A DNA stretch of 64,000 nucleotides from Vicinamibacterales bacterium (lineage in GTDB: Bacteria > Acidobacteriota > Vicinamibacteria > Vicinamibacterales > UBA8438), in the NCBI GenBank assembly GCA_965229825.1, contig CBDDJQ010000013.1, forward strand, positions 1,293,883 to 1,357,882, written 5' to 3'. The number at the start of each line of letters is the position of its first letter. Within the stretch, counting starts at the first letter, position 1. The translations under genes and the position numbers were made by a program. Shown here in pieces: positions 1-64,000 of the stretch. Below the pieces are notes generated by a model. The model searched no databases, had not been told where the DNA came from, and saw only the letters and a program-made list of their open reading frames with translations.

Positions 1-346
1 TCCTGCCCCGATGCAGTTGCAACTTCACGTAGAGTGGGGGACCCGTCGAGGAGTCAAGTCGGATATTCATGACGTAGCCTGGGGCGCCCTTCGGTTTGTC
101 GAACTCCATGATCGTGACTCGATGGCCGTTCTCGAGCTTTGACGCGACCAGTTCCCAGGCGCCGTCGTTGGTGAACTCGTTGTTGCCGTCGTCTGGGTTC
201 CGCACGTTCTCCGGATGCCACCTTGACGGGTGGGTCGGCGTGGACCTGGTCAATCGGCGTCGACTTCTCGCGAGTCTCACGAGCTCGGCTCGCCTCGGGT
301 CCTCTTCGTTCAGGAACTCCGGCGCGCGGGACCTTGCATCAATCAT
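1..346 (-). CDS. hypothetical protein, partial (runs off the left edge of the window)
   Basis: Hand translation of the minus strand from ATG at 346-344 is open to position 1 (MIDARSRAPEFLNEED...WHPENVRNPDDGNNEFTNDGAWELVASKLENGHRVTIMEFDKPKGAPGYVMNIRLDSSTGPPLYVKLQL). It is absent from the ORF track because no stop lies in the window. No family recognised. Confidence 0.35.
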   Translation of the reverse strand, partial: MIDARSRAPEFLNEEDPRRAELVRLARSRRRLTRSTPTHPSRWHPENVRNPDDGNNEFTNDGAWELVASKLENGHRVTIMEFDKPKGAPGYVMNIRLDSSTGPPLYVKLQLHRGR

Positions 347-485
347 ATGACACTATGCGGCAAGATGTAAGCGGTCTCTTGGTGTCATTTGATTCGGTTC
401 TCTGTGGCGGTCGGGGGCCGCGGGACCCGGGGCGGCACGGCGCACAGCTGCCATCGAGCGGACCGGTCGTCAGACTGCCTTTGAC

Positions 486-1385
486 TCACTCGGCCGCCGT
501 CAGCTCGTCGTACACGCCCTGAATGCGCACCGGCGCCAGCGGCCAGTCGAGGTCGGCGGTGTCGACGCGGGAGGCGATGTCGTCGCGGGTCGCTCCGGCC
601 GCGATCTCGGTGCGCACCCGGTCGAGGACGGTCTCGAGCTTGGCGCGGAAGGTCCGGACGTCGTCCTTGCCGAGGATCGGCCCGTGTCCCGGAATCACCG
701 TGTCGAAGTCGAGCGCGAGCAGGCCGGTCAGGGTCGCCGGCCATTCCGCGGCGCTGCCGCCGTTGCCGTAGTCCCAGAACGGAGACAGGGTGCTGCCGTC
801 GAGGCGCTGGCCGTAGATGAACAGATCGCCGGTGTGGATGGTGCGCAGGTCGGGGAAGTAGATCACCGCGTCGCCGTTGGTGTGGCCGCGCCCGAAGTGG
901 TGGGCCTGCGCCTCGGCGTCGCCCAGGAACACCGCGGTCTCGTCGGCGAACGTCACCCGCGGGGGGCCGGTCTGGTTGTTGCGGAGGTTGTTGGCGCGGG
1001 CGTTCCGGTGGGCGATGACCTCGGCCGACCGCAGGAAGTCGGCGTTGCTGCCGGCGTGGTCGCCGTGGTGGTGGGTGTTCAGCACGTACTTGATGGGCTG
1101 GTCGGTGACGCTGGCGACCTGGGCGGTGATGAAGTCGTAGCTGTAGGGGAACTTGTTGTCGACGATGATGACGCCGTCACCGGTCACCCGGACCGCGACG
1201 TTGCCGCCGGACTGGCCGCCGTCGAACCCGGGAATGACGTAGAGGCCGCCCGTCACTTCCCGTATCTGCAGGCGGGCCTCCTGCTCGGGGGTGAAGGTGG
1301 GGCGTTGCTGCCCGGCGGTGAAGACGAGTCCGGTGCCGAGGGTGAGAATGGCGGCCGACAGGCCGAGTCGTTGCCATGCGCGCAT
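486..1385 (-). CDS. MBL-fold metallo-hydrolase, secreted
   Basis: 299-aa ORF with an N-terminal signal-like hydrophobic segment (MRAWQRLGLSAAILTLGTGLVFTAG). HxHxDH motif present (NTHHHGDHAGSN). Paralogue of 30564-31487. Confidence 0.85.
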   Translation of the reverse strand: MRAWQRLGLSAAILTLGTGLVFTAGQQRPTFTPEQEARLQIREVTGGLYVIPGFDGGQSGGNVAVRVTGDGVIIVDNKFPYSYDFITAQVASVTDQPIKYVLNTHHHGDHAGSNADFLRSAEVIAHRNARANNLRNNQTGPPRVTFADETAVFLGDAEAQAHHFGRGHTNGDAVIYFPDLRTIHTGDLFIYGQRLDGSTLSPFWDYGNGGSAAEWPATLTGLLALDFDTVIPGHGPILGKDDVRTFRAKLETVLDRVRTEIAAGATRDDIASRVDTADLDWPLAPVRIQGVYDELTAAE

Positions 1386-1547
1386 TTGAATGCCTCTTGG
1401 GAGAGCGGACCACGCCGCCGCCGACGCCGGTGCGCCGGGAGAGGGGGCCGCAGAATGGGATGGGCCCCCGGCTGTCCGCGGACAGCCCGGGGGGGATGCC
1501 TGGACGTCTCGCTGCCGCCGCCGGCGGTTTCGCGTCGGCGGACTCGC

Positions 1548-2615
1548 TCACGGGCCGTCGACGATGACGACGCCCCACGGACGCTCGCCGACGGCCACCG
1601 TGGCGACGACCTCCAGGGTATCGGTGTCGACGACCGAGACGTCGTTCGACGGGCCATTGGCCGCGTAGAGATAGCGCCCGTCCGGGGTGAGGGCGATGCC
1701 CCAGGGCCGCACGCCGACCTGCACGGAGCCGATCGGCTCGTTGGTCGCGGTGTCGATCACCGCGACGGTGCCCCCGCGGCCGGTGGAGACGTAGAGCCGC
1801 GACCCGTCGGGCGAGACCTTGGCGTCCATCGGCCGCACGTTCTCGCCGGTCAGCTCGATGGTCTCGATCACCGAGTGGTCGGCGGTGTCGACGACCGACA
1901 CCGTGCCCCCGTTCTCGGCCGTGACGTAGGCCCGGGTGCTGTCGGGCGAGAAGGTCGACGAGCGCGGCCGGGCGCCGACGCCGAACGTCGTCGCCACCTC
2001 CAGCGCCTCGGTGTCGATGACCGTGACCTGGTTGTCGTTCTCCGACGTGATGTACACCCAGCGGCCGTCAGGGCTGCGCGTCACGCCCTCCGGCTCGTCC
2101 CCGACCGGGAGCTGGGCGAGGATCTCGGCGCTGGCGATGTCCACGATGCTCGCCACCGCGGCATCCTCGTTCGCCACGAACACCCGGGTGCCGTCGGCGC
2201 TCACCGCTACCTGCTCGGGGTCGGTGCCCGCGTTCAGCACCGTCACCACCCGTCCTGCGGCGATGTCGACGATGCCGATGCCGTCCGCCGACCGGTCGGG
2301 CGGCGGCAGGGTCGACTCGTCGACCCCCGGCGGGGCGGGCGGTGACCCGCTGAGGGCGACGAAGAGGCGTTCGCCGGCCGGATCGACCTTGATGCCCCGC
2401 GGGCGTTGCCCCAGGGGGATGGTCGCTAGTACCTCGTGCGTGCCGCCCGCGATGACCGACAGATCGCCCGAGCCTTCGTTCGTGACGAACGCCCGGTACG
2501 GCGGGGGAGCCGCTTCGTCCGCCGGCATGGGGTCGTCCGCGGCCGGTTCGGAACCGCCGCAGGCGTGCAGGAGCAGCAGGGGGACCGCGAGCGCGCGATA
2601 GTCCGGGAATCTCAT
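1548..2615 (-). CDS. YVTN-family beta-propeller repeat protein (lipoprotein or secreted)
   Basis: C-terminal 355 aa of the 754-aa track ORF. Start MRFPDYRALAVPLLLLHACGG is preceded by AGGAG. Repeated motifs SPDG-x-YV-x-N/D-x-VSVID (VTRSPDGRWVYITSENDNQVTVID, FSPDSTRAYVTAENGGTVSVVD, VSPDGSRLYVSTGRGGTVAVID, LTPDGRYLYAANGPSNDVSVVD). Confidence 0.8.
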   Translation of the reverse strand: MRFPDYRALAVPLLLLHACGGSEPAADDPMPADEAAPPPYRAFVTNEGSGDLSVIAGGTHEVLATIPLGQRPRGIKVDPAGERLFVALSGSPPAPPGVDESTLPPPDRSADGIGIVDIAAGRVVTVLNAGTDPEQVAVSADGTRVFVANEDAAVASIVDIASAEILAQLPVGDEPEGVTRSPDGRWVYITSENDNQVTVIDTEALEVATTFGVGARPRSSTFSPDSTRAYVTAENGGTVSVVDTADHSVIETIELTGENVRPMDAKVSPDGSRLYVSTGRGGTVAVIDTATNEPIGSVQVGVRPWGIALTPDGRYLYAANGPSNDVSVVDTDTLEVVATVAVGERPWGVVIVDGP

Positions 2616-2626
2616 GATGGGGCTCC

Positions 2627-4645
2627 TCACGATGGCGCGGACGGGGAGGGCCCGTCCTCTTCGAGGTCCACGCGCGCCGGCGCCGCTCCGGCCGTCACCG
2701 CCTCGTTGGCGACCTCCATGACGATGCGGCTGTAGGCGCCGGGATCCGGCAGCGTGCCGCCTTCGGCGAGAATCGCCTGTCCGTGCAGCAGATGCGCGTA
2801 GGTCTTCAGCTTCAACGACTGGGCGTTCTCGGCGTGGATGGCGCCGAGCCGCGCGATGAACGGATGGCCGGGGTTGATCTCGAGGATTCGTTTCGTCCGC
2901 GGCGGGTCCTGCCCGAGCTGCCGCATCATCTGCTCGAGCTGAGGGCTCAGGTCGTCCTTGTCGCCGACCAGACACGCCGGACTGTCGGTGAGCCGTCCCG
3001 AGATCCGCACGTCCTTGATGTCGTCCTGGAGGTGCGTGCGCAGCGTCTGCAGGAGGCCGTCGAGCTGGGGCCCTTCCGCCTCGTCCTTCGCCTCGTCTTC
3101 CGCATCGCCGGGGCCGAGGTCGATCTCGCCCTTGCTCACCGAGACGAACTTCTTGTCCCGGTACGTCAGGTCGCGTTCCAGCCAGAACTCGTCGACGGCG
3201 TCCGCGAAGAACAGCACCTCGATGCCCTTGCGGGAGAACGATTCTAGGTGCGGCGAGTGGCGCACCGCGTCGAGCGAGCTCCCGCCCAGATAGTAGATGT
3301 GCTGCTGGTCGTCCGGCATCCGTTCGACGTAGTCGGCCAGCGGCGTCCGCTCGTCGCCGTGGGTGGTCGCGCACAGAATCAGATCGAGCAGCCGCTCGCG
3401 ATGGTCGCCGTCCGCCGCGAGCCCTTCCTTGAGGACCGCGCCGAACTCCCGCCAGAACGCGCGCATCGACTCCGGCTTGTCCTTCCGCAGCTTCTCGATG
3501 GCCTCGAGCGTCTTCTTGATCGCGAAGTTGCGGATCGACTGGACCTGCCGGTCGTGCTGGAGGATCTCGCGCGACACGTTCAGCGAGAGGTCCTCGCAGT
3601 CGATGACCCCCTTCAGAAAGCGCAGCCATTCCGGCAGCAGCGCCTTCCAGTCGTCCATGATGTGGACCCGCTTCACGTAGAGCTGCACCCCCTTCGTGAT
3701 CCGGTCCCGGTGATACAGATCGAACGGGGCCGTGGGTGGGATGAACAGCAGGATGCGGGCGTTGAACGCGCCCTCCATCGCCGCGGGGATGATGGCCAGC
3801 GGGTCGTGCCAATCGTGGGAGAGGTGCCGATAGAACTCGTGGTACTCGTCGTCGGTGACGTCGCCGCGCGATCGGGTCCAGATCGCCTTCATCGAGTTGA
3901 AGGTCTCGTCTTCGACCACCGTCTGCGGCAGGACGCCCTTCACCGGCTGGCCGGCGTTGTCGAGGACCGGTTCCTGCCGTTCCACCTTCATCCGAATCGG
4001 GTGCGCCACGAAGTCGGAGTACTTCTTCACGATCTCGCGCAGCACGAAGGTGTCGGTGTAGTCCCGCCGCCCGTCCTCTTCGTCGGCCGGCTTGAGGTGC
4101 AGCACCACGGTGGTGCCGGCCTGCGGCCGCGCCGCGTCGTCGAGGGTGTAGGTGCCGTCACCCGTCGACTCCCACCGGGTTGCGGTGTCGGTGCCGGCCC
4201 GGCGGGTGGTCAGGGTGACCCGGTCCGCGGCCATGAACGTCGAATAGAAGCCGACGCCGAACTGCCCGATCAGATCGGCGGTGGCGGCCGACGTGCCCTC
4301 GTCGCCGGCGTTCTGCTTCGCCTTCAGCGCGGTGAGGAACTCCCGGCTGCCCGAGCGGGCGATGGTGCCGATGTCCCGCACCACCTCGTCGCGCCCCATC
4401 CCGATCCCGTTGTCGGAGAGGGTGAGGGTGCGCGTCTCCAGGTCGGCGTCGAGCCGGATTTCGAGGTCGCTCTCGGGCAGGAGGCTCGGGTCGGACAGCC
4501 CCTCGATTCGCAGCTTGTCCAGGGCGTCGGAGCTGTTCGAAATGAGTTCGCGGAGGAAGATGTCCTTCTGGGAATAGAGCGAATGAACCATCAGGTTCAA
4601 GAGCTCCTGGACCTCGGCGGTAAACGTGTGTTGCTCGGTGCTCAT
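2627..4645 (-). CDS. htpG: molecular chaperone HtpG (Hsp90 family)
   Basis: 672 aa. The N-terminus MSTEQHTFTAEVQELLNLMVHSLYSQKDIFLRELISNSSDALDKLR is the canonical Hsp90 GHKL ATPase signature. GQFGVGFYS motif present. Confidence 0.95.
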   Translation of the reverse strand: MSTEQHTFTAEVQELLNLMVHSLYSQKDIFLRELISNSSDALDKLRIEGLSDPSLLPESDLEIRLDADLETRTLTLSDNGIGMGRDEVVRDIGTIARSGSREFLTALKAKQNAGDEGTSAATADLIGQFGVGFYSTFMAADRVTLTTRRAGTDTATRWESTGDGTYTLDDAARPQAGTTVVLHLKPADEEDGRRDYTDTFVLREIVKKYSDFVAHPIRMKVERQEPVLDNAGQPVKGVLPQTVVEDETFNSMKAIWTRSRGDVTDDEYHEFYRHLSHDWHDPLAIIPAAMEGAFNARILLFIPPTAPFDLYHRDRITKGVQLYVKRVHIMDDWKALLPEWLRFLKGVIDCEDLSLNVSREILQHDRQVQSIRNFAIKKTLEAIEKLRKDKPESMRAFWREFGAVLKEGLAADGDHRERLLDLILCATTHGDERTPLADYVERMPDDQQHIYYLGGSSLDAVRHSPHLESFSRKGIEVLFFADAVDEFWLERDLTYRDKKFVSVSKGEIDLGPGDAEDEAKDEAEGPQLDGLLQTLRTHLQDDIKDVRISGRLTDSPACLVGDKDDLSPQLEQMMRQLGQDPPRTKRILEINPGHPFIARLGAIHAENAQSLKLKTYAHLLHGQAILAEGGTLPDPGAYSRIVMEVANEAVTAGAAPARVDLEEDGPSPSAPS

Positions 4646-4756
4646 CGTTGTAATGTCTGCGGTTGGCGTCCGTGGCGCCGCTGTCGCCGGGCGGTTCCGG
4701 CGCCCGTCGTCCGTGCCGCCGCGCGGGGCGGCGCAACGCGGGGTTCTGCCACGGCT

Positions 4757-6268
4757 CTACGGTTGGGGTGTATTGGCGGCCAGCGCCTGCCGCTCCCAGG
4801 GCGCGAGATCCAAGGGCCGGCGGGTGCCCGCGGCGCGATCCGCGCCAAGCGCTTCCAGCAGCGTCACGAGCTGCGGATGCCGGTTGAAAGTGTTGGGATA
4901 GAACACGCCCTGGGCGATGGACAGCGCGGTCCAGCCGGTTTTGTTCACGGCATCGAGGTCGGCCCCCTTGTCGTGCAGGAAGCGGACGATTCCGTCGGCG
5001 CCGCGATGGATGGCGCCATGCAGCGCCGTATCGCCGTTGCCGTCCACGGCGTTCACGTCGTTCCCCAGCTCCCAGGTCAGCTCCACCGCGGCCACCGCCT
5101 CTTCGTTGGTGCCGGGGTTCTCGCCGATCTTCCAGATGCCGACCCCCGCCGCCGCCATCATCGGGGTCGCCCCGTTGGCGGTCGTCAGGTTCGGGTCGGC
5201 GCCGAGATTCGCGAGAAGCCGCATCATCGGCGCGTCGGCGGCTTTTGCGGCCAGCAGGAACGGCGTCGAGCCGACCCGGTCGAGCATGTTGCGGTTGCCG
5301 TCGCGCGGCTCCGCGGACTGGGGCAGATCCGGATCGGCGCCGTGGGCGACCAGGATGCGCACCATGTCGAGCCCGTCCAGCCGGCCCAGGGGCACGGGAA
5401 ACGGCGGGTTGCGCCCGAGATTCGGCCGGCGCGTCCACACCACCTGATGCAGCGCCGTCCAGCCCTGTCCGCGCGCGTTCGGGTCGGCCCCGGCCGCGAG
5501 CAGCCGCGCCGCGATCTGGTACTGCGCGTTGTAGACGGCCATGCCGAGGGCGCTGGTGCCGTTGGGCAGCGTATCGTCGGGGTCGGCTCCGGCCGCCAGC
5601 AACACGTCGAGCGCCCCCAGACTGCCTTCCCGGGCCGCGAACAGCAGCGGCGTGAATCCCCCCGCGGACCGCGCGTGCAAGTCGGCGCCGGCTGCGATCA
5701 ACGCCCCCGCCGCGCCCGCGTTGTCCTGCGAGGCGGTCCACATCAGCGCCGTCTGGCCCCGCCAGCCCTCGACCGCGTCGACCTCGGCGCCATGCTCCAG
5801 CAGGACCGCGATGGCGGATACGACGCCGTTCCGCGCAACCGTCATCAGCGGGGTCTCGCCTTCGCCCGACGCGCGGTTGGGGTCCGCCCCGGCCTCGAGC
5901 AGCATCCCGAGCACGCCGGGACTGCCGTTGGTGGCGGCCAGCGCGAGCGGCGCGACGCCGTGGCGGGTCGTGGCGTCCACCGCGGCGCCGGCCCGCACCA
6001 ACCGCGCCGCCAGATCGAGGTCGTCGTTGTGCGCGGCCCAGTGCAGCGCCGTGGTCCCGTCCGGCTCGGAGGCGTCGACGTCGACACCCCGATCGAGCAG
6101 GGCCCGAACCGCGGCCGCGTCGCCGGTCTTCGCCGCCTCGATCAGGGGGATCCCCGGCGGTTGCGCCCCCGCCGCGGCGGTTGCGACCGCGATTCCCACG
6201 ACCAGCCAGCTCGCCGAACGGTATGCCGGTTCCATGTTCGTCATCGCTCCCGTCTGCCCGCGCCGCAT
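4757..6268 (-). CDS. ankyrin repeat protein with N-terminal signal peptide (cassette 1, gene 3)
   Basis: 503-aa ORF with multiple ANK repeats (TALHWAAHNDDLDLAARLVRAGAAVDA, TPLMTVARNGVVSAIAVLLEHGAEVDA, TPLLFAAREGSLGALDVLLAAGADPD and others). Hydrophobic leader SASWLVVGIAVATAAAGAQ. The start is uncertain: 6268, or the internal Met codons at 6244 or 6235. Confidence 0.8.
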   Translation of the reverse strand: MRRGQTGAMTNMEPAYRSASWLVVGIAVATAAAGAQPPGIPLIEAAKTGDAAAVRALLDRGVDVDASEPDGTTALHWAAHNDDLDLAARLVRAGAAVDATTRHGVAPLALAATNGSPGVLGMLLEAGADPNRASGEGETPLMTVARNGVVSAIAVLLEHGAEVDAVEGWRGQTALMWTASQDNAGAAGALIAAGADLHARSAGGFTPLLFAAREGSLGALDVLLAAGADPDDTLPNGTSALGMAVYNAQYQIAARLLAAGADPNARGQGWTALHQVVWTRRPNLGRNPPFPVPLGRLDGLDMVRILVAHGADPDLPQSAEPRDGNRNMLDRVGSTPFLLAAKAADAPMMRLLANLGADPNLTTANGATPMMAAAGVGIWKIGENPGTNEEAVAAVELTWELGNDVNAVDGNGDTALHGAIHRGADGIVRFLHDKGADLDAVNKTGWTALSIAQGVFYPNTFNRHPQLVTLLEALGADRAAGTRRPLDLAPWERQALAANTPQP

Positions 6269-7624
6269 CTACACGGTCAACGGTTCGAGGGCGAGGCGCC
6301 CCGTGCTGTCGCCGAGCTGCTCGGGATCGACGACCCCCGCCTTGTCCAGCATGGCCAGCAGCAGGTTGGTCATCGGCGTGTCGCTCGGGTAGCGCACGTG
6401 CCGCCCGCCCTTCAACTGCCCGGCCCCGCCGCCGGCGAGAATCAGCGGCAGGTCGATATGCGAGTGCTGGTCGCCGTCGCTGATGCCGCCGCCGTACAGG
6501 ATGAGGGAGTGGTCGAGCAGCGACCCGTCGCCGTCCGGGGTCGCCTGCAGTTGCTGGAGGAACCCGGACAGGAGATCCACGTGATAGGTGTTGATCTTGG
6601 CGTACTGCTCGAGCTTGGCCGGGTCGAGCTGGTGATGCGACACCGAATGGTGCGCGTCGGGCACGCCCACCTCGGGATAGCTCTGGGCGGTCTGCTCGCG
6701 ACCGATCAGATAGGTGAACACGCGGGTGACGTCCGCCTGGAACGCCAGCGCCTGGAGGTCGAACATGAGGCGGGCGTGCTCGGTGAACGACTCCGGAATG
6801 CCCACCGGGCGGGCGAGGCGCTCGGGCAGATCGCCTTCGTCGGCCTGCGCCTCGACCCGCTGAATCCGGCGTTCGATCTCGCGCACCGCGTCGAGGTACT
6901 GGCTGACCCGGCGCCGGTCGCCGGCGCCGAGGCGCCGCTCGAGCCGAGCCATGTCCTCGCGCACCGCGTCGAGAATGCTGCGGTCTTCCTGCAGGCGGGC
7001 GAGGCGCTGGGCGGTGGTGCCGCCCTCGCCGAACAGCCGCTCGAACACGACGCGCGGGTTGTGCTCCATCGGCAGCGGGGTGGTCGGCGTGCGCCACGCG
7101 ATGGTGTTGGTGTAGACGCAACTGTAGCCGTTGTCGCAGTTGCCGACCACGTAGCTGTTCTCGAGCGAGAGCTCCAGCGATGGCAGCGGGGTGTCCTGAC
7201 CCAGCCTGGCCGCGGCGATCTGGTCGGCGGTCGTGCCGGCCCGGACGTCCGCGCCCTCGGTGCGCCTGGGGTGCACGCCGTTGAGCCAGACGCCGCTGGC
7301 CCGCGAATGCTCGCCGTTGCCGTCGCCCCACGCCTCGGCCTGCCGGTGGGCGAGGCCGGTCGGGATGACCACGTGGTCCCTGACGGGGGCCAGCGGACTC
7401 AGAATCGGCGACAGCTCCAGGGGGCCGTCGGCGGCCGGAGTCCATTGCGACATGTTGGCCCCGTTCGGGATGTAGATGAAGCCGAGCCGCTTCGTCGGGC
7501 GCGCGGCGGTGCGGGCGAGCGCGGTGGCCGCGGGCACCATGGCGTCGAGGAGCGGCAACGCCAGCGCGGCGCCGGCGCCTCTGAGAAACGTGCGGCGGGG
7601 CAGTGACATCCTGGTGACGATCAT
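6269..7624 (-). CDS. DUF1552 (HXXSHH) domain protein with Tat signal (cassette 1, gene 2)
   Basis: Start MIVTRMSLPRRTFLRGAGAALALPLLDAM (twin-arginine-like). HHSVSHH motif. Paralogous to 22477-23862 and 41914-43275. The ATG overlaps the upstream stop (ATGA at 7621-7624). Confidence 0.85.
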   Translation of the reverse strand: MIVTRMSLPRRTFLRGAGAALALPLLDAMVPAATALARTAARPTKRLGFIYIPNGANMSQWTPAADGPLELSPILSPLAPVRDHVVIPTGLAHRQAEAWGDGNGEHSRASGVWLNGVHPRRTEGADVRAGTTADQIAAARLGQDTPLPSLELSLENSYVVGNCDNGYSCVYTNTIAWRTPTTPLPMEHNPRVVFERLFGEGGTTAQRLARLQEDRSILDAVREDMARLERRLGAGDRRRVSQYLDAVREIERRIQRVEAQADEGDLPERLARPVGIPESFTEHARLMFDLQALAFQADVTRVFTYLIGREQTAQSYPEVGVPDAHHSVSHHQLDPAKLEQYAKINTYHVDLLSGFLQQLQATPDGDGSLLDHSLILYGGGISDGDQHSHIDLPLILAGGGAGQLKGGRHVRYPSDTPMTNLLLAMLDKAGVVDPEQLGDSTGRLALEPLTV

Positions 7625-10002
7625 GACTGCGTGCTCCTCATCCGAAACGGGGGGCTCTTGACGACACCCAGGATGAGCGTCGTCAGGCGGTAGTCGTCCT
7701 CGGCCGCCGCGCGAGTGATGGCGCGCACGGCCGGCGCGTCGTAGTACTCCACGCCGCGGCCGATGGCATAGGTCAGCAGCTTTTCGGTGACGGTGGTGAC
7801 GAAGCGTTCGGGGTGGGCCAGCAGCGCCGCCTTGAGACCGGCCGGCCCCTCGAAGACCGTGCCGTCCGGCAGTACGCCGGTCAGGTCCATCGGGACCCGG
7901 GTCTCGTTCGGGGTGCGCCAGCGGCCGATGGCGTCGAACGGCTCGAGGGCGAGGCCCAGCGGGTCCATCACCCGGTGGCAACTGGCGCACACCGGATTGG
8001 CCCGATGCTGCTCCATCGCCTCGCGCATGGTCAGGGTGCGGCCGGTGGTCGTGGCCTCCAGCGCCGGCACGTCCGCCGGGGGCGGCGGGGGCGGCGTGCC
8101 GAGGATGTTCTCGAGCACCCACTTGCCCCGTACCACCGGCGACGTGCGGTTGGCGTGCGACGTCACGGACAGGATGCTGCCGTGGCCGAGCAGCCCGCCC
8201 CGCGCGGGATCGTCGAGGGTGACCCGCCGGAAATGGCTGCCGCGCACGTTCGGGATGCCGTAGTGCAGGGCGAGCCGTTCGTTGACGAACGTGTAGTCGG
8301 CCGAGAGCAGCTCCACGACGCTGCGGTCTTCGCGGAGGACGGCGTCGAACAGCAGCTCCGTCTCGCGCCGGAACCCCTGCCGCAGGTCTTCCCCGAAGTC
8401 GGGAAAGAGGTCTTCGTCGGGCTGCACCGCGGCGGCGTTGCGGAGGCTGAGCCATTGCCCCGCGAAGTTGGTGACGAGCGCCTCCGCCCGCGGGTCGTCC
8501 AGCATGCGCCGGGTCTGGGCCTCCAGCACCGCGGGGTCCCGGAGCTCGCCGCGGATGGCGGTGTCGAGGAGCTCGCGGTCGGGGATGCTGCTCCACAGGA
8601 AGAACGACAGGCGCGAGGCCAGCTCCAGATCGTCGATCGCGTAGACCGCGCCGGGCGGGAGATTCGGCGGATCCTCGACGATGCGGAACAGGAACTCGGG
8701 GCTGACGAGCAGCCGCCGCAGGGCGAGCTCGATGCCGCCGTCGAACCCGCCGGTGGCCGCTCCCTGCTCGTAGAAGGCCAGCAGCCGCCCGACGTCCTCG
8801 CCGGTGACGGGACGGCGGAACGCGCGGCGGGCGAGGGTCGACAGGATGTCGGCGGCGCACGCGCCGGCCGCGCCGGCGTCGCCCGCCGCAGGCTGGCAGG
8901 TGAAGATGCGCGCGCGGCTCGGCGTGTCGACGGCGGGCCGGGAGCCGCGCGACTCGAACGGACCGGCGATCGTGACCCGTTCGAGATAGGGCTGGTAGCG
9001 CGAGTCGCCGCCCGACCCTTCACCGGTGAACGGCCGCCGGTACAGCTTGCGCGGGCGCTCCTGCTCGGCCGCGGTCTTGCGCAGGAAGGCGGCGCCGATG
9101 CGGTGGGGGCCGGCGCTGACCCGCACGCGAACCTCGCGCGCGTCCGCCTCCGCGTACTGGCTGCGGCGCTCGCCCGGTTCGAGGGCCCGTCCCACCGTGA
9201 ACATCTCGAGGCGCTCGCCGTCGAGGGTGAGCTCCAGTTGATGGGGTTCGATGTAGAGCGGGCCGTCCGGGACGACCGAGATCACGTACTCGGCGTCCTC
9301 GGGGAAGTTGAAGTCGACGACCATGCCCCCGCGGGTGCCGAACGGGAGCCCCGCGATGTGGTCGTCCTGCCCCTGATCGGAGGCGATGCGGAACGTCTCG
9401 GCGATCGGCGAGGGGACCGGCGACCCGACGGCGAGCCGGCTTATTTTTCTCGCCGCCGCGAGATACCGCTCCATCAGGGTCGGCGAGATCCCCAGCACCC
9501 CGGCGATGTTGTCGAAGCCGTAGCTGGTGTCGTCGGCCGGCAGCAGGTCGCTCACGTCGACGTCGAGGCCGACGAGATCGCGGATGACGTTGCTGTACTC
9601 CGTGCGGCTGAGCCGATGGAGCGCCTCGGTCCGTCCCGGTCGCAGGTCGTCGGCGGCGGCCCGGTCGAGCTCGGTCTCGAGCCACGTACGGAAGCCGTCG
9701 TAGGCCGCCCGGTCCGGCCGGGGCCGCGGCTGCGGCGGCATGGCCCCGGCTCGCAGCTTGCCGACCACCTTCTCCCAGACGGCCGCCTGACCGGCGACGT
9801 TCGTCAGGTCGATCGTCTCGAGCGACAGTCCGCCGGTCTCCAGCCGGTCGTTGTGACAGGTGACGCAGTACCGGTCGAGCAACTGGCGCCGGCCGGCGGG
9901 AGCGGCGCCGGCCGGTTCGGCGGCCAGCGGCATCCCGGCGCCTGCCGTCCCCCAGATCACCGCGGTCCCGATGGCGGCGCTGACGACCCGAAATCCAGGC
10001 AT
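7621..10002 (-). CDS. DUF1592/DUF1595/DUF1587/DUF1588/DUF1585-type protein with two CXXCH motifs (cassette 1, gene 1)
   Basis: 793 aa from MPGFRVVSAAIG. CXXCH motifs at CVTCHNDRLETGGLSLE and CASCHRVMDPLGLALEPFDAIGRWR. Conserved LASRLSFFLWSS, FAGQWL, ADYTFVNERLALHYGI, GKWVLENILGTPPPPPP. The track ORF start at 10044 is an alternative. Confidence 0.85.
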   Translation of the reverse strand: MPGFRVVSAAIGTAVIWGTAGAGMPLAAEPAGAAPAGRRQLLDRYCVTCHNDRLETGGLSLETIDLTNVAGQAAVWEKVVGKLRAGAMPPQPRPRPDRAAYDGFRTWLETELDRAAADDLRPGRTEALHRLSRTEYSNVIRDLVGLDVDVSDLLPADDTSYGFDNIAGVLGISPTLMERYLAAARKISRLAVGSPVPSPIAETFRIASDQGQDDHIAGLPFGTRGGMVVDFNFPEDAEYVISVVPDGPLYIEPHQLELTLDGERLEMFTVGRALEPGERRSQYAEADAREVRVRVSAGPHRIGAAFLRKTAAEQERPRKLYRRPFTGEGSGGDSRYQPYLERVTIAGPFESRGSRPAVDTPSRARIFTCQPAAGDAGAAGACAADILSTLARRAFRRPVTGEDVGRLLAFYEQGAATGGFDGGIELALRRLLVSPEFLFRIVEDPPNLPPGAVYAIDDLELASRLSFFLWSSIPDRELLDTAIRGELRDPAVLEAQTRRMLDDPRAEALVTNFAGQWLSLRNAAAVQPDEDLFPDFGEDLRQGFRRETELLFDAVLREDRSVVELLSADYTFVNERLALHYGIPNVRGSHFRRVTLDDPARGGLLGHGSILSVTSHANRTSPVVRGKWVLENILGTPPPPPPADVPALEATTTGRTLTMREAMEQHRANPVCASCHRVMDPLGLALEPFDAIGRWRTPNETRVPMDLTGVLPDGTVFEGPAGLKAALLAHPERFVTTVTEKLLTYAIGRGVEYYDAPAVRAITRAAAEDDYRLTTLILGVVKSPPFRMRSTQS

Positions 10003-10211
10003 AGACCGTGGTTCCTTTCGGTGGAGCGTGCCGTAGGCGCACACTGCGATAGGGTATTTTGGGCCTTGGGTGCGCAGGGTGTCAATCGGATGCCGGCTCG
10101 TGCCGCCCGCCGCGGCGGAACCGCCGGCGGCTTGACAGGAGCGGCGCGAGTCGGTAACAACACAGGATACGCGAGGCGTGGCGCCCCGCGCCCGGGAGGT
10201 GTGAGGGACGT

Positions 10212-11606
10212 ATGAATCGATACCCGCTCATCGTCGTCGTCGGCCTGCTGCTGGTGGTTCTGGCCGCGCCAGCGTCCACCCGGGCTCAATGGGCGCAGTT
10301 CCGGGGTCCGAACGCCGGCGACGTCGGTGACCATCCCGATCTGCCGGAGACCTGGAGCGAAACGGAGAACGTCGTCTGGAAGATCGACATCCCGGGGCTG
10401 AGCTGGAGCTCGCCGGTGGTCTGGGAGGACACGATCTTCGTCACCTCCGCCATCAGCGCCGGCGAGGAACCGGATCCCATCCCCGGGCTGTACGACCCCG
10501 GGGACGACAACGGGGCGACCCGGTCGTCGGAGGTCCATCGCTGGGTGGTCTACAACGTCGACTTCCACACGGGGGCCGTCCGGTGGGAGCGCGAGCTGCA
10601 CCGCGCCGCTCCCGAGATCGCGAGACACATCAAGAACAGCTTCGCGTCGGAGACCCCGGTCACCGACGGCCGCCGCGTGTACGCCTACTTCGGGACGGCC
10701 GGCATCGTCGCCGCGTTGAACATGAGCGGCGAGACGGTCTGGTACACCGAGCTGGGCGCCTACGAGACCACCGGCGGGTTCGGTTCGGCCGCCTCCCCGA
10801 CGTTGTACGGCGACCGGCTCTACATCGTGAACGACAACGTGACGGGTTCCTTCATGGTCGCTCTCGACAAGGACACCGGCGCCGAGATCTGGCGGGTGGA
10901 ACGGCCCGAGCGCGGCCAGAACTGGGCGACCCCGTTCGTCTGGGAGCACGAGCTGCGGACCGAGATCGTGACCGCGGGCACGCAGGGCGTCCGCTCGTAC
11001 GACCTGGACGGCAACGTCCTGTGGGAGATCCACGGCATGTCCGGGCTGACGGTGCCGACGCCGTTCTCCCGGCACGGGCTGCTCTTCATCGGCTCGGGCT
11101 ATCCCGGCGGCGGCCTGCGGCCGGTCTACGCGGTCAGGCCGGGCGCGTCGGGCGACATCTCCATTTGGTCGCCCGACGACATGCGGACGGGGCTCAACTT
11201 CGGCTTCCCCGGCGTCAAGGCCTCGTCCGAGGACGTCGCCTGGGCCTATCCGCTGCTGGGCACCTACAACACGTCGGCCCTGGTCTACGGCGACCAGTAC
11301 TACACGCTGCTCGACCGGGGGTTCCTCGTGGCCCACGACGCCCGGACCGGCGACGAGATCTACGGCCGGCGGCGGCTCGAGATCGGCAACGGGTTCACGG
11401 CGTCGCCGTGGGCGTACAATGGCAAGGTATTCCTGCTGAGCGAGGACGGCGAGACGTTCGTCGTCCGGGCGGGATCCGACTTCGAGATTCTGCACAAGAA
11501 TCCGCTCAACGAGATGACGCTCGCGACGCCGGCGGTGGCGCACGGCAGCCTCATCCTGCGGACCCGGTCGAAGCTCTATCGGATTGCGAAGGGGGAGCAG
11601 CCGTGA
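10212..11606 (+). CDS. PQQ-like (BamB/YVTN-like) beta-propeller repeat protein, secreted
   Basis: 464 aa. Signal peptide MNRYPLIVVVGLLLVVLAAPASTRAQW. Motifs WSSPVVWEDTIFVTS, RVYAYFGTAGIVAALNMSGETVW and LVAHDARTGDEIY are typical of PQQ-like propeller blades. Confidence 0.75.
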   Translation: MNRYPLIVVVGLLLVVLAAPASTRAQWAQFRGPNAGDVGDHPDLPETWSETENVVWKIDIPGLSWSSPVVWEDTIFVTSAISAGEEPDPIPGLYDPGDDNGATRSSEVHRWVVYNVDFHTGAVRWERELHRAAPEIARHIKNSFASETPVTDGRRVYAYFGTAGIVAALNMSGETVWYTELGAYETTGGFGSAASPTLYGDRLYIVNDNVTGSFMVALDKDTGAEIWRVERPERGQNWATPFVWEHELRTEIVTAGTQGVRSYDLDGNVLWEIHGMSGLTVPTPFSRHGLLFIGSGYPGGGLRPVYAVRPGASGDISIWSPDDMRTGLNFGFPGVKASSEDVAWAYPLLGTYNTSALVYGDQYYTLLDRGFLVAHDARTGDEIYGRRRLEIGNGFTASPWAYNGKVFLLSEDGETFVVRAGSDFEILHKNPLNEMTLATPAVAHGSLILRTRSKLYRIAKGEQP

Positions 11607-12595
11607 AGAGGACTCTGAACGTCGTCGTCTCGGCCGGCGTGCTGGCGCTGGTGGTGCTGGCGTCGAAGCCGGCCGACGCCCAGACCGTGACCCTGACCAA
11701 GGTCGGCGAGATACCCGGCCCGGCCGAGCATATCCGGGTGCAGGGCGACCACGCGTACGTATCCCATCACTCGACGTTCACCGTCTGGGATGTCTCGGAC
11801 CCGGCCGCTCCGGTGCGGATGGGCGCGGCCGAGCTGCCCCAGGAGATCTGGGGGTTCAGAGTTCGCGGCGACCGCGCCTACGTCGGCGCCAACTTCTTCG
11901 GGGTGGCCATTCTCGACATCTCGGACCCCGCGGCGCCGGTCGTGCTGGGGAACCACGAGACGCTGGGACAGACCAAGATCGGCGCCGTGTACGAGAACCG
12001 GGTGGTGCTGATTGACCACATGGAAGGCATGGTGCTCGTCGATGCGTCGGACGAATCGGCGCCGACCGGCGCCGGCTCCTTCTTCCTCGACGGCTATGCG
12101 CGCGACGTGGTGACCTCGGGTCGGATGGCGTACGCGACCGATTCTCCGACCGGCCTGTATGTCTTCGACCTGTCGGCGCCGGGGCCGCCCGAGCCCGTCG
12201 GCATCCTGCACGCCCCGGCCGCGCCCCGCGCCATAGAGGTGCAGAGCGAGGTCGGCGAGCCCTCCGGTGTGCTCGCGGGGGCGGGAGGCGGCCAACTGCA
12301 GATCTACGACGCCTCCGATCCTGCGAACCCGGTGCGGGCCGCGAGCTTCGAGACGCCGGGGCGCGCCGCGCGGGTGGCCATCTCCGGGTCGCACGTCTTC
12401 GTCGCCGATACGGAGGCCGGCGTCGCCATCGTCGACATCTCGACCCCGTCGGCGCCGGCGTCCGCCGGGACCTATCGGACCGACGCGCCGGCACGCGACA
12501 TCGCCGCGACCGATACGCACGTCTTCGTGGTCGTCGGCGTCGGCGAGCGGCAAGAGGGGGAGACCGCGGTCGACATTCTCCGCCGCTCGTCGTGA
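11603..12595 (+). CDS. LVIVD-repeat beta-propeller protein, secreted
   Basis: GTG start overlaps the upstream stop (GTGA at 11603-11606). Signal VKRTLNVVVSAGVLALVVLASKPADAQ. Six repeats of the type AYV-x-GVAILDISDPAAPV (FTVWDVSDPAAPV, VAILDISDPAAPV, MVLVDASDESAPT, LYVFDLSAPGPPEPV, LQIYDASDPANPV, VAIVDISTPSAPA). Confidence 0.7.
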   Translation: MKRTLNVVVSAGVLALVVLASKPADAQTVTLTKVGEIPGPAEHIRVQGDHAYVSHHSTFTVWDVSDPAAPVRMGAAELPQEIWGFRVRGDRAYVGANFFGVAILDISDPAAPVVLGNHETLGQTKIGAVYENRVVLIDHMEGMVLVDASDESAPTGAGSFFLDGYARDVVTSGRMAYATDSPTGLYVFDLSAPGPPEPVGILHAPAAPRAIEVQSEVGEPSGVLAGAGGGQLQIYDASDPANPVRAASFETPGRAARVAISGSHVFVADTEAGVAIVDISTPSAPASAGTYRTDAPARDIAATDTHVFVVVGVGERQEGETAVDILRRSS

Positions 12596-12774
12596 CGCGG
12601 TGCCGCGCCTCGTGATCGGGTCCGCGCCGTCCGTCCTCCCGCGTCCTGCAGGGCGTCCGCGGCGCCTCTCCGGCGTGTGCGTGCGTCTGCCCGGCCCTTG
12701 ACCCCGTGGTTCGCGACCGCGCCGAGGAATCTCGCGGTGCGCGCCTGCACGAACTGCCTCCAAGTGAAGCCGGC

Positions 12775-14559
12775 ATGGACCCGCTCCTGACCCCCGAAGA
12801 ACGCGAGTTGGTGCACGAGCAGCGGGCGCTGTTCGATGCCAGCCGCGAGCTGCTTGCCGACCTCGGCATGGTGCCGGGAGACCTCGAGGCTCTCGAGGCG
12901 ATACGGCGGCGTCTGGACGAGCTGTTCCTGATCATGGTGGTCGGGGAGTTCAACGCCGGGAAGTCGACGTTCCTGAACGCCATTCTGGGGACCGATGCCC
13001 TCGAAACCGGCGAGCTGCCGACCACCCGGTCGGTGCACCTGCTGCGCCACGGGGCCATTCAGTCGGTGCGCGAGGTGGAACCGGGCCTGCTGGTCCACGA
13101 GCTGCCCGTCGAGGTGCTGCAGGACCTGAACATCGTCGATACGCCCGGCACGAACTCGATGCAGCGCGAGGAGCAGTTGCTGACCGAGGGGTTCGTGCCG
13201 CGCGCCGACTTCGTCTTCTTCGTCACCTCGCTGCTGCGCCCGTACTCGGCGAGCGAGCACGACTTTCTCAAGCTCATTCTGAGCTGGGGCAAGCACGTCG
13301 TGTTCATCGTGAACCAGGTCGATTTCGCCGCCGGTCCCGACCACGTGGCCCGGGTGAAGCGCTACGTGCAGCAGCAGGCGATGGAGGAGCTGGGCAAGGA
13401 GCCCCCGCTGTTCGCCCTCAGCGCCCGCGAGGTGGTGCGGGAGCGCACGTCCGGCGAGTCGTTGTCCGACCTCAACGAGTGGACCGCCTTCGCCGCCTAC
13501 TTCCAGTCGAACCTGCGGGACCGCGACCGCGTCCGGCTCAAGCTGACCGCGCCGCTGCATAGCCTCACCCCGGTGCTCGCGCGGCAGGCCGACGCCTTCG
13601 CCGAGCGGCTGCGGCTCGTGCACGGCGACCACGCCGCGCTCGCGGCGATTCTGACCGAGGTCGACGCCTACGAGACGCGGATGCTGGCCGACGTCTCCCG
13701 CTACCAGTCGGAGATCACCAACATTCTCTGGCAGCTCGAGAAACGCGGCCAGCGCTTCTTCGACGAGCTCGTGCGCGTGTCCAACGTCATGCGGCTGCGC
13801 GACAAGGACATCGTCGAGAACCGGTTCCGCAACGAGGTCGTCGCCGACACCCCGCAGCGCATCGAGGAAGAGGTGCAGGCCCTGATCGACTGGATGGTGC
13901 GCCAGAACCTCGCGATGTGGGAGAAGGCGGACGGCATGCTGCACCAGCGGCGCGAGGCGTTGCGCGACGCGGCCGGGCGCACGCGGTTCGTCAGTCCGCA
14001 GTACGTCTACAACCGCGAAGAGATCTTTACCCGGCTCGCGCAACCGGTGCGGCGGCGGCTCGCGCTGTTCGACGCGCAGCGCGAGGCGGACGAGATCGTG
14101 GCGGCGGTGAACGCGGCCCTCGCGAGGACGTTCGGCGTCCAGGCCGTGGTCATCGGATTGGGGGCGGTGCTGACCGCCGCGTTCACCACCCTCGGTCTGG
14201 ACGTGACCGGTACCGTCGGCCTGACGTTGCTCGTCGCCTCCGGCCTGTTCATCCTGCCCCAGCGCCGGGCGCGGCTGAAGCGCGAGCTCGCCGGCAAGGT
14301 CGAGACGCTGCGGCTCGAGCTGGCGCAGACCCTCGAAGTGCGGTTCAAGGAGCAGCTTCGCGACTACGTCGAGCAGTTGCGCGAAACGTTCGCGCCCGAG
14401 CTCGAAAGCACCAAGGCGCAGGTGCTCCGGCTGCGCAACGCCGAGCAGACTCTGCAGGCGCGTCAGGCGGAATGCGCGGCGTTGCTGAGCCGCATCGAAG
14501 GTCGGGGAGGTCAAGCGTCGGCGCCGCGGGACGGATCTCGGGCCGGGGCGGTTTCGTAG
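12775..14559 (+). CDS. dynamin-family GTPase (bacterial dynamin-like protein)
   Basis: P-loop VVGEFNAGKSTFLNAILG, G2/G3 region DTPGTNS, G4-like VNQVD. Long helical C-terminal half with a hydrophobic paddle (VVIGLGAVLTAAFTTLGLDVTGTVGLTLLVASGLFIL). Start taken as ATG 12775; the track start 12706 is possible. Confidence 0.8.
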   Translation: MDPLLTPEERELVHEQRALFDASRELLADLGMVPGDLEALEAIRRRLDELFLIMVVGEFNAGKSTFLNAILGTDALETGELPTTRSVHLLRHGAIQSVREVEPGLLVHELPVEVLQDLNIVDTPGTNSMQREEQLLTEGFVPRADFVFFVTSLLRPYSASEHDFLKLILSWGKHVVFIVNQVDFAAGPDHVARVKRYVQQQAMEELGKEPPLFALSAREVVRERTSGESLSDLNEWTAFAAYFQSNLRDRDRVRLKLTAPLHSLTPVLARQADAFAERLRLVHGDHAALAAILTEVDAYETRMLADVSRYQSEITNILWQLEKRGQRFFDELVRVSNVMRLRDKDIVENRFRNEVVADTPQRIEEEVQALIDWMVRQNLAMWEKADGMLHQRREALRDAAGRTRFVSPQYVYNREEIFTRLAQPVRRRLALFDAQREADEIVAAVNAALARTFGVQAVVIGLGAVLTAAFTTLGLDVTGTVGLTLLVASGLFILPQRRARLKRELAGKVETLRLELAQTLEVRFKEQLRDYVEQLRETFAPELESTKAQVLRLRNAEQTLQARQAECAALLSRIEGRGGQASAPRDGSRAGAVS

Positions 14560-14632
14560 AACCGCGCCGGCACGGTCGGGCAGGCGCGGGCGACGGGGCC
14601 CTGCGTGTGGACGGGCTGCAGGAACGCCTCTC

Positions 14633-15121
14633 TTACACGCGGCAGCGCGGCCCGCCGGCATCTCCGGCGTACTCCGCGGTCCGGACTCCGAGCTCTTCCA
14701 GCACTTCCGGATCGCATGCGGCCTGCATCTGCTCGAAGAGGATCCGCTCCTCGGTGTGGATGTGCGACTTGAGCAGTTCACCGAAGGCCCTCAGCCGCTC
14801 TTCCAGGTGGGGGGCTGGAGTGGCCGCGAGCTCGCGGACCATTGCTCTCATGGTCTCGTGCTCGGCAATCAAGGCACGCGTCCGGCTGGCGCCGTCGTGC
14901 AGATCCCGGGCCGCGGTCGGGAAGACGTGGGCTTCCTCCACCTCGAAGTGCGGACGGAGGTCGTTCTCGAAGAACTCGATCAGGCGTGCCGCCTGCTGCG
15001 CCCGCTCTGCCGGCCAGTCGGAGTGCGGGTTGGTCGCCCGTCCCAGGATCAGCCGCTGGGCCATCACCAGGCCGTGGTGGTGGTCGCGGGAGAGCGGAAC
15101 GAGACTGGCGTGTCGCTTCAT
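14633..15121 (-). CDS. hemerythrin-domain protein
   Basis: 162 aa from MKRHASLVPLSRDHHHGL. Contains EFFENDLRPHFEVEEAHVFP and LLKSHIHTEERILFE, the His/Glu-rich four-helix pattern of hemerythrin-like metal-binding domains. Confidence 0.7.
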   Translation of the reverse strand: MKRHASLVPLSRDHHHGLVMAQRLILGRATNPHSDWPAERAQQAARLIEFFENDLRPHFEVEEAHVFPTAARDLHDGASRTRALIAEHETMRAMVRELAATPAPHLEERLRAFGELLKSHIHTEERILFEQMQAACDPEVLEELGVRTAEYAGDAGGPRCRV

Positions 15122-15427
15122 CGCCGTGCGTCGAAGTCGGTCAACGCCTGCACGGCCGCGCGGGTGCGGGGACCATGCCTTGCAGCGTATCACGCGCAGC
15201 GTCGCCCGGCCCGCACGTCGACAGAGGTCCTGCCTGGTCGGTCGCCACGGGGGGCCGGAGCGCATTGAGGGTGGTCTCCAGCATGAAGGCAATGAACGGG
15301 GGCGGCAACGGAAGGGGGAGACTCTCCTGATGCTGTCGCGTCACGCCAGCAGGTCGGCCATGAGCCGCAGCATCCCACGTTGCCCATATGGTACACTGAC
15401 AGATCCCAAAAGAGAGGGGAGTTCCAC

Positions 15428-15838
15428 GTGGCCGCGAGAGCGTCATTGCCACCGGACGGGTTGAGCCTGCCGGTCCCCACGCTGGCGGAGATCCGTGCCG
15501 GCCTTCCCGCCAGCTTCCTGGATCGCCTGAAGGAGACCCTGGAGGTTACGGAAACTCAACTGGCGGCCGTCGTCGGCATTCAGCGTCAGACCCTGGTTCG
15601 TCGCAGGTTGGGGGGAGTCCTGCGGCGAGACGAGGCGGATCGGACAGCCACGGTGGCCAGGGTGTTCAACGCGACCCTGTCGTACTTCGACGGCAACCGG
15701 GCGCACGCGCTCGACTGGCTCAAGCACCCCAATCCGGCGCTGGCCGGAGAGACGCCGCTCGAACGCGCGGACACCGCCGCAGGTGCGCAGGACGTGGTCG
15801 ACCTGATCGGCCGCCTCGAGCACGGAATACCGACGTGA
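15428..15838 (+). CDS. antitoxin, Xre/MbcA/ParS-like toxin-binding domain (DUF2384)
   Basis: GTG start preceded by GAGAGGGGAG. The C-terminal ALDWLKHPNPALAGETPLERADTAAGAQDVVDLIGRLEHG matches the DUF2384 antitoxin signature. Immediately upstream of the RES gene and overlapping it. Confidence 0.75.
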   Translation: MAARASLPPDGLSLPVPTLAEIRAGLPASFLDRLKETLEVTETQLAAVVGIQRQTLVRRRLGGVLRRDEADRTATVARVFNATLSYFDGNRAHALDWLKHPNPALAGETPLERADTAAGAQDVVDLIGRLEHGIPT

Positions 15839-16266
15839 CGGTCTGGCGCATCGCCAAATCCGCGCACGCGGCCAGCGTCGAGGACATGGTGAGTGGCGAA
15901 GGCGCCGCCCGATACGGCGGCCGGTGGAATCCCAAGGGGATGCTCGCCGTTTATTGCAGCGAGAACTCGTCGCTGGCGGCCCTGGAAGTCCTCGTCAATC
16001 TGGCGCGCCCGTCCACGTTCCCGAGCTACCGGGTCGTGGACCTCGACGTGCCCGATGCTTCGATCGTGGTGGCACCCACGCGCATGGGTGACACCCGGCA
16101 GGCCGGCGCCGAACTGCTCCGGGCGCATCTGGCGATCATGGCACCGAGCGCCGTGAACCCGCTCGAACGCAACGTCGTCATCAATCCGACGCACCCGGAC
16201 TTCGACAAGGTTGTCGCCGGTGCGATCCGGTCCTTCGCCTTCGACCGCAGGCTGGGGGTGGAGTGA
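15835..16266 (+). CDS. RES-domain toxin (NAD+-targeting RES family)
   Basis: 143 aa. MTVWRIAKSAHAASVEDMVSGEGAARYGGRWNPKGMLAVYCSENSSLAALEVLVNL contains the R...E...S signature. The GTG start overlaps the antitoxin stop (GTGA at 15835-15838). Confidence 0.85.
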   Translation: MTVWRIAKSAHAASVEDMVSGEGAARYGGRWNPKGMLAVYCSENSSLAALEVLVNLARPSTFPSYRVVDLDVPDASIVVAPTRMGDTRQAGAELLRAHLAIMAPSAVNPLERNVVINPTHPDFDKVVAGAIRSFAFDRRLGVE

Positions 16267-16273
16267 CCGTTCC

Positions 16274-16318
16274 CATTCGCTTCTTGCCGCCCCGGTCGAT
16301 GGCCGCGGTGGACGGGGG
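16274..16318 (-). pseudogene. short remnant of a second Uma2-family endonuclease gene
   Basis: About 45 bp is nearly identical (3 mismatches by eye) to 18625-18669 inside the intact Uma2 gene. The minus-strand translation PPSTAAIDRGGKKRM corresponds to SPSTAAIDRGRKRRM there. Confidence 0.5.
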
Positions 16319-16400
16319 ATCGGATCCGGGGTTGTAGCCTCGGCGGTCTCGACGGCGATTGACCCCCGAGGAACGTTCGACCCGTGCGTCGATACGCCCG

Positions 16401-16655
16401 TCATCCCGACCGCGCGGTCGTCGCCCGCAGCCGCGCGGTTGTTCCGGTCTCGGCCGGAACCGAGGTCGCGACCAGGCGGCGCATTGCCTCGATGTCCTTC
16501 CCGTATTGTTCAAGCCGGCGCTCGTAACTGGCGCGGGTTTTGACGCAGACCAGTTCCTGTATCTCTTCGAGACCGATCTCGCTCAGCAGCGCCAGGAGGG
16601 CGTCATTTTCGTCACCGCCGTAGTGCGGCAGGAGGATCTGTCGCAGAAACCCCAT
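16401..16655 (-). CDS. hypothetical protein (weak call)
   Basis: 84 aa from MGFLRQILLPHYGGDENDALLALLSEIGLEEIQELVCVKTRASYERRLEQYGKDIEAMRRLV. No family recognised. It lies between the Uma2 remnant and the left end of the IS and could itself be a gene fragment. Confidence 0.25.
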   Translation of the reverse strand: MGFLRQILLPHYGGDENDALLALLSEIGLEEIQELVCVKTRASYERRLEQYGKDIEAMRRLVATSVPAETGTTARLRATTARSG

Positions 16656-16830
16656 GGCCGCGGGCCGGGTACATCCGCGGGAAGGCCGGAAGTCGGCTGG
16701 CTGAAGACCGCACGTCCCCGGACCGGACCGTAGCGCGTCCCGGGTGCACGACAAGAAAGTGGGGGATTTGCCGTCGGGGGTATTGAGCGAGTGCTGATCG
16801 GCCGATTCCTCGGGTAGGAGGACTCCGACC

Positions 16831-17058
16831 ATGCCCGAGGCGCAGTTGACTGAACCGCTCGATCACGCGGTCGAAAAAGGGGGCGTCGAGGAGCTGTTCG
16901 CCGCGTTGGAGGCAGCGGTCGGGGCCGACGTCGACGCGTTCCTCAAACGAGGAAACGTGAATGCCCAGGACTTCGAGACTCTCTTGCAGACCGTTCACCG
17001 TCGAGCGCTCGCCACGGCAAGCCAAGCCGTCAAGGTGATTGGCGCGCAGCGTTCGTAG
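16831..17058 (+). CDS. ISKra4-like transposase, N-terminal reading frame (frame broken before the main ORF)
   Basis: 75 aa preceded by a strong RBS (TAGGAGGA). ...VDAFLKRGNVNAQDFETLLQTVHRRALATASQAVKV resembles the start of the downstream frame (VDAFIGPGSVDAQDFEALEQALRRQVLGLAAQAMAEYF). Confidence 0.5.
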   Translation: MPEAQLTEPLDHAVEKGGVEELFAALEAAVGADVDAFLKRGNVNAQDFETLLQTVHRRALATASQAVKVIGAQRS

Positions 17059-17174
17059 CCGCGCTCGCGGCCGAAGTCGATGCATTCATCGGGCCGGGGA
17101 GCGTCGACGCGCAGGACTTCGAGGCCCTCGAGCAGGCCCTCCGTCGCCAAGTCCTCGGCCTCGCCGCTCAGGCG

Positions 17175-18374
17175 ATGGCGGAGTACTTCGACGCGGACGA
17201 TTCCGACCATTCGAGTTCGACGATAGCGTGCGCCTGCGGCCAGACGGCGCACTACGCCGGCCGCCGCCCGAAGACCTTCACCACGCTGTTGGGGTCGCTG
17301 ACGCTGGACCGCGCCTACTACCACTGCGCCGCCTGTCGCAGCGGAAGCTGTCCGCGCGACCGGGCCCTGGGTCTGCAAGACACCTCGCTGTCGCCCGCCA
17401 CGGCGCGGCTGGTGGGACTGGCGGCGACGAGCGTCAGCTTCGCCGAAGCGAGCGAGTGGATGGGGGAACTGGCCGGCGTGGCGGTCGACCCCAAACAGGT
17501 CGAGCGCACCGCCGAAGCGCTGGGCCGCGAGGTCGCGGCCGACGAACGCGAGAGGGTCGAGCCCGCACCCGGCGCGGCGGCGACGATGTACCTGGGGCTG
17601 GATGGTACCGGCGTGCCGGTGCGCAAGTCCGAGGTGGAAGGCCGGCGCGGCAAGCAGCCCGACGGCTCCGCCAAGACCCGCGAGGTCAAGCTCGTCACCG
17701 TGTGGACGGCGGAAACACGCAACGCCGACGGCCTCCCCCAACGCGACCCCGGGTCGGTCAGCTACAGCGCTGCGGTCGAGAGCGCGGCCAGCCGCCCCAC
17801 CGACCCGCTGCCCTCCCCGTTCGCGCAACGGGCGTATCGCGAAGCGCGGCGGCGCGGCTTCGACACGGCGGCGCGGCGCGTCGTCATCGGCGACGGGGCC
17901 GAGTGGATCTGGAATCTGGCCGCCGAACAGTTCCCCAGCGCCATCGAAATCATCGACATCTACCACGCCAAGGGGCATCTGTGCGATGTCGCCAAGGCCA
18001 TCTACGGCGCCGGCACGGACTTGGCCGCCCGGTGGGGCAAGGACCGGCGGGACGAGTTGGACGCGGGGCGGATCGATGCGATCCTGACCGCCCTGCGCGC
18101 CCACAGTGAGACCTGCGAGGAGGCCCGCAAGTGTATCGACTACCTGACCCGCAACCGCCACCGGATGCGCTATCCAGAGTTCCGAGCGTGGGGTCTTTGC
18201 GTGTCGTCGGGCGTCGTCGAGGCCGGATGCAAGCTCGCAATCGGCGCCCGGCTCAAGCGCGCCGGCATGCACTGGACCGTGGCCGGCGCCAACGCCATCA
18301 TCGCCCTGCGGTGCTGCAAGCTCAGTGGCCGCTTCGAGGATTTCTGGGAACGACGAGCCGCCAGGGCCGCCTGA
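17175..18374 (+). CDS. ISKra4-family transposase (main ORF; true N-terminus probably upstream in a shifted frame)
   Basis: 399 aa. CACGQTAHYAGRRPKTFTTLLGSLTLDRAYYHCAACRSGSCPRD zinc-ribbon-like region. DDE-type core with VVIGDGAEWIWN and IIDIYHAKGHL. C-terminal MRYPEFRAWGLCVSSGVVEAGCK motif, typical of ISKra4-family transposases as I recall them. The frame is open upstream to at least 16941 without a start codon. Confidence 0.75.
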   Translation: MAEYFDADDSDHSSSTIACACGQTAHYAGRRPKTFTTLLGSLTLDRAYYHCAACRSGSCPRDRALGLQDTSLSPATARLVGLAATSVSFAEASEWMGELAGVAVDPKQVERTAEALGREVAADERERVEPAPGAAATMYLGLDGTGVPVRKSEVEGRRGKQPDGSAKTREVKLVTVWTAETRNADGLPQRDPGSVSYSAAVESAASRPTDPLPSPFAQRAYREARRRGFDTAARRVVIGDGAEWIWNLAAEQFPSAIEIIDIYHAKGHLCDVAKAIYGAGTDLAARWGKDRRDELDAGRIDAILTALRAHSETCEEARKCIDYLTRNRHRMRYPEFRAWGLCVSSGVVEAGCKLAIGARLKRAGMHWTVAGANAIIALRCCKLSGRFEDFWERRAARAA

Positions 18375-18441
18375 CAGCCATCTCACGAATCTGACGTGCA
18401 CCCGCGCGTCCCCGACAGGCGGCACGACGGGATGATCGCGG

Positions 18442-19005
18442 CTACGGAACCGTGAAGACGCGGGCGGCGGTGAACGTCAGGTCGGGGAGCAGAACCGAGC
18501 GCACGGCGTCGTCTTCCGCGGCGGCCTGCGCGAGCCGGTAGGCGCCCTCTTCGAGGGCGTGCACCTCGAACTGTTCGCGGAAGGGGTCGACGATCCAGTA
18601 TTCCGGCACGCCGTAGCGCGCGAACATGCGCCTCTTGCGGCCCCGGTCGATGGCCGCGGTGGACGGGGACAGCACCTCGACGGCGATGTCCGGGGGATAT
18701 CGGGTCACCGCGTCGGGGTCGACGAGATGTCGCCGTTCCGCCCGAAAGAACACGACATCGGGCTGCGCGACGTCGAACTCGCCGAGCACGATGTCGAGCG
18801 GTGCGGCGAGCGCCATCCCGCCCGCGCCCCGCTGGTAGTCGTACAACAGCAGGAAGATCGCCTGGGCGGCCATCTGGTGGCGCGGCAGCGGGGAGGGGAC
18901 CACGACGAGGGCTCCTGCGTGGATCTCGTAGCGGCGCCCGTCTTCCGGCATGTGCAGGAGGTCGGTGTAGCCGATCCGCGGCTGCACGTGCTGCATGGGC
19001 GCCAT
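18442..19005 (-). CDS. Uma2-family (DUF820) putative restriction-like endonuclease
   Basis: 187 aa from MAPMQHVQPRIGYTDLLHMPEDGRRYEIHAGALVVVPSP. Catalytic-region pattern QPDVVFF ... PDIAVEVLSPSTAAIDRGRKRRMFARYGVPEYWIVDP. Confidence 0.8.
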   Translation of the reverse strand: MAPMQHVQPRIGYTDLLHMPEDGRRYEIHAGALVVVPSPLPRHQMAAQAIFLLLYDYQRGAGGMALAAPLDIVLGEFDVAQPDVVFFRAERRHLVDPDAVTRYPPDIAVEVLSPSTAAIDRGRKRRMFARYGVPEYWIVDPFREQFEVHALEEGAYRLAQAAAEDDAVRSVLLPDLTFTAARVFTVP

Positions 19006-19213
19006 CGTATCACCGCGTACAAGCCAGATTCGTGCCGCCTCACTGGCGTGCCGGACGACTGCGGGACGGGTTTGTGTGCGCAGTTGCTGCGAGTTGGAAG
19101 GCCCAGCGAGATCGGCAAATCCGCCAGGCACGGCACGCATGCGCATCACGCGCTGACGCCGTTGGGGCTCGCTGCCGCCCCCGGCCGGATTCCGTGTCGG
19201 AGAAGCCCGAAGA

Positions 19214-19816
19214 TCAGATCCGAGGTGTGGCCCGGATGACCTCCAGGGCGATACCGTCGGGGCAGTCGGCGGACTCGGTCAGGCGGCCCTCGACCACCAC
19301 CTCGTCTCCCGCGGCGAGCCCGTGCCCCTCGTCGGTCAGCACGTAGCGCTCCCCGCCCTCGCCGTCTTCTTGCAGCACGAGGCAGCCGCCCGCGTCGTCC
19401 GCGATCCGGCCCCGGCGCCGCAGGGTGCCGTCCGGTTCGGTGACGTGGAAGGAGGCGGACACTGCCAGCGGCCGGAAGTAGACGTCCACCAGGACGAAGA
19501 AATGGGTGCGGTCGGTCGTGGCCCAGGACGGTACCTCGATGACCGTCGACATCGTGCCGAACTCGTCGGTGACGAGCTGGGCGAGGACCTCGAAGCTGGA
19601 TCGGGTGGCGCCCAGGCCGAGGTAGATCGGGGTGACGGCCGGGAGGTTGGCCGTTTCCACCGTTATCGCGGTGCCCGCGGGACCGCTGCCGGGAGAAAAG
19701 ATCGGAGCCCGCGTGTGAAGAGGGTCCAGAGGCTGGTTCGGACGATTGCTCGGTGGGGGCTGCTGCATGGCTGCGAGGGTCGCTCCCAATGGCATCATCT
19801 TAGCACTCTGCGGCAA
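19214..19816 (-). CDS. hypothetical protein
   Basis: 200-aa ORF with ordinary composition. The C-terminal CLVLQEDGEGGERYVLTDEGHGLAAGDEVVVEGRLTESADCPDGIALEVI looks like a small beta-barrel domain. No confident family assignment, and the start is uncertain. Confidence 0.5.
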   Translation of the reverse strand: MPQSAKMMPLGATLAAMQQPPPSNRPNQPLDPLHTRAPIFSPGSGPAGTAITVETANLPAVTPIYLGLGATRSSFEVLAQLVTDEFGTMSTVIEVPSWATTDRTHFFVLVDVYFRPLAVSASFHVTEPDGTLRRRGRIADDAGGCLVLQEDGEGGERYVLTDEGHGLAAGDEVVVEGRLTESADCPDGIALEVIRATPRI

Positions 19817-19974
19817 GAGGCTGCCGCTGCGCCTCGCCCAGGCCTCGGTGCGGCGCGGGGTTCTGCCCGGGCTGCCGGCGCCCCTGGACGGGCGGATCCG
19901 GCGGGGAGGCGGAGATCCCGATGATCTGCTAAACTTGCCCGATTCAGGATTCTGGCGGTTCGAGGCGACCCATC

Positions 19975-22419
19975 ATGAGACTTCCTGCCGTCCCCGCCGT
20001 GGTTCTCGCCGCCGGGCTCGCCGTTGCCGGCGGAGCCGTGAACGCCGCCGCGCAGCAAGCGGCGCCGCGCGGGCCGGCTGCGGTTCCCGACCATGACGCG
20101 CTGACCGGCGTCATGGAGACCTACTGCCAGCGGTGTCACAACGATCGGATGCTGACCGGCAACTTCTCGCTGGACGGCTTCGACATCCGGAACGCGGGCA
20201 GCGATACCGAGTCGGCCATCCGCGCCGAGAAGATGATCCGCAAGCTGCGGGCGAACATGATGCCCCCGCCGGGGATGCGGCGCCCGCCCGCGGAGACCCT
20301 GACGGCCCTGGTCGAGACGCTGGAATCGGTGGTGGACGAAACGGCCGCCGCCGACCCGAATCCCGGGTACCGCACCTTCCAGCGCCTGAATCGCTACGAG
20401 TACGGGCGGGCCGTTCACGATCTGCTGGCGCTGGAGATAGACGCGGGCGACTACCTGCCGCTCGACACCATGAGCGCCAACTTCGACAACATCGCCGACG
20501 TCCAGATGCTGTCGGCGACGCTGCTCGACGGCTATCTCCGGGCCGCGGCCGAGATAAGCCAGCTCGCGGTCGGCAATCCGGATGCGGCTCCCAAGCAGAC
20601 GACCTACGCCAAGTCGCGCGCCTACTCCCAGTGGGAGCAGGTGGAGGGAGCCCCGTACGGCAGCCGCGGCGGGTTCTCGGTGGTGCACAACTTCCCGGCC
20701 GACGGGGAGTACATCTTCCGGATGGCGTTCCAGCACACGACGACCGGCGGCCTGTCCGGATCGACCATCCGGAACGAGCAGATCGAGATCTCGATCAACG
20801 GCGAGCCGGTGGCCCTGCTGGCGATGGACCAGTGGCTGCGGACCTCCGATCCCAACGGCGTAAATCTGGAAGTCGAAGCGCCGATCGTCGTGCGGGCGGG
20901 CCCCCAGCGCGTCTCGGCGGTGTTCGTCCGGCAGTTCGAGGGGCCGGTCGAAGACGTCTTGGCGCCGCATGAGTGGTCGATCGTCGACACCGAGATCGGC
21001 GACCTCGGGTACGGCATCACCGCCCTGCCGCACATGCGGGACTTCATCATCGACGGTCCCTACAACGTTACCGGCGTATCGGAAACCCCCAGCCGCCGGA
21101 AGATCTTCAGTTGCCGTCCGACCTCTCCCGACACCGAGCGCGCCTGCGCCGAGGAAATCGTCGCGCGTCTGGCCGCCCGGGCGTACCGCCGGCCGCTGGC
21201 CGAAGCCGATCTGGCGGATCTCATGGCGTTCTACGACGCGGGCCTCGCGGACCGCGACTGGGAGACCGGCATCCGCACCGCGCTTCAGGCGACCCTGGCC
21301 AGCCCCGACTTCCTCTTCCGGCTGGAGCGGCCGGCCGGCCCCGTCGAGCCGGGGGGGAACTACCGCGTTTCGGACGTGGCCCTGGCCTCGCGGCTGGCCT
21401 TCTTCCTGTGGGGCGCCCCGCCCGATCAGGTCCTGATGGCGCGGGCCGCGGCGGGGACGCTGTCGCAGCCGGAGGTGCTCGAGGCCGAGACGCGGCGCAT
21501 GCTGGCCGACCCGCGGGCGGAGTCGCTGGCCACCCGGTTCGCGGCGCTGTGGCTGCGGCTCCAGGACATGGACCAGGTGCAGCCGGACGCATTCTGGTTC
21601 CCGAACTTCGACCGGCAGCTCGCCGATGCGATGCGCCGCGAGACCGAGCTGCTGTTCGACAGCCTCGTTCGGGAGGACCGGAGCTTCTTCGACCTGTTCA
21701 CCGCCGACTACACCTTCGTGAACGAACGGCTGGCCCGTCACTACGGCATACCGAGCGTCGCGGGACCGCAGTTCCGGCGCGTCGAGTACACCGGCGAGCA
21801 GCGGCGGGGCCTGTTCGGCCACGGCTCGGTGCTCATGCTGACGTCGATGGCCAACCGGACCTCCCCGGTGCTGCGGGGCAAGTGGGTGCTGGAAGTCGTG
21901 CTCGGCACCCCGCCGCCGCCCCCGCCCCCGGCGGTTCCCGACCTCGACGAGACGGCGGCGATCATCGACGGCAGGGCCCTCACGACCCGCGAGCGGATGG
22001 AGATCCATCGGACCAACCCCACCTGCAACGCCTGTCACCGGTTCATGGACCCGCTGGGGCTGGCCCTCGACAACTTCGACGTCATCGGAAGGTGGCGTAT
22101 CCGCGAGAACGGCGTCCCCCTGGACACCCGCGGCGAGATGTGGGACGGGACGCCGGTTTCGAGTCCGCAGGAGCTGCGCGCGGCGCTGCTGGAGCTGCAG
22201 GTTCCGCTGGCCCGCACGTTCACCGAGAACCTCATGGCCTATGCCCTGGGCCGGCGGGTCGAGCACTACGACATGCCCACGATTCGACGCATCGCCCGGA
22301 CCGCCCGGGACAACGACTACCGCATGTCGTCGTTCATTCGGGGGATCGTCACGAGCCCCGCGTTCCAGATGCAGCGGGCGGAGCACCCTGGCGGCGAGGC
22401 GGGCGCAACCGTGCAGTAG
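19975..22419 (+). CDS. DUF1592/DUF1595/DUF1587/DUF1588/DUF1585-type protein with two CXXCH motifs (cassette 2, gene 1)
   Basis: 814 aa with signal peptide MRLPAVPAVVLAAGLAVAGGAVNAAAQ. CXXCH at CQRCHNDRMLTGNFSLDGF and CNACHRFMDPLGLALDNFDVIGRWR. LASRLAFFLWGAPPD, FAALWL, ADYTFVNERLARHYGI, GKWVLEVVLGTPPPPPPP. Confidence 0.85.
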   Translation: MRLPAVPAVVLAAGLAVAGGAVNAAAQQAAPRGPAAVPDHDALTGVMETYCQRCHNDRMLTGNFSLDGFDIRNAGSDTESAIRAEKMIRKLRANMMPPPGMRRPPAETLTALVETLESVVDETAAADPNPGYRTFQRLNRYEYGRAVHDLLALEIDAGDYLPLDTMSANFDNIADVQMLSATLLDGYLRAAAEISQLAVGNPDAAPKQTTYAKSRAYSQWEQVEGAPYGSRGGFSVVHNFPADGEYIFRMAFQHTTTGGLSGSTIRNEQIEISINGEPVALLAMDQWLRTSDPNGVNLEVEAPIVVRAGPQRVSAVFVRQFEGPVEDVLAPHEWSIVDTEIGDLGYGITALPHMRDFIIDGPYNVTGVSETPSRRKIFSCRPTSPDTERACAEEIVARLAARAYRRPLAEADLADLMAFYDAGLADRDWETGIRTALQATLASPDFLFRLERPAGPVEPGGNYRVSDVALASRLAFFLWGAPPDQVLMARAAAGTLSQPEVLEAETRRMLADPRAESLATRFAALWLRLQDMDQVQPDAFWFPNFDRQLADAMRRETELLFDSLVREDRSFFDLFTADYTFVNERLARHYGIPSVAGPQFRRVEYTGEQRRGLFGHGSVLMLTSMANRTSPVLRGKWVLEVVLGTPPPPPPPAVPDLDETAAIIDGRALTTRERMEIHRTNPTCNACHRFMDPLGLALDNFDVIGRWRIRENGVPLDTRGEMWDGTPVSSPQELRAALLELQVPLARTFTENLMAYALGRRVEHYDMPTIRRIARTARDNDYRMSSFIRGIVTSPAFQMQRAEHPGGEAGATVQ

Positions 22420-22476
22420 CAGCGAGCGTGGCGCGCGAGACAGGCGAACATTCAGGAGACAGGCTGGGAGACAGAC

Positions 22477-23862
22477 ATGTTCATCACCGGAAAGCACCTT
22501 CCTCGCCGGACGTTCCTCCGTGACGTGGGGACCGCGACGCTGGCCCTGCCGTTTCTCGACGCGATGCGTCCGGCGGGACGCGTCTCGGCAGCCACCGCCG
22601 CCGCGCTCGATCCGACCCGGCTGATCTGCATCGAGATGGTGCACGGGGCCGCCGGATCCAACGCCTGGGGGGGCACCGAGCATCTGTGGAGTCCGGCCGC
22701 GGCCGGCCGCGGCTTCGATTTGACCTCGAGTGCGCTGAGCTCGCTGGAACCGTATCGCGACGACCTGACCATCATCAGCAATACCGACGTCGGGATGGCG
22801 GAAGCGTTCGCGCCACCCGAGATCGGCGGCGACCACTTCCGCACCAGCTCGGTCTACCTGACCCAGTCTCATCCGAAGCAGACCCAGGGGTCGGACGTCT
22901 TCGCCGGGACCTCCCTGGATCAACTGCATGCCGGGCGGTTCGGACAGGACACGCCGATTCCGTCGATGCAGCTCTGCATCGAGAACGTCGACCAGGCCGG
23001 CGGCTGCGCCTACGGCTACACGTGCGTCTACACCGACTCGATCAGTTGGGCGTCGCCGACCGAGCCGCTGCCGGTGACCCGGTCGCCACGGGTCGCCTTC
23101 GAGCAGCTCTTCGGGGTCGGGGGCACCGCCGAGGAGCGCGCGGCGCGCCGGCGGACCGATGCGAGCATTCTCGACTGGATGACCTCGCGGGTATCCCAGT
23201 TGACGCGCGAGCTCGGGGCGACGGATCGTCGGCGGATGGAGCGCTATCTGGACAACATCCGCGAGATCGAACGGCGTATCCAGCGGGTCGAGGTCCGGAA
23301 CCTGAGCGGCGAGCCGCGGGAGCTGCCGGCCGCGCCGGCCGGGGTGCCCGATTCGTTCGACGAGCATGTGAAGCTGATGTTCGACGTGCAGGCTCTCGCC
23401 TTTGAGAGCGACGTGACCCGGGTGTTCTCGTTCAAGATGGGCCGCGATGCCTCGGGTCGGGTCTTTCCGCTGAGCGGAACCGACAAGCCGTTCCATTCGG
23501 CGTCTCACCACGGCGGCAACGAGGATGCGATTCTCGAGTTCAGCAAGATCAACCGCTACCACGTCAGCCTGCTGCCGTACCTGCTCGACAAGCTGAAGAG
23601 CACGGAGGAGGGCGACACTCATCTGCTGGACAAGAGCGTGGTCCTCTACGGCTCGGGGATGGGCGACCCGAACCTGCACAACCACAAGCGCTGTCCGCTG
23701 ATCGCTATCGGCCACGCCAACGGCCGGCTCCCGGGCGGGCTCCATGTGAAGGCGCCGGAGGGGACGCCGATGGCGAACGCGATGCTCAGCCTGCTGCATG
23801 CCCTCGGGCACGACCGGGCGAGCTTCGGCGACAGCACCGGCGAACTCGCGCTTAGCATCTGA
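22477..23862 (+). CDS. DUF1552 (HXXSHH) domain protein with Tat signal (cassette 2, gene 2)
   Basis: 461 aa. MFITGKHLPRRTFLRDVGTATLALPFLDAM, FHSASHH motif, GDSTGELALSI C-terminus parallel to the other two copies. Confidence 0.9.
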   Translation: MFITGKHLPRRTFLRDVGTATLALPFLDAMRPAGRVSAATAAALDPTRLICIEMVHGAAGSNAWGGTEHLWSPAAAGRGFDLTSSALSSLEPYRDDLTIISNTDVGMAEAFAPPEIGGDHFRTSSVYLTQSHPKQTQGSDVFAGTSLDQLHAGRFGQDTPIPSMQLCIENVDQAGGCAYGYTCVYTDSISWASPTEPLPVTRSPRVAFEQLFGVGGTAEERAARRRTDASILDWMTSRVSQLTRELGATDRRRMERYLDNIREIERRIQRVEVRNLSGEPRELPAAPAGVPDSFDEHVKLMFDVQALAFESDVTRVFSFKMGRDASGRVFPLSGTDKPFHSASHHGGNEDAILEFSKINRYHVSLLPYLLDKLKSTEEGDTHLLDKSVVLYGSGMGDPNLHNHKRCPLIAIGHANGRLPGGLHVKAPEGTPMANAMLSLLHALGHDRASFGDSTGELALSI

Positions 23863-23877
23863 CCGGGGGAGAGGGTC

Positions 23878-25674
23878 ATGAGACTGTCACTGCGCGCGAG
23901 CGCTGTCGTGATGATGCTGGCGGCATTGTGCGCCGCGCCGTCCCTGTGGTCCGTGGTCGTCGCGGCGGCCGATTCGCCGGTGGCGGATGCCGCGAGCCGC
24001 GGCGACGGGGAGGTCGTCCGAACCCTGCTCGAACGGGGCGCGGACGTGCAGACGGCTCGACCGGACGGCATGACCGCGCTGCACTGGGCGGCGATGCGGA
24101 GCGACCTCGAAATGGCCGAGATGCTCCTGTATGCCGGCGCGAACGTCGCGGCGACGACCCGCATCGGCCAGCACACGCCGTTGCACGTCGCGGGCCGGAG
24201 CGGTCAGGCGCCGGTGGTGCAGGCGCTGCTCGAGGCCGGCGCCGACCCGCACGCCGAGACCGCGAGCGGGGCGACCCCGCTCCATCTGGCCGCGCAGGCG
24301 GGGAATGCGGCGGCCGTCGCCGCCCTGCTCGATCACGGGGCCGACGTGAACGTCCCGGAGCGGACCTGGGGACAGACGCCGCTGATGTTCGCGGCGGCGT
24401 CCAACCGGCTCGGACCGGTGAACGTGCTGATGGAGCGCGGCGCGGATCTCGAGACCGCCACGAAGGTTGTCGATCTTCCCGCGCTCGACGCGATGGACCG
24501 GGCCGCGTTCGGGCGGCGGCGCGAGGTGCTGAACGGGTTCCGGGCGGCGGCGCCGCCCCACGAGCAGCAGGGATGGCGGCCCACCGCCAGTCAGGTCCAG
24601 ACCGCGGTCCGGGCGGCGCGGGAGGTGCAGGCCCTCGCCGACGTGCCGGCCAGCGAGGACGGAACGCAGTTGGAGCGCGGCACTCCGCGCGCCTACACCG
24701 AACGGGTCGGGGTGCAGGGCGGTCTGACGGCCTTGCTGCATGCGGCCCGCCAGGGGCATACGGAGGTCGCGATGGCCCTGCTCTATGCCGGGGTCGACAT
24801 CAATCGGGTGAGCGGGGATCATACGAGCCCGCTGCAGATCGCCACCATGAACGGCCACTTCGATCTGGCGTTGCGGCTGATCGAGCGCGGCGCCGATCCC
24901 AACATCGCCACCGACGCCGGAGCCACGCCGCTGTTCGCCTCGCTCAATCTGCAGTGGGCGCCGCGGGCGCGCTATCCGCAGCCCCGCGCGCACGATCAGC
25001 AGGAAGCCACCTACCTCGACGTCATGGCGGCCCTGCTCGAGGCGGGGGCGAATCCGAACGTGAGACTCGAGAAGCACCTGTGGTACATGTCCTACAACCA
25101 CTGCTGCTCGGAGAGTGTCGACGGGTCGACGCCGTTCTGGCGCGCCGCGTACGCAACCGACGTCGAAGCCATGAAGCTCCTTCGGGCCTATGGCGCGGAC
25201 CCCCACGTTCCGACCCGGGCGCCCGAGTTGCGCCGCCGGAACGGGGTCGCCGCCGAGGGGGAGCCGGATCCGTCCGGGTTGCCGCCGGTGGAGCCGGGCG
25301 GCCCCGGCGTGTGGCCGCTCCACGCCGCCTCGGGAGTCGGCTACGGAGAGGGCTTCGAATCGAACGCCCACCGGCACGTGGCTGACGGCTGGTTGCCCTC
25401 GGTGAAGTACCTGGTGGAACAGGTCGGTGTCGACGTCAACGCCAGAGACCACGAGGGCTATACCGCGGCCCATCACGCCGCGGCCCGTGGAGACACCGAG
25501 CTCGTGCGCTATCTCGTGGAGCAGGGCGCCGACGTGATGGTGGTCAGCCGACGCGGCCAGACCACCGCGGACATGGCGAACGGCCCGTATCAGCGAACGC
25601 TGCCGTTCCCCGAGACGCTGGCCCTTCTGGAGAGCCTCGGCGCCGTCAACAACGACAACTGCGTGTCCTGCTGA
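23878..25674 (+). CDS. ankyrin repeat protein with signal peptide (cassette 2, gene 3)
   Basis: 598 aa. RBS GGGGGAGAGGG upstream. Leader MRLSLRASAVVMMLAALCAAPSLWSVVVAAA. Many ANK repeats (TALHWAAMRSDLEMAEMLLYAGANV, TPLHVAGRSGQAPVVQALLEAGADP, TPLHLAAQAGNAAAVAALLDHGADV and others). Confidence 0.85.
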   Translation: MRLSLRASAVVMMLAALCAAPSLWSVVVAAADSPVADAASRGDGEVVRTLLERGADVQTARPDGMTALHWAAMRSDLEMAEMLLYAGANVAATTRIGQHTPLHVAGRSGQAPVVQALLEAGADPHAETASGATPLHLAAQAGNAAAVAALLDHGADVNVPERTWGQTPLMFAAASNRLGPVNVLMERGADLETATKVVDLPALDAMDRAAFGRRREVLNGFRAAAPPHEQQGWRPTASQVQTAVRAAREVQALADVPASEDGTQLERGTPRAYTERVGVQGGLTALLHAARQGHTEVAMALLYAGVDINRVSGDHTSPLQIATMNGHFDLALRLIERGADPNIATDAGATPLFASLNLQWAPRARYPQPRAHDQQEATYLDVMAALLEAGANPNVRLEKHLWYMSYNHCCSESVDGSTPFWRAAYATDVEAMKLLRAYGADPHVPTRAPELRRRNGVAAEGEPDPSGLPPVEPGGPGVWPLHAASGVGYGEGFESNAHRHVADGWLPSVKYLVEQVGVDVNARDHEGYTAAHHAAARGDTELVRYLVEQGADVMVVSRRGQTTADMANGPYQRTLPFPETLALLESLGAVNNDNCVSC

Positions 25675-25690
25675 ATGCCGGACCGCGGAT

Positions 25691-26722
25691 ATGCGAATCC
25701 CTATGGTTTCCCGGTTGGTCCTGCTGCTCGCGATCGTGCTGTGCGCCCCGGCTGCGCCGCTCCAGGCCCAGTCCGGCACGATGGACATCTACTGGATCGA
25801 CGTCGAGGGCGGGGGGGCCACCCTGGTCATCTCCCCGTCCGGCGAATCGATGCTCGTCGACACCGGCTGGCCGCGCCCGGAGGGCCGGGACGCGGAGCGC
25901 ATCGTGGCCGCGATGCAGGATGCCGGGCTCGAGAAGCTCGACTACATGTTGATCACGCACTTCCACACCGACCACGTCGGCAGCCTCGAGGCGCTGGCCG
26001 GGATGGTCGAGATCGATCACTTTCTCGACCACGGCGGCGAGACGGAGGAGCGGAACCAGCAGTGGCGCGACATCTACCTGGAGACCGCTGGCGACGCGCG
26101 GATGGTCGCCGGCGCCGGGGACACCCTGTCGATGGGAGACGTCGAGGTACGGATGATCTCCTCGAACATGGAGCTGATCGTCGAGCCCATCAACGACGGC
26201 GGGCCCAACCCGCACTGCGCCGCGGCCGAGAACCGGCCGCCCGCCTCGCCCGAGAACCAACGGACCCTGGGTGCGCTGTTCAGCTACGGCGGGTTCCGGT
26301 TCGTGGATCTGGGCGACCTCGACTGGGACATGGAGATGAAGCTGTCGTGCCCCGTCAACCGGCTGGGGACCGTCACCGTCTATCAGACGAGCCGCCACGG
26401 GGCGTTCGACGGGGCTGGAGCCCCCGCCCACCTGTGGGCCATCGAGCCGCAAGTGGTCGTCGTGAACAACGGCCCCAGCAAGGGCATCACCGCGCCGCAC
26501 ATGTACGACCGCATCGCCGACGTTCCCGGCGTCGAGGGCATCTGGCAGACGCACCTCGCCCTGGAAGCGGAGGGCCACAACACCGTCGACGACATGATCG
26601 CCAACTTCGAGGACACCGACGAGTGCCAGGGCCACTGGCTGAAGGCGTCGGTCGAGGCGGACGGCACGTTCACCATGACCAACGGCCGCAACGGCTACAG
26701 CCGGACCTACACCGCCCGCTGA
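25691..26722 (+). CDS. MBL-fold metallo-hydrolase (ComEC-type beta-lactamase-like domain), secreted
   Basis: 343 aa with signal peptide MRIPMVSRLVLLLAIVLCAPAAPLQAQ. MDIYWIDVEGGGATLVISPSGESMLVDTG and ITHFHTDHVGS motifs. Confidence 0.8.
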   Translation: MRIPMVSRLVLLLAIVLCAPAAPLQAQSGTMDIYWIDVEGGGATLVISPSGESMLVDTGWPRPEGRDAERIVAAMQDAGLEKLDYMLITHFHTDHVGSLEALAGMVEIDHFLDHGGETEERNQQWRDIYLETAGDARMVAGAGDTLSMGDVEVRMISSNMELIVEPINDGGPNPHCAAAENRPPASPENQRTLGALFSYGGFRFVDLGDLDWDMEMKLSCPVNRLGTVTVYQTSRHGAFDGAGAPAHLWAIEPQVVVVNNGPSKGITAPHMYDRIADVPGVEGIWQTHLALEAEGHNTVDDMIANFEDTDECQGHWLKASVEADGTFTMTNGRNGYSRTYTAR

Positions 26723-26792
26723 CGGTGGCGGCGGCTTCCCGTCGCCCCGGTCGTCCCCGCTCCGGATCTCGGAGAGCGGTCCCTCGCGTCCT

Positions 26793-27353
26793 TCAGGAAG
26801 CGTTTTCCGTCAGAATCCGTTTCCAGAAGTCGCGGCAGTGCGCGGGCAGATCGTCGATGTCGGCGGAGACCTCGGCGACGAGGGCATCGCGGTCCGGCCC
26901 GGCCAGCAACTGCACCACGTCCCAGGCGTCCTGGGCGCCCCCGGCGAACAGCTTGAGCGCGATGAGGTCCCGCGCCTGCACGGCGGGCACGCGTGATCCA
27001 TTGACGACCGCCGGCTCGGCGCGCTCGAGCATGCGCACCTGCCACCGATGACGGCCGACGACCAGGTCGACGGGGCGCTTCCCGGCTTCCTCGAAGCGGA
27101 CGACGCCGGCCAGCGGATCCGCCGCATCGCCGCGGTTCACCGACACGGCCACGCCGGCGCCCGCGAGCGGTGCCCACAGCTTCGCGTCGAGACTCTGGTC
27201 CGCGAGCGTCAGCAGATCGATGTCATGGGTCGAGCGGGCGACACCGTGGGCGGCCATCGCCGCGGCGCCGATCACCGCGTACCGCGCGCCGGCGCCATCG
27301 AGAATCGCGGCGACGCGATCGAGCAGGCTCACCCGATCAACCGGTCGAGGCAT
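26793..27353 (-). CDS. nucleotidyltransferase-fold protein (minimal NTase, MNT/AbiEii-like)
   Basis: 186 aa from MPRPVDRVSLLDRVAAILDGAGARYAVIGAAAMAAHGVARSTHDIDLL (G-x-x...D-x-D NTase pattern). An alternative GTG start at 27332 would give a GTGA overlap with the upstream stop. Confidence 0.6.
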   Translation of the reverse strand: MPRPVDRVSLLDRVAAILDGAGARYAVIGAAAMAAHGVARSTHDIDLLTLADQSLDAKLWAPLAGAGVAVSVNRGDAADPLAGVVRFEEAGKRPVDLVVGRHRWQVRMLERAEPAVVNGSRVPAVQARDLIALKLFAGGAQDAWDVVQLLAGPDRDALVAEVSADIDDLPAHCRDFWKRILTENAS

Positions 27354-27550
27354 GCGCTGGGCCGGCGGGTCGCCTGCCGCCGCCGTTCGAGCAGCCGCAT
27401 CGCGGTCCGCCGGTCGAGGCCGTGGGTGGCGCGGAACGACTCGATGGCCTCGTCGCCGAGGCGAAAGGCCAGTTCTACGCGCTCGGCTGTGGACATGCGC
27501 CGGATCTCGGCGCCGGTACGCGCGCGGAGGTCGGAGGCCACCGACTTCAT
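27329..27550 (-). CDS. small hypothetical protein, candidate partner of the nucleotidyltransferase
   Basis: 73 aa from MKSVASDLRARTGAEIRRMSTAERVELAFRLGDEAIESFRATHGLDRRTAMRLLERRRQ. The track ORF extends to a TTG at 27640. The 3-prime end overlaps the NTase gene start. Confidence 0.4.
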   Translation of the reverse strand: MKSVASDLRARTGAEIRRMSTAERVELAFRLGDEAIESFRATHGLDRRTAMRLLERRRQATRRPSACLDRLIG

Positions 27551-27703
27551 GATGCGAGTATACCGCCCCGCGAGCTGGTCTCTGACGTCGGGCGCCCGCC
27601 AGATGTATGCCTCGTGCGGCAACGCGATCCGGTTGGCCAAACCACGGTTTCCCGAGCCCCCGACGTGCGAGCCTGAGCGGTTCCCGGAAGCGGATTTGGC
27701 ACG

Positions 27704-28681
27704 CTACTTCGCTGTCCGCTCGTCGGCCCTTGCCCCGGCCAGTATGCCTTCCAGGCCGTAGTTGCCCTCGTGACAGGCGAACTCGTACAGGTCCGCGTCG
27801 AGTCGCTTCATCGTCAGCGATGCCGTCCACGGCCTCGCATACGTGTCGGTGCCGGCGACCGTATAGACGTACTCCAGAGTCTCCGGGCCGGTGCGGGTGA
27901 ACCGCTCGACGACGTGCAGATCGTCGGCCGAGCCCTGATAGCCGGACTTGCCGTTGAAATTGGTCGTCTCGACGACCAGCGTGTCGCCGTCCCAGCGTCC
28001 GCGTGAGTCTCCCATCCACTGCCGGATGGCGTCGGCGATCCTGGGGCGTCCATCCAGGGGAACGATGCGCGCGTCGTGAATGTTCTCGGTCCACACGGCA
28101 ACGTAGCCGGGTGCCTGCAGCAGTCGCAGGTGGTTGTTGTCGCTGCCGCCGGTCATCGGCGGGCCGGCCTTGAAGCTGTGCGCGCAGCGCTCGCCGGGGG
28201 TGCGGTCCTCGGGGCCGTGCGCGGGCCGCCTGAGCAGATCCCAGCGCGCCTCGCGCCGTTGCCGCCCCTCGGGGGTGAACGGAATACGGCCGTCCGTCGG
28301 ATCGACGATCAGCGCGGTGCGCCCCGTGGACCGGCCGCTGTCGTACCAGAACGCGTTGTAGGGTGATGCGTCGAGATGCAGAGCCCGTTGCTCCGGCGTC
28401 GACTCGCCGGGCAGCGGCTGCCGCCGATCGGGGCCCGTCGACGCTTCTTCATCAAGGGCGGCGATTTCCTCTTCCGTCAGGCGTTCCCGCGCGGCGTAAC
28501 GCGCGGGCCGCTCCAGGGCGGTGTAGGCTGCGAACGACCACGCGGCTTGCAGGTCGGGGTCGCCCCAGGCGGTGCGCGACAGCGTCCAGTCCTGCACTGG
28601 CGCCGCCGGCGTCTGGCCGGCCGTGGCGGCCGCGGCCAGCCACAGCATCCCGATCGCCGCGCAGACACCTCGATGCGTCAT
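27704..28681 (-). CDS. hypothetical secreted protein
   Basis: 325 aa with signal peptide MTHRGVCAAIGMLWLAAAATAGQ. Ordinary composition and a well-formed ORF 19 bp downstream of the epoxide hydrolase gene. No family recognised. Confidence 0.65.
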   Translation of the reverse strand: MTHRGVCAAIGMLWLAAAATAGQTPAAPVQDWTLSRTAWGDPDLQAAWSFAAYTALERPARYAARERLTEEEIAALDEEASTGPDRRQPLPGESTPEQRALHLDASPYNAFWYDSGRSTGRTALIVDPTDGRIPFTPEGRQRREARWDLLRRPAHGPEDRTPGERCAHSFKAGPPMTGGSDNNHLRLLQAPGYVAVWTENIHDARIVPLDGRPRIADAIRQWMGDSRGRWDGDTLVVETTNFNGKSGYQGSADDLHVVERFTRTGPETLEYVYTVAGTDTYARPWTASLTMKRLDADLYEFACHEGNYGLEGILAGARADERTAK

Positions 28682-28700
28682 CCGGCACCCCCCGGAAACG

Positions 28701-29978
28701 CTACCGCAGATCCCGAAAGAACGCCCGCAGATCGTCGACTAACAGCGCCGGCTCCTCGCTGGCCGCGAAGTGGCCGCCGCTCGGCATCATCGTGAAGCGG
28801 ACGAGGTTGTAGCGCGCCTCGAGCCACCGCCTCGGCGTGAACCTGAACTCGCCGGGGAACGCCGCGCAGGCTGTCGGCACCTCGATGCGTTCCGGGTCCG
28901 GCGCGCTGCTGCCGTGCCGGCCTTCGTAGTAGTAGCGGGCGGCGGAGGTCGCCGTCTGCGTGGCCCAGTAGATGGTCAGGGTCGTCAGCAGCTCGTCCTT
29001 GCTGAAGCGCGTCTCGGGGTTGCCGTCGCAGTCGCACCAGCTCCGGTACTTCTCGACGATCCACGCGGCCAGCCCGACCGGCGAGTCGTTGAGGCTGTAG
29101 CCGAGGGTCTGCGGCTTGGTGCCGTGCATGTGGCTGTAGCCGCGTTCCTCGTCGGTCCAGAACGCGGCGCGCTCCTCCATCAGCGCGACCTCGGCGGGGG
29201 GCACGCCGGCAGTGGGGTTGTCGGGGTCCGGCGGGCCGGCGGTGCACAGGTTGAGGTGCAGGCCGGCCACGTGCTCGGCGTCGTTGGCGGCCAGCCACCG
29301 GCTGATCCCGGCGCCGAGGTCGCCGCCCTGGGCGCCGTACCGCTCATACCCCAGACGCGCCATGAGCTCGGCGAAGATCGCTCCGGTGCGGTCGCGGCCG
29401 TAGCCCAACTGCCGAGGCCGGTCCGAGAACCCGTAGCCGGGGATGGACGGGACCACGACGTGGAAGGCGTCTTCCGCGCGCCCCCCGTGGGCGACGGGGT
29501 CGGTCAGCGGCCCGATGACCTTGGCGAACTCCGCGAATGTTCCCGGCCAGCCGTGGGTCAGGATCAACGGGAACGCATCGGGCTCGGCCGAGCGGCGGTG
29601 CACGAAGTGGATGTCGAGACCGTCGATGGTGGTCTTGAACTGCTCGAGCCGGTTGAGCCGGCGCTCCTGCGCCCGCCAATCGAACTCGTCGCGCCAGTAG
29701 TCGACGAGCTGCCGCAGGTAGGCTTGGTTCATCCCGAGCTGCCACCCGATGTCCTCCGGCTCGTCGGGCATGCGGGCGCGCGCGAGCCGCTCACGCAGGT
29801 CCGCCAGCACGCTGTCGGGCACGTCGATGGTGAACGGTTCGATGACGGGGTCGGCCGCGGGCTGGTTCCCGGCCCCGGGCGCCACCACACCAGCCGGCGG
29901 ACCCGAGGTGTTTCCGTGGACAGCGGCGCCCAATGGCAGCGCCAGCGCGACGGACAGGGCAGCGAATGCTCGCCTCAT
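28701..29978 (-). CDS. epoxide hydrolase (microsomal-type, EHN N-terminal domain plus alpha/beta hydrolase fold), secreted
   Basis: 425 aa. IEPFTIDVPDSVLADLRERLARARMPDE, LRQLVDYWRDEFDWRAQERRLN, IDGLDIHFVHRRS and LILTHGWPGTFAEF are classic for this family. Nucleophile region QGGDLGAGI. Confidence 0.85.
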   Translation of the reverse strand: MRRAFAALSVALALPLGAAVHGNTSGPPAGVVAPGAGNQPAADPVIEPFTIDVPDSVLADLRERLARARMPDEPEDIGWQLGMNQAYLRQLVDYWRDEFDWRAQERRLNRLEQFKTTIDGLDIHFVHRRSAEPDAFPLILTHGWPGTFAEFAKVIGPLTDPVAHGGRAEDAFHVVVPSIPGYGFSDRPRQLGYGRDRTGAIFAELMARLGYERYGAQGGDLGAGISRWLAANDAEHVAGLHLNLCTAGPPDPDNPTAGVPPAEVALMEERAAFWTDEERGYSHMHGTKPQTLGYSLNDSPVGLAAWIVEKYRSWCDCDGNPETRFSKDELLTTLTIYWATQTATSAARYYYEGRHGSSAPDPERIEVPTACAAFPGEFRFTPRRWLEARYNLVRFTMMPSGGHFAASEEPALLVDDLRAFFRDLR

Positions 29979-30326
29979 GGGTGATGCTCCCTTTGGCAGT
30001 GCGAGAGCCGAGCGGGGATTGCCCCTCGCGGCGTCGCCAGTCTGGTCGAGCCCGGATTGTACTATCCGTCCCGTGGCCGGTGTCGCCCCGGATCTGGGCG
30101 GGGTTTCCCGCGAGTTCGGACGGTATCGCGCAGACCGCCGATCCTTCGTGGTTTCGTGTCGGAGCGTTCGTGTCCGACATTCACGAACGGAATGGGCCGG
30201 TGCTCCCGGGGTTCGGGCGTCATACGGAGGTCGGCCTGGGCGTTGAGGGCGCTGCCGGCGCCACGGCTGGGTACGACGCCCGTCGACCGCGCAGCCGATC
30301 GGGAGTTGGGTGCGAGCCAGGGGATA

Positions 30327-30398
30327 TAGCAGCCCGTGGCGAAACCCCGCGTTGCATCGAGACCGGCGAGGCGCCCGCCTGACAAGGCGTGACGAGGG
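30327..30398 (+). repeat. 72-bp REP-like intergenic element, copy A
   Basis: Matches the reverse complement of 33345-33416 at 64 of 72 positions without gaps (hand alignment). Contains the recurring CCGTGGCGAAACCCCGCG hairpin-like motif. Confidence 0.6.
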
Positions 30399-30563
30399 GG
30401 CATATGGGGCATATGTGACCGAGGAACAACGCAGTCAGGCGGGATGCATCGCCGGTCGAATGCGGCGGGGACTTTCGCCACGGGCTGATAGGCGAAGGGC
30501 TGGCCTGAATGGGGCTGCGCCGATATAGTTGCGATGCGCCGTTCCGGCGCGCGAGGAGGGGAG

Positions 30564-31487
30564 ATGAGACGCAGCAGGTACCTGGGCATTCTCACGGTGG
30601 CCGGCGTGGTCCTGACGGGGGCGACGTATCAGGCCCAGCAGGAGCGGGCGAGCCTCGAGGTGCAGGAGATCACCGACAACCTCTACGTGCTGGCGAACGC
30701 GTCGTCGGTTCAGGGAATGGGCGGCGGGGGGAATACCGCGATCTTCATCGCCGCCGACGGCGTCGCGCTCGTCGATACGAAGATCAACGGCTACGGGGAG
30801 GACATCATCGCCCACGTGCGCGAGCTGACCGACAAGCCGATCACGACCGTCATCAACACCCACACCCACTTCGACCACAGCGGCGGCAACATCGAGCTCC
30901 CCGACACCGTGAACTTCGTGGTGCACGAGAACACGCTGGCGCAGATGTCGCGCGAGACCTGCGAACCCGTGACCAACTGCGACGCCTTCAAGGGCGAGAA
31001 CGCGAAATACCTTCCGAAGACCGCCTACTCCGAGCGCATGTCGCTCTTCAACGGCGCGGATCGGATCGACCTCTATCACTTCGGCCGCGGCCACACCGAC
31101 GGCGACACGTTCGTGGTCTTCCGGGACGCGCGCACCATGCACACCGGCGACATGTTCCAGCGCAAGGGGCTGCCGTTCATCGACGTCGCGAACGGCAACG
31201 GCAGCGCCACCGAGTTCGGCGAGACGCTGAAGAAGGCGGTCGCCGGGATCTCGGGCATCGACACCGTGATTCCGGGACACAACCCCACCCCGGTGACCTG
31301 GAGCGAGTTCGTCGACTTCAGCGGGTTCTACAACGACGTCGTGAGCAAGGCGCAGCACGGACAGGCGGCCGGGCTGTCGGTGGACGACGTGGTCGGCGCG
31401 TACAGCGTGCCGGGCCAGTACAGCGACTTCCAGGCACCGGAGGGAAGCCTGCGGACGACCGTGCAGCACATCTACGACGGAAACTGA
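30564..31487 (+). CDS. MBL-fold metallo-hydrolase, secreted
   Basis: 307 aa from MRRSRYLGILTVAGVVLTGATYQAQQ, preceded by GGAGGGGAG. HTHFDHSGGN (HxHxDH) and GHTDGDTFVVF. Paralogue of 486-1385. Confidence 0.85.
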   Translation: MRRSRYLGILTVAGVVLTGATYQAQQERASLEVQEITDNLYVLANASSVQGMGGGGNTAIFIAADGVALVDTKINGYGEDIIAHVRELTDKPITTVINTHTHFDHSGGNIELPDTVNFVVHENTLAQMSRETCEPVTNCDAFKGENAKYLPKTAYSERMSLFNGADRIDLYHFGRGHTDGDTFVVFRDARTMHTGDMFQRKGLPFIDVANGNGSATEFGETLKKAVAGISGIDTVIPGHNPTPVTWSEFVDFSGFYNDVVSKAQHGQAAGLSVDDVVGAYSVPGQYSDFQAPEGSLRTTVQHIYDGN

Positions 31488-31501
31488 GGGGAGGCGGGGC
31501 C

Positions 31502-32923
31502 ATGACGTTCGCGAGAGAGCGTTTTGGCGCCGTGGCCGGGGTGGTGCTGCTGGCCGCCTCGGTCGTGGGCGCCCAGACGAGCGATGATCCGTTCGCGGCA
31601 CCCATTGCCGCGAACGACGGCGTCATCCGGGTCGGCGCCGTCGAGTTCGCCTCGCTGCCGGACGTCGATGGCGAGACGGCCCGCATGATGCGGCTCGTCG
31701 ACGAGCCCGGCACCGGCCGGCTGTTCGTCAACGACATGCGCGGCCTCGTCTACACCGTCAGCTACGACGGCGGGACCGTCACGCGCTATCTCGACCTCAC
31801 CGCCCCGCGCTGGGCGCTCGACGTCGAGGCGTCCGGCCGCGAGCGCGGTTTCCAGAGCTTCGCCCTCCACCCGCAGTTCGGCGAGGCCGGCGCCCCGGGT
31901 TACGGCAAGCTCTACGCCTACACCGATTCGAGCAACACGGCGCCGCCGGCCGACTTCGTGCCCGGCGGCGGCAACGACGCCCACGACACGATCCTGCTCG
32001 AGTGGACGGCCGTGGCCCCCGCCTCCCGGGTCTACGACGGCGGCCCGCCGCGCGAGCTGCTGCGCGTCGAACAGCCGTTCGGCAACCACAACGGCGGCCA
32101 ACTCGGCTTCAACCCCCTCGCGGCCGCGGGCGACCCCGACTTCGGCCTCCTCTACGTCGGGTCGGCGGACGGCGGGAGCGGCGGCGATCCGCTCGACCTC
32201 TCGCAGAACCTCGGCTCGATCTTCGGCAAGGTCCTGCGCATCGATCCCCTCGGCTCGAACAGCGCGAACGGTCGCTACGGCATCCCCGCGGACAACCCGT
32301 TCGACGGCGACGGCGACGACGCCACGCTGGGCGAGATCTACTCCTACGGGGTGCGGAACCCGCAGCGCTTCGCCTGGGACGCGCGGAACGGCAACCTGTT
32401 CCTGGCCGACATCGGACAGAACATCGTCGAGGAGATCAGCCCGGTGTGGTCAGGCGCCAACCTCGGGTGGAACGACTGGGAGGGGAGCTTCCGGTTCATC
32501 AGCCGCCGCGAGGTCAGTCTCGTCGACCCGCGTGGCGAGGCCGGCCTCAGCTATCCCGTCGCCGAGTTCGGACAGGTCGACCCGTTGTTGCAACGGAGCT
32601 CGCACGCGACCGGACTCGTCGTCTACCGCGACGACGCGATACCCCAGCTCGAGAACCTCGTGCTCTTCGGCGACGGTCCCAGCGGCGAGGTCTTCTACGT
32701 CGACGCCGACGAGCTGCCCGAGGGCGGCCAGGACTCGATTCGCCGGGTGCTGTTCGAGCACGAGGGCGAGATCCGCACGTTTCTGCAGTTGATTCAAGAG
32801 AAGAACATCGCGCAGGGACGGACACCGGCCAGACGCGCGGACCTGCGTTTCGGAACCGGTCCCGGCGGTCAGGTTTTCCTCCTCAACAAGCACGACGGGG
32901 CGATCCGCCGGCTCGTTCCGTAG
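31502..32923 (+). CDS. PQQ-dependent sugar dehydrogenase (glucose/sorbosone dehydrogenase family), secreted
   Basis: 473 aa. Signal MTFARERFGAVAGVVLLAASVVGAQ. HNGGQLGFNP, YSYGVRNPQRFAWD and EEISPVWSGANLGWNDWEG motifs. Confidence 0.85.
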   Translation: MTFARERFGAVAGVVLLAASVVGAQTSDDPFAAPIAANDGVIRVGAVEFASLPDVDGETARMMRLVDEPGTGRLFVNDMRGLVYTVSYDGGTVTRYLDLTAPRWALDVEASGRERGFQSFALHPQFGEAGAPGYGKLYAYTDSSNTAPPADFVPGGGNDAHDTILLEWTAVAPASRVYDGGPPRELLRVEQPFGNHNGGQLGFNPLAAAGDPDFGLLYVGSADGGSGGDPLDLSQNLGSIFGKVLRIDPLGSNSANGRYGIPADNPFDGDGDDATLGEIYSYGVRNPQRFAWDARNGNLFLADIGQNIVEEISPVWSGANLGWNDWEGSFRFISRREVSLVDPRGEAGLSYPVAEFGQVDPLLQRSSHATGLVVYRDDAIPQLENLVLFGDGPSGEVFYVDADELPEGGQDSIRRVLFEHEGEIRTFLQLIQEKNIAQGRTPARRADLRFGTGPGGQVFLLNKHDGAIRRLVP

Positions 32924-32976
32924 CACCTCCTTTGAGATCGCGTCTCATTCTCAGGCGTGCTATGATACGGCCCACC

Positions 32977-33228
32977 ATGGAGACGGCGGAACGCGACGGG
33001 GTCGTCTGCGCCTGCCTGCAGGTCACCGAGCGCCAACTGCGCGCGGCGGTTGAACAGACCGGCATCCAAACCGTCAGAGAGCTGATACGCGCGACGGGGG
33101 CCGGCGCAGGCTGCACAGCCTGCCACCGCCGGCTCGAGTGCTGTCTGACCAGTTGGTCGACCCAGCCGCCCCCGCCCTCAGGCCTGTCCGAGCCGTCTCG
33201 CGTTCCCGAAACCTGCGTAACCGGCTAG
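32977..33228 (+). CDS. bfd: bacterioferritin-associated ferredoxin-like (2Fe-2S)-binding protein
   Basis: METAERDGVVCACLQVTERQLRAAVEQTGIQTVRELIRATGAGAGCTACHRRL carries the C-x-C ... C-x-x-C BFD pattern. Alternative ATG at 32962. Confidence 0.75.
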   Translation: METAERDGVVCACLQVTERQLRAAVEQTGIQTVRELIRATGAGAGCTACHRRLECCLTSWSTQPPPPSGLSEPSRVPETCVTG

Positions 33229-33344
33229 TGCTGCGCCATGACTAAACGTTCGGGTTACGGTGCTGTGATTCGTCAACGATTGCACGCTGTAAACTCAAGT
33301 CCGTGTCCGAAAATTATGGCGTGACGCTCCACTAGCCTGATCCG

Positions 33345-33416
33345 CCCTCCTCACGCCTTGTCAGGCGGGCGCCTCGTCGCTCTCGGTGCAACGCAGGGTC
33401 GCACCACGGGCTGCTA
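33345..33416 (-). repeat. 72-bp REP-like intergenic element, copy B (inverted relative to copy A)
   Basis: Reverse complement matches 30327-30398 at 64 of 72 positions. Lies in the 297-bp gap between the convergent bfd and bfr genes. Confidence 0.6.
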
Positions 33417-33525
33417 AAGACAGTGATGAATATAAGGTTGCCAACTGGACCCAGGCGCAGCCCGTTTTCTACGGATTCGCGCGCTTGGGGCACGCGGCAA
33501 GGTAATTTCCGTCAGCGTCCCAACC

Positions 33526-34005
33526 CTAACCGTCGTGCCCTCCCATCTGCTCGGTCAGGTAGTTCTGGATGCCGACCTTCTCGATCCGGAACAGTTGGGT
33601 CTCGGCCCAGTCGACGTGCTCTTCCGACTCGCTGAGAATCGGCTCGAGAATCTCCCGGGTTCCGTTGTCCCCGAGCTGCGTGCACAGGGCGATGGCCTGG
33701 TTGTAGTGCTCGACGCCTTTCAGCTCCAGTTGCAGGTCGTTTTCGAGCTGTTCCTTGATGTCGGTGCCGACCCGGATGACGTCGTACCGTGCGATCTCCG
33801 GGGTTCCCTCGAGGAACAGGATGCGATCGATGAGCTGCTCGGCATGTTTCATCTCGCCGACCGACTCCTCGTAGTGCTTCTTCGCGAGGTGGTGGAATCC
33901 CCAGTTGGCGCACATCTTCGCCTGGCAGAAGTACTGGTTTATCGCGGTCAATTCAATGGTGAGCGCACGGTTCAGCGCGTCGATCACCTGGGGCTGTCCC
34001 TGCAT
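33526..34005 (-). CDS. bfr: bacterioferritin
   Basis: 159 aa. MQGQPQVIDALNRALTIELTAINQYFCQAKMCANWGF...HYEESVGEMKHAEQLIDRILFLEG is the canonical Bfr sequence, including the heme-ligand Met region and the ferroxidase Glu/His residues. Confidence 0.95.
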   Translation of the reverse strand: MQGQPQVIDALNRALTIELTAINQYFCQAKMCANWGFHHLAKKHYEESVGEMKHAEQLIDRILFLEGTPEIARYDVIRVGTDIKEQLENDLQLELKGVEHYNQAIALCTQLGDNGTREILEPILSESEEHVDWAETQLFRIEKVGIQNYLTEQMGGHDG

Positions 34006-34158
34006 GGCTGCCTCCGTTCCGTGACGTGCGGCGGCTCCCGCATCCCGCTGTTGCAGGGTACGCGCCGCATCGGTACGGCGCTCGTCGCCGCACCATACTT
34101 CATCTTACTCGCGTTCCGCTGGGGAGCCCGCGCGAGACCGCCGGGTCCTGGCGTGGCG

Positions 34159-36696
34159 CTACAGGCTGAACCGCACCTCGCCGACCACCGTGCGCCGCAG
34201 GATGTCGCCGAAGATGTGCTGCTGGATGCTCTGGTTGAAGAGGTTCGTCACCTTCAACAACGTGGTGATGGCGCCGCTGTTCCACTTGACGCCGAAGCTG
34301 CCGTTCACCATGGTGTAGCCGTTCGTGTAGCCGTGAAACTCCGATGTGAGGACGTCGGACCAGAACGCCGCGGTAGCCATGCTCACGGACGCGTTCCCGA
34401 GAAACCGCGTTCCGTTCACGGACGCGCCGACGTTTACCCGATGGGTCGGAGGCAGGGTGAGCTCCGTCGGCAGGTACGGGTTATCCGAGTCCAGGATCTC
34501 CGGCTCGCCCTGCCACGAGTAGTTGAACCAGGCGGACCCGGACCGCGAGATCCGCTGGTCCACCCACAACTCGGCGCCCACCTGCTGCGTCGGCCCCAGG
34601 TTGACGTAGGTGAACGCCGTCCGCGGCAGGACCACCCCGGCCGCCGCCATGAACGACAGGGCCTGCGGCGGGAGCACCCAGCCCGGCGGCGGGTTCTCCG
34701 CCGTATAGGGGTCGGCGCTAAAGGGCAACGGCACGAAACTGATCGGGTTGTCGCGCCGATTGAGGTAGATTGCGGCCCCGGCGGTCGTTCTCCCGAACGT
34801 CCCGGTGTAGCTCAGCTCGTACGCCGTCAGGGACTCTTCCGTGAGGCCGCTCCGCGCCATCGTGCCGACCGGCAGATCACTGCCGGCCACGCGGACCACC
34901 AGCGGAAACGGCTGGGCGGTGGTCTGATCGAGTTGCTGTTCGATCTGCTGCAGCGCCCCCTGGGCCACCGCCGGCGGCAGGCCGGGCGGCAGCAGCGCCG
35001 GCAGCAGCGGCCTGAAGGCGGCCAGCGCACTCAGGTCGACGGGCTGAACGATGCTCATGTCCAGGAAGTTGTTGATGGTCGACGGCGACCGGAACGCCCG
35101 GTTGTAGGAAACCGTCACGGAGTGGTCGGCGCTGGGCTTGACCATGAACGCCAAGCGCGGGGAGAAGACCGGCTCGGGCAGATTGCCGAACTTGTCGACC
35201 CGTCCGCCGAGGATCAGGCGGAAGTGGTCGAAGAAGATCTCGTCCTGCAGGTAGGCGCCAACCTCGAGACGGTCCTCCGACATCGGGGCGATGGAGATGT
35301 CGAAGGTGTTCCGGCGCACGTTGCCGCCGTAGGTCAGAAGATTCCGTTCCCCGACGAACGTGGAGTTGCCGATCTCGGCGTCGAACGTCTTCGACTTGAA
35401 CCCGAGCAGCACCGGCTGGCCGGGGTTGGTCGGGTCCGGCAGCAGCAGGTTCGGCGCATTGCCGTCGAGGACGTTCGAGAACACCTGGAACCGGAAGTCG
35501 CCTCGCGTATAGCCCAGCTTGGCGTAACCGAGGTAGGACCCCTGCTGGATGTCGAACGGGCCGACCCCGCTGTGCACGAGCCCCTGGGTGCCGGCGACGC
35601 CGCCGGAGTACGAGAGCCGGCCGTCGTTGGACAGCTCCTGGTCCACCCGCACGTCGAACTTGGGCTGGCTGGTGCCCCGGTTCCTGAACGCCGCGCCGAA
35701 CGGACCGGCCCCGTCGAGGGGATACGGGGCGCCGCCCACCATGCCTCCCGGCAGCCGCGGATCGGAGATCACCGGCACCCGGCCGGTCGGGCGTGGAAAC
35801 GCATCCGACCGGAAGTACCCGGCGCTCACGCGGTACGACAACCGGTCGGTCGGTGCCCGGGTGATCGTCGCGTTCGTGCCGAACGTCGTCCCGGCGCCCT
35901 GTCCGACGGTCGAGCCGGCCTCCCGATCGATCCAGCCGCCGCTCATCGACACCGTCGTCCCGACCGATTCGCGAGGCGGCTTGGTGATGATGTTGACGGC
36001 GCCGGTCATCGCGTTCGCGCCCCAGGTGGCCGATGCCGGCCCTCGGACCACCTCGATCTGCTCGATGTCCGCGGAATTGGCGGGGACGAGATCCCAGAGG
36101 ACCAGCCCGAAGAAGTCGAGGTACACGCTGCGTCCGTCCACGAGGACGAGTTGCGAGTTCGCCACCGGACCGGTGGACTGCCGGCTGGTCACATTGACGT
36201 CGCGTGCCGAGAGCTGGATGACGTTGACGCCCGGCACCGAGCGGAGGACGTCGCCAATGTTGGAGCTGGCCGTGGTTTCCAGCGTGCTGGCCGGGATGAC
36301 CGAGGTGGTGACCGGCGCATCGATGACCCGGACCTCGGTGCGCGAAGCGGTGACGACCACGGTGTCGCCGAAGCTCGCGATGGCCAGCGCGACGGGTGGC
36401 GCTTCGACGAGCGCGTCCGCGACGGCGATCCCTTCCAGGGTCGCGTCCGAGAAGCCGGACAGCGCCGCGGTCACGGAATAGGTGCCGGCGGACACGGCCG
36501 GGAACGTGTACTCCCCGCTACCGTCGGACTGCGTGACGCGCGCCCTCTCCGGACCGCTCAGGGTGACCGTCGCGCCCGGCAGCACAGCCCCGGTCTCGTC
36601 GGTGACGCGGCCCGCAATCCCTCCGTCCTGCCCCGCGGCCAAGGTCGGCGACAATGCCAACAGAAGCAGGATGAGTGCGCCCTTCTTGTGAGTCAC
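34159..36696 (-). CDS. TonB-dependent receptor with CarboxypepD_reg-like N-terminal domain
   Basis: GTG start preceded by CTGGAGG gives the signal VTHKKGALILLLLALSPTLAAGQ. GRVTDETGAVLPGATVTL...GEYTFPAVSAGTYSV (CarboxypepD_reg). Plug region DVLRSVPGVNV, GPASATWGANAMTGAVNIITK. Beta-barrel through to ...VGEVRFSL. ATG 36729 is an alternative start. Confidence 0.85.
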   Translation of the reverse strand: MTHKKGALILLLLALSPTLAAGQDGGIAGRVTDETGAVLPGATVTLSGPERARVTQSDGSGEYTFPAVSAGTYSVTAALSGFSDATLEGIAVADALVEAPPVALAIASFGDTVVVTASRTEVRVIDAPVTTSVIPASTLETTASSNIGDVLRSVPGVNVIQLSARDVNVTSRQSTGPVANSQLVLVDGRSVYLDFFGLVLWDLVPANSADIEQIEVVRGPASATWGANAMTGAVNIITKPPRESVGTTVSMSGGWIDREAGSTVGQGAGTTFGTNATITRAPTDRLSYRVSAGYFRSDAFPRPTGRVPVISDPRLPGGMVGGAPYPLDGAGPFGAAFRNRGTSQPKFDVRVDQELSNDGRLSYSGGVAGTQGLVHSGVGPFDIQQGSYLGYAKLGYTRGDFRFQVFSNVLDGNAPNLLLPDPTNPGQPVLLGFKSKTFDAEIGNSTFVGERNLLTYGGNVRRNTFDISIAPMSEDRLEVGAYLQDEIFFDHFRLILGGRVDKFGNLPEPVFSPRLAFMVKPSADHSVTVSYNRAFRSPSTINNFLDMSIVQPVDLSALAAFRPLLPALLPPGLPPAVAQGALQQIEQQLDQTTAQPFPLVVRVAGSDLPVGTMARSGLTEESLTAYELSYTGTFGRTTAGAAIYLNRRDNPISFVPLPFSADPYTAENPPPGWVLPPQALSFMAAAGVVLPRTAFTYVNLGPTQQVGAELWVDQRISRSGSAWFNYSWQGEPEILDSDNPYLPTELTLPPTHRVNVGASVNGTRFLGNASVSMATAAFWSDVLTSEFHGYTNGYTMVNGSFGVKWNSGAITTLLKVTNLFNQSIQQHIFGDILRRTVVGEVRFSL

Positions 36697-36729
36697 GCTT
36701 GCCTCCAGGGTTTCGAGAACCGTGTCCAT

Positions 36730-37876
36730 GGAATCTCGCTCGTGGCCGGCCCGCTTCACCGTCCGGCTTCCGCGCTGGGTAACCAGGGGGCGTGCCGGCT
36801 GCGCCGGGCGGCGGGTGCGCGGTCCGTTCAACACCGCTCCGATCGCCGTGTAGCGAACGCCCACCTGGTAGACGAGCAGCAGAACCGCGACGACGGTGGT
36901 GCTGATCAGCACGAACTTGAGGTGGATGCTGACCGGCCAGCTCACCATCAGCTTCTGTGCGGCAATCACCAGCGGCAGGTGGCACAGGTACAGCCAGTAC
37001 GACGCATCCGAGAGGTACCGCACCCAGAAGCGTTCCTTCGAGGCGATCCACCGGAACAGTCCCATCGATCCGAAGCACATCAGCCACGCGAAGGCGATCT
37101 GCACGACCGCGGCCACGCCCCGGACCCACTGCGCTCCCGCATACTGGAAACCCGCGTCATACAGGAGTACGACCCCGGCCGGGAGCAGCAGCATGAGCGC
37201 GGGACCGAGGGCGGCGGTCCACCACCGCCGCACGACGATGTTCCGCTGGCGGAAGAACACCCCGAACGTGAATAAAGATGGCGTAGTAGGAAAGTACACG
37301 GCCGGCCGGGATCAGGCTGTTTGCCGTGTCGGGGCCGAACGCCGGTTCGTGCATCGCGTACTGCGGCAGGAACGCGAGCGGCACGAGCAGCCACCACGCC
37401 GGGTGGCGGAACGTGAGACCCGACCGGACGGCGGCGATGAACGCCGCCACGAGGAGCAGCAGGTACCAGAGGAACCAGAGGTGGTCCAGCCCGCCGAGCC
37501 ATGCGAGCGGCCAGTCGAGCAGGCTGAAGTCGGCGCCCGAGTCGACCCAGGCGATCGCCGGGACCACCGTGAACATGCCCGCCAGCAGCGGCAGGCCGAT
37601 GCGTTTCAGGCGATGCCGGGCCAGGCGATGCAGCCCCCGCGACTGCCACAGCAACGCGGTGAAGAAGCCGCTGACCAGGAAGAACAGCGGCATCCGGAAG
37701 CCGTGAATGACGGACAGGATCCAGGCGTAGACGTTGGCTTCCGGCGCCGTCTCGTAGGCCCAGGCCTCGTGCACCGGCCAGGAGTCGACCGGCACGAGAA
37801 AGAGGCCTGCGTGCAGCAGAATCCCGAGCAACATGGCAACGCCGCGCAAAGCGTCCAGATCGTGAAATCTGGTCAT
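36730..37876 (-). pseudogene. acyltransferase-3 (OpgC-like) family membrane protein, frameshifted and lacking its own stop
   Basis: The N-terminal half MTRFHDLDALRGVAMLLGILLHAG...MPLFFLVSGFF runs from 37876 in one frame. The hydrophobic C-terminal half (FTFGVFFRQRNIVVRRWW...YWLYLCHLPLVI...) continues in another frame from about 37285. The break sits at the A/T-rich string near 37272-37285. The second frame runs without a stop into the TonB-receptor ORF. Confidence 0.7.
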
Positions 37877-38099
37877 GGTCAGCCCGCCGGTTCCGAGACC
37901 GCCATCACGGTTCTTCGGCGGCGAAGGGCCGTACGCGGCTGGCGCCCGCAGCGTCATGCCGGCGATTATAGCGCCGTCGATCGCGTGTCTTGGACGGGAG
38001 ATACGCATCCGGCCGACCTTCCGGCCCCGGTATCGGTGTCCCCGGTTTGTGTCGGTCGTGACCCGACGCATCCGGGATCGTGGTAAGCTCCGCGGTCGC

Positions 38100-39110
38100 G
38101 TGAAGGTTCTCGTCACGGGCGCGGCGGGGTTCATCGGGGCGGCGGTGGCGATCCGCCTGCTCGAGCGGGGTGACGCCGTGATCGGCGTCGACAACCTCGA
38201 CCCGTACTACGACGTCGCCCTCAAACGGGCTCGGCTGGCGCGGATGACCCCGTTCGACCGCTTCCGGGACGTTCGCGCCGACATCACGGACCAGGCCGCG
38301 GTCGCGGACCTCTTCGCCCGCGAGCGGCCCGAGGCCGTGGTCCACCTCGCCGCGCAGGCCGGCGTGCGGCACTCGCTGGAGCAACCGCGGGCCTTTGTCG
38401 ACACCAACGTGACCGGCTTTCTCCACGTGCTCGAAGCGTGCCGGCGGCACCCGCCCGGGCATCTCGTCTACGCGTCGTCGAGCTCCGTCTACGGCGCCAA
38501 CCGCGCCCTGCCGTTCAGCGTTCGCCACACCGCGGACCATCCGGTGTCGCTCTACGCCGCCACGAAGAAAGCAAGCGAGCTGATGGCCCACTGCTACAGC
38601 CATCTCTTCGGGCTGCCGACCACCGGCCTCCGCTTCTTCACCGTCTACGGACCCTGGGGCCGTCCGGACACGGCGCTGTTCCGGTTCACCCGGAACATTC
38701 TCGCGGGCCGTCCCATCGAGGTGTACAACCACGGCCGGCACCGGCGCGACTTCATCTACGTCGACGACGTCGTCGAGGGCGTCGTCCGCGTGGTCGATCG
38801 GCCGGCATGCGCAAACCCGGAGTGGCGGGGCGAATCCCCGGACCCGGCGACCAGCGCCGCGCCGTTCCGCGTCTACAACATCGGCAACCGCCGGGCGGAA
38901 CCGCTCGAGCGCTACATCGAAGTGCTCGAAGCGGTGCTCGGGCGGAAGGCGGAGCGCCGCCTGCTGCCGCTCCAACCCGGCGACGTACCGGACACGCAGG
39001 CCGACGTCGACGACCTGACCGCCGACGTCGGCTACCGGCCGGACACGCCGATCGAGGTCGGCGTACGGCGCTTCGTCGACTGGTACCGGGCGTTCTACCG
39101 CGTTGGATGA
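38100..39110 (+). CDS. NAD-dependent epimerase/dehydratase, UDP-glucuronate 4-epimerase-like
   Basis: 336 aa from GTG. VKVLVTGAAGFIGAAVAIRLLERGDAVIGVDNLDPYYD (Rossmann GxxGxxG), YASSSSVYG, YAATKKASELMAHCYSHLFGLPTTGLRFFTVYGPWGRPD (YxxxK). Confidence 0.85.
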   Translation: MKVLVTGAAGFIGAAVAIRLLERGDAVIGVDNLDPYYDVALKRARLARMTPFDRFRDVRADITDQAAVADLFARERPEAVVHLAAQAGVRHSLEQPRAFVDTNVTGFLHVLEACRRHPPGHLVYASSSSVYGANRALPFSVRHTADHPVSLYAATKKASELMAHCYSHLFGLPTTGLRFFTVYGPWGRPDTALFRFTRNILAGRPIEVYNHGRHRRDFIYVDDVVEGVVRVVDRPACANPEWRGESPDPATSAAPFRVYNIGNRRAEPLERYIEVLEAVLGRKAERRLLPLQPGDVPDTQADVDDLTADVGYRPDTPIEVGVRRFVDWYRAFYRVG

Positions 39111-39304
39111 CCCGCGCGCCGACGGGCGCCCGGCGACGCTGTGCGACCGCGTCGGTGCGGCACTAGGGCAGGGGTGCTGTTCGGAGCGGCGGTGAAGGAG
39201 CGGGAGCGGACGATCGCTCGGGCGACGCCGCGGTGGGTTGACGGAACCCGGTCCTTGGTCACCGAACCGGACCAGCATAGAATAGGAGACCTGCGAGGGC
39301 GACG

Positions 39305-41827
39305 ATGAAAATATCGCGGGCCGGGTCGGTGCCGACCATGGTCGCAGCCGTAGCGGTTGCCGTCGGGACGGCGGGCGGCTGGATCCCAGGCCGCTCTTCG
39401 GGCGAACTCCTGGCCGCCTCTGCGGCCCAGCCGCCGCCGGCTTCTCCCCAATCCGTCCGCAGCCTCCTCGATCGATACTGCGTCGCCTGTCACAGCGAGC
39501 GCCGGGTCACCGCGGTGGGCGCGGCCGCGTCCGTGCTCGATGCGCAGATCCGGGAAACCGGGCTCGCGCTGGACGTGGCGGACGCGGCGCGGCCGAGCGC
39601 CGACGCCAAGCTGTGGGAGCGGGTGATCACGCGGCTCAGGGCGGGTTCCATGCCGCCGGCCGGGCGCCCGCGGCCCAGCCAGGACGAGTCGCGCGCGGTC
39701 GCCGGCTGGCTGGAGACGCGGATCGACGAGGCGGCTTCGACGAACCCGAATCCGGGCCGGACCGGTTCGATGCACCGCCTGAACCGCACGGAGTACGGCA
39801 ACGCGATTCGCGATCTCCTCGCGCTCGAGATCGATGTGGCGGCGCTGCTGCCCGGGGACGAGACGTCGGATACCGGGTTCGACAACAACGCGGAGGTGCT
39901 CTCCATCTCGACCGCCCAGCTGGAGCGGTACCTGTCTGCCGCGCGGAAGATCTCGCACTTGGCCACCGGCGTCATGACGGCGCCGGAGTTCGCCCGGTTC
40001 GAGAACTCGGTGCTGCTGACGCAGGCGGATCGTCAGAACGAGGACCTGCCGCTCGGGTCCCGCGGCGGTCTCAGCGCCCCCTACCATTTTCCCGCCGACG
40101 GCAACTACATCTTCAGAATCGGGCTGACGACCAACTGGCAGGACTACGTCCGCGGCATGGGAAGAAGGAACCTTCTCGACCTCCGCATCGACGGACGGCT
40201 CGTCCGGCGGTTCACGGTGGGGGGCGAGGCGCCGGGCACGCCGGCTCCGACGACCTGGTCGCCGGCGGAAGCGGGCGACCCCGAGTGGGAGCGGTACGTC
40301 CGCGAGTCGGCAGCCCACCTCGAAGTCCGCGTGCCGGTCGACGGCGGACCGCACGTCGTCGGGGTCTCGTTCGTCCGGAACCTGTGGGAGCCCGAGGGAC
40401 CCCTGCAGCCGGTGATGAAGGGCGCGGTCCTGTCGAACGACGAGAAGTACCACGGGCACGCGGAGGTCCAGGCGCTGACGATCGAGGGACCCTACGAGGG
40501 CGCGGTTCCCGAGGACACGCCGAGCCGGCGGCGGGTCTTCGTGTGTCGGCCCGCCGCCGCGTCGGAGGAGGACGCGTGCGCCGGGCGGATCCTGTCGCGG
40601 CTGGCCCGTCTCGCCTATCGCAGGGCGCCGGCGGACCGGGACGTCGAGACGCTGCTTGAGTTCTTCCGGGAGGGGCGGGCGAAGGCGGGGGGCAGCTTCG
40701 ACACCGGCATCCAGTTCGCGCTCGAACGCCTGCTCGTCGATCCGGACTTCCTCCTGCGGGTGCACGAGGACCCGCCCGGCGCGGGGCCGGGAGAGGCGTA
40801 CGCGCTCGGCGATCTGGAGCTCGCCTCGCGCCTGTCGTTCTTTCTGTGGAGCAGCATCCCCGACGAGGAGCTGCTCGCGGTTGCCGAGCGCGGAGAGCTG
40901 ACGGACCCCGCGACCCTCCGCGGCCAGGTGCGGCGCCTGCTGGCCGATCCGCGCAGCGAGGCGCTGGTCGGCAACTTCGCCGCGCAGTGGCTGCACCTGC
41001 GGAACCTCGACGAGGTCAAGGCCGAGCCCTCGGTCTATCCGGAGTTCGACCAGGATCTGGTGGAGGCGTTCCGGCAGGAGACGGCGTCGTTCATCGCCAG
41101 CACCATCGACGAGGACCGGAGCGTCCTGGACCTCCTCGGCGCCGACTACACGTACGTGAACGAGCGGCTGGCGCGTCACTACGGCATCCCCGGGGTCTAC
41201 GGGAGCCGGTTCCGGCGCGTGGCGCTGCCCGACCTGGAACAGCGGGGCGGGTTGCTGGGCCACGGATCGCTGCTGTCGCTGACCTCCTACCCGAACCGCA
41301 CCTCGCCCGTCCTGCGCGGGCGGTGGTTGCTGGAGGCGATCTTCGGGGCGCCGCCGCCGGGTCCGCCGCCCGACGTGCCCCCGTTGCCCGAGCGCGGGGA
41401 GAACGAGGCGCCGGCGTCGATGCGCGAGCGTCTGGAGCTGCACCGGCGTAATCCCGCGTGTGCGGGCTGCCACCGGCTCATCGATCCGCCGGGCTTCATG
41501 CTGGAGCACTACGACGCCATCGGGAGGTGGCGGGCCGTCACCGAGGCGGGTCATCCGGTCGACGCCGTCGGCACCCTGCCGAACGGGGTGACGGCGGTGG
41601 GCCTCGCCGGACTGCGGGGCCTGTTGCTCGAAGAGCCCGAGCAGTTCGTGGGCACGCTCACCGAGCGGCTCCTGGCTTACGCCCTCGGGCGCCAACTCCG
41701 GTACTACGACCAGCCGACGGTACGCGCCATCGTCCGCAACGCGGCCGCGGACGAGCATCGCTGGTCTTCGGTCATCTTCGGCGTCGTCGAGAGCCCGGCG
41801 TTCCTGATGCGGCGGGCGGCAGAGTGA
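39305..41827 (+). CDS. DUF1592/DUF1595/DUF1587/DUF1588/DUF1585-type protein with two CXXCH motifs (cassette 3, gene 1)
   Basis: 840 aa. CXXCH at CVACHSERRV and CAGCHRLIDPPGFMLEHYDAIGRWR. LASRLSFFLWSSIPDEELL, FAAQWL, ADYTYVNERLARHYGI, GRWLLEAIFGAPPPGPPP. Confidence 0.85.
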   Translation: MKISRAGSVPTMVAAVAVAVGTAGGWIPGRSSGELLAASAAQPPPASPQSVRSLLDRYCVACHSERRVTAVGAAASVLDAQIRETGLALDVADAARPSADAKLWERVITRLRAGSMPPAGRPRPSQDESRAVAGWLETRIDEAASTNPNPGRTGSMHRLNRTEYGNAIRDLLALEIDVAALLPGDETSDTGFDNNAEVLSISTAQLERYLSAARKISHLATGVMTAPEFARFENSVLLTQADRQNEDLPLGSRGGLSAPYHFPADGNYIFRIGLTTNWQDYVRGMGRRNLLDLRIDGRLVRRFTVGGEAPGTPAPTTWSPAEAGDPEWERYVRESAAHLEVRVPVDGGPHVVGVSFVRNLWEPEGPLQPVMKGAVLSNDEKYHGHAEVQALTIEGPYEGAVPEDTPSRRRVFVCRPAAASEEDACAGRILSRLARLAYRRAPADRDVETLLEFFREGRAKAGGSFDTGIQFALERLLVDPDFLLRVHEDPPGAGPGEAYALGDLELASRLSFFLWSSIPDEELLAVAERGELTDPATLRGQVRRLLADPRSEALVGNFAAQWLHLRNLDEVKAEPSVYPEFDQDLVEAFRQETASFIASTIDEDRSVLDLLGADYTYVNERLARHYGIPGVYGSRFRRVALPDLEQRGGLLGHGSLLSLTSYPNRTSPVLRGRWLLEAIFGAPPPGPPPDVPPLPERGENEAPASMRERLELHRRNPACAGCHRLIDPPGFMLEHYDAIGRWRAVTEAGHPVDAVGTLPNGVTAVGLAGLRGLLLEEPEQFVGTLTERLLAYALGRQLRYYDQPTVRAIVRNAAADEHRWSSVIFGVVESPAFLMRRAAE

Positions 41828-41913
41828 CGGGAGCAGGGGCTGGAAGGCAACGTCTCCTCTCGGAGAACGGACTCAATTTGGTCGGCCGAGCACGACCCGA
41901 CAAGAGGACTGAC

Positions 41914-43275
41914 ATGAAAGGCATCAACTTCATCACCGCGAAGCCCTTGTCCCGCCGGACCGTCCTGCGTGGCGTGGGCGCGACCGTGGCGCTGCCGTTT
42001 CTGGACGCCATGGCGCCCGGCTTGTCGGCGCTGGCGCGGCCCGCGGCCAGGCCGGTTCGCCGCTTCCAGGCCATCTTCGTGCCGAACGGGATGGCGATGG
42101 AGTACTGGTCGCCGGCGACGGTGGGACGCGACTTCGAGCTCACCCCGATTCTGCAGCCCCTGGCGCCGTTCCGGGACCAGATGCTCGTCTTCTCGGGGCT
42201 CCGCTCGTCGTGGATCTACGTCCACGCGGGCGCTTCCGGCTCGTTCCTGACCGGCACGCGACGCGGGGGCACGTCCGAGACGGACGTGGTGGCCGACACG
42301 TCGATCGACCAGATTCTCGCGAGCGAGCTCGGCGGCTCGACCCCGCTCGCCTCGCTCGAGCTGTCGATAGACAAGGAGGCCAACGCGGGGCAGTGCACCT
42401 CGGGCCTCAGCTGCGCGTACACCCAGACGATCTCGTGGCGCACGCCCACGATGCCGCTGCCGATGGAGAACAACCCGCGCGCGGTGTTCGAGCGGCTGTT
42501 CGGCGACAGCGGCTCGACCGACCCTGCCGTGCGACGGGCGCGCATGGAGGAGAAGCGGAGCATCCTCGACTCGGTGAGGGGCAAGCTGGCGGACATCGAG
42601 CGTCGCGTCGGGGCGGATGATCGGCGTAAGGTCGAGGACTATGCCGCGGCGATCCGCGACGTCGAGAGACGGATCGAGGTGGCGGAGTCCAAGAACGACG
42701 TGCATCCGGAGGTCTTCGCGAAAGAGCCGCGGGGCGTGCCGTCCACGTTCGAGGAGCACGTCGAGCTGATGTTCGACCTCCAGTTCCTGGCCCTCCAGAG
42801 CGACATCACCCGCGTGGCCACGTTCATGCTCGGCCGCGAGCAGAGCACCAGGACGTACCCCGAGGTGGGCATCGCCGAACCGCACCATCCGCTGTCGCAC
42901 CACGGCAACGATCCGGCCCTCATCGCCAAGATGTCCAAGGTGAACCGGTATCACGCGGAGCTGACGTCGCGGTACCTGGCGCGGCTGCGGGCGACGCCGG
43001 ACCAGGACGGGTCGCTCCTGGACAACATGACCATCATGTACGGCACGTGCATGTCCAACAGCACGCGCCATGCGGGCACCAACGTCCCGATCCTGGTGCT
43101 CGGCGGCGGTGCGGGGCGGCTCAAGGGCGGGCGGCATCTCGCGTACGGCCCGGGGACCTCGCACGCCAATCTCCTGCACACCCTGATGGACAAGTTCGAC
43201 GTTCCCCTGGAGCGTGTCGGCGGCAGCGCCGGGCCCTTGCCGATCGACGAGATCGATACGCTGTCGGAGGTGTAG
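41914..43275 (+). CDS. DUF1552 (HXXSHH) domain protein with Tat signal (cassette 3, gene 2)
   Basis: 453 aa from ATG preceded by AAGAGGA. MKGINFITAKPLSRRTVLRGVGATVALPFLDAM and the HHPLSHH motif. Closest by eye to cassette 1 gene 2. Confidence 0.9.
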   Translation: MKGINFITAKPLSRRTVLRGVGATVALPFLDAMAPGLSALARPAARPVRRFQAIFVPNGMAMEYWSPATVGRDFELTPILQPLAPFRDQMLVFSGLRSSWIYVHAGASGSFLTGTRRGGTSETDVVADTSIDQILASELGGSTPLASLELSIDKEANAGQCTSGLSCAYTQTISWRTPTMPLPMENNPRAVFERLFGDSGSTDPAVRRARMEEKRSILDSVRGKLADIERRVGADDRRKVEDYAAAIRDVERRIEVAESKNDVHPEVFAKEPRGVPSTFEEHVELMFDLQFLALQSDITRVATFMLGREQSTRTYPEVGIAEPHHPLSHHGNDPALIAKMSKVNRYHAELTSRYLARLRATPDQDGSLLDNMTIMYGTCMSNSTRHAGTNVPILVLGGGAGRLKGGRHLAYGPGTSHANLLHTLMDKFDVPLERVGGSAGPLPIDEIDTLSEV

Positions 43276-43432
43276 AAGCGGTTGCGTCAGGGCGCCGGGC
43301 GTCTGCAGGACACCGCTGACGCGGACGAAGCTGGACCGGAGGATGCCGATGTTGGGAGCCCGTGGCAAGAGCCCCGCTGCAGTCGAGCGGCGATGCATTC
43401 CGTCTACCCACGCGGCGTTTCGCCGCGGGCCC

Positions 43433-43495
43433 CTGGGAGCCTGCGCCGTAGAACGGCGCGGACTCCTGCAGGATTGGTTGGGTGGACAGCGGCGC
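43433..43495 (+). repeat. REP-like element (imperfect hairpin plus GGTTGGTTG tail), related to 58863-58925
   Basis: GGAGCCTGCGCCGTAGAACGGCGCGGACTCCTGCAGGATTGGTTGGGTGGACAGCGG aligns by eye at roughly 80 percent with GGAGTCCGCGCCGTGGAACGGCGCGGACTCCTGGCGGGTTGGTTGAGCGACAAGCGG. Confidence 0.5.
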
Positions 43496-43507
43496 CTTGC
43501 GGCGGCG

Positions 43508-45040
43508 ATGTCCGGGCCAGGCCGGGGTAGAAGCGCAGGAAGGACATGGGGCGCGCGCGTCTGCCTGTCCGGGTTGCTGCTGGCCCTGGCGGGAGCCCCC
43601 GCCGCGGCCGCGGCCCTGCCCGAGGCGGCGCTCGCCGACGCCGCGAGGCACGCCGACTGGGCCGCGGTCCGGACGCTGCTCGAAGAGGGCGCCGACGTCG
43701 ACGCCCGCGAGGGGGACGACTCGACCGCTCTTCATTGGGCGAGCTACTGGGACAACCGCGAGGTCGCGGCCCTGCTGATTCGCGCGGGAGCCGAGATCGA
43801 TGCCGCGAACGACCTCGGGGTCACTCCCCTCTGGGCCGCGTGCGAGAACGGCAGCTCGGCCATGGTGGAGACCCTGCTCGGGGCCGGAGCCGACGCGAAC
43901 ATGCCGTTGCCGTTCGGGGAGACGCCTCTGATGACGGCGGCCCGTACCGGCAGTGCCGACGTGGTCGGCCGGCTGCTGGCCGCGGGCGCGGACGTCGACG
44001 CGGCCACCGGGGAAGGGGCCTACGGCGCGCAGACGGCCCTCATGTGGGCGGTCGCGCAGAAACATCCCTCGGTCGTCGAGGTGCTCCTGGCGCATGGCGC
44101 CGACGTGCACGCGCGCTCGAGCACGTTCACGGAGACCGTCAAGACCATCTCGACGTACGCGAACTACGGTCTGCAGTGCGTGCCCAGGGACGAGTGCTAC
44201 ATCACCGAGGTCCGGAGCGGGGGGTTCACCCCGTTGTTGTTCGCGGCCCGGGTGGGCGACCTCGCCTCGGCGCGGCTGCTCGTGGCGGCGGGCGCCGACG
44301 TGAACGAGGTCACGCCGGACGGGGCCAGCGCCCTGGCCGTCGCGGCCCTCAGTGGAAGCGGGGCCGTCGGCGCGTTGCTGCTGGACAGCGGTGCGGACCC
44401 GAACGCGGCCGGGGGCGGCTATGCGCCGCTGCATGCGGCGATCCTGCACCGGGACCCCCTGCTGGCCGAGGCGCTGCTGTCGGCGGGGGCGGATCCGAAC
44501 GCCCGGGTGTCGGCCTCGACGCGATACACGCGCGACAGCGCGGACTTCTTCTTCCCGCCCTGGTTTGTCAGGGCGCCGGCGTTCTGGCTGGCCGCGCGCC
44601 ACCGGGAAGCCGGCCTCATGCGCCTCCTCGCCCGCTACGGCGCCGATCCCCTGGCCACGCACAGCCCGGAGTACTGGACCACCGACCGGCGCACGTCCGC
44701 GGGCCGGATGTGGGCCGAGGAAGGCGAGACGACCGCCCTGATGGCGGCGGTCGGACTGGGAGGACGTGACCCGCTCTGGTCGGTGGACCACCGCGCGAGG
44801 GTCGCGGAAGCGACGGAGCTCGGGCGGGGCCCCGACCCCACCGAGGTCCAGGCCGTGACGCTGGAAGCGGTCAGGGTGGCGGTCGAGTTGGGCGTCGACG
44901 TCAACGCCGCGAATGCGCGCGGGCGGACGGCGGTCGACGCGGCCGAGGGCGACGTGTTCGATGACGTGGTCGCGTTCCTGATCGAGCACGGGGCGGCGTC
45001 CCCGTTCGACACGAGAGACGACGCGCGAGGAGCACGTTGA
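43508..45040 (+). CDS. ankyrin repeat protein with signal peptide (cassette 3, gene 3)
   Basis: 510 aa from MSGPGRGRSAGRTWGARVCLSGLLLALAGAPAAAAA. ANK repeats (TALHWASYWDNREVAALLIRAGAEIDA, TPLWAACENGSSAMVETLLGAGADAN, TPLMTAARTGSADVVGRLLAAGADVD and others). Start uncertain; the track ORF begins at 43214. Confidence 0.75.
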   Translation: MSGPGRGRSAGRTWGARVCLSGLLLALAGAPAAAAALPEAALADAARHADWAAVRTLLEEGADVDAREGDDSTALHWASYWDNREVAALLIRAGAEIDAANDLGVTPLWAACENGSSAMVETLLGAGADANMPLPFGETPLMTAARTGSADVVGRLLAAGADVDAATGEGAYGAQTALMWAVAQKHPSVVEVLLAHGADVHARSSTFTETVKTISTYANYGLQCVPRDECYITEVRSGGFTPLLFAARVGDLASARLLVAAGADVNEVTPDGASALAVAALSGSGAVGALLLDSGADPNAAGGGYAPLHAAILHRDPLLAEALLSAGADPNARVSASTRYTRDSADFFFPPWFVRAPAFWLAARHREAGLMRLLARYGADPLATHSPEYWTTDRRTSAGRMWAEEGETTALMAAVGLGGRDPLWSVDHRARVAEATELGRGPDPTEVQAVTLEAVRVAVELGVDVNAANARGRTAVDAAEGDVFDDVVAFLIEHGAASPFDTRDDARGAR

Positions 45041-45341
45041 GCGCGAGGCGCCAGGTGCCACCGCTCCCTGCTGATCACCCCTGACCTGCCTATCGGGCAC
45101 TGGGACATCCGTATTTCCGAACGCCTCGGGCGCCGTAGCCCTGATCGCCCGCCTGACGCACGAGTCCAGTCGAGCCCGCCGGCGTTATCTCCGCTCGCCG
45201 ACGAGGGCCGCCGGCCGTCTCTCATGAATCCGGAATAGCTATCATAGACTCGGTGCGCTACCCATCAGCGAATCGGATGCAGTAAGGTCGCAAGGCCGGG
45301 ACCGTGACCATTCCGGTGCGGGACCATACCAGGAGGGAATC

Positions 45342-46301
45342 ATGACAGCGAGCGGCAGGTCGCGCGGGCTGGCGGCGGGTCTGGTGGCGGCGGTGCTGGC
45401 CGGCGCGGGACTCGGCGCCCAGGAGCCGCCCCCGGAGGTGACGAAGGCGCAGTTCGACACCTGGATGACCGAGCTCTCGAACTGGGGCCGCTGGGGCGAC
45501 GACGACCAACTCGGCGCCCTCAACCTCATCACGCCGGCCAAGCGGGTCGAGGCGGCGAAGCTCGTGCAGACGGGGCAGGTCGTGTCGATGGCCCGGCCCA
45601 TCGAGCTCCAGGTCCTCGACGACCCGGATGCGGCCAGCGCGAACCGGAAGCCGGTGCTCGTGGGCGCCGTCCGCAACGTGTTCGACATCGACACCGGGAA
45701 CGGCTACTTCTGGGAGCGCTACGAGGTCGAGTACCACGGGCTCCTGGTGTCACACCTCGATGCGCTGTGCCACGTGGCCTACGAAGGCAAGGTCTACAAC
45801 GGCCGCACCTTCGAGGAGATCGCCACCGCCGAGGACGGCTGCACGGCCATGGGCGTCATCAATGCGAAGGACGGGCTGGTGACGCGCGGTGTCCTCATCG
45901 ACATGCCGGGGAAGGCGGTCACGCGCGCGGACATCGAGGCGTGGGAAGCCGAGACCGGCATCACGATTTCGTCCGGCGACGCTCTGTTCCTGCGCACGGG
46001 CCGCGACGTCGGCCGGCAGGGCGGCTACCACCCGTCCCTCATCCCGTTCCTCAAGGAGCGCGACATCGCGTTGCTCGGCTCCGACGTGCCCCAGGAAGGC
46101 GGCACGGTGGAGGGCGTGGCCATCCCGATCCACGTCTTCACTCTCGTCGCGCTTGGCGTTCACCTGTTCGACAACCTCGGCCTCGAGGACCTGGCCCGGA
46201 CCGCGAGCGAGGTCGGCCGCTGGGAGTTCCTCTTTACGGCGTCGCCCCACGTGGTGCCGAACGGCGCCGGGTCGGCCATGAACCCGATCGCCGTGTTCTA
46301 G
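45342..46301 (+). CDS. cyclase-family protein (kynurenine formamidase-like fold), secreted
   Basis: 319 aa with RBS GGAGGGA. Signal MTASGRSRGLAAGLVAAVLAGAGLGAQ. SNWGRWGDDDQLGALNLIT and YHGLLVSHLDALCHV (His/Asp metal-site pattern of the putative cyclase family). Confidence 0.85.
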   Translation: MTASGRSRGLAAGLVAAVLAGAGLGAQEPPPEVTKAQFDTWMTELSNWGRWGDDDQLGALNLITPAKRVEAAKLVQTGQVVSMARPIELQVLDDPDAASANRKPVLVGAVRNVFDIDTGNGYFWERYEVEYHGLLVSHLDALCHVAYEGKVYNGRTFEEIATAEDGCTAMGVINAKDGLVTRGVLIDMPGKAVTRADIEAWEAETGITISSGDALFLRTGRDVGRQGGYHPSLIPFLKERDIALLGSDVPQEGGTVEGVAIPIHVFTLVALGVHLFDNLGLEDLARTASEVGRWEFLFTASPHVVPNGAGSAMNPIAVF

Positions 46302-46308
46302 CTCTAGT

Positions 46309-46332
46309 AGCCCGTGGCTTTCACCACGGGCT
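46309..46332 (+). terminator. perfect 9-bp stem hairpin directly after the cyclase gene (REP-family motif, possible terminator)
   Basis: AGCCCGTGG-CTTTCA-CCACGGGCT begins 8 nt after the stop at 46299-46301. No U-tract follows. The same CCCGTGG motif recurs in the 72-bp elements. Confidence 0.4.
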
Positions 46333-46505
46333 GCTGGCACGGCATCCACGAGATCTTTGGCGTGTTCTGGCAGGTCGAGCCGACGATCGCCTGGGAGCTG
46401 GTCAACGACCCCGATCCCGCTAAGTCCCAACGGGTGGTCGACACCGTCCTCGGAATGACGAAGCTCGACGCCGCCACCCTGAAACGGGCCTACGCGGGGG
46501 AGTAG
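46314..46505 (+). pseudogene. 3-prime fragment of a VOC/PhnB-like (3-demethylubiquinone-9 3-methyltransferase-domain) gene
   Basis: Only the C-terminal tail is recognisable (EIFGVFWQVEPTIAWELVNDPDPAKSQRVVDTVLGMTKLDAATLKRAYAGE). The first residues of the ORF are encoded by the hairpin element. No N-terminal domain is present. Confidence 0.55.
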
Positions 46506-46547
46506 GGCTGCCTCCGGGGTCGTGAGACCGCCGCCGAGGCGCGCTCC

Positions 46548-46915
46548 CTACGGCGCACCTGGACTCTCCGGGAGCGCGAACACCCACATGACCCCGCTGC
46601 CGTCGGGAATCCTCGTGTCTGTCAACCGCGCATAGAACCGGGTGTTGGCGATGCGGCCGCCCGCCCCCACCGCGAGGTACTGCCGGCCGTCGACCTCGAA
46701 CGTGACCGAGCGCCGGAGACGTCGCCGTTCAGCCGCGTCTCCCAGAGCGGGGCGCCGGTATCGGCGTCGAGCGCGAAGAAACGTCGGTCAGAGGTGCCTC
46801 CGAACACGATGTCGCCGGCCGACGACAGCGCCGCCGCGCTCATCGCGGCGCCGCCGGGAAAGCGATGCTCCCACGCCGGCCCGTGATCGGGTCGAACGCC
46901 ACGAACTCGCCGACA
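46548..46915 (-). pseudogene. 3-prime remnant of a PQQ-dependent dehydrogenase gene with at least two frame breaks
   Basis: Three minus-strand frames together read GEFVAFDPITG / AAMSAAALSSAGDIVFGGTSDRRFFALDADTGAPLWETRLNGDVSG / VTFEVDGRQYLAVGAGGRIANTRFYARL...MWVFALPESPGAP-stop. This parallels the C-terminus of the intact enzyme at 56993-58858. Confidence 0.65.
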
Positions 46916-48238
46916 TCAACCCATCGCCAACCGCCGCGAGCAGACGCCGCACGACGCTGGACGACCACGGTTGTCGGCCGGTTGGCCTGTGGTATGGTTC
47001 CCCGGTCGCGTCCTAGACTGCCAACGAGCGACGAATGGGAGGCAACCATGCTGCGCAAACGCTTACGTCGTGCGGTCCTAATCGCATCGATCGCGGCCGC
47101 AGGTGCCGGCCTGGTGCCGGCATGGCTGTCCGGTTCGGCGCCGGCCGGCGGGACGGCGGCGGCGCAGGGTCGCAGCCTGCCGGTCTTTGAGGTCGACGGG
47201 GCGTGGCCCACGGTGCCGGCCGAGATGAAGCTCGGAGCTCCGTCCAGCATAGCCATCGATGCGGAGGACAACGTATGGGTCCTGCACCGTCCGCTGACGC
47301 TCCCCCCCGAGCAGGCCGCGATGGCGGCGCCGCCGGTTGTCGTCTTCGACGCGGCAGGCAACTTCATCAAGGCCTGGGGCGGCGCGGGAACCGGCTACGA
47401 GTGGCCCCAACGTGAACACGGTCTCCACATCGATCACGAGGGCTTCGTCTGGCTGGGCGGCAACAACTGTCCGACCAACGGCGTGCCCAGGGTCGAGCCG
47501 GTCAACGACGACCAGCTGCTGAAGTTCACGCAGGACGGCACGTTCGTCATGCAGATCGGCCGCAGCAACCGGAACCAGGGCAACGCCGACACGATGAACC
47601 TCCACCGGCCGGCGGATCAGCAGGTCCATCCGCCGACCAACGAGCTGTTCGTGGCCGACGGCTACGGCAACCACCGTGTCGCCGTGTTCGACGCCCGGAC
47701 CGGCCGCTTCAAGCGGATGTGGGGAGCCTTCGGCAACACGCCGGTGGACGACGACCAGTGTCAGTTCACGAGCCCGACCCGCTTCTCGGATCCGGGTCCT
47801 CCGAATCTCAGCATCGTCCACGCCATCCGGGTGTCGAACGATGGCATGGTGTATGCGGCCGACCGCGAGTACCGCCGCGTCCAGGCGTTCACGCTGGATG
47901 GCACGTTCGTGAGACAGGTGGTCACGACCGACGCACCCTTCGCGCGCAATCTCGCCCTGTCCGCGGATCCGGAGCAGCAGTTCCTCTACGTCGGCGGCGA
48001 TGACGGCATCGTCGTCGTCGACCGCGCGACGCTCGAGGTCCTCGGAACGGTCCGCCCCCAGGGAATCCTGGGCGCCGGCCACCATATAGCGACCGATTCC
48101 CAGGGCAATCTCTACCTGGCGGCGACGGGCGCGGGCATGCAGAAGCTGACGTTCAGGGGGATGTCCGGCGCGCAGTGACAAAGGGATGCAGCTCACGAGC
48201 AGACTTGCGATCGTTCCGAGCCGCGCTCTGAGCTTGGC
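46916..48238 (+). repeat. 1.3-kb direct repeat, copy 1
   Basis: Aligns line by line with 54238-55569 (offset 7320 through the CDS). About 20 substitutions and 2 small indels counted by eye. Confidence 0.9.
47048..48178 (+). CDS. NHL-repeat / peptidyl-alpha-hydroxyglycine lyase-like six-bladed beta-propeller protein, secreted (copy 1)
   Basis: 376 aa. RBS GGGAGG. Signal MLRKRLRRAVLIASIAAAGAGLVPAWLSGSAPAGG. Blade motifs GLHIDHEGFVWLGGNN, LFVADGYGNHRVAVFDARTGRF, VYAADREYRRVQAFTLDGTF, LYVGGDDGIVVVD, GNLYLAATGAGMQKLTF. Confidence 0.8.
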   Translation: MLRKRLRRAVLIASIAAAGAGLVPAWLSGSAPAGGTAAAQGRSLPVFEVDGAWPTVPAEMKLGAPSSIAIDAEDNVWVLHRPLTLPPEQAAMAAPPVVVFDAAGNFIKAWGGAGTGYEWPQREHGLHIDHEGFVWLGGNNCPTNGVPRVEPVNDDQLLKFTQDGTFVMQIGRSNRNQGNADTMNLHRPADQQVHPPTNELFVADGYGNHRVAVFDARTGRFKRMWGAFGNTPVDDDQCQFTSPTRFSDPGPPNLSIVHAIRVSNDGMVYAADREYRRVQAFTLDGTFVRQVVTTDAPFARNLALSADPEQQFLYVGGDDGIVVVDRATLEVLGTVRPQGILGAGHHIATDSQGNLYLAATGAGMQKLTFRGMSGAQ

Positions 48239-48333
48239 TCGGTGTAGACGCGGGGCTACTTCGATCACCTTCGCCTACTGTTGCACCCGAACTGCAAGGC
48301 CCCGCACCGTAGAACCCTCCACCCGGTAACCAA

Positions 48334-51010
48334 TTACCCGTGGCTATCGCGTGCGCCTGAGCCTTGTTCACTGTTCGAGGCTCGCAAGGGCGGTGGCGTG
48401 AACCGCGTCGGGGTGTCCGTTCGAGACGAGCCATCGGTGGGCATCGTTGGCGGTGATCGTTCTCCAGCTCGGCGTGGAACCCTGCCATTGGGACCAGGAG
48501 TGCAGGATCCAGACCCGCCTTCCGCGTCGGGCGTTCGCCGGATGGCCAGGCACGTCATGTCGTCGACGGCGTCGGCGTCGCCGGAGAACTCGTCTATCGC
48601 GAACCAGATTCTATCCACTATCGCTGGTGGATCCGGGGGCGTGGTGGTCGCGACGATCTTCCGCAGTCGTTGTTCTCCGAAGTCGTCGCCGGTCTTGTTC
48701 GCTGCATCGGTCACGCCGTCGGTGTACATCACGATCGCGTCGCCCGGCTCCAGTTCCCCGGCTGCGGTGTTGTACGCGTGCTCAGGCTCGAGCGCCAGGG
48801 GTAAGTTGCCGGTGGGCGGCAGCTTTTCGAGCGTCGGCCCACGGCGGGCGATAGGGGGCTCGTGTCCGGCACAGACGTAATCGAAGTGGCCGGTGACGGT
48901 GTTGAAGCTCGCCAGGAATCCGGTGACGAACATGGAGAGCCTCGTTGCTCGCGCAGAGCGTCGCGTTTGCTGTTCGCGCGACGTCGGCGACGTTCGAGTG
49001 TTCCCGGGCGGCGGCGTTGAGCGCGGCCTGGGCGGCGACCATGAACAGGGCGGCTGCCACGCCTTTGCCGGACACGTCGAAGACGCCTGCCATGAGGGTC
49101 TGCGGGCCGGTTCGTTGCAGGATCACGAAGTCGCCGCCGAGGTCCTGTGCCGGGGACATTCGGGCGTGGAGTTCGAGTTGGTCGAGGTTCTGCGTCCCGG
49201 CGGGCACGAGGTTCTTCTGCACGATCCGGCCTAGGCGTACGTCGTGTTCGATCTGGTCGTTCGTCGCCTTGAGACGGTCGACGGTTCGTTTCAGCGAATG
49301 CGTGCGGTCGGCCACGAGCCTGGCGAGCTCGTCGTGGCGCGCGAGCACTTCCTCGGTCATGTGGTCGAAGCTCCGGGCGAGAGTCCCCAGCTCATCGCTG
49401 CGTTCCGCCAGGCGGGCCCTCATCGGTGGGGGGCGGTCGCCGCTTGCGAGCATGCGCGCCCGGTCGGCGATGGCGATTACCGGACTGGTGAGCCAGCGGC
49501 GGGTGGACCAGGTTGTCGCGAGCGTCATGATCGCTATCAATCCGACTGCGGTAGCGATCCCGGTCCTGATTTCCGAGCGCATCCGCCGGACCATGTCGTT
49601 CACTTCGGTCTGGACGACGATGGTGGCGTCCCGGCCTATGGGGGCGGCGCTCAGGACGGCGGCGGGCGTGCCGCGCCAAAGGTCGACGTCGGCGGTGGCC
49701 ACGGCGCTGTCGGCGGTGGCGCTTCGGTTCGCCGTCCGGGTGATTGCGGGGCTCCATCGTGACCAGGCGTCCGTGGCGTCGCCGCTGGTCTCTCCCGGTC
49801 GCGGCGCCGCGGCGGCGAGGCGGGGTTCGGTTCGCCCGGCGTCGGTTGTCGTTATCCAGAGGCCGGTGATGCCGGGAACCCGGCCGAATTGGTCCGCGGC
49901 TGTCTGCCAGGCGCTTTCGACAAGGCTTCCTTCTCCCGCTTGCGTGGCGAGTTGGACGCTGGCTGCGAGTCGTCCGCGTGTCCGGAGCGCGGCCGCGGCC
50001 GCGATCCAGCGGCGTTGGTCGTCGAAGTGGCCGGCGAGGTCGGTGGTCGCGGTCTGGTTGGCGGCAATCAGTGCCGTGACCGCGGCCTGTGCGGTTCGTT
50101 CGTCGGCGGTCGCGCCGGTGTCGGTACGGGCGGCCGTGGTGGTTGCGGGTGCCGTGTACACGATTGTTCCGGCTCCGCCCAGTGCTTGTATCCGGACGAT
50201 GCTCGTGTTCCTGACGATCGCATCGAGCCGGGCCTGTATCTCTCGTGCCGTCCAGTCGGCGTCTTCCGCGAGTTCGATCGCGTGGGCGATGATCAGGGCG
50301 ATCGCCGCCGCCTGGTCGCTTGCAAGCCGCCTCGCGGCCAGGCTGCCGGGACGGCCGTAGGCGGTTTCTGCGTCTTGCTGGTCGAGGTTCTGCCGCACCT
50401 GCAGGGCGAGACGTCGGTGGAGGGTCTGTGACGCTGCGGTTTTGCTCAGCCCCTCTGGGGTTGTTCTCGCCGGCATCGTCGCGGTACGACCCTCAGGGGC
50501 GGTGCGGGCGAGTTCCCGGTAGGGTTCGGGAAGCTCGGCGATGTCGAGGGCGTTCCTTTCCGTCGAATACGAGGGTCCCTCGTCGGCGGCGACGTCGATT
50601 CGGCGTATCGGGGATCGGGCGGTCAGTTGGCGTAAAGCGTCCTCGATGTACGGGGCGGTGTGCCGGGCCGCCTCGGCAGCTTCTACGAGCATGGCGGCGG
50701 CTGCCGCGGTGGCCCGGAGCTGGTCTTCCATTACCACGTCCAGGGTGCGGGTGGTGTTAGCGGCCGAGTTGCTCGCGAGGGCTTCCAGCTCGCCGGCGAG
50801 GGTTGCGGCGGTTCGCCTTCCGTTCTGTTCGGCTTGCTGCCGCAAGCTGTTTCCGGCGATCCAGAGGGCGCCGGTGGTCGTTGTCCCGATGGCGATGGTC
50901 AGGGTGATGTACAACGCGATCCCGGTGCGTGTCCCGAGGCTCCATCCCGACGGGCCATAGGGCTGGTCTTCCGCTATGCTGTGCGGGTCGTCGCTGAGTA
51001 TCGTGGTCAT
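48334..51010 (-). pseudogene. membrane sensor with HAMP and a SpoIIE/PP2C-type phosphatase domain (RsbU-like), frameshifted
   Basis: The 742-aa ORF (48782-51010) holds a TM segment, a large extracytoplasmic region, a second TM, HAMP (SDELGTLARSFDHMTEEV) and the start of the PP2C domain (DLGGDFV...VFDVSGKGVAAALFM). The remainder (MFVTGFLASFNTVTGHFDYVCAGHEPP...IVMYTDGVTDA...DDMTCLAIRR) is in another frame (48334-48933). The break is near 48930-48945. Confidence 0.75.
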
Positions 51011-51063
51011 CGGGTGTTCCTTGAGCGGCGATACGCTGGTTGGTCGACAGATGGGGTGTGCTG

Positions 51064-54000
51064 ATGACGCGTCGGGTGGGAGCGCTGGTCGGCTTCGTGG
51101 CTGTCGTCGGTCTCTCCGTCGCGCGCGCGGAGCAGCCGGCTGCCGGCGGGATAGAGGGGCTGGTGGTGGATCCCTTCGATGTCGGGGTCGGGGCTGCCGA
51201 GGTCGCCATCGTGTCGATCTCCGGGTATCGGGCCACGTCGAGTACCGATTCCAACGGCGCTGTGGATTTTACCAACGTGGTGGCGGGGGTTTACACCCTC
51301 GAGGTCGTCCGTGACGGTTTCGAGCCGATCGAGCGTATGGTCACGGTTCCGGAGGCGGGACGGGTGCCGGTGCGGGTGGTGCTGACGCCCTTGGTTGCCG
51401 CGGGCTTGTCTGTAGTCGCGGTCGATCCGCAGGGCTTGGCGTTGCCCGGGGTCGTCGTGGAGGCGCTCGGGCCTGGGGGCGAAGCGTTGACGGAGGTCAC
51501 TGGACCGGACGGCGCGGTCGTTTTCGCGGGGGTTCGGCCGGGGCCGTGGCGGCTTCGCGGCACGCTGGCCGGCTTCGATGCTGCGGAGGAGGTTGCGGTC
51601 GCGGCGTTCGGCGTGTCGGTTCCGGTGCGGTTGTCGTTGAGCTTGGACTATGCGGTGGCCGAGAGCGTCGTTGTGGTTGGTTCTCGGCGGACGGTGGGGC
51701 GGCGGACGCCGGCAGAGTCGCCGGTCGCGGTCGAGATTGTCAGTGGTGCTCAGCCCCGGGCGGACATGGTCGAGGTCATGCGGGCGTTGAGTCCGTCGTT
51801 CAATGTCAATACCCAGCCGATTTCCGATGCGGCGACGGTGGTGCGGCCCGTCAATTTCAGGAATCTCGCGCCCGATCACCTGCTGGTGATGGTCAACGGG
51901 AAGCGTCGGCACCGGGGGGCGGTTATCGCGTGGCTCGGCAACGGGTTATCGGATGGCTCACAGGGTCCGGACCTTTCGGCGATTCCCACCATTGGCGTGC
52001 GCCAGGCGGAGTTGCTGCGGGATGGTGCGGCCGCCCAGTACGGTTCGGATGCGATTGCCGGGGTTGTCAATTTCGAGTTGAAAGACGCGCGGTCGGGGGG
52101 GTCGGTGGAGGTGCGGAGCGGTGTTTACGGGGCGCGCAACGCGGGCGATGTCCGGACGTGTGGTGCTCTCGCGGCCGCGCAACCGGGTTTGTCGTGCGCG
52201 GGCATCGGGGGACGGGCGTCGGGTTACACGGTGGCAGGTAACGTGGGGCTCCCGTTGGGGACTGGTTTCGCCAACTTGAGCATGGAAGCGGGCGGTCAGG
52301 GAGCGACCAATCGTGCGGTTCAGCGGGCCGATGCCCTTGCTCTTGTCGGGGCAGGGGGCGCGGCGCCACGGGATACGGCACAGGTGTGGGGTCAGCCGGA
52401 GATTGGCGGCGATATCAAGCTCTTCGGCAACTTCGGGGGCACGCTCGCGTCGGGCCACCAACCGTATCTGCACGCGAATTTCGCGCGCCGGCGTGTGGTC
52501 GGCGGCTTCTACTATCGGCATCCCCACACCCGCTCGGGGGTCTTCAGGGGACCGGAGGTGGATGGGGTTCAGTCCCTTCTGGTCGGTGATCGTCTACAGG
52601 CTGCGACCGGGGTGCCTGGCGCCGGCGGTTGTCCGTCCGTGCCCGTGGTCGAGCATCGGCCGGATGCCGCGGCGCTGGCGGCGGTCGAGGCGCACCCCGA
52701 TTGTTTCACTCTCTATAGTCGGTTCCCGGCCGGTTTCACTCCACAGTTCGGCGGCGTTCTCCGGGATCATCCGGTGGTCGCCGGGTTGAAGTCTGTCGCA
52801 GATGGCGGCGCAACCTGGGATCTCAGTCTCGGCGTGGGTCGGAGCGACATCGATCAGTTCATCTTCGACACCGTCAACGCGTCGTTGGGTTCCGAGACGC
52901 CTACCGAGTTCAGCCCGGGCGGTTACGAGCAGTCGGAGCTGAACGTCAATGCGGACGTCGCGGTTCCGTTGTCGGATCGGCTCCATCTCGCGGCTGGCGC
53001 GGAGTACCGGGTCGAGCGCTTCTCTATCGTCCCGGGTGACGAGGCGTCGTGGATGATTGGACCGTACGCGGAACAGGGGTTCTCGTCGGGGTCGAACGGC
53101 TTCAACGGTTATCGGCCCGACACGACGTCCGGTTCGTGGGCGCGTGCGAATGCGGCGCTCTACGCCGACTTGGAACTCGATGGCGTGGACTCGGAATGGT
53201 CGGTCGGCGGTGCGTTACGGCTGGAGCGGTTCCAGGGTTTCGGTAACACGTTGAACGGCAAGGCGGTGTTCCGACGCGAGCTGGGGCCGGTCCTCGCCGT
53301 GCGGGGCTCTGTTTCGACCGGGTTCCGGGCGCCGACGCCCGGGCAGCAGCATACGTTCAACGTCACGACCGCGTTCATTGACGGGGAGTTGGTGAACAAC
53401 GGCGTGGTCCCGGCGACGTCCGGGGTGGCTCTTGCCCGGGGCGGTCGGGCACTGGCTCCCGAGCGGTCCAGGAATCTGTCGGCGGGTGTGGTCGTCGACC
53501 GCGGGGCCTTTCAGCTCAGCGCGGATTGGTTCCGTATCGACATAGACGATCGGGTGGCCCTCACCCAGGAGATCCGTTTGCGGCCGGACGAGATCGACAC
53601 GTTGTTGGCCGAGGGGATCGCGGAGGCGCGGAACTTCCCGGTTTTCCGGTTCTTCGTCAATGACTTTTCGACTGTGACGCAGGGGGCTGACGTGCTGGGG
53701 TCGTGGGCGTTGGGTGCCGGCACCACATTGACCGGGTCGTGGAACTACACGGTGACGACGGTGGCGGATTTGCGATCGAACGTCATCGACGCGTTCAGGG
53801 TTCAGACGCTCGAGCGGGGGTTGCCGGTCTCTCGGTGGCAACTCTCGGCGGAACATCGGCGTGAGGGGTGGAGTCTCACGGGACGGCTGCACTGGTACGG
53901 CGCGTACTGGGACAGCGAGGACGGGCGGAACGCGGCGGACCTCGGGGCGCATGCCGTGCCTTGGGAGTACCCGTTGTATCCGGGGCGGCTGCTGGCGGAC

Positions 54001-54735
54001 GTGGAGCTGGGGGTCCGGGGTCCGGGTGGGGCGTGGCTCGCTTTCGGGGTCGAGAATGTCGCAGGAGTGTACCCGGAGGAAAACCGCTTCGCCCCTCTGA
54101 CGGTGGGCAATCGCTACGGCCAGTTCTCGCCGTTCGGGTTCGGCGGGGCGTACTATTACGCTCGCGCGACGTACGTAGTGGGGCCTTGGCGGGCGCTAGA
54201 GTCGACGAGGATGGTTGCGGATGTGCGGGGGCGTGTCCAACCCATCGCCAACCGCCGCGAGCGACGCCGCACGACGCTGGACGACCGCGGCTGTCGGCCG
54301 GTTGGCCTGTGGTATGGTTCCCCGGTCGCGTCCTCGACTGCCAACGAGCGACGAATGGGAGGCAACCATGCTGCGCAAACGCTTACGTCGTGCGGTCCTC
54401 ATCGCATCGATCGTGGCCGCAGGTGCCGGCCTGGTGCCGGCATGGCTGTCCGGTTCGGCGCCGTCCGGCGGGACGGCGGCGGCGCAGGGTCGCAGCCTGC
54501 CGGTCTTCGAGGTGGACGGGACGTGGCCCACGGTGCCGGCCGAGATGAAGCTCGGAGCTCCGTCCAGCATTGCCATCGATGCGCAGGACAACGTATGGGT
54601 CCTGCACCGTCCGCTGACGCTTCCCCCCGAGCAGGCCGCGATGGCGGCGCCGCCGGTTGTCGTCTTCGACGCGGCAGGCAACTTCATCAAGGCCTGGGGC
54701 GGCGCGGGAACCGGCTACGAGTGGCCCCAACGTGA
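51064..54735 (+). CDS. TonB-dependent receptor with two CarboxypepD_reg-like domains (no stop of its own; recognisable barrel ends near 54190)
   Basis: MTRRVGALVGFVAVVGLSVARAEQ signal. GLVVDPFDVGVGAAEVAI...GVYTLEV and a second similar domain. Plug NFRNLAPDHLLVMVNGKRRH and DGAAAQYGSDAIAGVVNFELKD. Barrel to ...GGAYYYARATYVVGPW. The frame then stays open across the repeat boundary at 54238 to a stop at 54735, overlapping the next gene. Confidence 0.75.
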   Translation: MTRRVGALVGFVAVVGLSVARAEQPAAGGIEGLVVDPFDVGVGAAEVAIVSISGYRATSSTDSNGAVDFTNVVAGVYTLEVVRDGFEPIERMVTVPEAGRVPVRVVLTPLVAAGLSVVAVDPQGLALPGVVVEALGPGGEALTEVTGPDGAVVFAGVRPGPWRLRGTLAGFDAAEEVAVAAFGVSVPVRLSLSLDYAVAESVVVVGSRRTVGRRTPAESPVAVEIVSGAQPRADMVEVMRALSPSFNVNTQPISDAATVVRPVNFRNLAPDHLLVMVNGKRRHRGAVIAWLGNGLSDGSQGPDLSAIPTIGVRQAELLRDGAAAQYGSDAIAGVVNFELKDARSGGSVEVRSGVYGARNAGDVRTCGALAAAQPGLSCAGIGGRASGYTVAGNVGLPLGTGFANLSMEAGGQGATNRAVQRADALALVGAGGAAPRDTAQVWGQPEIGGDIKLFGNFGGTLASGHQPYLHANFARRRVVGGFYYRHPHTRSGVFRGPEVDGVQSLLVGDRLQAATGVPGAGGCPSVPVVEHRPDAAALAAVEAHPDCFTLYSRFPAGFTPQFGGVLRDHPVVAGLKSVADGGATWDLSLGVGRSDIDQFIFDTVNASLGSETPTEFSPGGYEQSELNVNADVAVPLSDRLHLAAGAEYRVERFSIVPGDEASWMIGPYAEQGFSSGSNGFNGYRPDTTSGSWARANAALYADLELDGVDSEWSVGGALRLERFQGFGNTLNGKAVFRRELGPVLAVRGSVSTGFRAPTPGQQHTFNVTTAFIDGELVNNGVVPATSGVALARGGRALAPERSRNLSAGVVVDRGAFQLSADWFRIDIDDRVALTQEIRLRPDEIDTLLAEGIAEARNFPVFRFFVNDFSTVTQGADVLGSWALGAGTTLTGSWNYTVTTVADLRSNVIDAFRVQTLERGLPVSRWQLSAEHRREGWSLTGRLHWYGAYWDSEDGRNAADLGAHAVPWEYPLYPGRLLADVELGVRGPGGAWLAFGVENVAGVYPEENRFAPLTVGNRYGQFSPFGFGGAYYYARATYVVGPWRALESTRMVADVRGRVQPIANRRERRRTTLDDRGCRPVGLWYGSPVASSTANERRMGGNHAAQTLTSCGPHRIDRGRRCRPGAGMAVRFGAVRRDGGGAGSQPAGLRGGRDVAHGAGRDEARSSVQHCHRCAGQRMGPAPSADASPRAGRDGGAAGCRLRRGRQLHQGLGRRGNRLRVAPT

Positions 54736-55569
54736 ACACGGTCTCCACATCGATCACGAGGGCTTCGTCTGGCTGGGCGGCAACAACTGTCCGACCAACG
54801 GCGTGCCCAGGGTCGAGCCGGTCAACGACGACCAGCTGCTGAAGTTCACGCAGGACGGCACGTTCGTCATGCAGATCGGCCGCAGCAACCGGAACCAGGG
54901 CAACGCCGACACGATGAACCTCCACCGGCCCGCGGATCAGCAGGTCCATCCGCCGACCAACGAGCTGTTCGTGGCCGACGGCTACGGCAACCACCGTGTC
55001 GCCGTGTTCGACGCCCAGACCGGCCGCTTCAAGCGGATGTGGGGAGCCTTCGGCAACACGCCGGTGGACGACGACCAGTGTCAGTTCACGAGCCCGACCA
55101 GCTTCTCCGATCCGGGTCCTCCGAATCTCAGCATCGTCCACGCCATCCGGGTGTCGAACGATGGCATGGTGTATGCGGCCGACCGCGAGTACCGCCGCGT
55201 CCAGGCGTTCACGCTGGATGGCACGTTCGTGAGACAGGTGGTCACGACCGACGCACCCTTCGCGCGCAATCTCGCCCTGTCCGCGGATCCGGAGCAGCAG
55301 TTCCTCTACGTCGGCGGCGATGACGGCATCGTCGTCGTCGACCGCGCGACGCTCGAGGTCCTCGGAACGGTCCGTCCCCAGGGAATCCTGGGCGCCGGCC
55401 ACCATATAGCGACCGATTCCCAGGGCAATCTCTACCTGGCGGCGACGGGCGCGGGCATGCAGAAGCTGACGTTCAGGGGGATGTCCGGCGCGCAGTGATA
55501 ACGCAGTGCTAAAGGGATGCAGCTCACGACCAGACTTGCGATCGTTCCGAGCCGCGCTCTGAGCTTGGC
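54238..55569 (+). repeat. 1.3-kb direct repeat, copy 2
   Basis: See copy 1. Carries an extra ~10 nt just after the CDS stop and lacks 1 nt near 54262 relative to copy 1. Confidence 0.9.
54368..55498 (+). CDS. NHL-repeat / peptidyl-alpha-hydroxyglycine lyase-like six-bladed beta-propeller protein, secreted (copy 2)
   Basis: 376 aa. Differs from copy 1 at 14 nucleotides (8 synonymous, 6 replacement: A-V, A-S, A-T, E-Q, R-Q, R-S) by hand comparison. Confidence 0.8.
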   Translation: MLRKRLRRAVLIASIVAAGAGLVPAWLSGSAPSGGTAAAQGRSLPVFEVDGTWPTVPAEMKLGAPSSIAIDAQDNVWVLHRPLTLPPEQAAMAAPPVVVFDAAGNFIKAWGGAGTGYEWPQREHGLHIDHEGFVWLGGNNCPTNGVPRVEPVNDDQLLKFTQDGTFVMQIGRSNRNQGNADTMNLHRPADQQVHPPTNELFVADGYGNHRVAVFDAQTGRFKRMWGAFGNTPVDDDQCQFTSPTSFSDPGPPNLSIVHAIRVSNDGMVYAADREYRRVQAFTLDGTFVRQVVTTDAPFARNLALSADPEQQFLYVGGDDGIVVVDRATLEVLGTVRPQGILGAGHHIATDSQGNLYLAATGAGMQKLTFRGMSGAQ

Positions 55570-55590
55570 GGTCGCGCGCTCGCGTTCCCC

Positions 55591-56348
55591 GTGGCCACCC
55601 GAAGCGCGTCGGTCTTGAACGCCAGCCCGAAGCCGCCGATCGCCGAGGCCGCCAACTCGCCCCGCACTACGGGCGCCACGGTCACGGTGATGCCGGACAC
55701 GGCGTACGAGCTGCAGGTGCGCGCGGTGAGCGCCGAAGGCGTCGGCGCCTATTCCGCGAGCCTTGACATTGATGTCGAACCGCTGTCGGCACCCCCGTCG
55801 GCACTCCGCAACCTGGTGGCGACCCCCGGCGAGCAGCAGGTGACGCTGAGCTGGTCGGCCCCGGAGAACGATGGTGGCGCCGACATTGATCGCTACGAGG
55901 TTCAGGTGGACACGGGCCAGTGGCGCGACGCAGGTACGGATCTGCAAGAAGTGGTGAGCGGCTTGACCAACGGCAGACCTACCAGTTTGGGGTCCGGGCG
56001 GTGAATGGGTCGGGCGAGGGGCCGGCGGCGACGGTTCAGGCAACCCCTGCCGTGGCGCCGTCGGCTCCCCGGAACCTGGCGGCGGAGCCGGGAGATGCAC
56101 AGGTGACGCTTGCATGGTCCGCGCCGCGTAGCGATGGCTGGTCGGCCATCCAGCGCTACGAGTATCGGATAGACGGTAGCGGCACGTGGACGGACGTGGG
56201 CTTCGTGTCTACGGTAGTAGTGGGCGACCAGGAGAACGGTCGAACCTATGCTCTCACATCGAGTATATCAAAGGCTGCGAAAACCACACTCGGCCACGAC
56301 CTCGATGTCGTCGTGCCCGGAGGCGTACTCCCGGGCGACCGCCGGTGA
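55591..56348 (+). pseudogene. internal fragment of a fibronectin type III repeat protein, frameshifted and truncated at both ends
   Basis: FN3-like units in two frames: PSALRNLVATPGEQQVTLSWSAPENDGGADIDRYEVQVDTGQWRD...GLTNG, then QTYQFGVRAVNGSGEGP...PSAPRNLAAEPGDAQVTLAWSAPRSDGWSAIQRYEYRIDGSGTW. Frame break near 55970-55980. No plausible N-terminus. FN3 similarity is lost after about 56250. Confidence 0.6.
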
Positions 56349-56405
56349 GAGCTCCTCGTCGTCAACCACGACGGCCCGGATCGGCCGGTTCGCCAGCGCG
56401 GTCAC
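56268..56405 (-). pseudogene. 5-prime fragment of a response-regulator gene (receiver-domain N-terminus only)
   Basis: VTALANRPIRAVVVDDEELSPAVAREYASGHDDIEVVAECG then FRSL-stop. This is the classic start of a receiver domain (IRxxxVDDE ... EVVxEC) but only about 45 codons long. The GTG start overlaps the upstream stop (GTGA at 56402-56405). Confidence 0.5.
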
Positions 56406-56851
56406 CGTCCGCCCCCGCGGGATTCCTCTCCCGCTCCGGCGGTTTCGACATCGCTTTCCATGAGGGTCCGGATGCCGATGGGCACCAGGATGACCGGCCA
56501 GAAATCCCGAAGGTCGACGTCGATCAGATTGAGGGCGTTGAGCAGCAGCAGCGCGCCCACGGCGGCCGGCAGCGTGCCGCTGACCGCCGACCCGCGATCC
56601 TGGGCGGCGATGAGGTTCTTGAGGCCGGCGACGAGCAGAATCAGCGGCCAGAACCGCAGGATAGTCCCGCTCTCGACGAGATCGAGGTTGTCGAGCAGGA
56701 ACACGAGGCCAACGGCCAGGAGCACCAGACCCGGCAGGGGCGGTTCGCGCGCTTCGCCGGGCGGCGGTCGACACGCTGCTCGCCGGCGCCGCCAAGGGTC
56801 AGGACGACCACGCCAAACCGCGTCGCGAACCTGCGCGAGAGATCCATGCAC
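56402..56851 (-). CDS. small membrane protein with LiaF-like/DUF5668-type transmembrane region
   Basis: GLVLLAVGLVFLLDNLDLVESGTILRFWPLILLVAGLKNLI...LPAAVGALLLLNALNLIDVDLRDFWPVILVPIGI. Start uncertain (GTG 56851 chosen; the track ORF starts at 56944; a further frame break cannot be excluded). Confidence 0.4.
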   Translation of the reverse strand: MHGSLAQVRDAVWRGRPDPWRRRRAACRPPPGEAREPPLPGLVLLAVGLVFLLDNLDLVESGTILRFWPLILLVAGLKNLIAAQDRGSAVSGTLPAAVGALLLLNALNLIDVDLRDFWPVILVPIGIRTLMESDVETAGAGEESRGGGR

Positions 56852-56992
56852 GACGGCTGCGGCGTTGCAGGGCCGCAATACCGGAAAACCCGTATGCGTC
56901 CCAGGGTTGATCCCGCCGTTCCAGCGGCATAACATCGTCGACAATCAACGGCGCAGAATCCGGGGCACGTGCCCAGAACCAAGGAGTGCAGC

Positions 56993-58858
56993 ATGAACCT
57001 GTCAACCAACTGGCGCGGCTGGATGTGGATTCCGCTCCTGTCACTGCTGTGCGTTCTCGGCGTACCGCAGGCCGCGGTCGCCCAGGAGGGTTCGGCGGGC
57101 GACCCGTCGTCGCAATGGGTCATGCCGAATGCCAACTATGCCGGCTGGAACTACAGCCCGCTCGATCAGATCAACGTCGACAACGCCGGGCAGCTCACGA
57201 TGGCGTGGACGATGCAGCTCGGCGTCCACGATTCGTACGAAGCCTCGCCGCTCGTGATCGGTGACACGATGTACATCGTCACCCCGGAGCCGAACTACGT
57301 CTACGCGCTCGACCTCGCCCGGGACGGCTTCATTAAGTGGGAGTTCCGGCCCGAGATCGCGGACTCGGAGCTGACCCGGAGGAGCGCCTGCTGCGGCGCG
57401 CAGACCCGCGGCCTGGGCTATGACGACGGCCGGATCTTCTTCGCCACCCTCGACGGACAGGTGTTCGCGCTCGACGCGGAGACCGGAGAGCAGATCTGGC
57501 AGGCCGAGAATGCGACCGTCGCGACGGGGGAAACGGTCCCCGGCATGCCGCTGGTGGTCGGCGACAAGGTCATCGTCGGCGTGGCCGGCGGCGAGCGCGG
57601 CGTCCGCGGTCATGTCACCGCCTACAACCTCGACGACGGCCGGTTCCGGTGGCGGTACTACAGCATGGGGCCGAACAACGAGGTGGGCATCGGGTCTCGC
57701 TTCGCCCCCTTCTATCCCGACGATCGCATTCCCAACCCGGCGCTCGACACCTGGTCCGGCGACTCGTGGCGGCGCGGCGGCGGCGCCGTCTGGGGCTGGT
57801 TCACGTACGACGCCGAGCTCAATCTCTTCTACTACGGCACGAGCAACTGCGCCCCCTGGAATCCGGACTACCGCCGGGAGTGGGGCGAAGTCGAGCTCGA
57901 CGAGGACGGGGGCCTGACCGGGTTCCGGAACAACTACTGCGCGTCGATCCTGGCCCGCGACGCCGACACCGGAGACCTGATCTGGGCCTACAACATGACC
58001 CCCCAGGATCAGTGGGACCTCGACGAGCCCAACGTGAACCTCCTCGTCGACCTCGAGATCGACGGCCAGCCGCGCAAGGCGCTGGTCCGCCCGGCGCGGA
58101 ACGGCTACTTCTACGTGTTCGATCGCGCGACGGGCGAGATGATCCTCGAGCCCTGGATGTTCGTCTACAACGACATCTTCGATGGCATCAACATGGAAAC
58201 CGGCCGTCCGCGCTACGACATGACGAAGATGATGTTCACCGACGTCGAGGATCGGCAGCGGTACCTGCCGGACGCCGAGAACGTCGCCATCGGCTGGTGT
58301 CCCGGCATCGCCGCCCGGAACTGGCAGAACGACGCGTTCTCCCCGCGCACCGGACTGGTGTACACCCCGACCTCGAACAGTTGCGATCGTCTGAGAATGG
58401 TCGAAGGCGAGTACGTGCCCGGGAACGACTACACGCTCCGTGAGCGCGGCGGCAATGCTCCGGACCCGCCCAACGCGGAGGTCGTCAACGAGCTGCAGGC
58501 CAACGACCCGGTGGCGGGCGAGACCGTCTGGCGGGTGCAGTGGACCACCGCCAACAACGCGCCGGTTATGGCCACCGGCGGGGACCTGCTCTTCCAGGGC
58601 GGCCCCAACGAGGGCGTGGTGCGGGCGATCGATGCCCGGACCGGGGACATCGTCTGGACGTTCCGGACCGGCAGCAACTTCCGGAACTCGCCGATCACCT
58701 ACCTCGGGCCGGACGGGCGGCAGTACGTCGCCGTCATCGGCAGCCAGCGCCCGGGGAGCGTGCAGATCACGCCGGACGCGGAGCCGGACGCGGTCGCCCG
58801 CTTCCGGCGGGCGGGCAGCGCGCTCTACGTGTTCGCGCTCCCTGCGGCTCGCGACTGA
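56993..58858 (+). CDS. PQQ-dependent dehydrogenase, methanol/ethanol family (quinoprotein alcohol dehydrogenase)
   Basis: 621 aa from ATG preceded by AAGGAG. Signal MNLSTNWRGWMWIPLLSLLCVLGVPQAAVAQ. NYAGWNYSPLDQIN, vicinal Cys pair SACCGAQTRG, GVAGGERGVRGHVTAYNLDDG, TPQDQWDLDEPN, RNGYFYVFDRATGE, SPITYLGPDGRQYVAV. Confidence 0.9.
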   Translation: MNLSTNWRGWMWIPLLSLLCVLGVPQAAVAQEGSAGDPSSQWVMPNANYAGWNYSPLDQINVDNAGQLTMAWTMQLGVHDSYEASPLVIGDTMYIVTPEPNYVYALDLARDGFIKWEFRPEIADSELTRRSACCGAQTRGLGYDDGRIFFATLDGQVFALDAETGEQIWQAENATVATGETVPGMPLVVGDKVIVGVAGGERGVRGHVTAYNLDDGRFRWRYYSMGPNNEVGIGSRFAPFYPDDRIPNPALDTWSGDSWRRGGGAVWGWFTYDAELNLFYYGTSNCAPWNPDYRREWGEVELDEDGGLTGFRNNYCASILARDADTGDLIWAYNMTPQDQWDLDEPNVNLLVDLEIDGQPRKALVRPARNGYFYVFDRATGEMILEPWMFVYNDIFDGINMETGRPRYDMTKMMFTDVEDRQRYLPDAENVAIGWCPGIAARNWQNDAFSPRTGLVYTPTSNSCDRLRMVEGEYVPGNDYTLRERGGNAPDPPNAEVVNELQANDPVAGETVWRVQWTTANNAPVMATGGDLLFQGGPNEGVVRAIDARTGDIVWTFRTGSNFRNSPITYLGPDGRQYVAVIGSQRPGSVQITPDAEPDAVARFRRAGSALYVFALPAARD

Positions 58859-58862
58859 GGAG

Positions 58863-58899
58863 CCAGGAGTCCGCGCCGTGGAACGGCGCGGACTCCTGG
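58863..58899 (+). terminator. perfect 16-bp stem, 5-nt loop hairpin 5 nt after the dehydrogenase stop (terminator candidate and REP-family member)
   Basis: CCAGGAGTCCGCGCCG-TGGAA-CGGCGCGGACTCCTGG, followed by GGTTGGTTG. A related copy lies at 43433-43495. Confidence 0.6.
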
Positions 58900-58977
58900 C
58901 GGGTTGGTTGAGCGACAAGCGGAGCCGCAGGCGACTTCCGGCCACGCGGGGGTTTCGCCACGGTTCCCGGACAGCCG

Positions 58978-61248
58978 ATGCCCAGACTCCTGGAAGGCCT
59001 CCCGGTTCCGGGGTGTTCGTCGCTCCGGAACCAGGCGCTGGCGCTGACCTGCGCCTGCCACTGCATTGTTGCGCTCGCTCCGTGCGTCGCCGCTTCCCAG
59101 CAGACCAGCGCGTCGGATCCGGTCAGATCGGCCGTCGTGACGCGGGTCACCGCGGAGATTGTCATCGACGGGTCGCTCGACGAGGCGGCGTGGCGGCAGG
59201 CGCCGACCATCGGCGACCTGGTCCAGAGAATCCCCGTGGCCGGCGCGGCGCCCACGGAGAGGACCGAGGTCAGGCTGCTCTACGACGAGGACAACCTCTA
59301 TATCGGCGTCCTGTGTCACGACGCCGAGCCCGACCGCGTGCTGGCGTCGCAGATGGCGCGCGACGCGAGCCTGAACGCCGACGACCGCCTCGCCATCGTG
59401 CTCGACACGTTCCGAGACCAGAGCAACGCATTCCACTTCGCGACCAATCCGGCCGGCGCCATGGTCGACGGCCTGGTGTTCGCCAACGGCGAGACGAATG
59501 ACGAGTGGGACGGCATCTGGATCGTGCGGACCGCGCGAACCGGCGCGGGGTGGAGCGCGGAGTTCGCCATCCCCTTCAAGACCCTGAGCTTCCCGGCGGG
59601 CGAGACCGTCTGGGGCTTCAACATCAGCCGGACGATTCAACGAAAGCTGGAGGAGAACCGCTGGACGGGGGCACGCTTCCAGACGCAGTTCTTCCAGATC
59701 TCCGAGGCGGGGCAGATCACGAATCTCGAAGGCCTGGCGCAGGGCGTCGGACTCGATGTCCGCCCCTTCATGGCGCGGCTCTGGCCGCGCCCGGACACCG
59801 GCGGCGATACGGTCGTCGGAAAGCCGGGACTGGACGTGTTCTACAACATCACCCCGAGCCTCAAGCTGTCCTTCACCGCGAACACCGACTTCGGCGAGAC
59901 GGAAGTGGATGCGCGGCAGATCAATCTCACGCGTTTCTCCATTTTCTTTCCCGAGAAACGGACGTTCTTCCTGCAGGATGCCGGCGTCTTCAACTTCGCC
60001 ACGACCGGCATCGATCCTCCGGGCGGCATTCCGGGCACCGGCGCCGAGATTTTCCCGTTCTTCAGCCGGAGAATCGGCCTGCTCGGCGGGCAGGAGGTGC
60101 CCATCGACTACGGCGCCAAGCTGACCGGGAGAGTCGGCAGGACCGAGGTCGGCATGCTCGACGTGCGTACCCGCGGCGTGGCGGACGCGGACGCCGGCAA
60201 CCTGCTGGTCGGGCGCCTCAAGCGGAACTTCCTGGAGCAGTCGTACGTGGGCGCCATTCTCACGAACGGCGACCCCGCGTCCGCGCTCTCGAGCAGCACC
60301 GTGGGCGTGGACCTGCGGCTGGCCACTTCCGATTTCCTGGGCGGCAATCGAAACATGGTGGTCAACGCCTTCGGCCTCAGGAGCAACAACGAAGGCGTCG
60401 CCGACAGGAACGCGTCCTACGGCTTCGGGGCGCATTATCCCAACGACAGGTTCGAGGCTCAGATTCTCTGGCGGGAGATTCAGGAGAACTTCGATCCGGC
60501 GATCGGCTTCGTTCAGCGCAGCAACGTGCGGATGCTCCGGGTCGCCGGCAGCTTCAACCCGCGCCCGAATCCGTCGACCGGCATTCAGCAGATGTACCAT
60601 GACGTGTTCTACACGCGCTTCACCCGGCTCGACAACGGACTGGTCGAGAGCTGGGACATCTATGCCACCCTGGTCGACTGGCACCTGAACTCCGGGGACT
60701 CCCTGCACAGCCTGTTCGACCTGAACCCGACCTACGAGCGCCTGTTCGAACCCTTCGAGATTTCCCCCGGCGTCGTGCTTCCCGTGGGCGAGTACCGCTT
60801 CATGCCCATGCGGATCTTCTTCACCTCGGCGCAGAAGCGGCGGGTCCAGGGCAGCATCGGCCTGACGTTCGGCAACTACTGGTCGGGCACCGCGCAGACG
60901 CTCCGGACGGGCATCAGCTACAAGCTCCCGCCCAACTTCCTGGTCAGCTTCAATGCCGACCAGACGTTCGCCAACCTGCCGGAAGACGATTTCATCGCCC
61001 GCATCTACAGCTCGGAGGTGAACTACGCGGTCTCGCCCTTCCTCACGTTCTCGAACCTGATTCAGTTCGACAACCGATCGGGGAATCTCGGCCTCCAGAG
61101 CCGCGTGCACTGGACCATAGAGCCGGGAAACGACCTCTTCTTCGTCTTCGGCCAGGGCTGGGTGCACGACCTCGAGCGGGGCTACCGCGCTTTCCGGAGG
61201 CAGGACTCGAGGCTGGCCACCAAGCTCCAATACACGTTCCGCTTCTGA
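58978..61248 (+). CDS. DUF5916-type outer-membrane protein with CBM9-like N-terminal domain
   Basis: 756 aa. IDGSLDEAAWRQAPTIGDLVQ, LLYDEDNLYIGVLCHD, DDRLAIVLDTFRDQSNAFHFATNPAGAMVDG and WSAEFAIPFKTLSF are typical of the carbohydrate-binding family 9-like domain. A long beta-rich C-terminal part ends in ...LQYTFRF. Confidence 0.8.
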   Translation: MPRLLEGLPVPGCSSLRNQALALTCACHCIVALAPCVAASQQTSASDPVRSAVVTRVTAEIVIDGSLDEAAWRQAPTIGDLVQRIPVAGAAPTERTEVRLLYDEDNLYIGVLCHDAEPDRVLASQMARDASLNADDRLAIVLDTFRDQSNAFHFATNPAGAMVDGLVFANGETNDEWDGIWIVRTARTGAGWSAEFAIPFKTLSFPAGETVWGFNISRTIQRKLEENRWTGARFQTQFFQISEAGQITNLEGLAQGVGLDVRPFMARLWPRPDTGGDTVVGKPGLDVFYNITPSLKLSFTANTDFGETEVDARQINLTRFSIFFPEKRTFFLQDAGVFNFATTGIDPPGGIPGTGAEIFPFFSRRIGLLGGQEVPIDYGAKLTGRVGRTEVGMLDVRTRGVADADAGNLLVGRLKRNFLEQSYVGAILTNGDPASALSSSTVGVDLRLATSDFLGGNRNMVVNAFGLRSNNEGVADRNASYGFGAHYPNDRFEAQILWREIQENFDPAIGFVQRSNVRMLRVAGSFNPRPNPSTGIQQMYHDVFYTRFTRLDNGLVESWDIYATLVDWHLNSGDSLHSLFDLNPTYERLFEPFEISPGVVLPVGEYRFMPMRIFFTSAQKRRVQGSIGLTFGNYWSGTAQTLRTGISYKLPPNFLVSFNADQTFANLPEDDFIARIYSSEVNYAVSPFLTFSNLIQFDNRSGNLGLQSRVHWTIEPGNDLFFVFGQGWVHDLERGYRAFRRQDSRLATKLQYTFRF

Positions 61249-61261
61249 GAGAGGTGCCCAC

Positions 61262-62518
61262 ATGGTCAGTCGACGCCGGTTCAACACTCTGCTCGCGGGG
61301 ACGGCCGGCTGGGTTGCCGCAGGCCCGCTCGGCACGGCCGCCGCGCAGTCGCAGTCGCGCGGCGCCATCTATGCCAGCGTGGGCGCCCGGCTCTACCGGA
61401 TTCGCGTCGACGGCGATTCCCTGGTGCGGGAACCGCGCCCGCTGATCCTTCCCGCGCAGGTGCAGGAGGGGTGGCAGCATCCGTCGGGCCGCTACTTCTA
61501 CATTGCCAGCAGCGACCAGCGCACCTCGACCGCCCGCGTGCGGCATCACTACCTGAACGCGTTCCATGTCGATTCGTCGGGGGATCTCCAACCGTTCGGC
61601 GGGGCCGTAGAGCTGCCGCACCGGCCGATCTACATCACCGTCGACCAGCGTGGCGAGTACTTGCTGTCGGCATACAGCTCTCCGAGCTCCCTCTCGGTGC
61701 ATCGGCTCAATGCCGACGGGTCGATCGGCGACGTGGTAGATCAGCGCGCGAGCCTGGACGCGGGTTTCTATGCGCACGCCGTGTACGTCATGCCCTCGAA
61801 CCGCGCGGTCCTCCTGCCGGCGCGCGGCAACGAGCCTGAGCCCGGCGTCCACACGGAGGATCCGGGCGGCCTCTACCTATACGGCTTCGAGAACGGCCAG
61901 TTGACCAACAAGCCGACGGTGGCGCCAAACGGGGGACTGGCGTACCGCGCGCGGCACGCCGACTTCCATCCGTCGGGTCGCTGGGTCTACGTCGATATCG
62001 AGACGCAGAACCTGCTGCACACCTACGCCATCCGAGCGGACGACACGCTTTCGGAGGAGCCCGTGTTCGTCAGCACGACGCTGGCCGCGCCGGAGGCCTA
62101 TCGCGGCGGGCAGACGACGTCGTCGATCCGCATGCATCCGACCAACGGCCGGACCCTGTACGTGGCGAACCGGGGCCGCGGAACGGGGATCTTTCAGGGC
62201 GAGCGGGTATCGAACGGCACCGAAAACACGATTGCGGTGTTCTCCGTTGATTCCGGTACCGGCGAGCCGACCCTGGTGCAGACGATCGACACCCACAGCA
62301 TTGCCGTCAGGACGATGGCGTTTCAACCGGACGGCCGGTCAATGGTCGCCGCGAGCCCGGAGCCAGGGCAAATTCGCGCCGGGGGGCGTCTGGAGACCGT
62401 GCCGGCCGCGCTGACGCTGTACGACATCGAAGCGGACGGCCGGCTGGGGTTCAGGTCCACCCTTCCGGTCGACACGCGGGGCGAGACGATGTTCTGGTGC
62501 GGGGTCGTCCGCTATTGA
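61262..62518 (+). CDS. lactonase-family seven-bladed beta-propeller protein with Tat-like signal
   Basis: 418 aa. MVSRRRFNTLLAGTAGWVAAGPLGTAAAQ. Blade motifs HPSGRYFYIASS, FHPSGRWVYVDIE, HPTNGRTLYVANRG, FQPDGRSMVAAS. Confidence 0.8.
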   Translation: MVSRRRFNTLLAGTAGWVAAGPLGTAAAQSQSRGAIYASVGARLYRIRVDGDSLVREPRPLILPAQVQEGWQHPSGRYFYIASSDQRTSTARVRHHYLNAFHVDSSGDLQPFGGAVELPHRPIYITVDQRGEYLLSAYSSPSSLSVHRLNADGSIGDVVDQRASLDAGFYAHAVYVMPSNRAVLLPARGNEPEPGVHTEDPGGLYLYGFENGQLTNKPTVAPNGGLAYRARHADFHPSGRWVYVDIETQNLLHTYAIRADDTLSEEPVFVSTTLAAPEAYRGGQTTSSIRMHPTNGRTLYVANRGRGTGIFQGERVSNGTENTIAVFSVDSGTGEPTLVQTIDTHSIAVRTMAFQPDGRSMVAASPEPGQIRAGGRLETVPAALTLYDIEADGRLGFRSTLPVDTRGETMFWCGVVRY

Positions 62519-62567
62519 ACTGGCTCGGCACGTCGTGAACAAGGGGAGCGGCAACGAGGGGGACACA

Positions 62568-63425
62568 ATGGTGGATCCGACCAGACGCACGATACTTAAA
62601 ACGGGCGCGGCGGCGACGGTTTTGGCCGCCACGCGGGTGTTTGCAGAGCAGACTGGCCAAGACGGAGCGGCCATGTCCTTCTACGAGAAGGGTCCCGTTC
62701 GCATCCGCTATGAGGAGGTCGGCTCCGGCTTCCCGCTGCTCATCATCGCCGGCGGGGGACTGAACTCGACGATCGCCGGTTTGGCCACTCATCCTTTCAA
62801 CCCGATGGAGGAGTTCAAGGGAGAGTACCGCTGCATTGCGGCGGACCTGCGCAACGCCAACCGCGGCCAATCTTCCGGTCCGCTCGAGATCGATCGGCCA
62901 TGGGATGGGCATACCGATGACCATCTCGGTGTGATGGATCACCTGGGCATCGACAAGTTCATGGTGCTCGGCTTTTGCATCGGCGGCCCTTTCATCTGGA
63001 ACCTGCTGCGGCGGGCCCCCACTCGTGTTGTCGCTGCCGTGCTGGCGCAGCCTAGCGGGTGGAGTGCGGAGACGCCCAATCTGTTCTACGACAACAACAT
63101 GAGGGGTTGGGGGCCAGAGCTCGTCGAGCGCCGGCCCGAGATCACGATGGACATGGTCGACAGGTTCTTGACCACGATGTACCGCACCAATGGGGACTTC
63201 GTCTTCACCGTGACACGAGACTTCGTGCGCGAGCTGCAGACGCCGATCCTGATCCTGCCGGACGATGTCCCGGCGCATCCGTACGCTGTCGCCATGGAGG
63301 CTGCGATGCTCGCGCCGCAGTCCGAAGTGAGCATGTTCCCGTGGAAGCAGCCCAAGGAACGGATTCCACTGGCAGTGCGCCAGATACGGTCCTTCCTCCG
63401 GGCGCATCAGCCAGCTTCCGCTTAG
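62568..63425 (+). CDS. alpha/beta hydrolase with Tat-like signal and a Cys in the nucleophile elbow
   Basis: ATG preceded by GAGGGGGA. MVDPTRRTILKTGAAATVLAATRVFA. GSGFPLLIIAGGG. Nucleophile elbow reads VLGFCIGGP (G-x-C-x-G, as in dienelactone hydrolases). The track ORF starts at GTG 62535. Confidence 0.75.
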   Translation: MVDPTRRTILKTGAAATVLAATRVFAEQTGQDGAAMSFYEKGPVRIRYEEVGSGFPLLIIAGGGLNSTIAGLATHPFNPMEEFKGEYRCIAADLRNANRGQSSGPLEIDRPWDGHTDDHLGVMDHLGIDKFMVLGFCIGGPFIWNLLRRAPTRVVAAVLAQPSGWSAETPNLFYDNNMRGWGPELVERRPEITMDMVDRFLTTMYRTNGDFVFTVTRDFVRELQTPILILPDDVPAHPYAVAMEAAMLAPQSEVSMFPWKQPKERIPLAVRQIRSFLRAHQPASA

Positions 63426-63624
63426 GCTTAGGAGTCCGTGGCGAACGCTTGGGCTGAAGAACAACCCATCTATTTTCAGTCGTTTGCAAAGTCGTCTCCA
63501 GTGGCCGTGTACATTTTCGTGCACAACCGGAACGGCTGTGCCTTGCGCCGCCCGTTCTCCTGCCTGTCGTCATTGAGGTGAGCCGGTTTCGGGCTCGTGT
63601 GCGCATTCTCCAGTGGAGGTGCAC

Positions 63625-64000
63625 ATGAGACTCGTCGCGATCGCCGTCGCCGCGCTGGTAATCCCGGCTGTGCTCCACGCGCAGCCCCGGCCTTCCCAAC
63701 TCCGCGGAGCCGCCGGGGTCGGCGTCTTCGTCGAGGACCCGGAGCACCTCGCGGTCTCTGCTACCGCAAGTACTTCGGCACCCGAGGCTGGGGCCTGGAG
63801 GGCGAGTACCTGCACCTGCGCCAGGACATCAGCCACTCGGACCGCTGGGCGGTCCTCCACTTGGTCAAGGACCTGACGAGCCCGGACCGGGAGGACGGGA
63901 CGTACTATGCGATCGTCGGCCTGTTCGTCGCCGGCTGGGGTGGTTACTCGGAAGCCTTCGGCGCCGGGTGGTACCCGTCGTTCGGGATCGGCGCGACGTC
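63625..64000 (+). CDS. hypothetical secreted or outer-membrane protein, partial at the window end, probably frame-broken
   Basis: MRLVAIAVAALVIPAVLHAQ signal in one frame (to about 63755). A second frame is open from about 63759 to the window end (YRKYFGTRGWGLEGEYLHLRQDISHSDRWAVLHLVKDL...YYAIVGLFVAGWGGYSEAFGAGWYPSFGIG) with beta-barrel-like alternation. Confidence 0.3.

Follow-up and report, generated by a model that had tools for sequence, protein, structure and literature searches.

Introduction

The PSCyt/PSD and DUF1552 domains were originally defined in Rhodopirellula baltica. As described by He et al. 2017 (PMC5615132), pairs of genes encoding a PSCyt3/PSD protein and a DUF1552 protein are conserved in Planctomycetota and Verrucomicrobiota, with no known function, and PSCyt as well as DUF1592 proteins in some cases contain recognised carbohydrate-binding modules (CBMs). 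A DUF1592 protein of Cellvibrio is likewise annotated with a CBM2 (PMC6004670). A second described system, the katB-ankB operon, is found in Pseudomonas aeruginosa and also in Myxococcus; its product AnkB is an ankyrin-like protein of the periplasm that the haem catalase KatB needs for optimal activity (Howell et al. 2000, as cited by PMC12754779).

Here we analyse a 64-kb stretch of DNA, referred to as the window, that carries cassettes composed of a two-CXXCH PSCyt3/PSD gene (A), a DUF1552 gene (B) and an ankyrin-repeat gene (C). The A-B portion resembles the Planctomycetota and Verrucomicrobiota pairs in the domain architecture of A, in its PSCyt3 CXXCH, and in the DUF1552 gene lying immediately downstream and encoding a twin-arginine leader. 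It differs from Planctomycete-type pairs, whose A is far longer (~4 kb) or split into two genes, in its compact A protein of ~800 aa and in having a third gene, absent from their loci, for a predicted exported ankyrin protein that belongs to a subfamily of its own. By analogy, katB-ankB is the closest functional parallel, in possible working mode rather than in family membership: an ankyrin gene with an export signal lies just downstream of, and is functionally tied to, an extracytoplasmic haem enzyme system. In contrast to that operon, no catalase is encoded here, the partners being a PSCyt3 cytochrome and a DUF1552 protein, and C is far larger than AnkB (500-600 aa) with family-specific loops. 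The literature searched describes the A-B pair (PMC5615132) without mentioning an ankyrin partner, which thus apparently had not been described before, as a preliminary description of the window had supposed.

Results

That description listed three cassettes of identical gene order, and all nine open reading frames were found at the coordinates it gave (Table 1). Searching the window by tblastn with all nine proteins located three regions each for A, B and C, with no ankyrin-coding DNA outside the cassettes, of which there are exactly three. Third-position GC content (GC3) in the nine frames is 0.87-0.91, a coding-type value.

Table 1 Genes of the three cassettes, with positions counted from the first letter of the window.
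Gene	Coordinates	Strand	Product	Support and remarks
A1	7621..10002	-	two-CXXCH PSCyt3/PSD protein, putative two-heme, predicted exported	Pfam + motifs; signal-peptide-like N-terminus
B1	6269..7624	-	DUF1552/HXXSHH protein, twin-arginine leader	Pfam HXXSHH E 2e-101
C1	4757..6268	-	ankyrin-repeat protein, C1 type, predicted exported	Pfam Ank families
A2	19975..22419	+	two-CXXCH PSCyt3/PSD protein, putative two-heme, predicted exported	Pfam + motifs
B2	22477..23862	+	DUF1552/HXXSHH protein, twin-arginine leader	Pfam HXXSHH E 5e-80
C2	23878..25674	+	ankyrin-repeat protein, C2 type, predicted exported	Pfam Ank
A3	39305..41827	+	two-CXXCH PSCyt3/PSD protein, putative two-heme, predicted exported	Pfam + motifs
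B3	41914..43275	+	DUF1552/HXXSHH protein, twin-arginine leader	Pfam HXXSHH E 6e-95
C3	43508..45040	+	ankyrin-repeat protein, predicted exported	Pfam Ank; start uncertain

Judging by its operon-like spacing, each cassette is a probable three-gene operon. There is a 4-nt overlap between A1 and B1, C1 begins immediately past the B1 stop codon (gap of 0 nt), and 15 nt separate B2 from C2; in 72 related loci, B and C lie a median of 13 nt apart. The 232-nt gap between B3 and C3 arises because C3 is taken to start at ATG 43508 within a frame that opens at 43214. The A1 start, too, is uncertain, with ATG at 10002 and GTG at 10044 as the candidates.

Profile-HMM searches against Pfam bore out the domain assignments made earlier for all three families. 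A1, A2 and A3 alike contain PSD3/DUF1587, PSD5/DUF1595, PSD4/DUF1592, PSCyt3/DUF1588 and PSD2/DUF1585, with E values of 1e-13 to 5e-49, well past the gathering cut-offs. Every A protein has exactly two CXXCH motifs, as had been reported: CVTCH at residue 46 and CASCH at residue 672 in A1 (numbered from the ATG start), CQRCH at 51 and CNACH at 684 in A2, and CVACH at 59 and CAGCH at 719 in A3. The N-terminal cytochrome domain is sub-threshold for Cytochrome_CBB3 (18-23 bits against a Pfam cut-off of 27), yet its CXXCH is invariant across the A family, as is an M-P further downstream. The consensus of 56 A-family sequences contains the conserved motifs that had been picked out by eye, LASRLSFFLW, ADYTFVNERLARHYGI, GTPPPPPPP and C-x-x-C-H-R-x-x-D-P-x-G. 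An invariant cysteine pair, C380/C391, would fit a periplasmic disulfide. In an AF2 model of A2 (pLDDT 79), residues ~207-367 form a CBM-like beta-sandwich, a jelly roll matching CBM35, CBM6 and the carbohydrate-binding domain of BcsB (probability ~1, TM to target 0.45-0.5), though the E values are only 4e-3 to 0.1 and the fold is generic.

The B proteins match HXXSHH/DUF1552 with E values of 5e-80 to 2e-101, and the arginine-pair leader and HxxSHH motif previously ascribed to each were located in all three: RRTFLR near the N-terminus with HSVSHH in B1, RRTFLR with HSASHH in B2, and RRTVLR with HPLSHH in B3. The RR motif is invariant even among B proteins that are only 24% identical. Residues invariant throughout the family comprise three Asp, one Thr and three His, the HxxSH core included. 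The sequence-level relatives of B that we found include no solved structure. An AF2 model of B2 (pLDDT 71, pTM 0.81) weakly suggests an alkaline-phosphatase-superfamily-like fold: its top PDB matches all belong to that superfamily (S1 sulfatases such as BT1596, 5g2t; phosphopentomutase; NPP/autotaxin), yet they are weak, with a best Foldseek E of 2.6e-3 and a TM of 0.32. Although the invariant count resembles that of a bimetal AP/NPP site, the order of these residues in B is not obviously mappable onto it, the sulfatase C/S-x-P-x-R motif is absent from B, and the first beta-strand is without the usual metal-binding Asp. Two further cysteines, C177 and C183, are invariant in B across the analysed triads and not kept in the B proteins of Planctomyces, Chondrinema and Sphingobium; this pair, too, would fit a periplasmic disulfide. 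Type-2 B proteins have two additional cysteines, C167 (93%) and C406 (81%), the latter adjoining the family-invariant H401.

Ankyrin-family Pfam matches of C1, C2 and C3 reach E values down to 1e-63. Judged by its conserved features, this is a specialised ankyrin subfamily. The 118 orthologues of C1, at 66-89% identity, have non-consensus loops in common; inter-repeat loops are conserved and common to both the C1 and the C2 type, while concave-face loops are strongly conserved within each type. C3 is nearest to C1 (38% identity). C2 contains a central insert of low conservation and ends in a NNxxCxSC tail (25651-25671). This CxxC tail terminates 66 of 70 aligned C2-type sequences as NN(H)xCxSC, with Cys usually the last residue, and is absent from C1-type and C3-type proteins. 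Export of the ankyrin proteins, proposed in the preliminary description, is supported by a hydrophobicity heuristic used in place of a trained predictor: signal-like N-termini occur in 69/70 C2-type and 116/118 C1-type orthologues and are absent from the cytoplasmic controls HtpG and a dynamin-like protein. C3, read from ATG 43508, likewise has a signal-peptide-like N-terminus. A and B, too, carry putative export signals.

The prediction that an ankyrin gene would recur beside A-B pairs held in part. In Acidobacteriota and Gemmatimonadota genomes, an orthologous ankyrin gene lies downstream of 85 of 90 evaluable B2-like genes and A lies upstream of 85 of 88. These ankyrin proteins are 41-92% identical to C2, against a generic ankyrin similarity of ~30%. 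Clearest among the exceptions are L039 and L041, where an insertion sequence has truncated the cassette, as shown by a transposase and a neighbouring integrase domain. When sampled from the ankyrin side, C1-type orthologues (66-100% identity) had A-B immediately upstream in 5/5 contexts, and nearly all ankyrin genes in 1.3 Mb of related loci directly follow B; at L001 one ankyrin gene instead precedes an A-B pair. A further triad is found on the megaplasmid of the alphaproteobacterium Novosphingobium sp. KACC 22771 (A 41%; B 46%; ankyrin gene encoding a signal peptide), a soil isolate. The arrangement is no general property of DUF1592-DUF1552 pairs, however: an ankyrin gene is missing from all 54 evaluable Planctomycete-type DUF1552 loci (85/90 versus 0/54, Fisher P = 3e-34), and there is none beside the A-B pairs of Planctomyces, Chondrinema and the Sphingobium plasmid. 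The ankyrin partner is thus confined, as judged by identity, to a single clade whose B proteins share at least ~38% identity with the window copies. Around the triads we found neither a fourth conserved gene nor a conserved signalling neighbour (kinase, sigma or anti-sigma factor).

Discussion

Conservation of the trio in three bacterial phyla argues for the ankyrin protein as a dedicated partner of the A-B pair. Since distant relatives of the pair do without it, C is not essential for the family's core chemistry. We think it probable, while allowing for other readings, that A, B and C constitute a dedicated extracytoplasmic three-component module, most likely periplasmic, in which C is a cognate accessory subunit of A-B. 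A would be exported by Sec and mature into a two-heme c-type cytochrome, comprising an N-terminal class-I-like domain, the PSCyt3 domain, the CBM-like sandwich and a large helical body without a solved relative. B would leave the cytoplasm folded, via Tat, as a probable catalytic metalloprotein, and electrons may pass between A and B. C, also a predicted Sec substrate, may bind its cognate A-B pair through the ankyrin solenoid and serve in assembly, in stabilisation, or in docking of a partner or substrate; we infer physical contact among the three. Because the B model weakly resembles hydrolases of the alkaline-phosphatase superfamily, a purely redox reading is not the sole option, although a hydrolytic B would not readily account for a two-heme partner.

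A different role for C, that of a maturation factor and not of a structural subunit, seems unlikely. In this scenario, C is a periplasmic metallochaperone or thiol-redox helper that loads or activates B or aids the haem protein A, using in type-2 cassettes its flexible C-terminal His-x-Cys-x-x-Cys tail. Retention of the tail in nearly all C2-type sequences fits such a tool, as does the absence of C167 and C406 from B1 and B3, whose C partners have none; the haem enzyme KatB similarly needs AnkB for activity (PMC12754779, reference 56). Yet the tail-less C1-type and C3-type proteins are equally well conserved beside A-B, and the link between tail and C406 is imperfect, with 11 of 65 tailed triads lacking C406. 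Furthermore, Tat substrates normally acquire their cofactors prior to export. We consider a sensing or regulatory function of the trio rather improbable; C would then be an inhibitor or adaptor gating A-B or coupling it to another envelope protein, with no part in catalysis. Ankyrin repeats are generic modules for protein-protein interaction, and the conservation of the concave-face loops of C within each type would suit such gating. A DUF1552 gene of Rhodopirellula is also listed among stress-regulated genes (PMC2754498). However, the triads have no conserved signalling neighbour, and several diverged and tandem triads per genome resemble substrate-diversified enzyme sets more than sensors.

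An effector role of 'eukaryote-like' type has been proposed for ankyrin proteins of symbionts and pathogens, and C could in principle be an independent exported effector merely co-transcribed with A-B. Its only NCBIfam matches are indeed ankyrin repeats of Legionella Dot/Icm effectors, but at ~100 bits against family cut-offs of 450-1400 these reflect generic repeats only. Such a role is made very unlikely by the position of nearly all related ankyrin genes directly after B, with none outside the cassettes in the window, by the presence of a triad in a soil Novosphingobium, and by the co-divergence of C with A and B. Across 68 triads, pairwise identities correlate between A and B (r = 0.89), B and C (r = 0.79) and A and C (r = 0.75), which is expected for any co-inherited operon genes and is by itself no proof of interaction. 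Spurious long frames abound in high-GC genomes; chance adjacency or an annotation artefact is nevertheless ruled out for practical purposes by the GC3 values of the nine frames, their strong Pfam matches and the 85/90 versus 0/54 distribution.

Returning to the proposed three-component module, the copies in the window are, judging from their divergence, old paralogues, as first suspected: pairwise identities are 42-49% for A, 40-50% for B and 31-38% for C. The triad is thus real and old, and cassettes 1 and 3 are the nearest pair in the A, B and C families alike, indicating that whole triads were duplicated as units. Tandem triads are found at many related loci.

Three copies of one gene trio

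The window holds three cassettes, each encoding a PSD/PSCyt3 (DUF1592-type) protein with two CXXCH motifs (A), a DUF1552/HXXSHH protein (B) and an ankyrin-repeat protein (C), numbered here by cassette. Because the G+C content is ~69%, spurious long ORFs are common in this DNA; the nine ORFs named in the preliminary description all have coding-type codon-position composition (GC3 0.87–0.91) and carry Pfam domains throughout. Profile searches agreed with its domain assignments for every gene: A1, A2 and A3 each contain all five of PSD3/DUF1587, PSD5/DUF1595, PSD4/DUF1592, PSCyt3/DUF1588 and PSD2/DUF1585 (51–166 bits against gathering cut-offs of 23–34) with a sub-threshold N-terminal cytochrome c match, B1–B3 match HXXSHH/DUF1552 over their full length (270–340 bits), and C1–C3 match Ank_2, Ank, Ank_3, Ank_4 and Ank_5 above the gathering cut-off (103–208 bits). 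The motifs it had quoted were likewise recovered, with exactly two CXXCH in each A, the RRTFLR/RRTVLR leader and HxxSHH in every B, and the remaining A motifs in the consensus of 56 A-family sequences.

Spacing within the cassettes is operon-like. B lies immediately 3' of A on the same strand, with spacings from a 4-nt overlap (A1/B1) to an 86-nt gap; B1 and C1 abut, B2 and C2 are 15 nt apart, and the sole larger gap is the 232 nt between B3 and C3, where the start of C3 is uncertain. Searching the nine proteins against the window with tblastn returned three regions for each of A, B and C and no others, and thus every ankyrin gene of the 64 kb sits behind an A–B pair. The copies had been taken for old paralogues, which fits their pairwise identities (A 42–49%, B 40–50%, C 31–38%); in each of the three families the two most similar copies are those of cassettes 1 and 3, the pattern expected from duplication of the whole triad. 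Rfam found no RNA families in the window, and a σ70 promoter and terminator scan of 19000–27500 gave hits at or below shuffle expectation and was uninformative.

An ankyrin gene accompanies one clade of A–B pairs

A B-alignment scan of one genome per GTDB species yielded 587 relatives, the best 80 of which are 61–94% identical to B2 and come from Vicinamibacterales and other Acidobacteriota, Holophagae and Gemmatimonadota (Longimicrobiales, Gemmatimonadales), with two Vicinamibacterales chromosomes at the top (91–94%). At the loci of these best 80, A lies directly upstream of B in 85 of 88 evaluable cases and an ankyrin gene directly downstream in 85 of 90, with a median B-to-C gap of 13 nt. 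These downstream ankyrin genes are 41–92% identical to C2 (median 54%), compared with ~30% for unrelated ankyrin proteins. Orthologues of C1 are also abundant (66–89% identity), named merely "ankyrin repeat domain-containing protein", and all five sampled contexts have PSD/PSCyt3 and HXXSHH genes immediately upstream. The triad reaches a third phylum in the alphaproteobacterium Novosphingobium sp. KACC 22771, whose megaplasmid has A at 41% identity, B at 46% to B1, and an ankyrin gene of 444 aa with a signal peptide. Across 68 triads, pairwise identities correlate between A and B (r = 0.89), B and C (r = 0.79) and A and C (r = 0.75), which fits inheritance and divergence as a unit and is by itself no proof of contact.

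More distant pairs behave differently. In Planctomyces sp. SH-PL62, Chondrinema litorale and Sphingobium plasmids, B is 24–34% identical and has an A-type gene upstream, and no ankyrin gene lies beside the pair. A metagenome scan that used the Planctomyces B as seed gave 80 loci (71–94% identity), of which 54 were evaluable, having at least 1 kb downstream of B; none of the 54 had an ankyrin match there, against 85 of 90 in the B2-like clade (Fisher p = 3 × 10−34). The ankyrin partner is therefore specific to one clade of A–B pairs, and chance adjacency of C to A–B is excluded. The proposal that an ankyrin gene follows DUF1592–DUF1552 pairs thus holds for B2-like pairs and fails for Planctomycete-type ones.

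De novo clustering of flanking ORFs, whose ORF filter missed B, found no conserved fourth gene, since beyond A and C no family occurs in more than 11 of 80 loci; the conserved unit is thus exactly A–B–C. The commonest other family, a SusC-like TonB-dependent receptor with a SusD-like partner, is found at 10–11 of 80 loci and is too rare to define the system. The window's own neighbours (metallo-beta-lactamase-fold proteins, HtpG, a PQQ propeller and a cyclase) are common to its closest relatives only.

Two complete A–B–C triads stand in tandem at many Gemmatimonadota and some Vicinamibacteria loci (see table). Within a locus the tandem copies are 60–81% (A), 68–90% (B) and 55–61% (C) identical, and these duplications are therefore old. 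The window's closest relative, L001, has an extra cassette at 16795–21382 in the order C–A–B, composed of a C3-like ankyrin gene (46%), an A3-like gene and a B1-like gene; the window has no such cassette at the matching position.

PSCyt/PSD cytochromes and their DUF1552/DUF1501 partners rank with the most abundant functionally uncharacterised gene families of Planctomycetota, Verrucomicrobiota, Acidobacteriota and Gemmatimonadota, and to our knowledge experiments have yet to give them a role. That the A–B pair is a known, uncharacterised pairing, as the preliminary description held, agrees with He et al. 2017 (PMC5615132), who report that PSCyt3 genes usually adjoin a family of unknown genes. 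The ankyrin partner, which it had believed undescribed, received no mention in a full-text literature search. What is new is a dedicated, co-diverging ankyrin partner, predicted to be exported, acquired by one clade of A–B pairs.

Loci departing from the standard order

Five B2-like genes lack the standard downstream C, and none is a real counter-example. Two of them, L039 and L041, lie on one chromosome (OZ253507.1) and carry B2-like genes in a decayed cassette remnant without an intact A or C; the remnant A gene is cut by a DUF772/DDE transposase, an integrase-core gene lies downstream, and the decayed remnant occurs twice in this one Marinacidobacterales genome. We rejected both as counter-examples because their cassettes were disrupted by insertion sequences. 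A third locus has the order A–B–B–C (L029), and another is a B fragment at a contig edge (L032). At the last, L042, B and C share one open frame without a stop between them (10001–13336). We considered this fusion as Rosetta-stone evidence and rejected it, since C still has a Met and a signal peptide of its own; the read-through probably reflects a lost stop codon or an assembly error and no functional fusion.

Predicted properties of the three proteins

Every B leader contains a twin-arginine motif (consensus S/T-R-R-x-F-L-K) in the form (L)PRRTFLR or (L)SRRTVLR, followed by the hydrophobic ALPFLDAM, and the RR pair is invariant across B proteins only 24–49% identical; Tat export of B is well supported by this leader, as judged from its sequence. 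The ALPFLDAM stretch (~residues 20–30; 22534–22566 in B2) is itself partly conserved between clades 24–34% identical, with L24 and P25 invariant, which is unusual for a cleaved signal and may point to an anchor that stays uncleaved or to a site where a chaperone binds.

An AF2 model of B2 (pLDDT 71, pTM 0.81) has no strong structural neighbour in the PDB by Foldseek. Nearly all of its 49 best matches belong to the alkaline-phosphatase superfamily or close relatives, including S1 sulfatases, phosphopentomutase, choline sulfatase and autotaxin (best E 2.6 × 10−3, probability 0.87, TM 0.32). The modelled fold may resemble that superfamily weakly. Mature B1, B2 and B3 lack the sulfatase signature C/S-x-P/A-x-R (the formylglycine site), and the order of the invariant residues of B has no obvious match in the alkaline-phosphatase site. 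The residues invariant across the family (D148, D250, Y257, E265, T314, H340, H344, D385 and H401) look like a metal site. Type-2 B proteins, those of the cassette 2 type, have C167 and C406 as additional cysteines, with C406 beside H401; neither is present in B1 or B3.

In A, the CXXCH inside PSCyt3 reads CASCH (A1), CNACH (A2) and CAGCH (A3), and its residues C684, C687 and H688, the predicted haem attachment site, are invariant in 56 sequences. Haem attachment to A requires export; by a hydrophobicity and charge rule the N-terminus of A is signal-like, and the invariant cysteine pair C380/C391 would suit a periplasmic disulfide. In the A2 model (pLDDT 79), a beta-sandwich at ~residues 207–367 resembles CBM35, CBM6 and the carbohydrate-binding domain of BcsB, with probability ~1 and TM to target of 0.45–0.5 but E of only 4 × 10−3 to 0.1. 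Some A relatives carry recognised CBMs (PMC5615132; PMC6004670). The helical PSD5–PSD4–PSCyt3–PSD2 body of A has no solved relative, searches of all PDB chains with A2, B2 and the B profile returned nothing meaningful, and NCBIfam lacks models for A, B and this ankyrin subfamily.

Judged by its loops, C stands apart from generic ankyrin proteins. Long loops between the repeats are conserved at 95% or more in the C1 type (WTxRPNLGRNPPFPVP, EPRDGNRN, MAAAGVGIWKIGENPGTN and GVFYPNTFNRHP), and the C2 type keeps FWRA, AAxGxGxG and ANGPxxRxxP, two of these loops being recognisably common to the C1 type. A search of a representative library with the C-terminal half of C2 matched several dozen 50%-identity clusters full-length to the C-terminus and, being swamped by giant multi-repeat ankyrin proteins, showed nothing beyond these. 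The preliminary description predicted that C is exported. By the same hydrophobicity and charge rule, a positive n-region and hydrophobic h-region occur in 69 of 70 C2-type and 116 of 118 C1-type orthologues and are absent from the window's cytoplasmic controls, HtpG and a dynamin-like protein; in the C2 type the leader runs directly into a first repeat that is conserved (SPVADAAMRGD), and the C1 type has a different motif, PLIEAxKxGD, at that position. By eye, the C2 leader has no lipobox. By this heuristic rule, export of C is probable, and its location would be periplasmic.

A candidate periplasmic module

The best-supported reading of the trio is a three-component periplasmic module. B would be a probable catalytic metalloprotein that Tat exports in folded form; A would be a two-heme cytochrome that includes a sandwich of ligand-binding type and, once loaded with haem, may pass electrons to or from B; and C would be a cognate ankyrin accessory subunit that might act as scaffold, stabiliser or chaperone in a complex with them. 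The closest functional precedent for C is katB–ankB, in which the haem catalase KatB needs the periplasmic ankyrin-like protein AnkB to be active (Howell et al. 2000, as cited in PMC12754779). The likeness is functional only: no catalase gene is found in or beside any cassette, and the trio is therefore not a member of that system.

Other roles for C are less supported than that of a cognate subunit. The C2 type ends almost invariantly in ...NN(H)xCxSC, with Cys usually the last residue (66 of 70 aligned), and such a CxxC tail, found alongside the extra cysteines of type-2 B, would suit a metal or thiol maturation factor; the tail is absent from the C1 and C3 types. C as a regulator or inhibitor and C as an independent eukaryote-like effector are likewise weaker candidates. 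NCBIfam gives only sub-threshold matches to generic repeats for C, and we rejected identity with Legionella-type Dot/Icm ankyrin effectors because the best match scores 109 bits against equivalog cut-offs of 450–1400. A bolder form of the subunit reading, which we hold to be rather improbable, makes C an obligate third subunit or maturation factor of an unrecognised periplasmic enzyme class built from a Tat-exported, alkaline-phosphatase-like DUF1552 metalloprotein and a two-heme, CBM-bearing cytochrome; each diverged triad would be self-contained, could not be exchanged for another and would be tuned to a different substrate, and the invariant type-2 His-x-Cys-x-x-Cys tail would deliver metal or reducing equivalents to the cysteines beside the B active site.

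With the three-component reading, a gene pair that is very abundant but opaque becomes a three-protein system open to testing. The presence of three or more diverged triads in one genome offers a natural specificity experiment, and the megaplasmid copy makes a cultured Novosphingobium strain a possible, likely tractable host. The trio would also be a second, much larger case of bacterial periplasmic ankyrin proteins working with haem proteins, as opposed to effectors aimed at eukaryotes.

Genomic surroundings

Several neighbouring features recur near the cassettes or mark their surroundings.

Coordinates of the cassettes and of features in and around them (L numbers are related loci from other genomes)
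Feature	Locus	Coordinates	Strand	Remark
A1, B1, C1	window	7621–10002, 6269–7624, 4757–6268	−	cassette 1
A2, B2, C2	window	19975–22419, 22477–23862, 23878–25674	+	cassette 2
A3, B3, C3	window	39305–41827, 41914–43275, 43508–45040	+	cassette 3
CxxC tail of C2	window	25651–25671		also in C genes of L001–L080
Tandem triads	L003–L007, L013, L014, L020, L032, L037, L075
Cassette remnant	L039	7487–8923, 13176–13757
TonB-dependent receptor, carboxypeptidase-regulatory-like domain	window	34159–37299	−
TonB-dependent receptor, carboxypeptidase-regulatory-like domain	window	51040–54735	+
SusC-like/SusD-like pair	L004	15675–20065		example
PF04199 putative cyclase	window	45342–46301	+
PF04199 putative cyclase	L165–L169, L172	~1114–2091	−
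PF04199 putative cyclase	L084	1–490
Metallo-beta-lactamase fold	window	486–1385	−	signal-like N-terminus
Metallo-beta-lactamase fold	window	25691–26722, 30534–31487	+	signal-like N-termini
HtpG (Hsp90)	window	2627–4645	−	directly downstream of C1, same strand
UPF0236-like (transposase-like) ORF and Uma2-family endonuclease gene	window	17175–19149		just upstream of cassette 2
NHL/Reg_prop repeat proteins	window	46865–48178, 54215–55498	+	paralogous pair
Ferritin-like (bacterioferritin-type) gene	window	33526–34005	−
ORF with BFD-like [2Fe-2S] domain	window	32002–33228	+	near the ferritin-like gene

One of the window's two TonB-dependent receptor genes lies 2 kb upstream of cassette 3, and the TonB and SusC–SusD neighbours faintly suggest a connection with the uptake of external polymers. 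The PF04199 gene (kynurenine-formamidase-like) recurs beside A–B(–C) units in unrelated contexts: downstream of cassette 3, upstream of and divergent from C1-type triads of marine Acidobacteria, and near the Sphingobium pair. One metallo-beta-lactamase-fold gene directly follows C2 and another lies two genes after C1.

Strand composition is markedly anomalous in the window segment 48000–54000 (GC skew +0.16 to +0.18, AT skew as low as −0.35), where no tandem repeats or RNA families were found; the segment covers a HAMP–SpoIIE phosphatase gene (48782–51010, minus strand) and the second TonB-dependent receptor gene. Of the two NHL/Reg_prop genes, one comes directly after that receptor gene and one after the cyclase gene that lies downstream of cassette 3. 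The Uma2 gene near cassette 2 is common to L002 and not to L001, and the C1–HtpG order is kept in a marine relative with a C 71% identical (L170, L171; 6571–8592).

Follow-up and report, generated by a model that had tools for sequence, protein, structure and literature searches.

A repeat-insert-repeat locus in an uncultured Vicinamibacterales bacterium: a probable older segmental duplication with a deletion polymorphism

Introduction

When two nearly identical gene copies in direct orientation bracket a segment of 6 kb, the question arises of how that segment came to lie between them. Such a locus is present in a window of 64,000 nucleotides of chromosomal DNA, the whole stretch analysed here, and its host is a soil acidobacterium of the order Vicinamibacterales. 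A sequence-only reading had proposed Campbell-type (single-crossover) integration of a circular DNA, a 7.3-kb tandem duplication that lost part of its second unit, or mis-assembly of two strains. The comparisons described below favor a real chromosomal segmental duplication, not a recent one, which brackets a patchwork insert and later became subject to a deletion polymorphism; we give this reading a probability of about 0.7.

The repeats and their flanks

The repeats and the segments next to them are as follows:

46551–46914, minus strand: remnant of a PQQ-dependent dehydrogenase gene, its last 123 codons with two frameshifts
46917–48238, plus strand: repeat copy 1 (R1), 1322 nt, with 131 nt of upstream DNA, the coding sequence (CDS) and 60 nt of 3′ region
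54208–55569, plus strand: repeat copy 2 (R2), the full ancestral unit, with 160 nt of PQQ-NHL intergenic region, the CDS and 71 nt of 3′ region
55570–55677, no strand: ancestral right flank of the NHL unit, common to L001, L002, L007 and L008

A repeat finder and a MAFFT alignment gave end-to-end direct repeats at 46917–48238 (1322 nt) and 54239–55569 (1331 nt). They are separated by 19 substitutions, a 1-nt indel (46942) and an 11-nt indel, and are 98.6% identical over aligned bases, which bears out the initial estimate of about 20 substitutions, two small indels and 98.5%. The 11-nt indel, directly after the stop codon, is a tandem duplication (CGCAGTGxTAA) in R2. Within the 1131-nt CDS (47048–48178 in R1, 54368–55498 in R2) the copies differ at 14 positions, of which 8 are synonymous and 6 are replacement changes, in full agreement with the first count, and both open reading frames are complete at 376 aa each. 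The product is predicted to be an NHL-repeat beta-propeller, PAL-like by similarity. The two copies score 31.7 and 32.3 bits with Pfam NHL (cut-off 20), and the best match among solved structures is 3fvz, the PAL domain of peptidylglycine amidating monooxygenase (E 1.5e-10, residues 124–308). The N-terminus of the R1 protein resembles a signal peptide.

The edges of the repeats had been described as sharp on both sides. This holds on the right, where both copies end in the same ...CTGAGCTTGGC. On the left, the ancestral unit starts 30 nt further out in R2, at 54208, and the intergenic part of R2 holds a 59-nt block kept upstream of the NHL gene in many species. Because the same 30 nt also sit left of copy 1 in L007 and L008 (ERZ26167216 and ERZ25766727, assemblies from different samples than the window), the left edge at 46916/46917 marks where a later 1.4-kb deletion stopped, not where the duplication ends. 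This deletion, seen as 1417 nt of L007 and L008 missing from the window, L001 and L002, took out most of the PQQ-dehydrogenase gene together with the 30 nt at the start of the ancestral unit in R1. The dehydrogenase remnant noticed earlier left of copy 1 is confirmed: tblastn with the intact 578-aa L007 protein recovered residues 456–578 in three frames, and the remnant DNA is 94.7% identical to that of L009–L011. The DNA left of R2 is, as was also noticed, the end of a CarboxypepD_reg TonB-dependent receptor. On the far side of R2, the DNA of L007 and L008 differs from the window past 55677.

The ancestral order is a minus-strand PQQ dehydrogenase, a single plus-strand NHL gene and the right flank. 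In relatives the dehydrogenase is intact and divergent in orientation from the NHL gene; it is the left neighbor in about 18 of 78 loci of species genomes (about 45 Vicinamibacterales), and in none of the 78 is there a close second NHL copy within 10 kb. In L056, from another species, the approximately 9 nt past the repeat end follow the path from R2 to the right flank, not that from R1 into the insert.

Composition of the insert

The insert (6.0 kb) is made of four parts, given here with the two genes that they carry:

48239–48343, plus strand: 3′-terminal remnant of an IS66-family (ISBst12-group) insertion sequence (IS), with the last ~19 transposase codons and the terminal inverted repeat (...CGGTAACCAATTAC)
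48344–48512, no strand: 169-nt segment that links the IS end to the copied locus and has the same sequence in L007 and L008
48513–54199, no strand: X core, 5,687 nt copied from a two-gene locus, running from the phosphatase stop codon to ~10 codons past the canonical receptor end
54200–54207, no strand: 8-nt filler AGTCGACG at the joint of X core and R2
48334–51010, minus strand: HAMP and PP2C/SpoIIE phosphatase gene (Pfam HAMP, SpoIIE), SiaA-like with an NCBIfam score of 107 bits that is far under the cut-off
51064–54735, plus strand: predicted CarboxypepD_reg / Plug / TonB-dependent receptor gene that lacks a stop codon at the canonical C-terminus

Members of the ISBst12 group of the IS66 family have a single transposase open reading frame, terminal repeats starting GTAA/GTGA and an 8-bp target duplication (PMC12898284 and references therein). 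The full IS in the related genome L035 (1582 nt, 13472–15053) has these features: a single 499-aa transposase of the IS66 type with DDE_Tnp_IS66 (Pfam E 2.7e-40) and zf-IS66, 14-nt terminal inverted repeats starting GTAA, and the 8-bp duplication ACGCGATC. The 3′ end of such an element opens the insert. Positions 48249–48337 are 95.5% identical to L014 and 81% to L035, frame 2 of the window reads GLLRSPSPTVAPELQGPAP before a stop where the L035 transposase ends in GLLRSPSPTVAPDLQGPAP and a stop, and the terminus GTAATTGGTTACCG is common to all three. Transposase similarity and the GTAA-starting inverted repeat place 48239–48343 in this group. About 100 of the 1582 nt remain at the site; a complete IS, with transposase gene and both ends, is absent. 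Unlike composite transposons or IS mosaics, the block has one IS end only, lying inside the repeats, and no second IS, no transposase and no block-wide target duplication, while its right joint is the 8-nt filler. A composite transposon was rejected on these grounds, and transposition of the block is hypothetical.

The 169-nt segment has no match in the loci compared or in the rest of the window, and a 28-mer from it has none in JGI metagenome contigs. The filler is found neither in the native phosphatase/receptor locus nor left of R1 in L007 and L008.

The X core is 98.7–99.5% identical to the native loci L003–L006 and L090, all of which end at the same two boundaries. A protein look-up listed the native P0132 and P0138 and the window products P0122 and P0136 with the same longest contig (1,744,202 bp), and the original appears to be located on the same 1.74-Mb contig as the window. 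In sequence the insert is mosaic, combining different native haplotypes. Over 48513–51010 it has 3 differences from the native L090, 17 from L003 and 29 from the L007 insert; over 52771–53300 it has none from the native L003 and 43–44 from all others. In the window the phosphatase gene is frameshifted by an extra C at 48940 that is private to it, and its frame continues for 59 codons past the native stop, through the 169-nt segment and into the IS piece; an intact 891-aa phosphatase (P0140) is present in L007 and L008. Receptor homologues end 3–5 residues after ...YARLSY.W. The insert reading frame goes on across the joint and 500 nt into R2, out of frame with the NHL gene; the native copy (1080 aa) likewise lacks the canonical stop.

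This inventory does not support the notion that the insert is a mobile element. Pfam scans of the main reading frames at 48239–54237 found only the HAMP-PP2C phosphatase and the TonB-dependent receptor, and no integration, replication, transfer or phage genes; the insert is an IS remnant together with a copy of a chromosomal locus. Mobility genes are absent from the window as well. An integrated plasmid, ICE or prophage was likewise rejected: flanking direct repeats and an empty site are present, but the insert is without element functions.

If a native unit of NHL, phosphatase and receptor genes had been duplicated in tandem (7.3 kb) and its second unit truncated, the topology observed would result, since repeat-insert-repeat has the look of a 1.2-unit tandem array. 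This explanation is scarcely credible, however: no receptor or phosphatase lies near the NHL gene in any of the 78 loci, the pair has its own conserved locus with other flanks, and the IS end, the 169-nt segment and the filler separate the X core from both repeats.

The same arrangement in a sister lineage

L007 and L008 match window positions 46916–55677 at 98.7% in a single alignment that runs through R1, the IS remnant, the 169-nt segment (100% identical), the filler and R2, with identical joints. Their left flank is 99.5% identical over 39657–43437 and 96.5% over 43529–46916. In the X core, 82 of 5687 sites differ from the window, 44 of them in one 530-nt tract. Outside this hypervariable tract the insert differs by ~0.7% and the flanks by 0.5–3.5%; the arrangement therefore predates the split. 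Three differences are old and position-specific, in that they distinguish R1 from R2 in both lineages: the 11-nt duplication, 48179 and 48199.

These assemblies bear directly on the possibility that the assembler built the locus by joining variants of a single-copy locus from two strains, or a chromosome with a separate circle. Both alleles do exist singly elsewhere, the copy 1 protein being that of L001 and the copy 2 protein that of L002. The agreement in structure among three assemblies from different samples, about 1.3% apart, nevertheless makes such a mis-assembly highly improbable. Both switch points relative to L002 fall within the same 64-nt interval, as a real crossover requires, and independent graph mis-joins would do so in ~10–15% of cases by our own estimate from inter-variant interval lengths. 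The edges of the insert (IS remnant, 169 nt and filler) occur nowhere else, so there is no alternative path for them.

Single-copy strains with hybrid alleles

A single-copy, insert-free locus, whose presence in relatives had been suggested as a check, is found in L001 and L002. These are near-identical strains, colinear with window positions 37049–48238 plus 54238–64000, and the L002 flanks show 0 substitutions in 18 kb against the window. The L002 allele has the copy 1 state at sites 46942–47015 and the copy 2 state at every site from 47080; the L001 allele follows copy 1 up to 47788, site 47188 excepted, and copy 2 from 48055. The crossover intervals are thus 47015–47080 in L002 and 47788–48055 in L001. 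Since both alleles are chimeras, copy 1 at the 5′ end and copy 2 at the 3′ end, recombination between the repeats deletes the block or, formally, re-inserts it. The variants fit one reciprocal crossover inside the repeat, and homologous recombination, by Campbell-type integration or the reverse, therefore connects the two states. The single copy in L001 and L002 may be an assembler collapse of the repeat; both are low-coverage assemblies, one labelled 9x in its name.

The Campbell-type signature proposed at the outset stands in one respect and falls in another: one crossover connects the states, but a recent integration of a circle is at odds with the presence of the arrangement in L007 and L008. 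The pattern of a single switch relative to L002 would fit equally well if a 7.3-kb circle, once excised, had integrated into a chromosome like that of L002. Under such a recent event, the circle would have carried a diverged NHL copy and the 6-kb segment, perhaps having been excised from a two-copy strain. With respect to L002, all variants left of 47015/47080 lie in copy 2 and all those to the right in copy 1, as one reciprocal switch would leave them; the flanks equal those of L002 over 18 kb; and L001 resembles a product of integration followed by excision, as in allelic exchange. We consider this course unlikely all the same. L007 and L008 share the arrangement and its joints, with insert divergence comparable to that of the flanks, the insert is without the genes named above, and at least three events are needed where the deletion model needs two. 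Between direct repeats, loss is the commoner reaction. No free circular form with joined ends was found among the loci compared.

Proposed history

In an ancestor of the species-level group, a second 1.36-kb NHL unit, with promoter region, gene and 3′ end, would have been placed in direct orientation, and the 6.0-kb patchwork of IS66/ISBst12 3′ end, 169 nt, 5.7-kb copy of a distant locus and 8-nt filler would have come between the copies. The origin was presumably illegitimate, because the joints are without long homology and one contains filler; it was probably IS-associated joining and not site-specific integration. The two-copy state is older than the split of the window from L002, because L007 and L008 have the same arrangement, joints included.

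From then on, the NHL copies would have been substrates of homologous recombination, a crossover dropping one hybrid copy and the insert (7.3 kb); we infer deletion, rather than re-integration, as the direction in L001 and L002. The insert would also swap sequence with the original locus, perhaps through gene conversion within the cell, as opposed to exchange between strains. A 3.8-kb divergent tract, along with the 1.4-kb PQQ deletion, would have taken the place of the left flank and of the initial 390 nt of R1. This tract holds 13 of the 19 R1/R2 substitutions. The R1/R2 divergence (1.5%) is a recombination mosaic and not a clock; it is no measure of age, most of the differences having come from recombination tracts.

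A further conjecture, which we regard as distinctly improbable, is that the NHL copies and insert form a non-autonomous cassette, a 7.3-kb circle excised and re-inserted by host homologous recombination, moving among co-existing strains and exchanging with the receptor/phosphatase locus. If that were true, the population would possess a second outer-membrane receptor copy that can be switched and that has an 8%-divergent variable tract.

Relation to known systems

Polymorphism by recombination between direct repeats is known in enterobacteria for duplications between rrn operons or IS copies. The present locus is similar in that its kilobase-long direct repeats enclose dispensable DNA, derivatives retain a single hybrid repeat with differing crossover points, and the change is reversible in principle. 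It differs in that the repeats are a single-gene unit and the variants were seen in natural strains assembled from metagenomes and not in mutants selected in the laboratory. It is also similar to Campbell-type integration and pop-in/pop-out allelic exchange of non-replicating circles in its repeat-insert-repeat form, in variants reciprocal around one crossover, and in the product-like L001. In contrast to the circles used there, the insert has no vector- or element-like functions, a diverged lineage shares the arrangement, and the circle is hypothetical.

The tuf gene duplicates of Salmonella exemplify concerted evolution of dispersed paralogues by gene conversion. Similarly, segments of the insert are closer to particular original-locus haplotypes than to the insert of the sister lineage. 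Unlike in the tuf case, one gene of the insert pair is broken in the window, and conversion within the cell and recombination between strains both fit.

The preferred reading, an ordinary segmental duplication with a deletion polymorphism, is a matter of ordinary genome plasticity and not of a newly integrated mobile element, and no new mechanism or function follows from it. The locus serves as a worked example in which public long-read metagenome assemblies were sufficient to resolve a question of the repeat-insert-repeat type with no recourse to reads. From them came the empty site, a pair of independent hybrid alleles that mark where the crossovers fell, an older lineage in which the joints are the same, and the locus from which the insert was copied. 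It also cautions against taking the divergence of repeat copies as their age. For uncultured Vicinamibacterales, it shows active homologous recombination among dispersed repeats, and decaying IS66-family elements.

The repeats and the insert

A repeat finder and pairwise alignment bear out the two direct repeats claimed from the sequence alone, at 46917-48238 (copy 1) and 54239-55569 (copy 2). They differ by 19 substitutions, 12 of them in the first 390 nt, by a 1-nt indel (46942), and by an 11-nt indel right after the stop codon, which is a tandem duplication within copy 2. The earlier count of 14 coding differences, 8 synonymous and 6 replacement, was exact. In both ORFs the NHL repeat match lies above the Pfam cut-off; among solved structures, the closest is that of the lyase (PAL) domain of peptidylglycine amidating monooxygenase (3fvz, E 1.5e-10). 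Upstream of the NHL gene, a block of 59 nt (54208-54266) is conserved across species. Inspection by eye of the ends of the 1.3-kb repeat revealed neither terminal inverted repeats nor a target duplication. No promoter or terminator consensus was found in copy 2, in a scan whose promoter consensus was of the sigma-70 type only and may be of little value in this bacterium.

Features of the repeats, the insert and the left flank (window positions)
Left of copy 1, minus strand: PQQ dehydrogenase remnant, last 123 codons, frameshifted
47048-48178: NHL ORF of copy 1, intact, 376 aa
48239-48343: 3′ end of an IS66-family element, ISBst12 group
48513-54199: copy of the native locus, 98.7-99.5% identical to L003-L006 and L090 (native phosphatase/receptor loci), with the same two match end points every time
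Within the insert (48239-54237), minus strand: HAMP and PP2C/SpoIIE phosphatase gene, broken in the window by one extra C at 48940
Within the insert, plus strand: CarboxypepD_reg/Plug/TonB-dependent receptor gene with no stop at its canonical end, running 500 nt into copy 2 in a different frame
54200-54207: filler, AGTCGACG
54368-55498: NHL ORF of copy 2, intact, 376 aa

Genes in the window, where G+C is 65-74%, were chosen by third-position G+C. Three paralogous gene sets share the same order, at 4760-10227 (minus strand), 19933-25674 (plus) and 39281-45040 (plus). In each, a third gene separates the genes for a PSD/PSCyt multi-domain protein (DUF1585/1587/1588/1592/1595) and an ankyrin-repeat protein. 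This middle gene encodes an HXXSHH protein in the 39281-45040 set, and the other two middle genes match it at ~67-78% DNA identity.

Single-copy loci in near-identical strains

Searching for exact matches to the two NHL proteins led to two near-identical strains, L001 (ENA ERZ25068966, 342 kb) and L002 (ENA ERZ28763718, 1.44 Mb). Both carry the single-copy, insert-free locus that the sequence-only reading had proposed to seek in relatives, in the order cyclase, PQQ remnant, NHL, fn3 fragment, LiaF-like gene and PQQ dehydrogenase, and both are colinear with window 37049-48238 and 54238-64000. Over 18 kb the flanks of L002 differ from the window by a single 1-nt indel, without substitutions; those of L001 show 3 substitutions, the same 1-nt indel and one 11-nt indel. 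The sole flank difference of L002 is at 45289, ~50 nt before the start of the cyclase gene, where the window is missing one G found in both strains.

The single repeat of L002 agrees with copy 1 at 4 of 4 variable sites in 46942-47015 and with copy 2 at 17 of 17 sites from 47080 on. That of L001 agrees with copy 1 up to 47788, except at 47188 (a window-private T), and with copy 2 from 48055 on. Thus, each allele consists of the 5′ part of copy 1 and the 3′ part of copy 2, with different crossover intervals. Such chimeric alleles are the exact prediction of one homologous crossover between the repeats, read either as a deletion or, in reverse, as an integration.

The two-copy arrangement in a sister lineage

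An unbroken, 891-aa version of the insert's phosphatase (P0140) was present in the cluster listing, on contigs L007 (ERZ26167216, 560 kb) and L008 (ERZ25766727, 1.44 Mb) of a sister lineage. For each contig, one alignment at 98.7% spans window 46916-55677, with both repeats and everything between. The suggestion that two strain variants had been joined by mis-assembly is therefore unlikely, since three assemblies are concordant and both switch points fall within one 64-nt interval.

Only three differences between copy 1 and copy 2 are common to both lineages and tied to position, namely the 11-nt duplication, 48179 and 48199; the rest are lineage-specific. The left flank of L007 and L008 is 99.5% identical to the window at 39657-43437 but only 96.5% at 43529-46916. 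Within copy 1, all 16 sites at which the window and L007 differ lie in 46917-47302, and 47303-48238 is free of differences; the 5′ part of copy 1 therefore forms the end of the divergent tract covering 43529-46916. This explains the clustering of substitutions between the repeats, and for the same reason their 1.5% divergence is not an age.

In L007 and L008 the PQQ dehydrogenase is intact (578 aa), and the window, L001 and L002 are without 1417 nt there. The 30 nt at 54208-54237 also occur left of copy 1 in both sister contigs, where the repeat is accordingly longer. The left boundary described earlier as sharp is indeed sharp in the window, but because the repeat extends 30 nt further left in the sister lineage it marks the edge of the PQQ deletion rather than the end of the duplication. 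To the right of 55677 the DNA of L007 and L008 differs from that of the window. Beyond the 108 shared nt, this flank holds small ORFs (L007 1-2705, L008 1-1319, locus coordinates), followed in L007 by three overlapping tandem tyrosine recombinase genes, a "recombinase in trio"-like set. About 2 kb of the replaced flank has opposite orientations in L007 and L008. Immediately right of copy 2 in the window is a 137-aa ORF (55591-56004) with a partial fibronectin type III domain, also gene-called in L001 and L002, which may be another gene fragment in the rearranged region.

As to direction, deletion is preferred over re-integration because the outgroup lineage already has two copies and because the insert has diverged about as much as its flanks (~0.7% outside the variable tract versus 0.5%). 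Furthermore, two deletions account for L001 and L002, and the integration reading requires at least three events. The Campbell reading made from the sequence alone holds insofar as one crossover links the single- and two-copy states; a recent event in which an excised circle integrated into a chromosome like that of L002 is improbable on these same grounds, and less favoured than an old duplication followed by deletion.

Ancestral state of the locus

The species survey covered 78 loci fetched from species genomes, with ~45 Vicinamibacterales genomes having an NHL orthologue (80-91% identity); the closest are MAGs labelled Vicinamibacterales, at 91% protein identity at best. Among these ~45, none has a close second NHL copy within 10 kb, and in ~18 the divergent PQQ dehydrogenase gene (90-96% identity at the protein level) adjoins the NHL gene on the left. 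Neither the receptor nor the phosphatase lies near the NHL gene in any of them, which contradicts the earlier option of a tandem duplication of a native unit. L056, from another species, retains the 3′ region and, for ~9 nt beyond the end of the repeat, follows the sequence that leads from copy 2 into the right flank. The right joint of copy 2 and the left context of copy 1 are therefore ancestral, and the novel joints are 48238/48239 and 54207/54208.

The native locus and possible sequence exchange with its copy

The native locus, original of the 5,687-nt core of the insert, has a conserved gene set of methyltransferase, phosphatase, receptor and a small CCDC90-like gene. A protein search with the insert's receptor returned nothing above 65-72% identity. 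Near-identical relatives, absent from that search table, were revealed by the cluster listing, where they share a cluster number with the NHL proteins. For the native receptor and phosphatase (P0132 and P0138), as for the window's read-through receptor and its broken phosphatase, the longest contig on record is 1,744,202 bp, so that the native locus and its copy appear to lie in the same genome. The divergent phosphatase and receptor genes, with 53 nt separating their start codons, were considered as the site of a circle-closure joint; this was rejected, the spacing in the native locus being identical.

Unlike their homologues, the native and copied receptors do not terminate at the canonical C-terminal aromatic motif (window 54150-54240; L003 13100-13243). 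Past this end the ORF continues for 44 codons in the native gene and 195 in the window copy, and in L008 the gene is called as a 1477-aa product with receptor and NHL domains.

Differences between the window insert and other copies, by segment
48513-51010: 3 from native L090, 17 from native L003, 29 from the L007 insert
52771-53300: 0 from native L003, 43-44 (8%) from every other copy
53301-54199: 8-10 private differences from every other copy

The insert is therefore a mosaic of native haplotypes, a pattern that points to gene conversion between copy and original or to strain-to-strain recombination at both loci. Within the receptor gene, the 530-nt tract at 52771-53300 has two haplotypes with 43-44 differing sites (8%), and elsewhere the gene scarcely varies among these sequences; the tract may correspond to a hypervariable surface region that is swapped by recombination.

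An IS66-family remnant

Positions 48249-48337 have counterparts in L014 (95.5% identity) and L035 (81%), two loci with related IS66-family copies. The L035 copy is 1582 nt long, with 14-nt terminal inverted repeats (GTAATTGGTTACCG), an 8-bp target duplication and a 499-aa transposase (DDE_Tnp_IS66 and zf-IS66), the last 19 residues of which are reproduced in a window reading frame. The published description of the ISBst12 group fits the features of both the L035 copy and the window piece (PMC12898284). The conserved ~90 nt had been considered as a structured RNA, but their fold did not surpass those of shuffled sequences (z -0.4 and +1.0), and they proved to be the IS end. The adjoining 169 nt (48344-48512) have no match in any fetched locus, and a 28-mer had none in JGI metagenome contigs. 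In L014 (2151-3335) the IS66-family copy adjoins an ORF for a DDE_Tnp_1 transposase and aligns to the L035 copy with a ~300-nt gap.

No integrase, replication or transfer genes were found in the window's main reading frames, nor any transposase except a weak match at 16854-18371. ARAGORN and Rfam found no tRNA or known RNA in the window, nor did a permissive scan of 48180-48560. At 16854-19278 an ORF with a weak match to UPF0236 (E 6.6e-5, below the cut-off), a transposase-related family, adjoins a Uma2-family putative restriction endonuclease gene; this ORF is the one further sign of mobile DNA in the window.

Origin and present state

The best reading is an old segmental duplication, which would have arisen by an illegitimate, probably IS-associated event and whose two arms would now recombine homologously, making it polymorphic. 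The finding itself is real, the checks suggested alongside it were well chosen, and it represents an ordinary kind of genome plasticity with an unusually detailed record.
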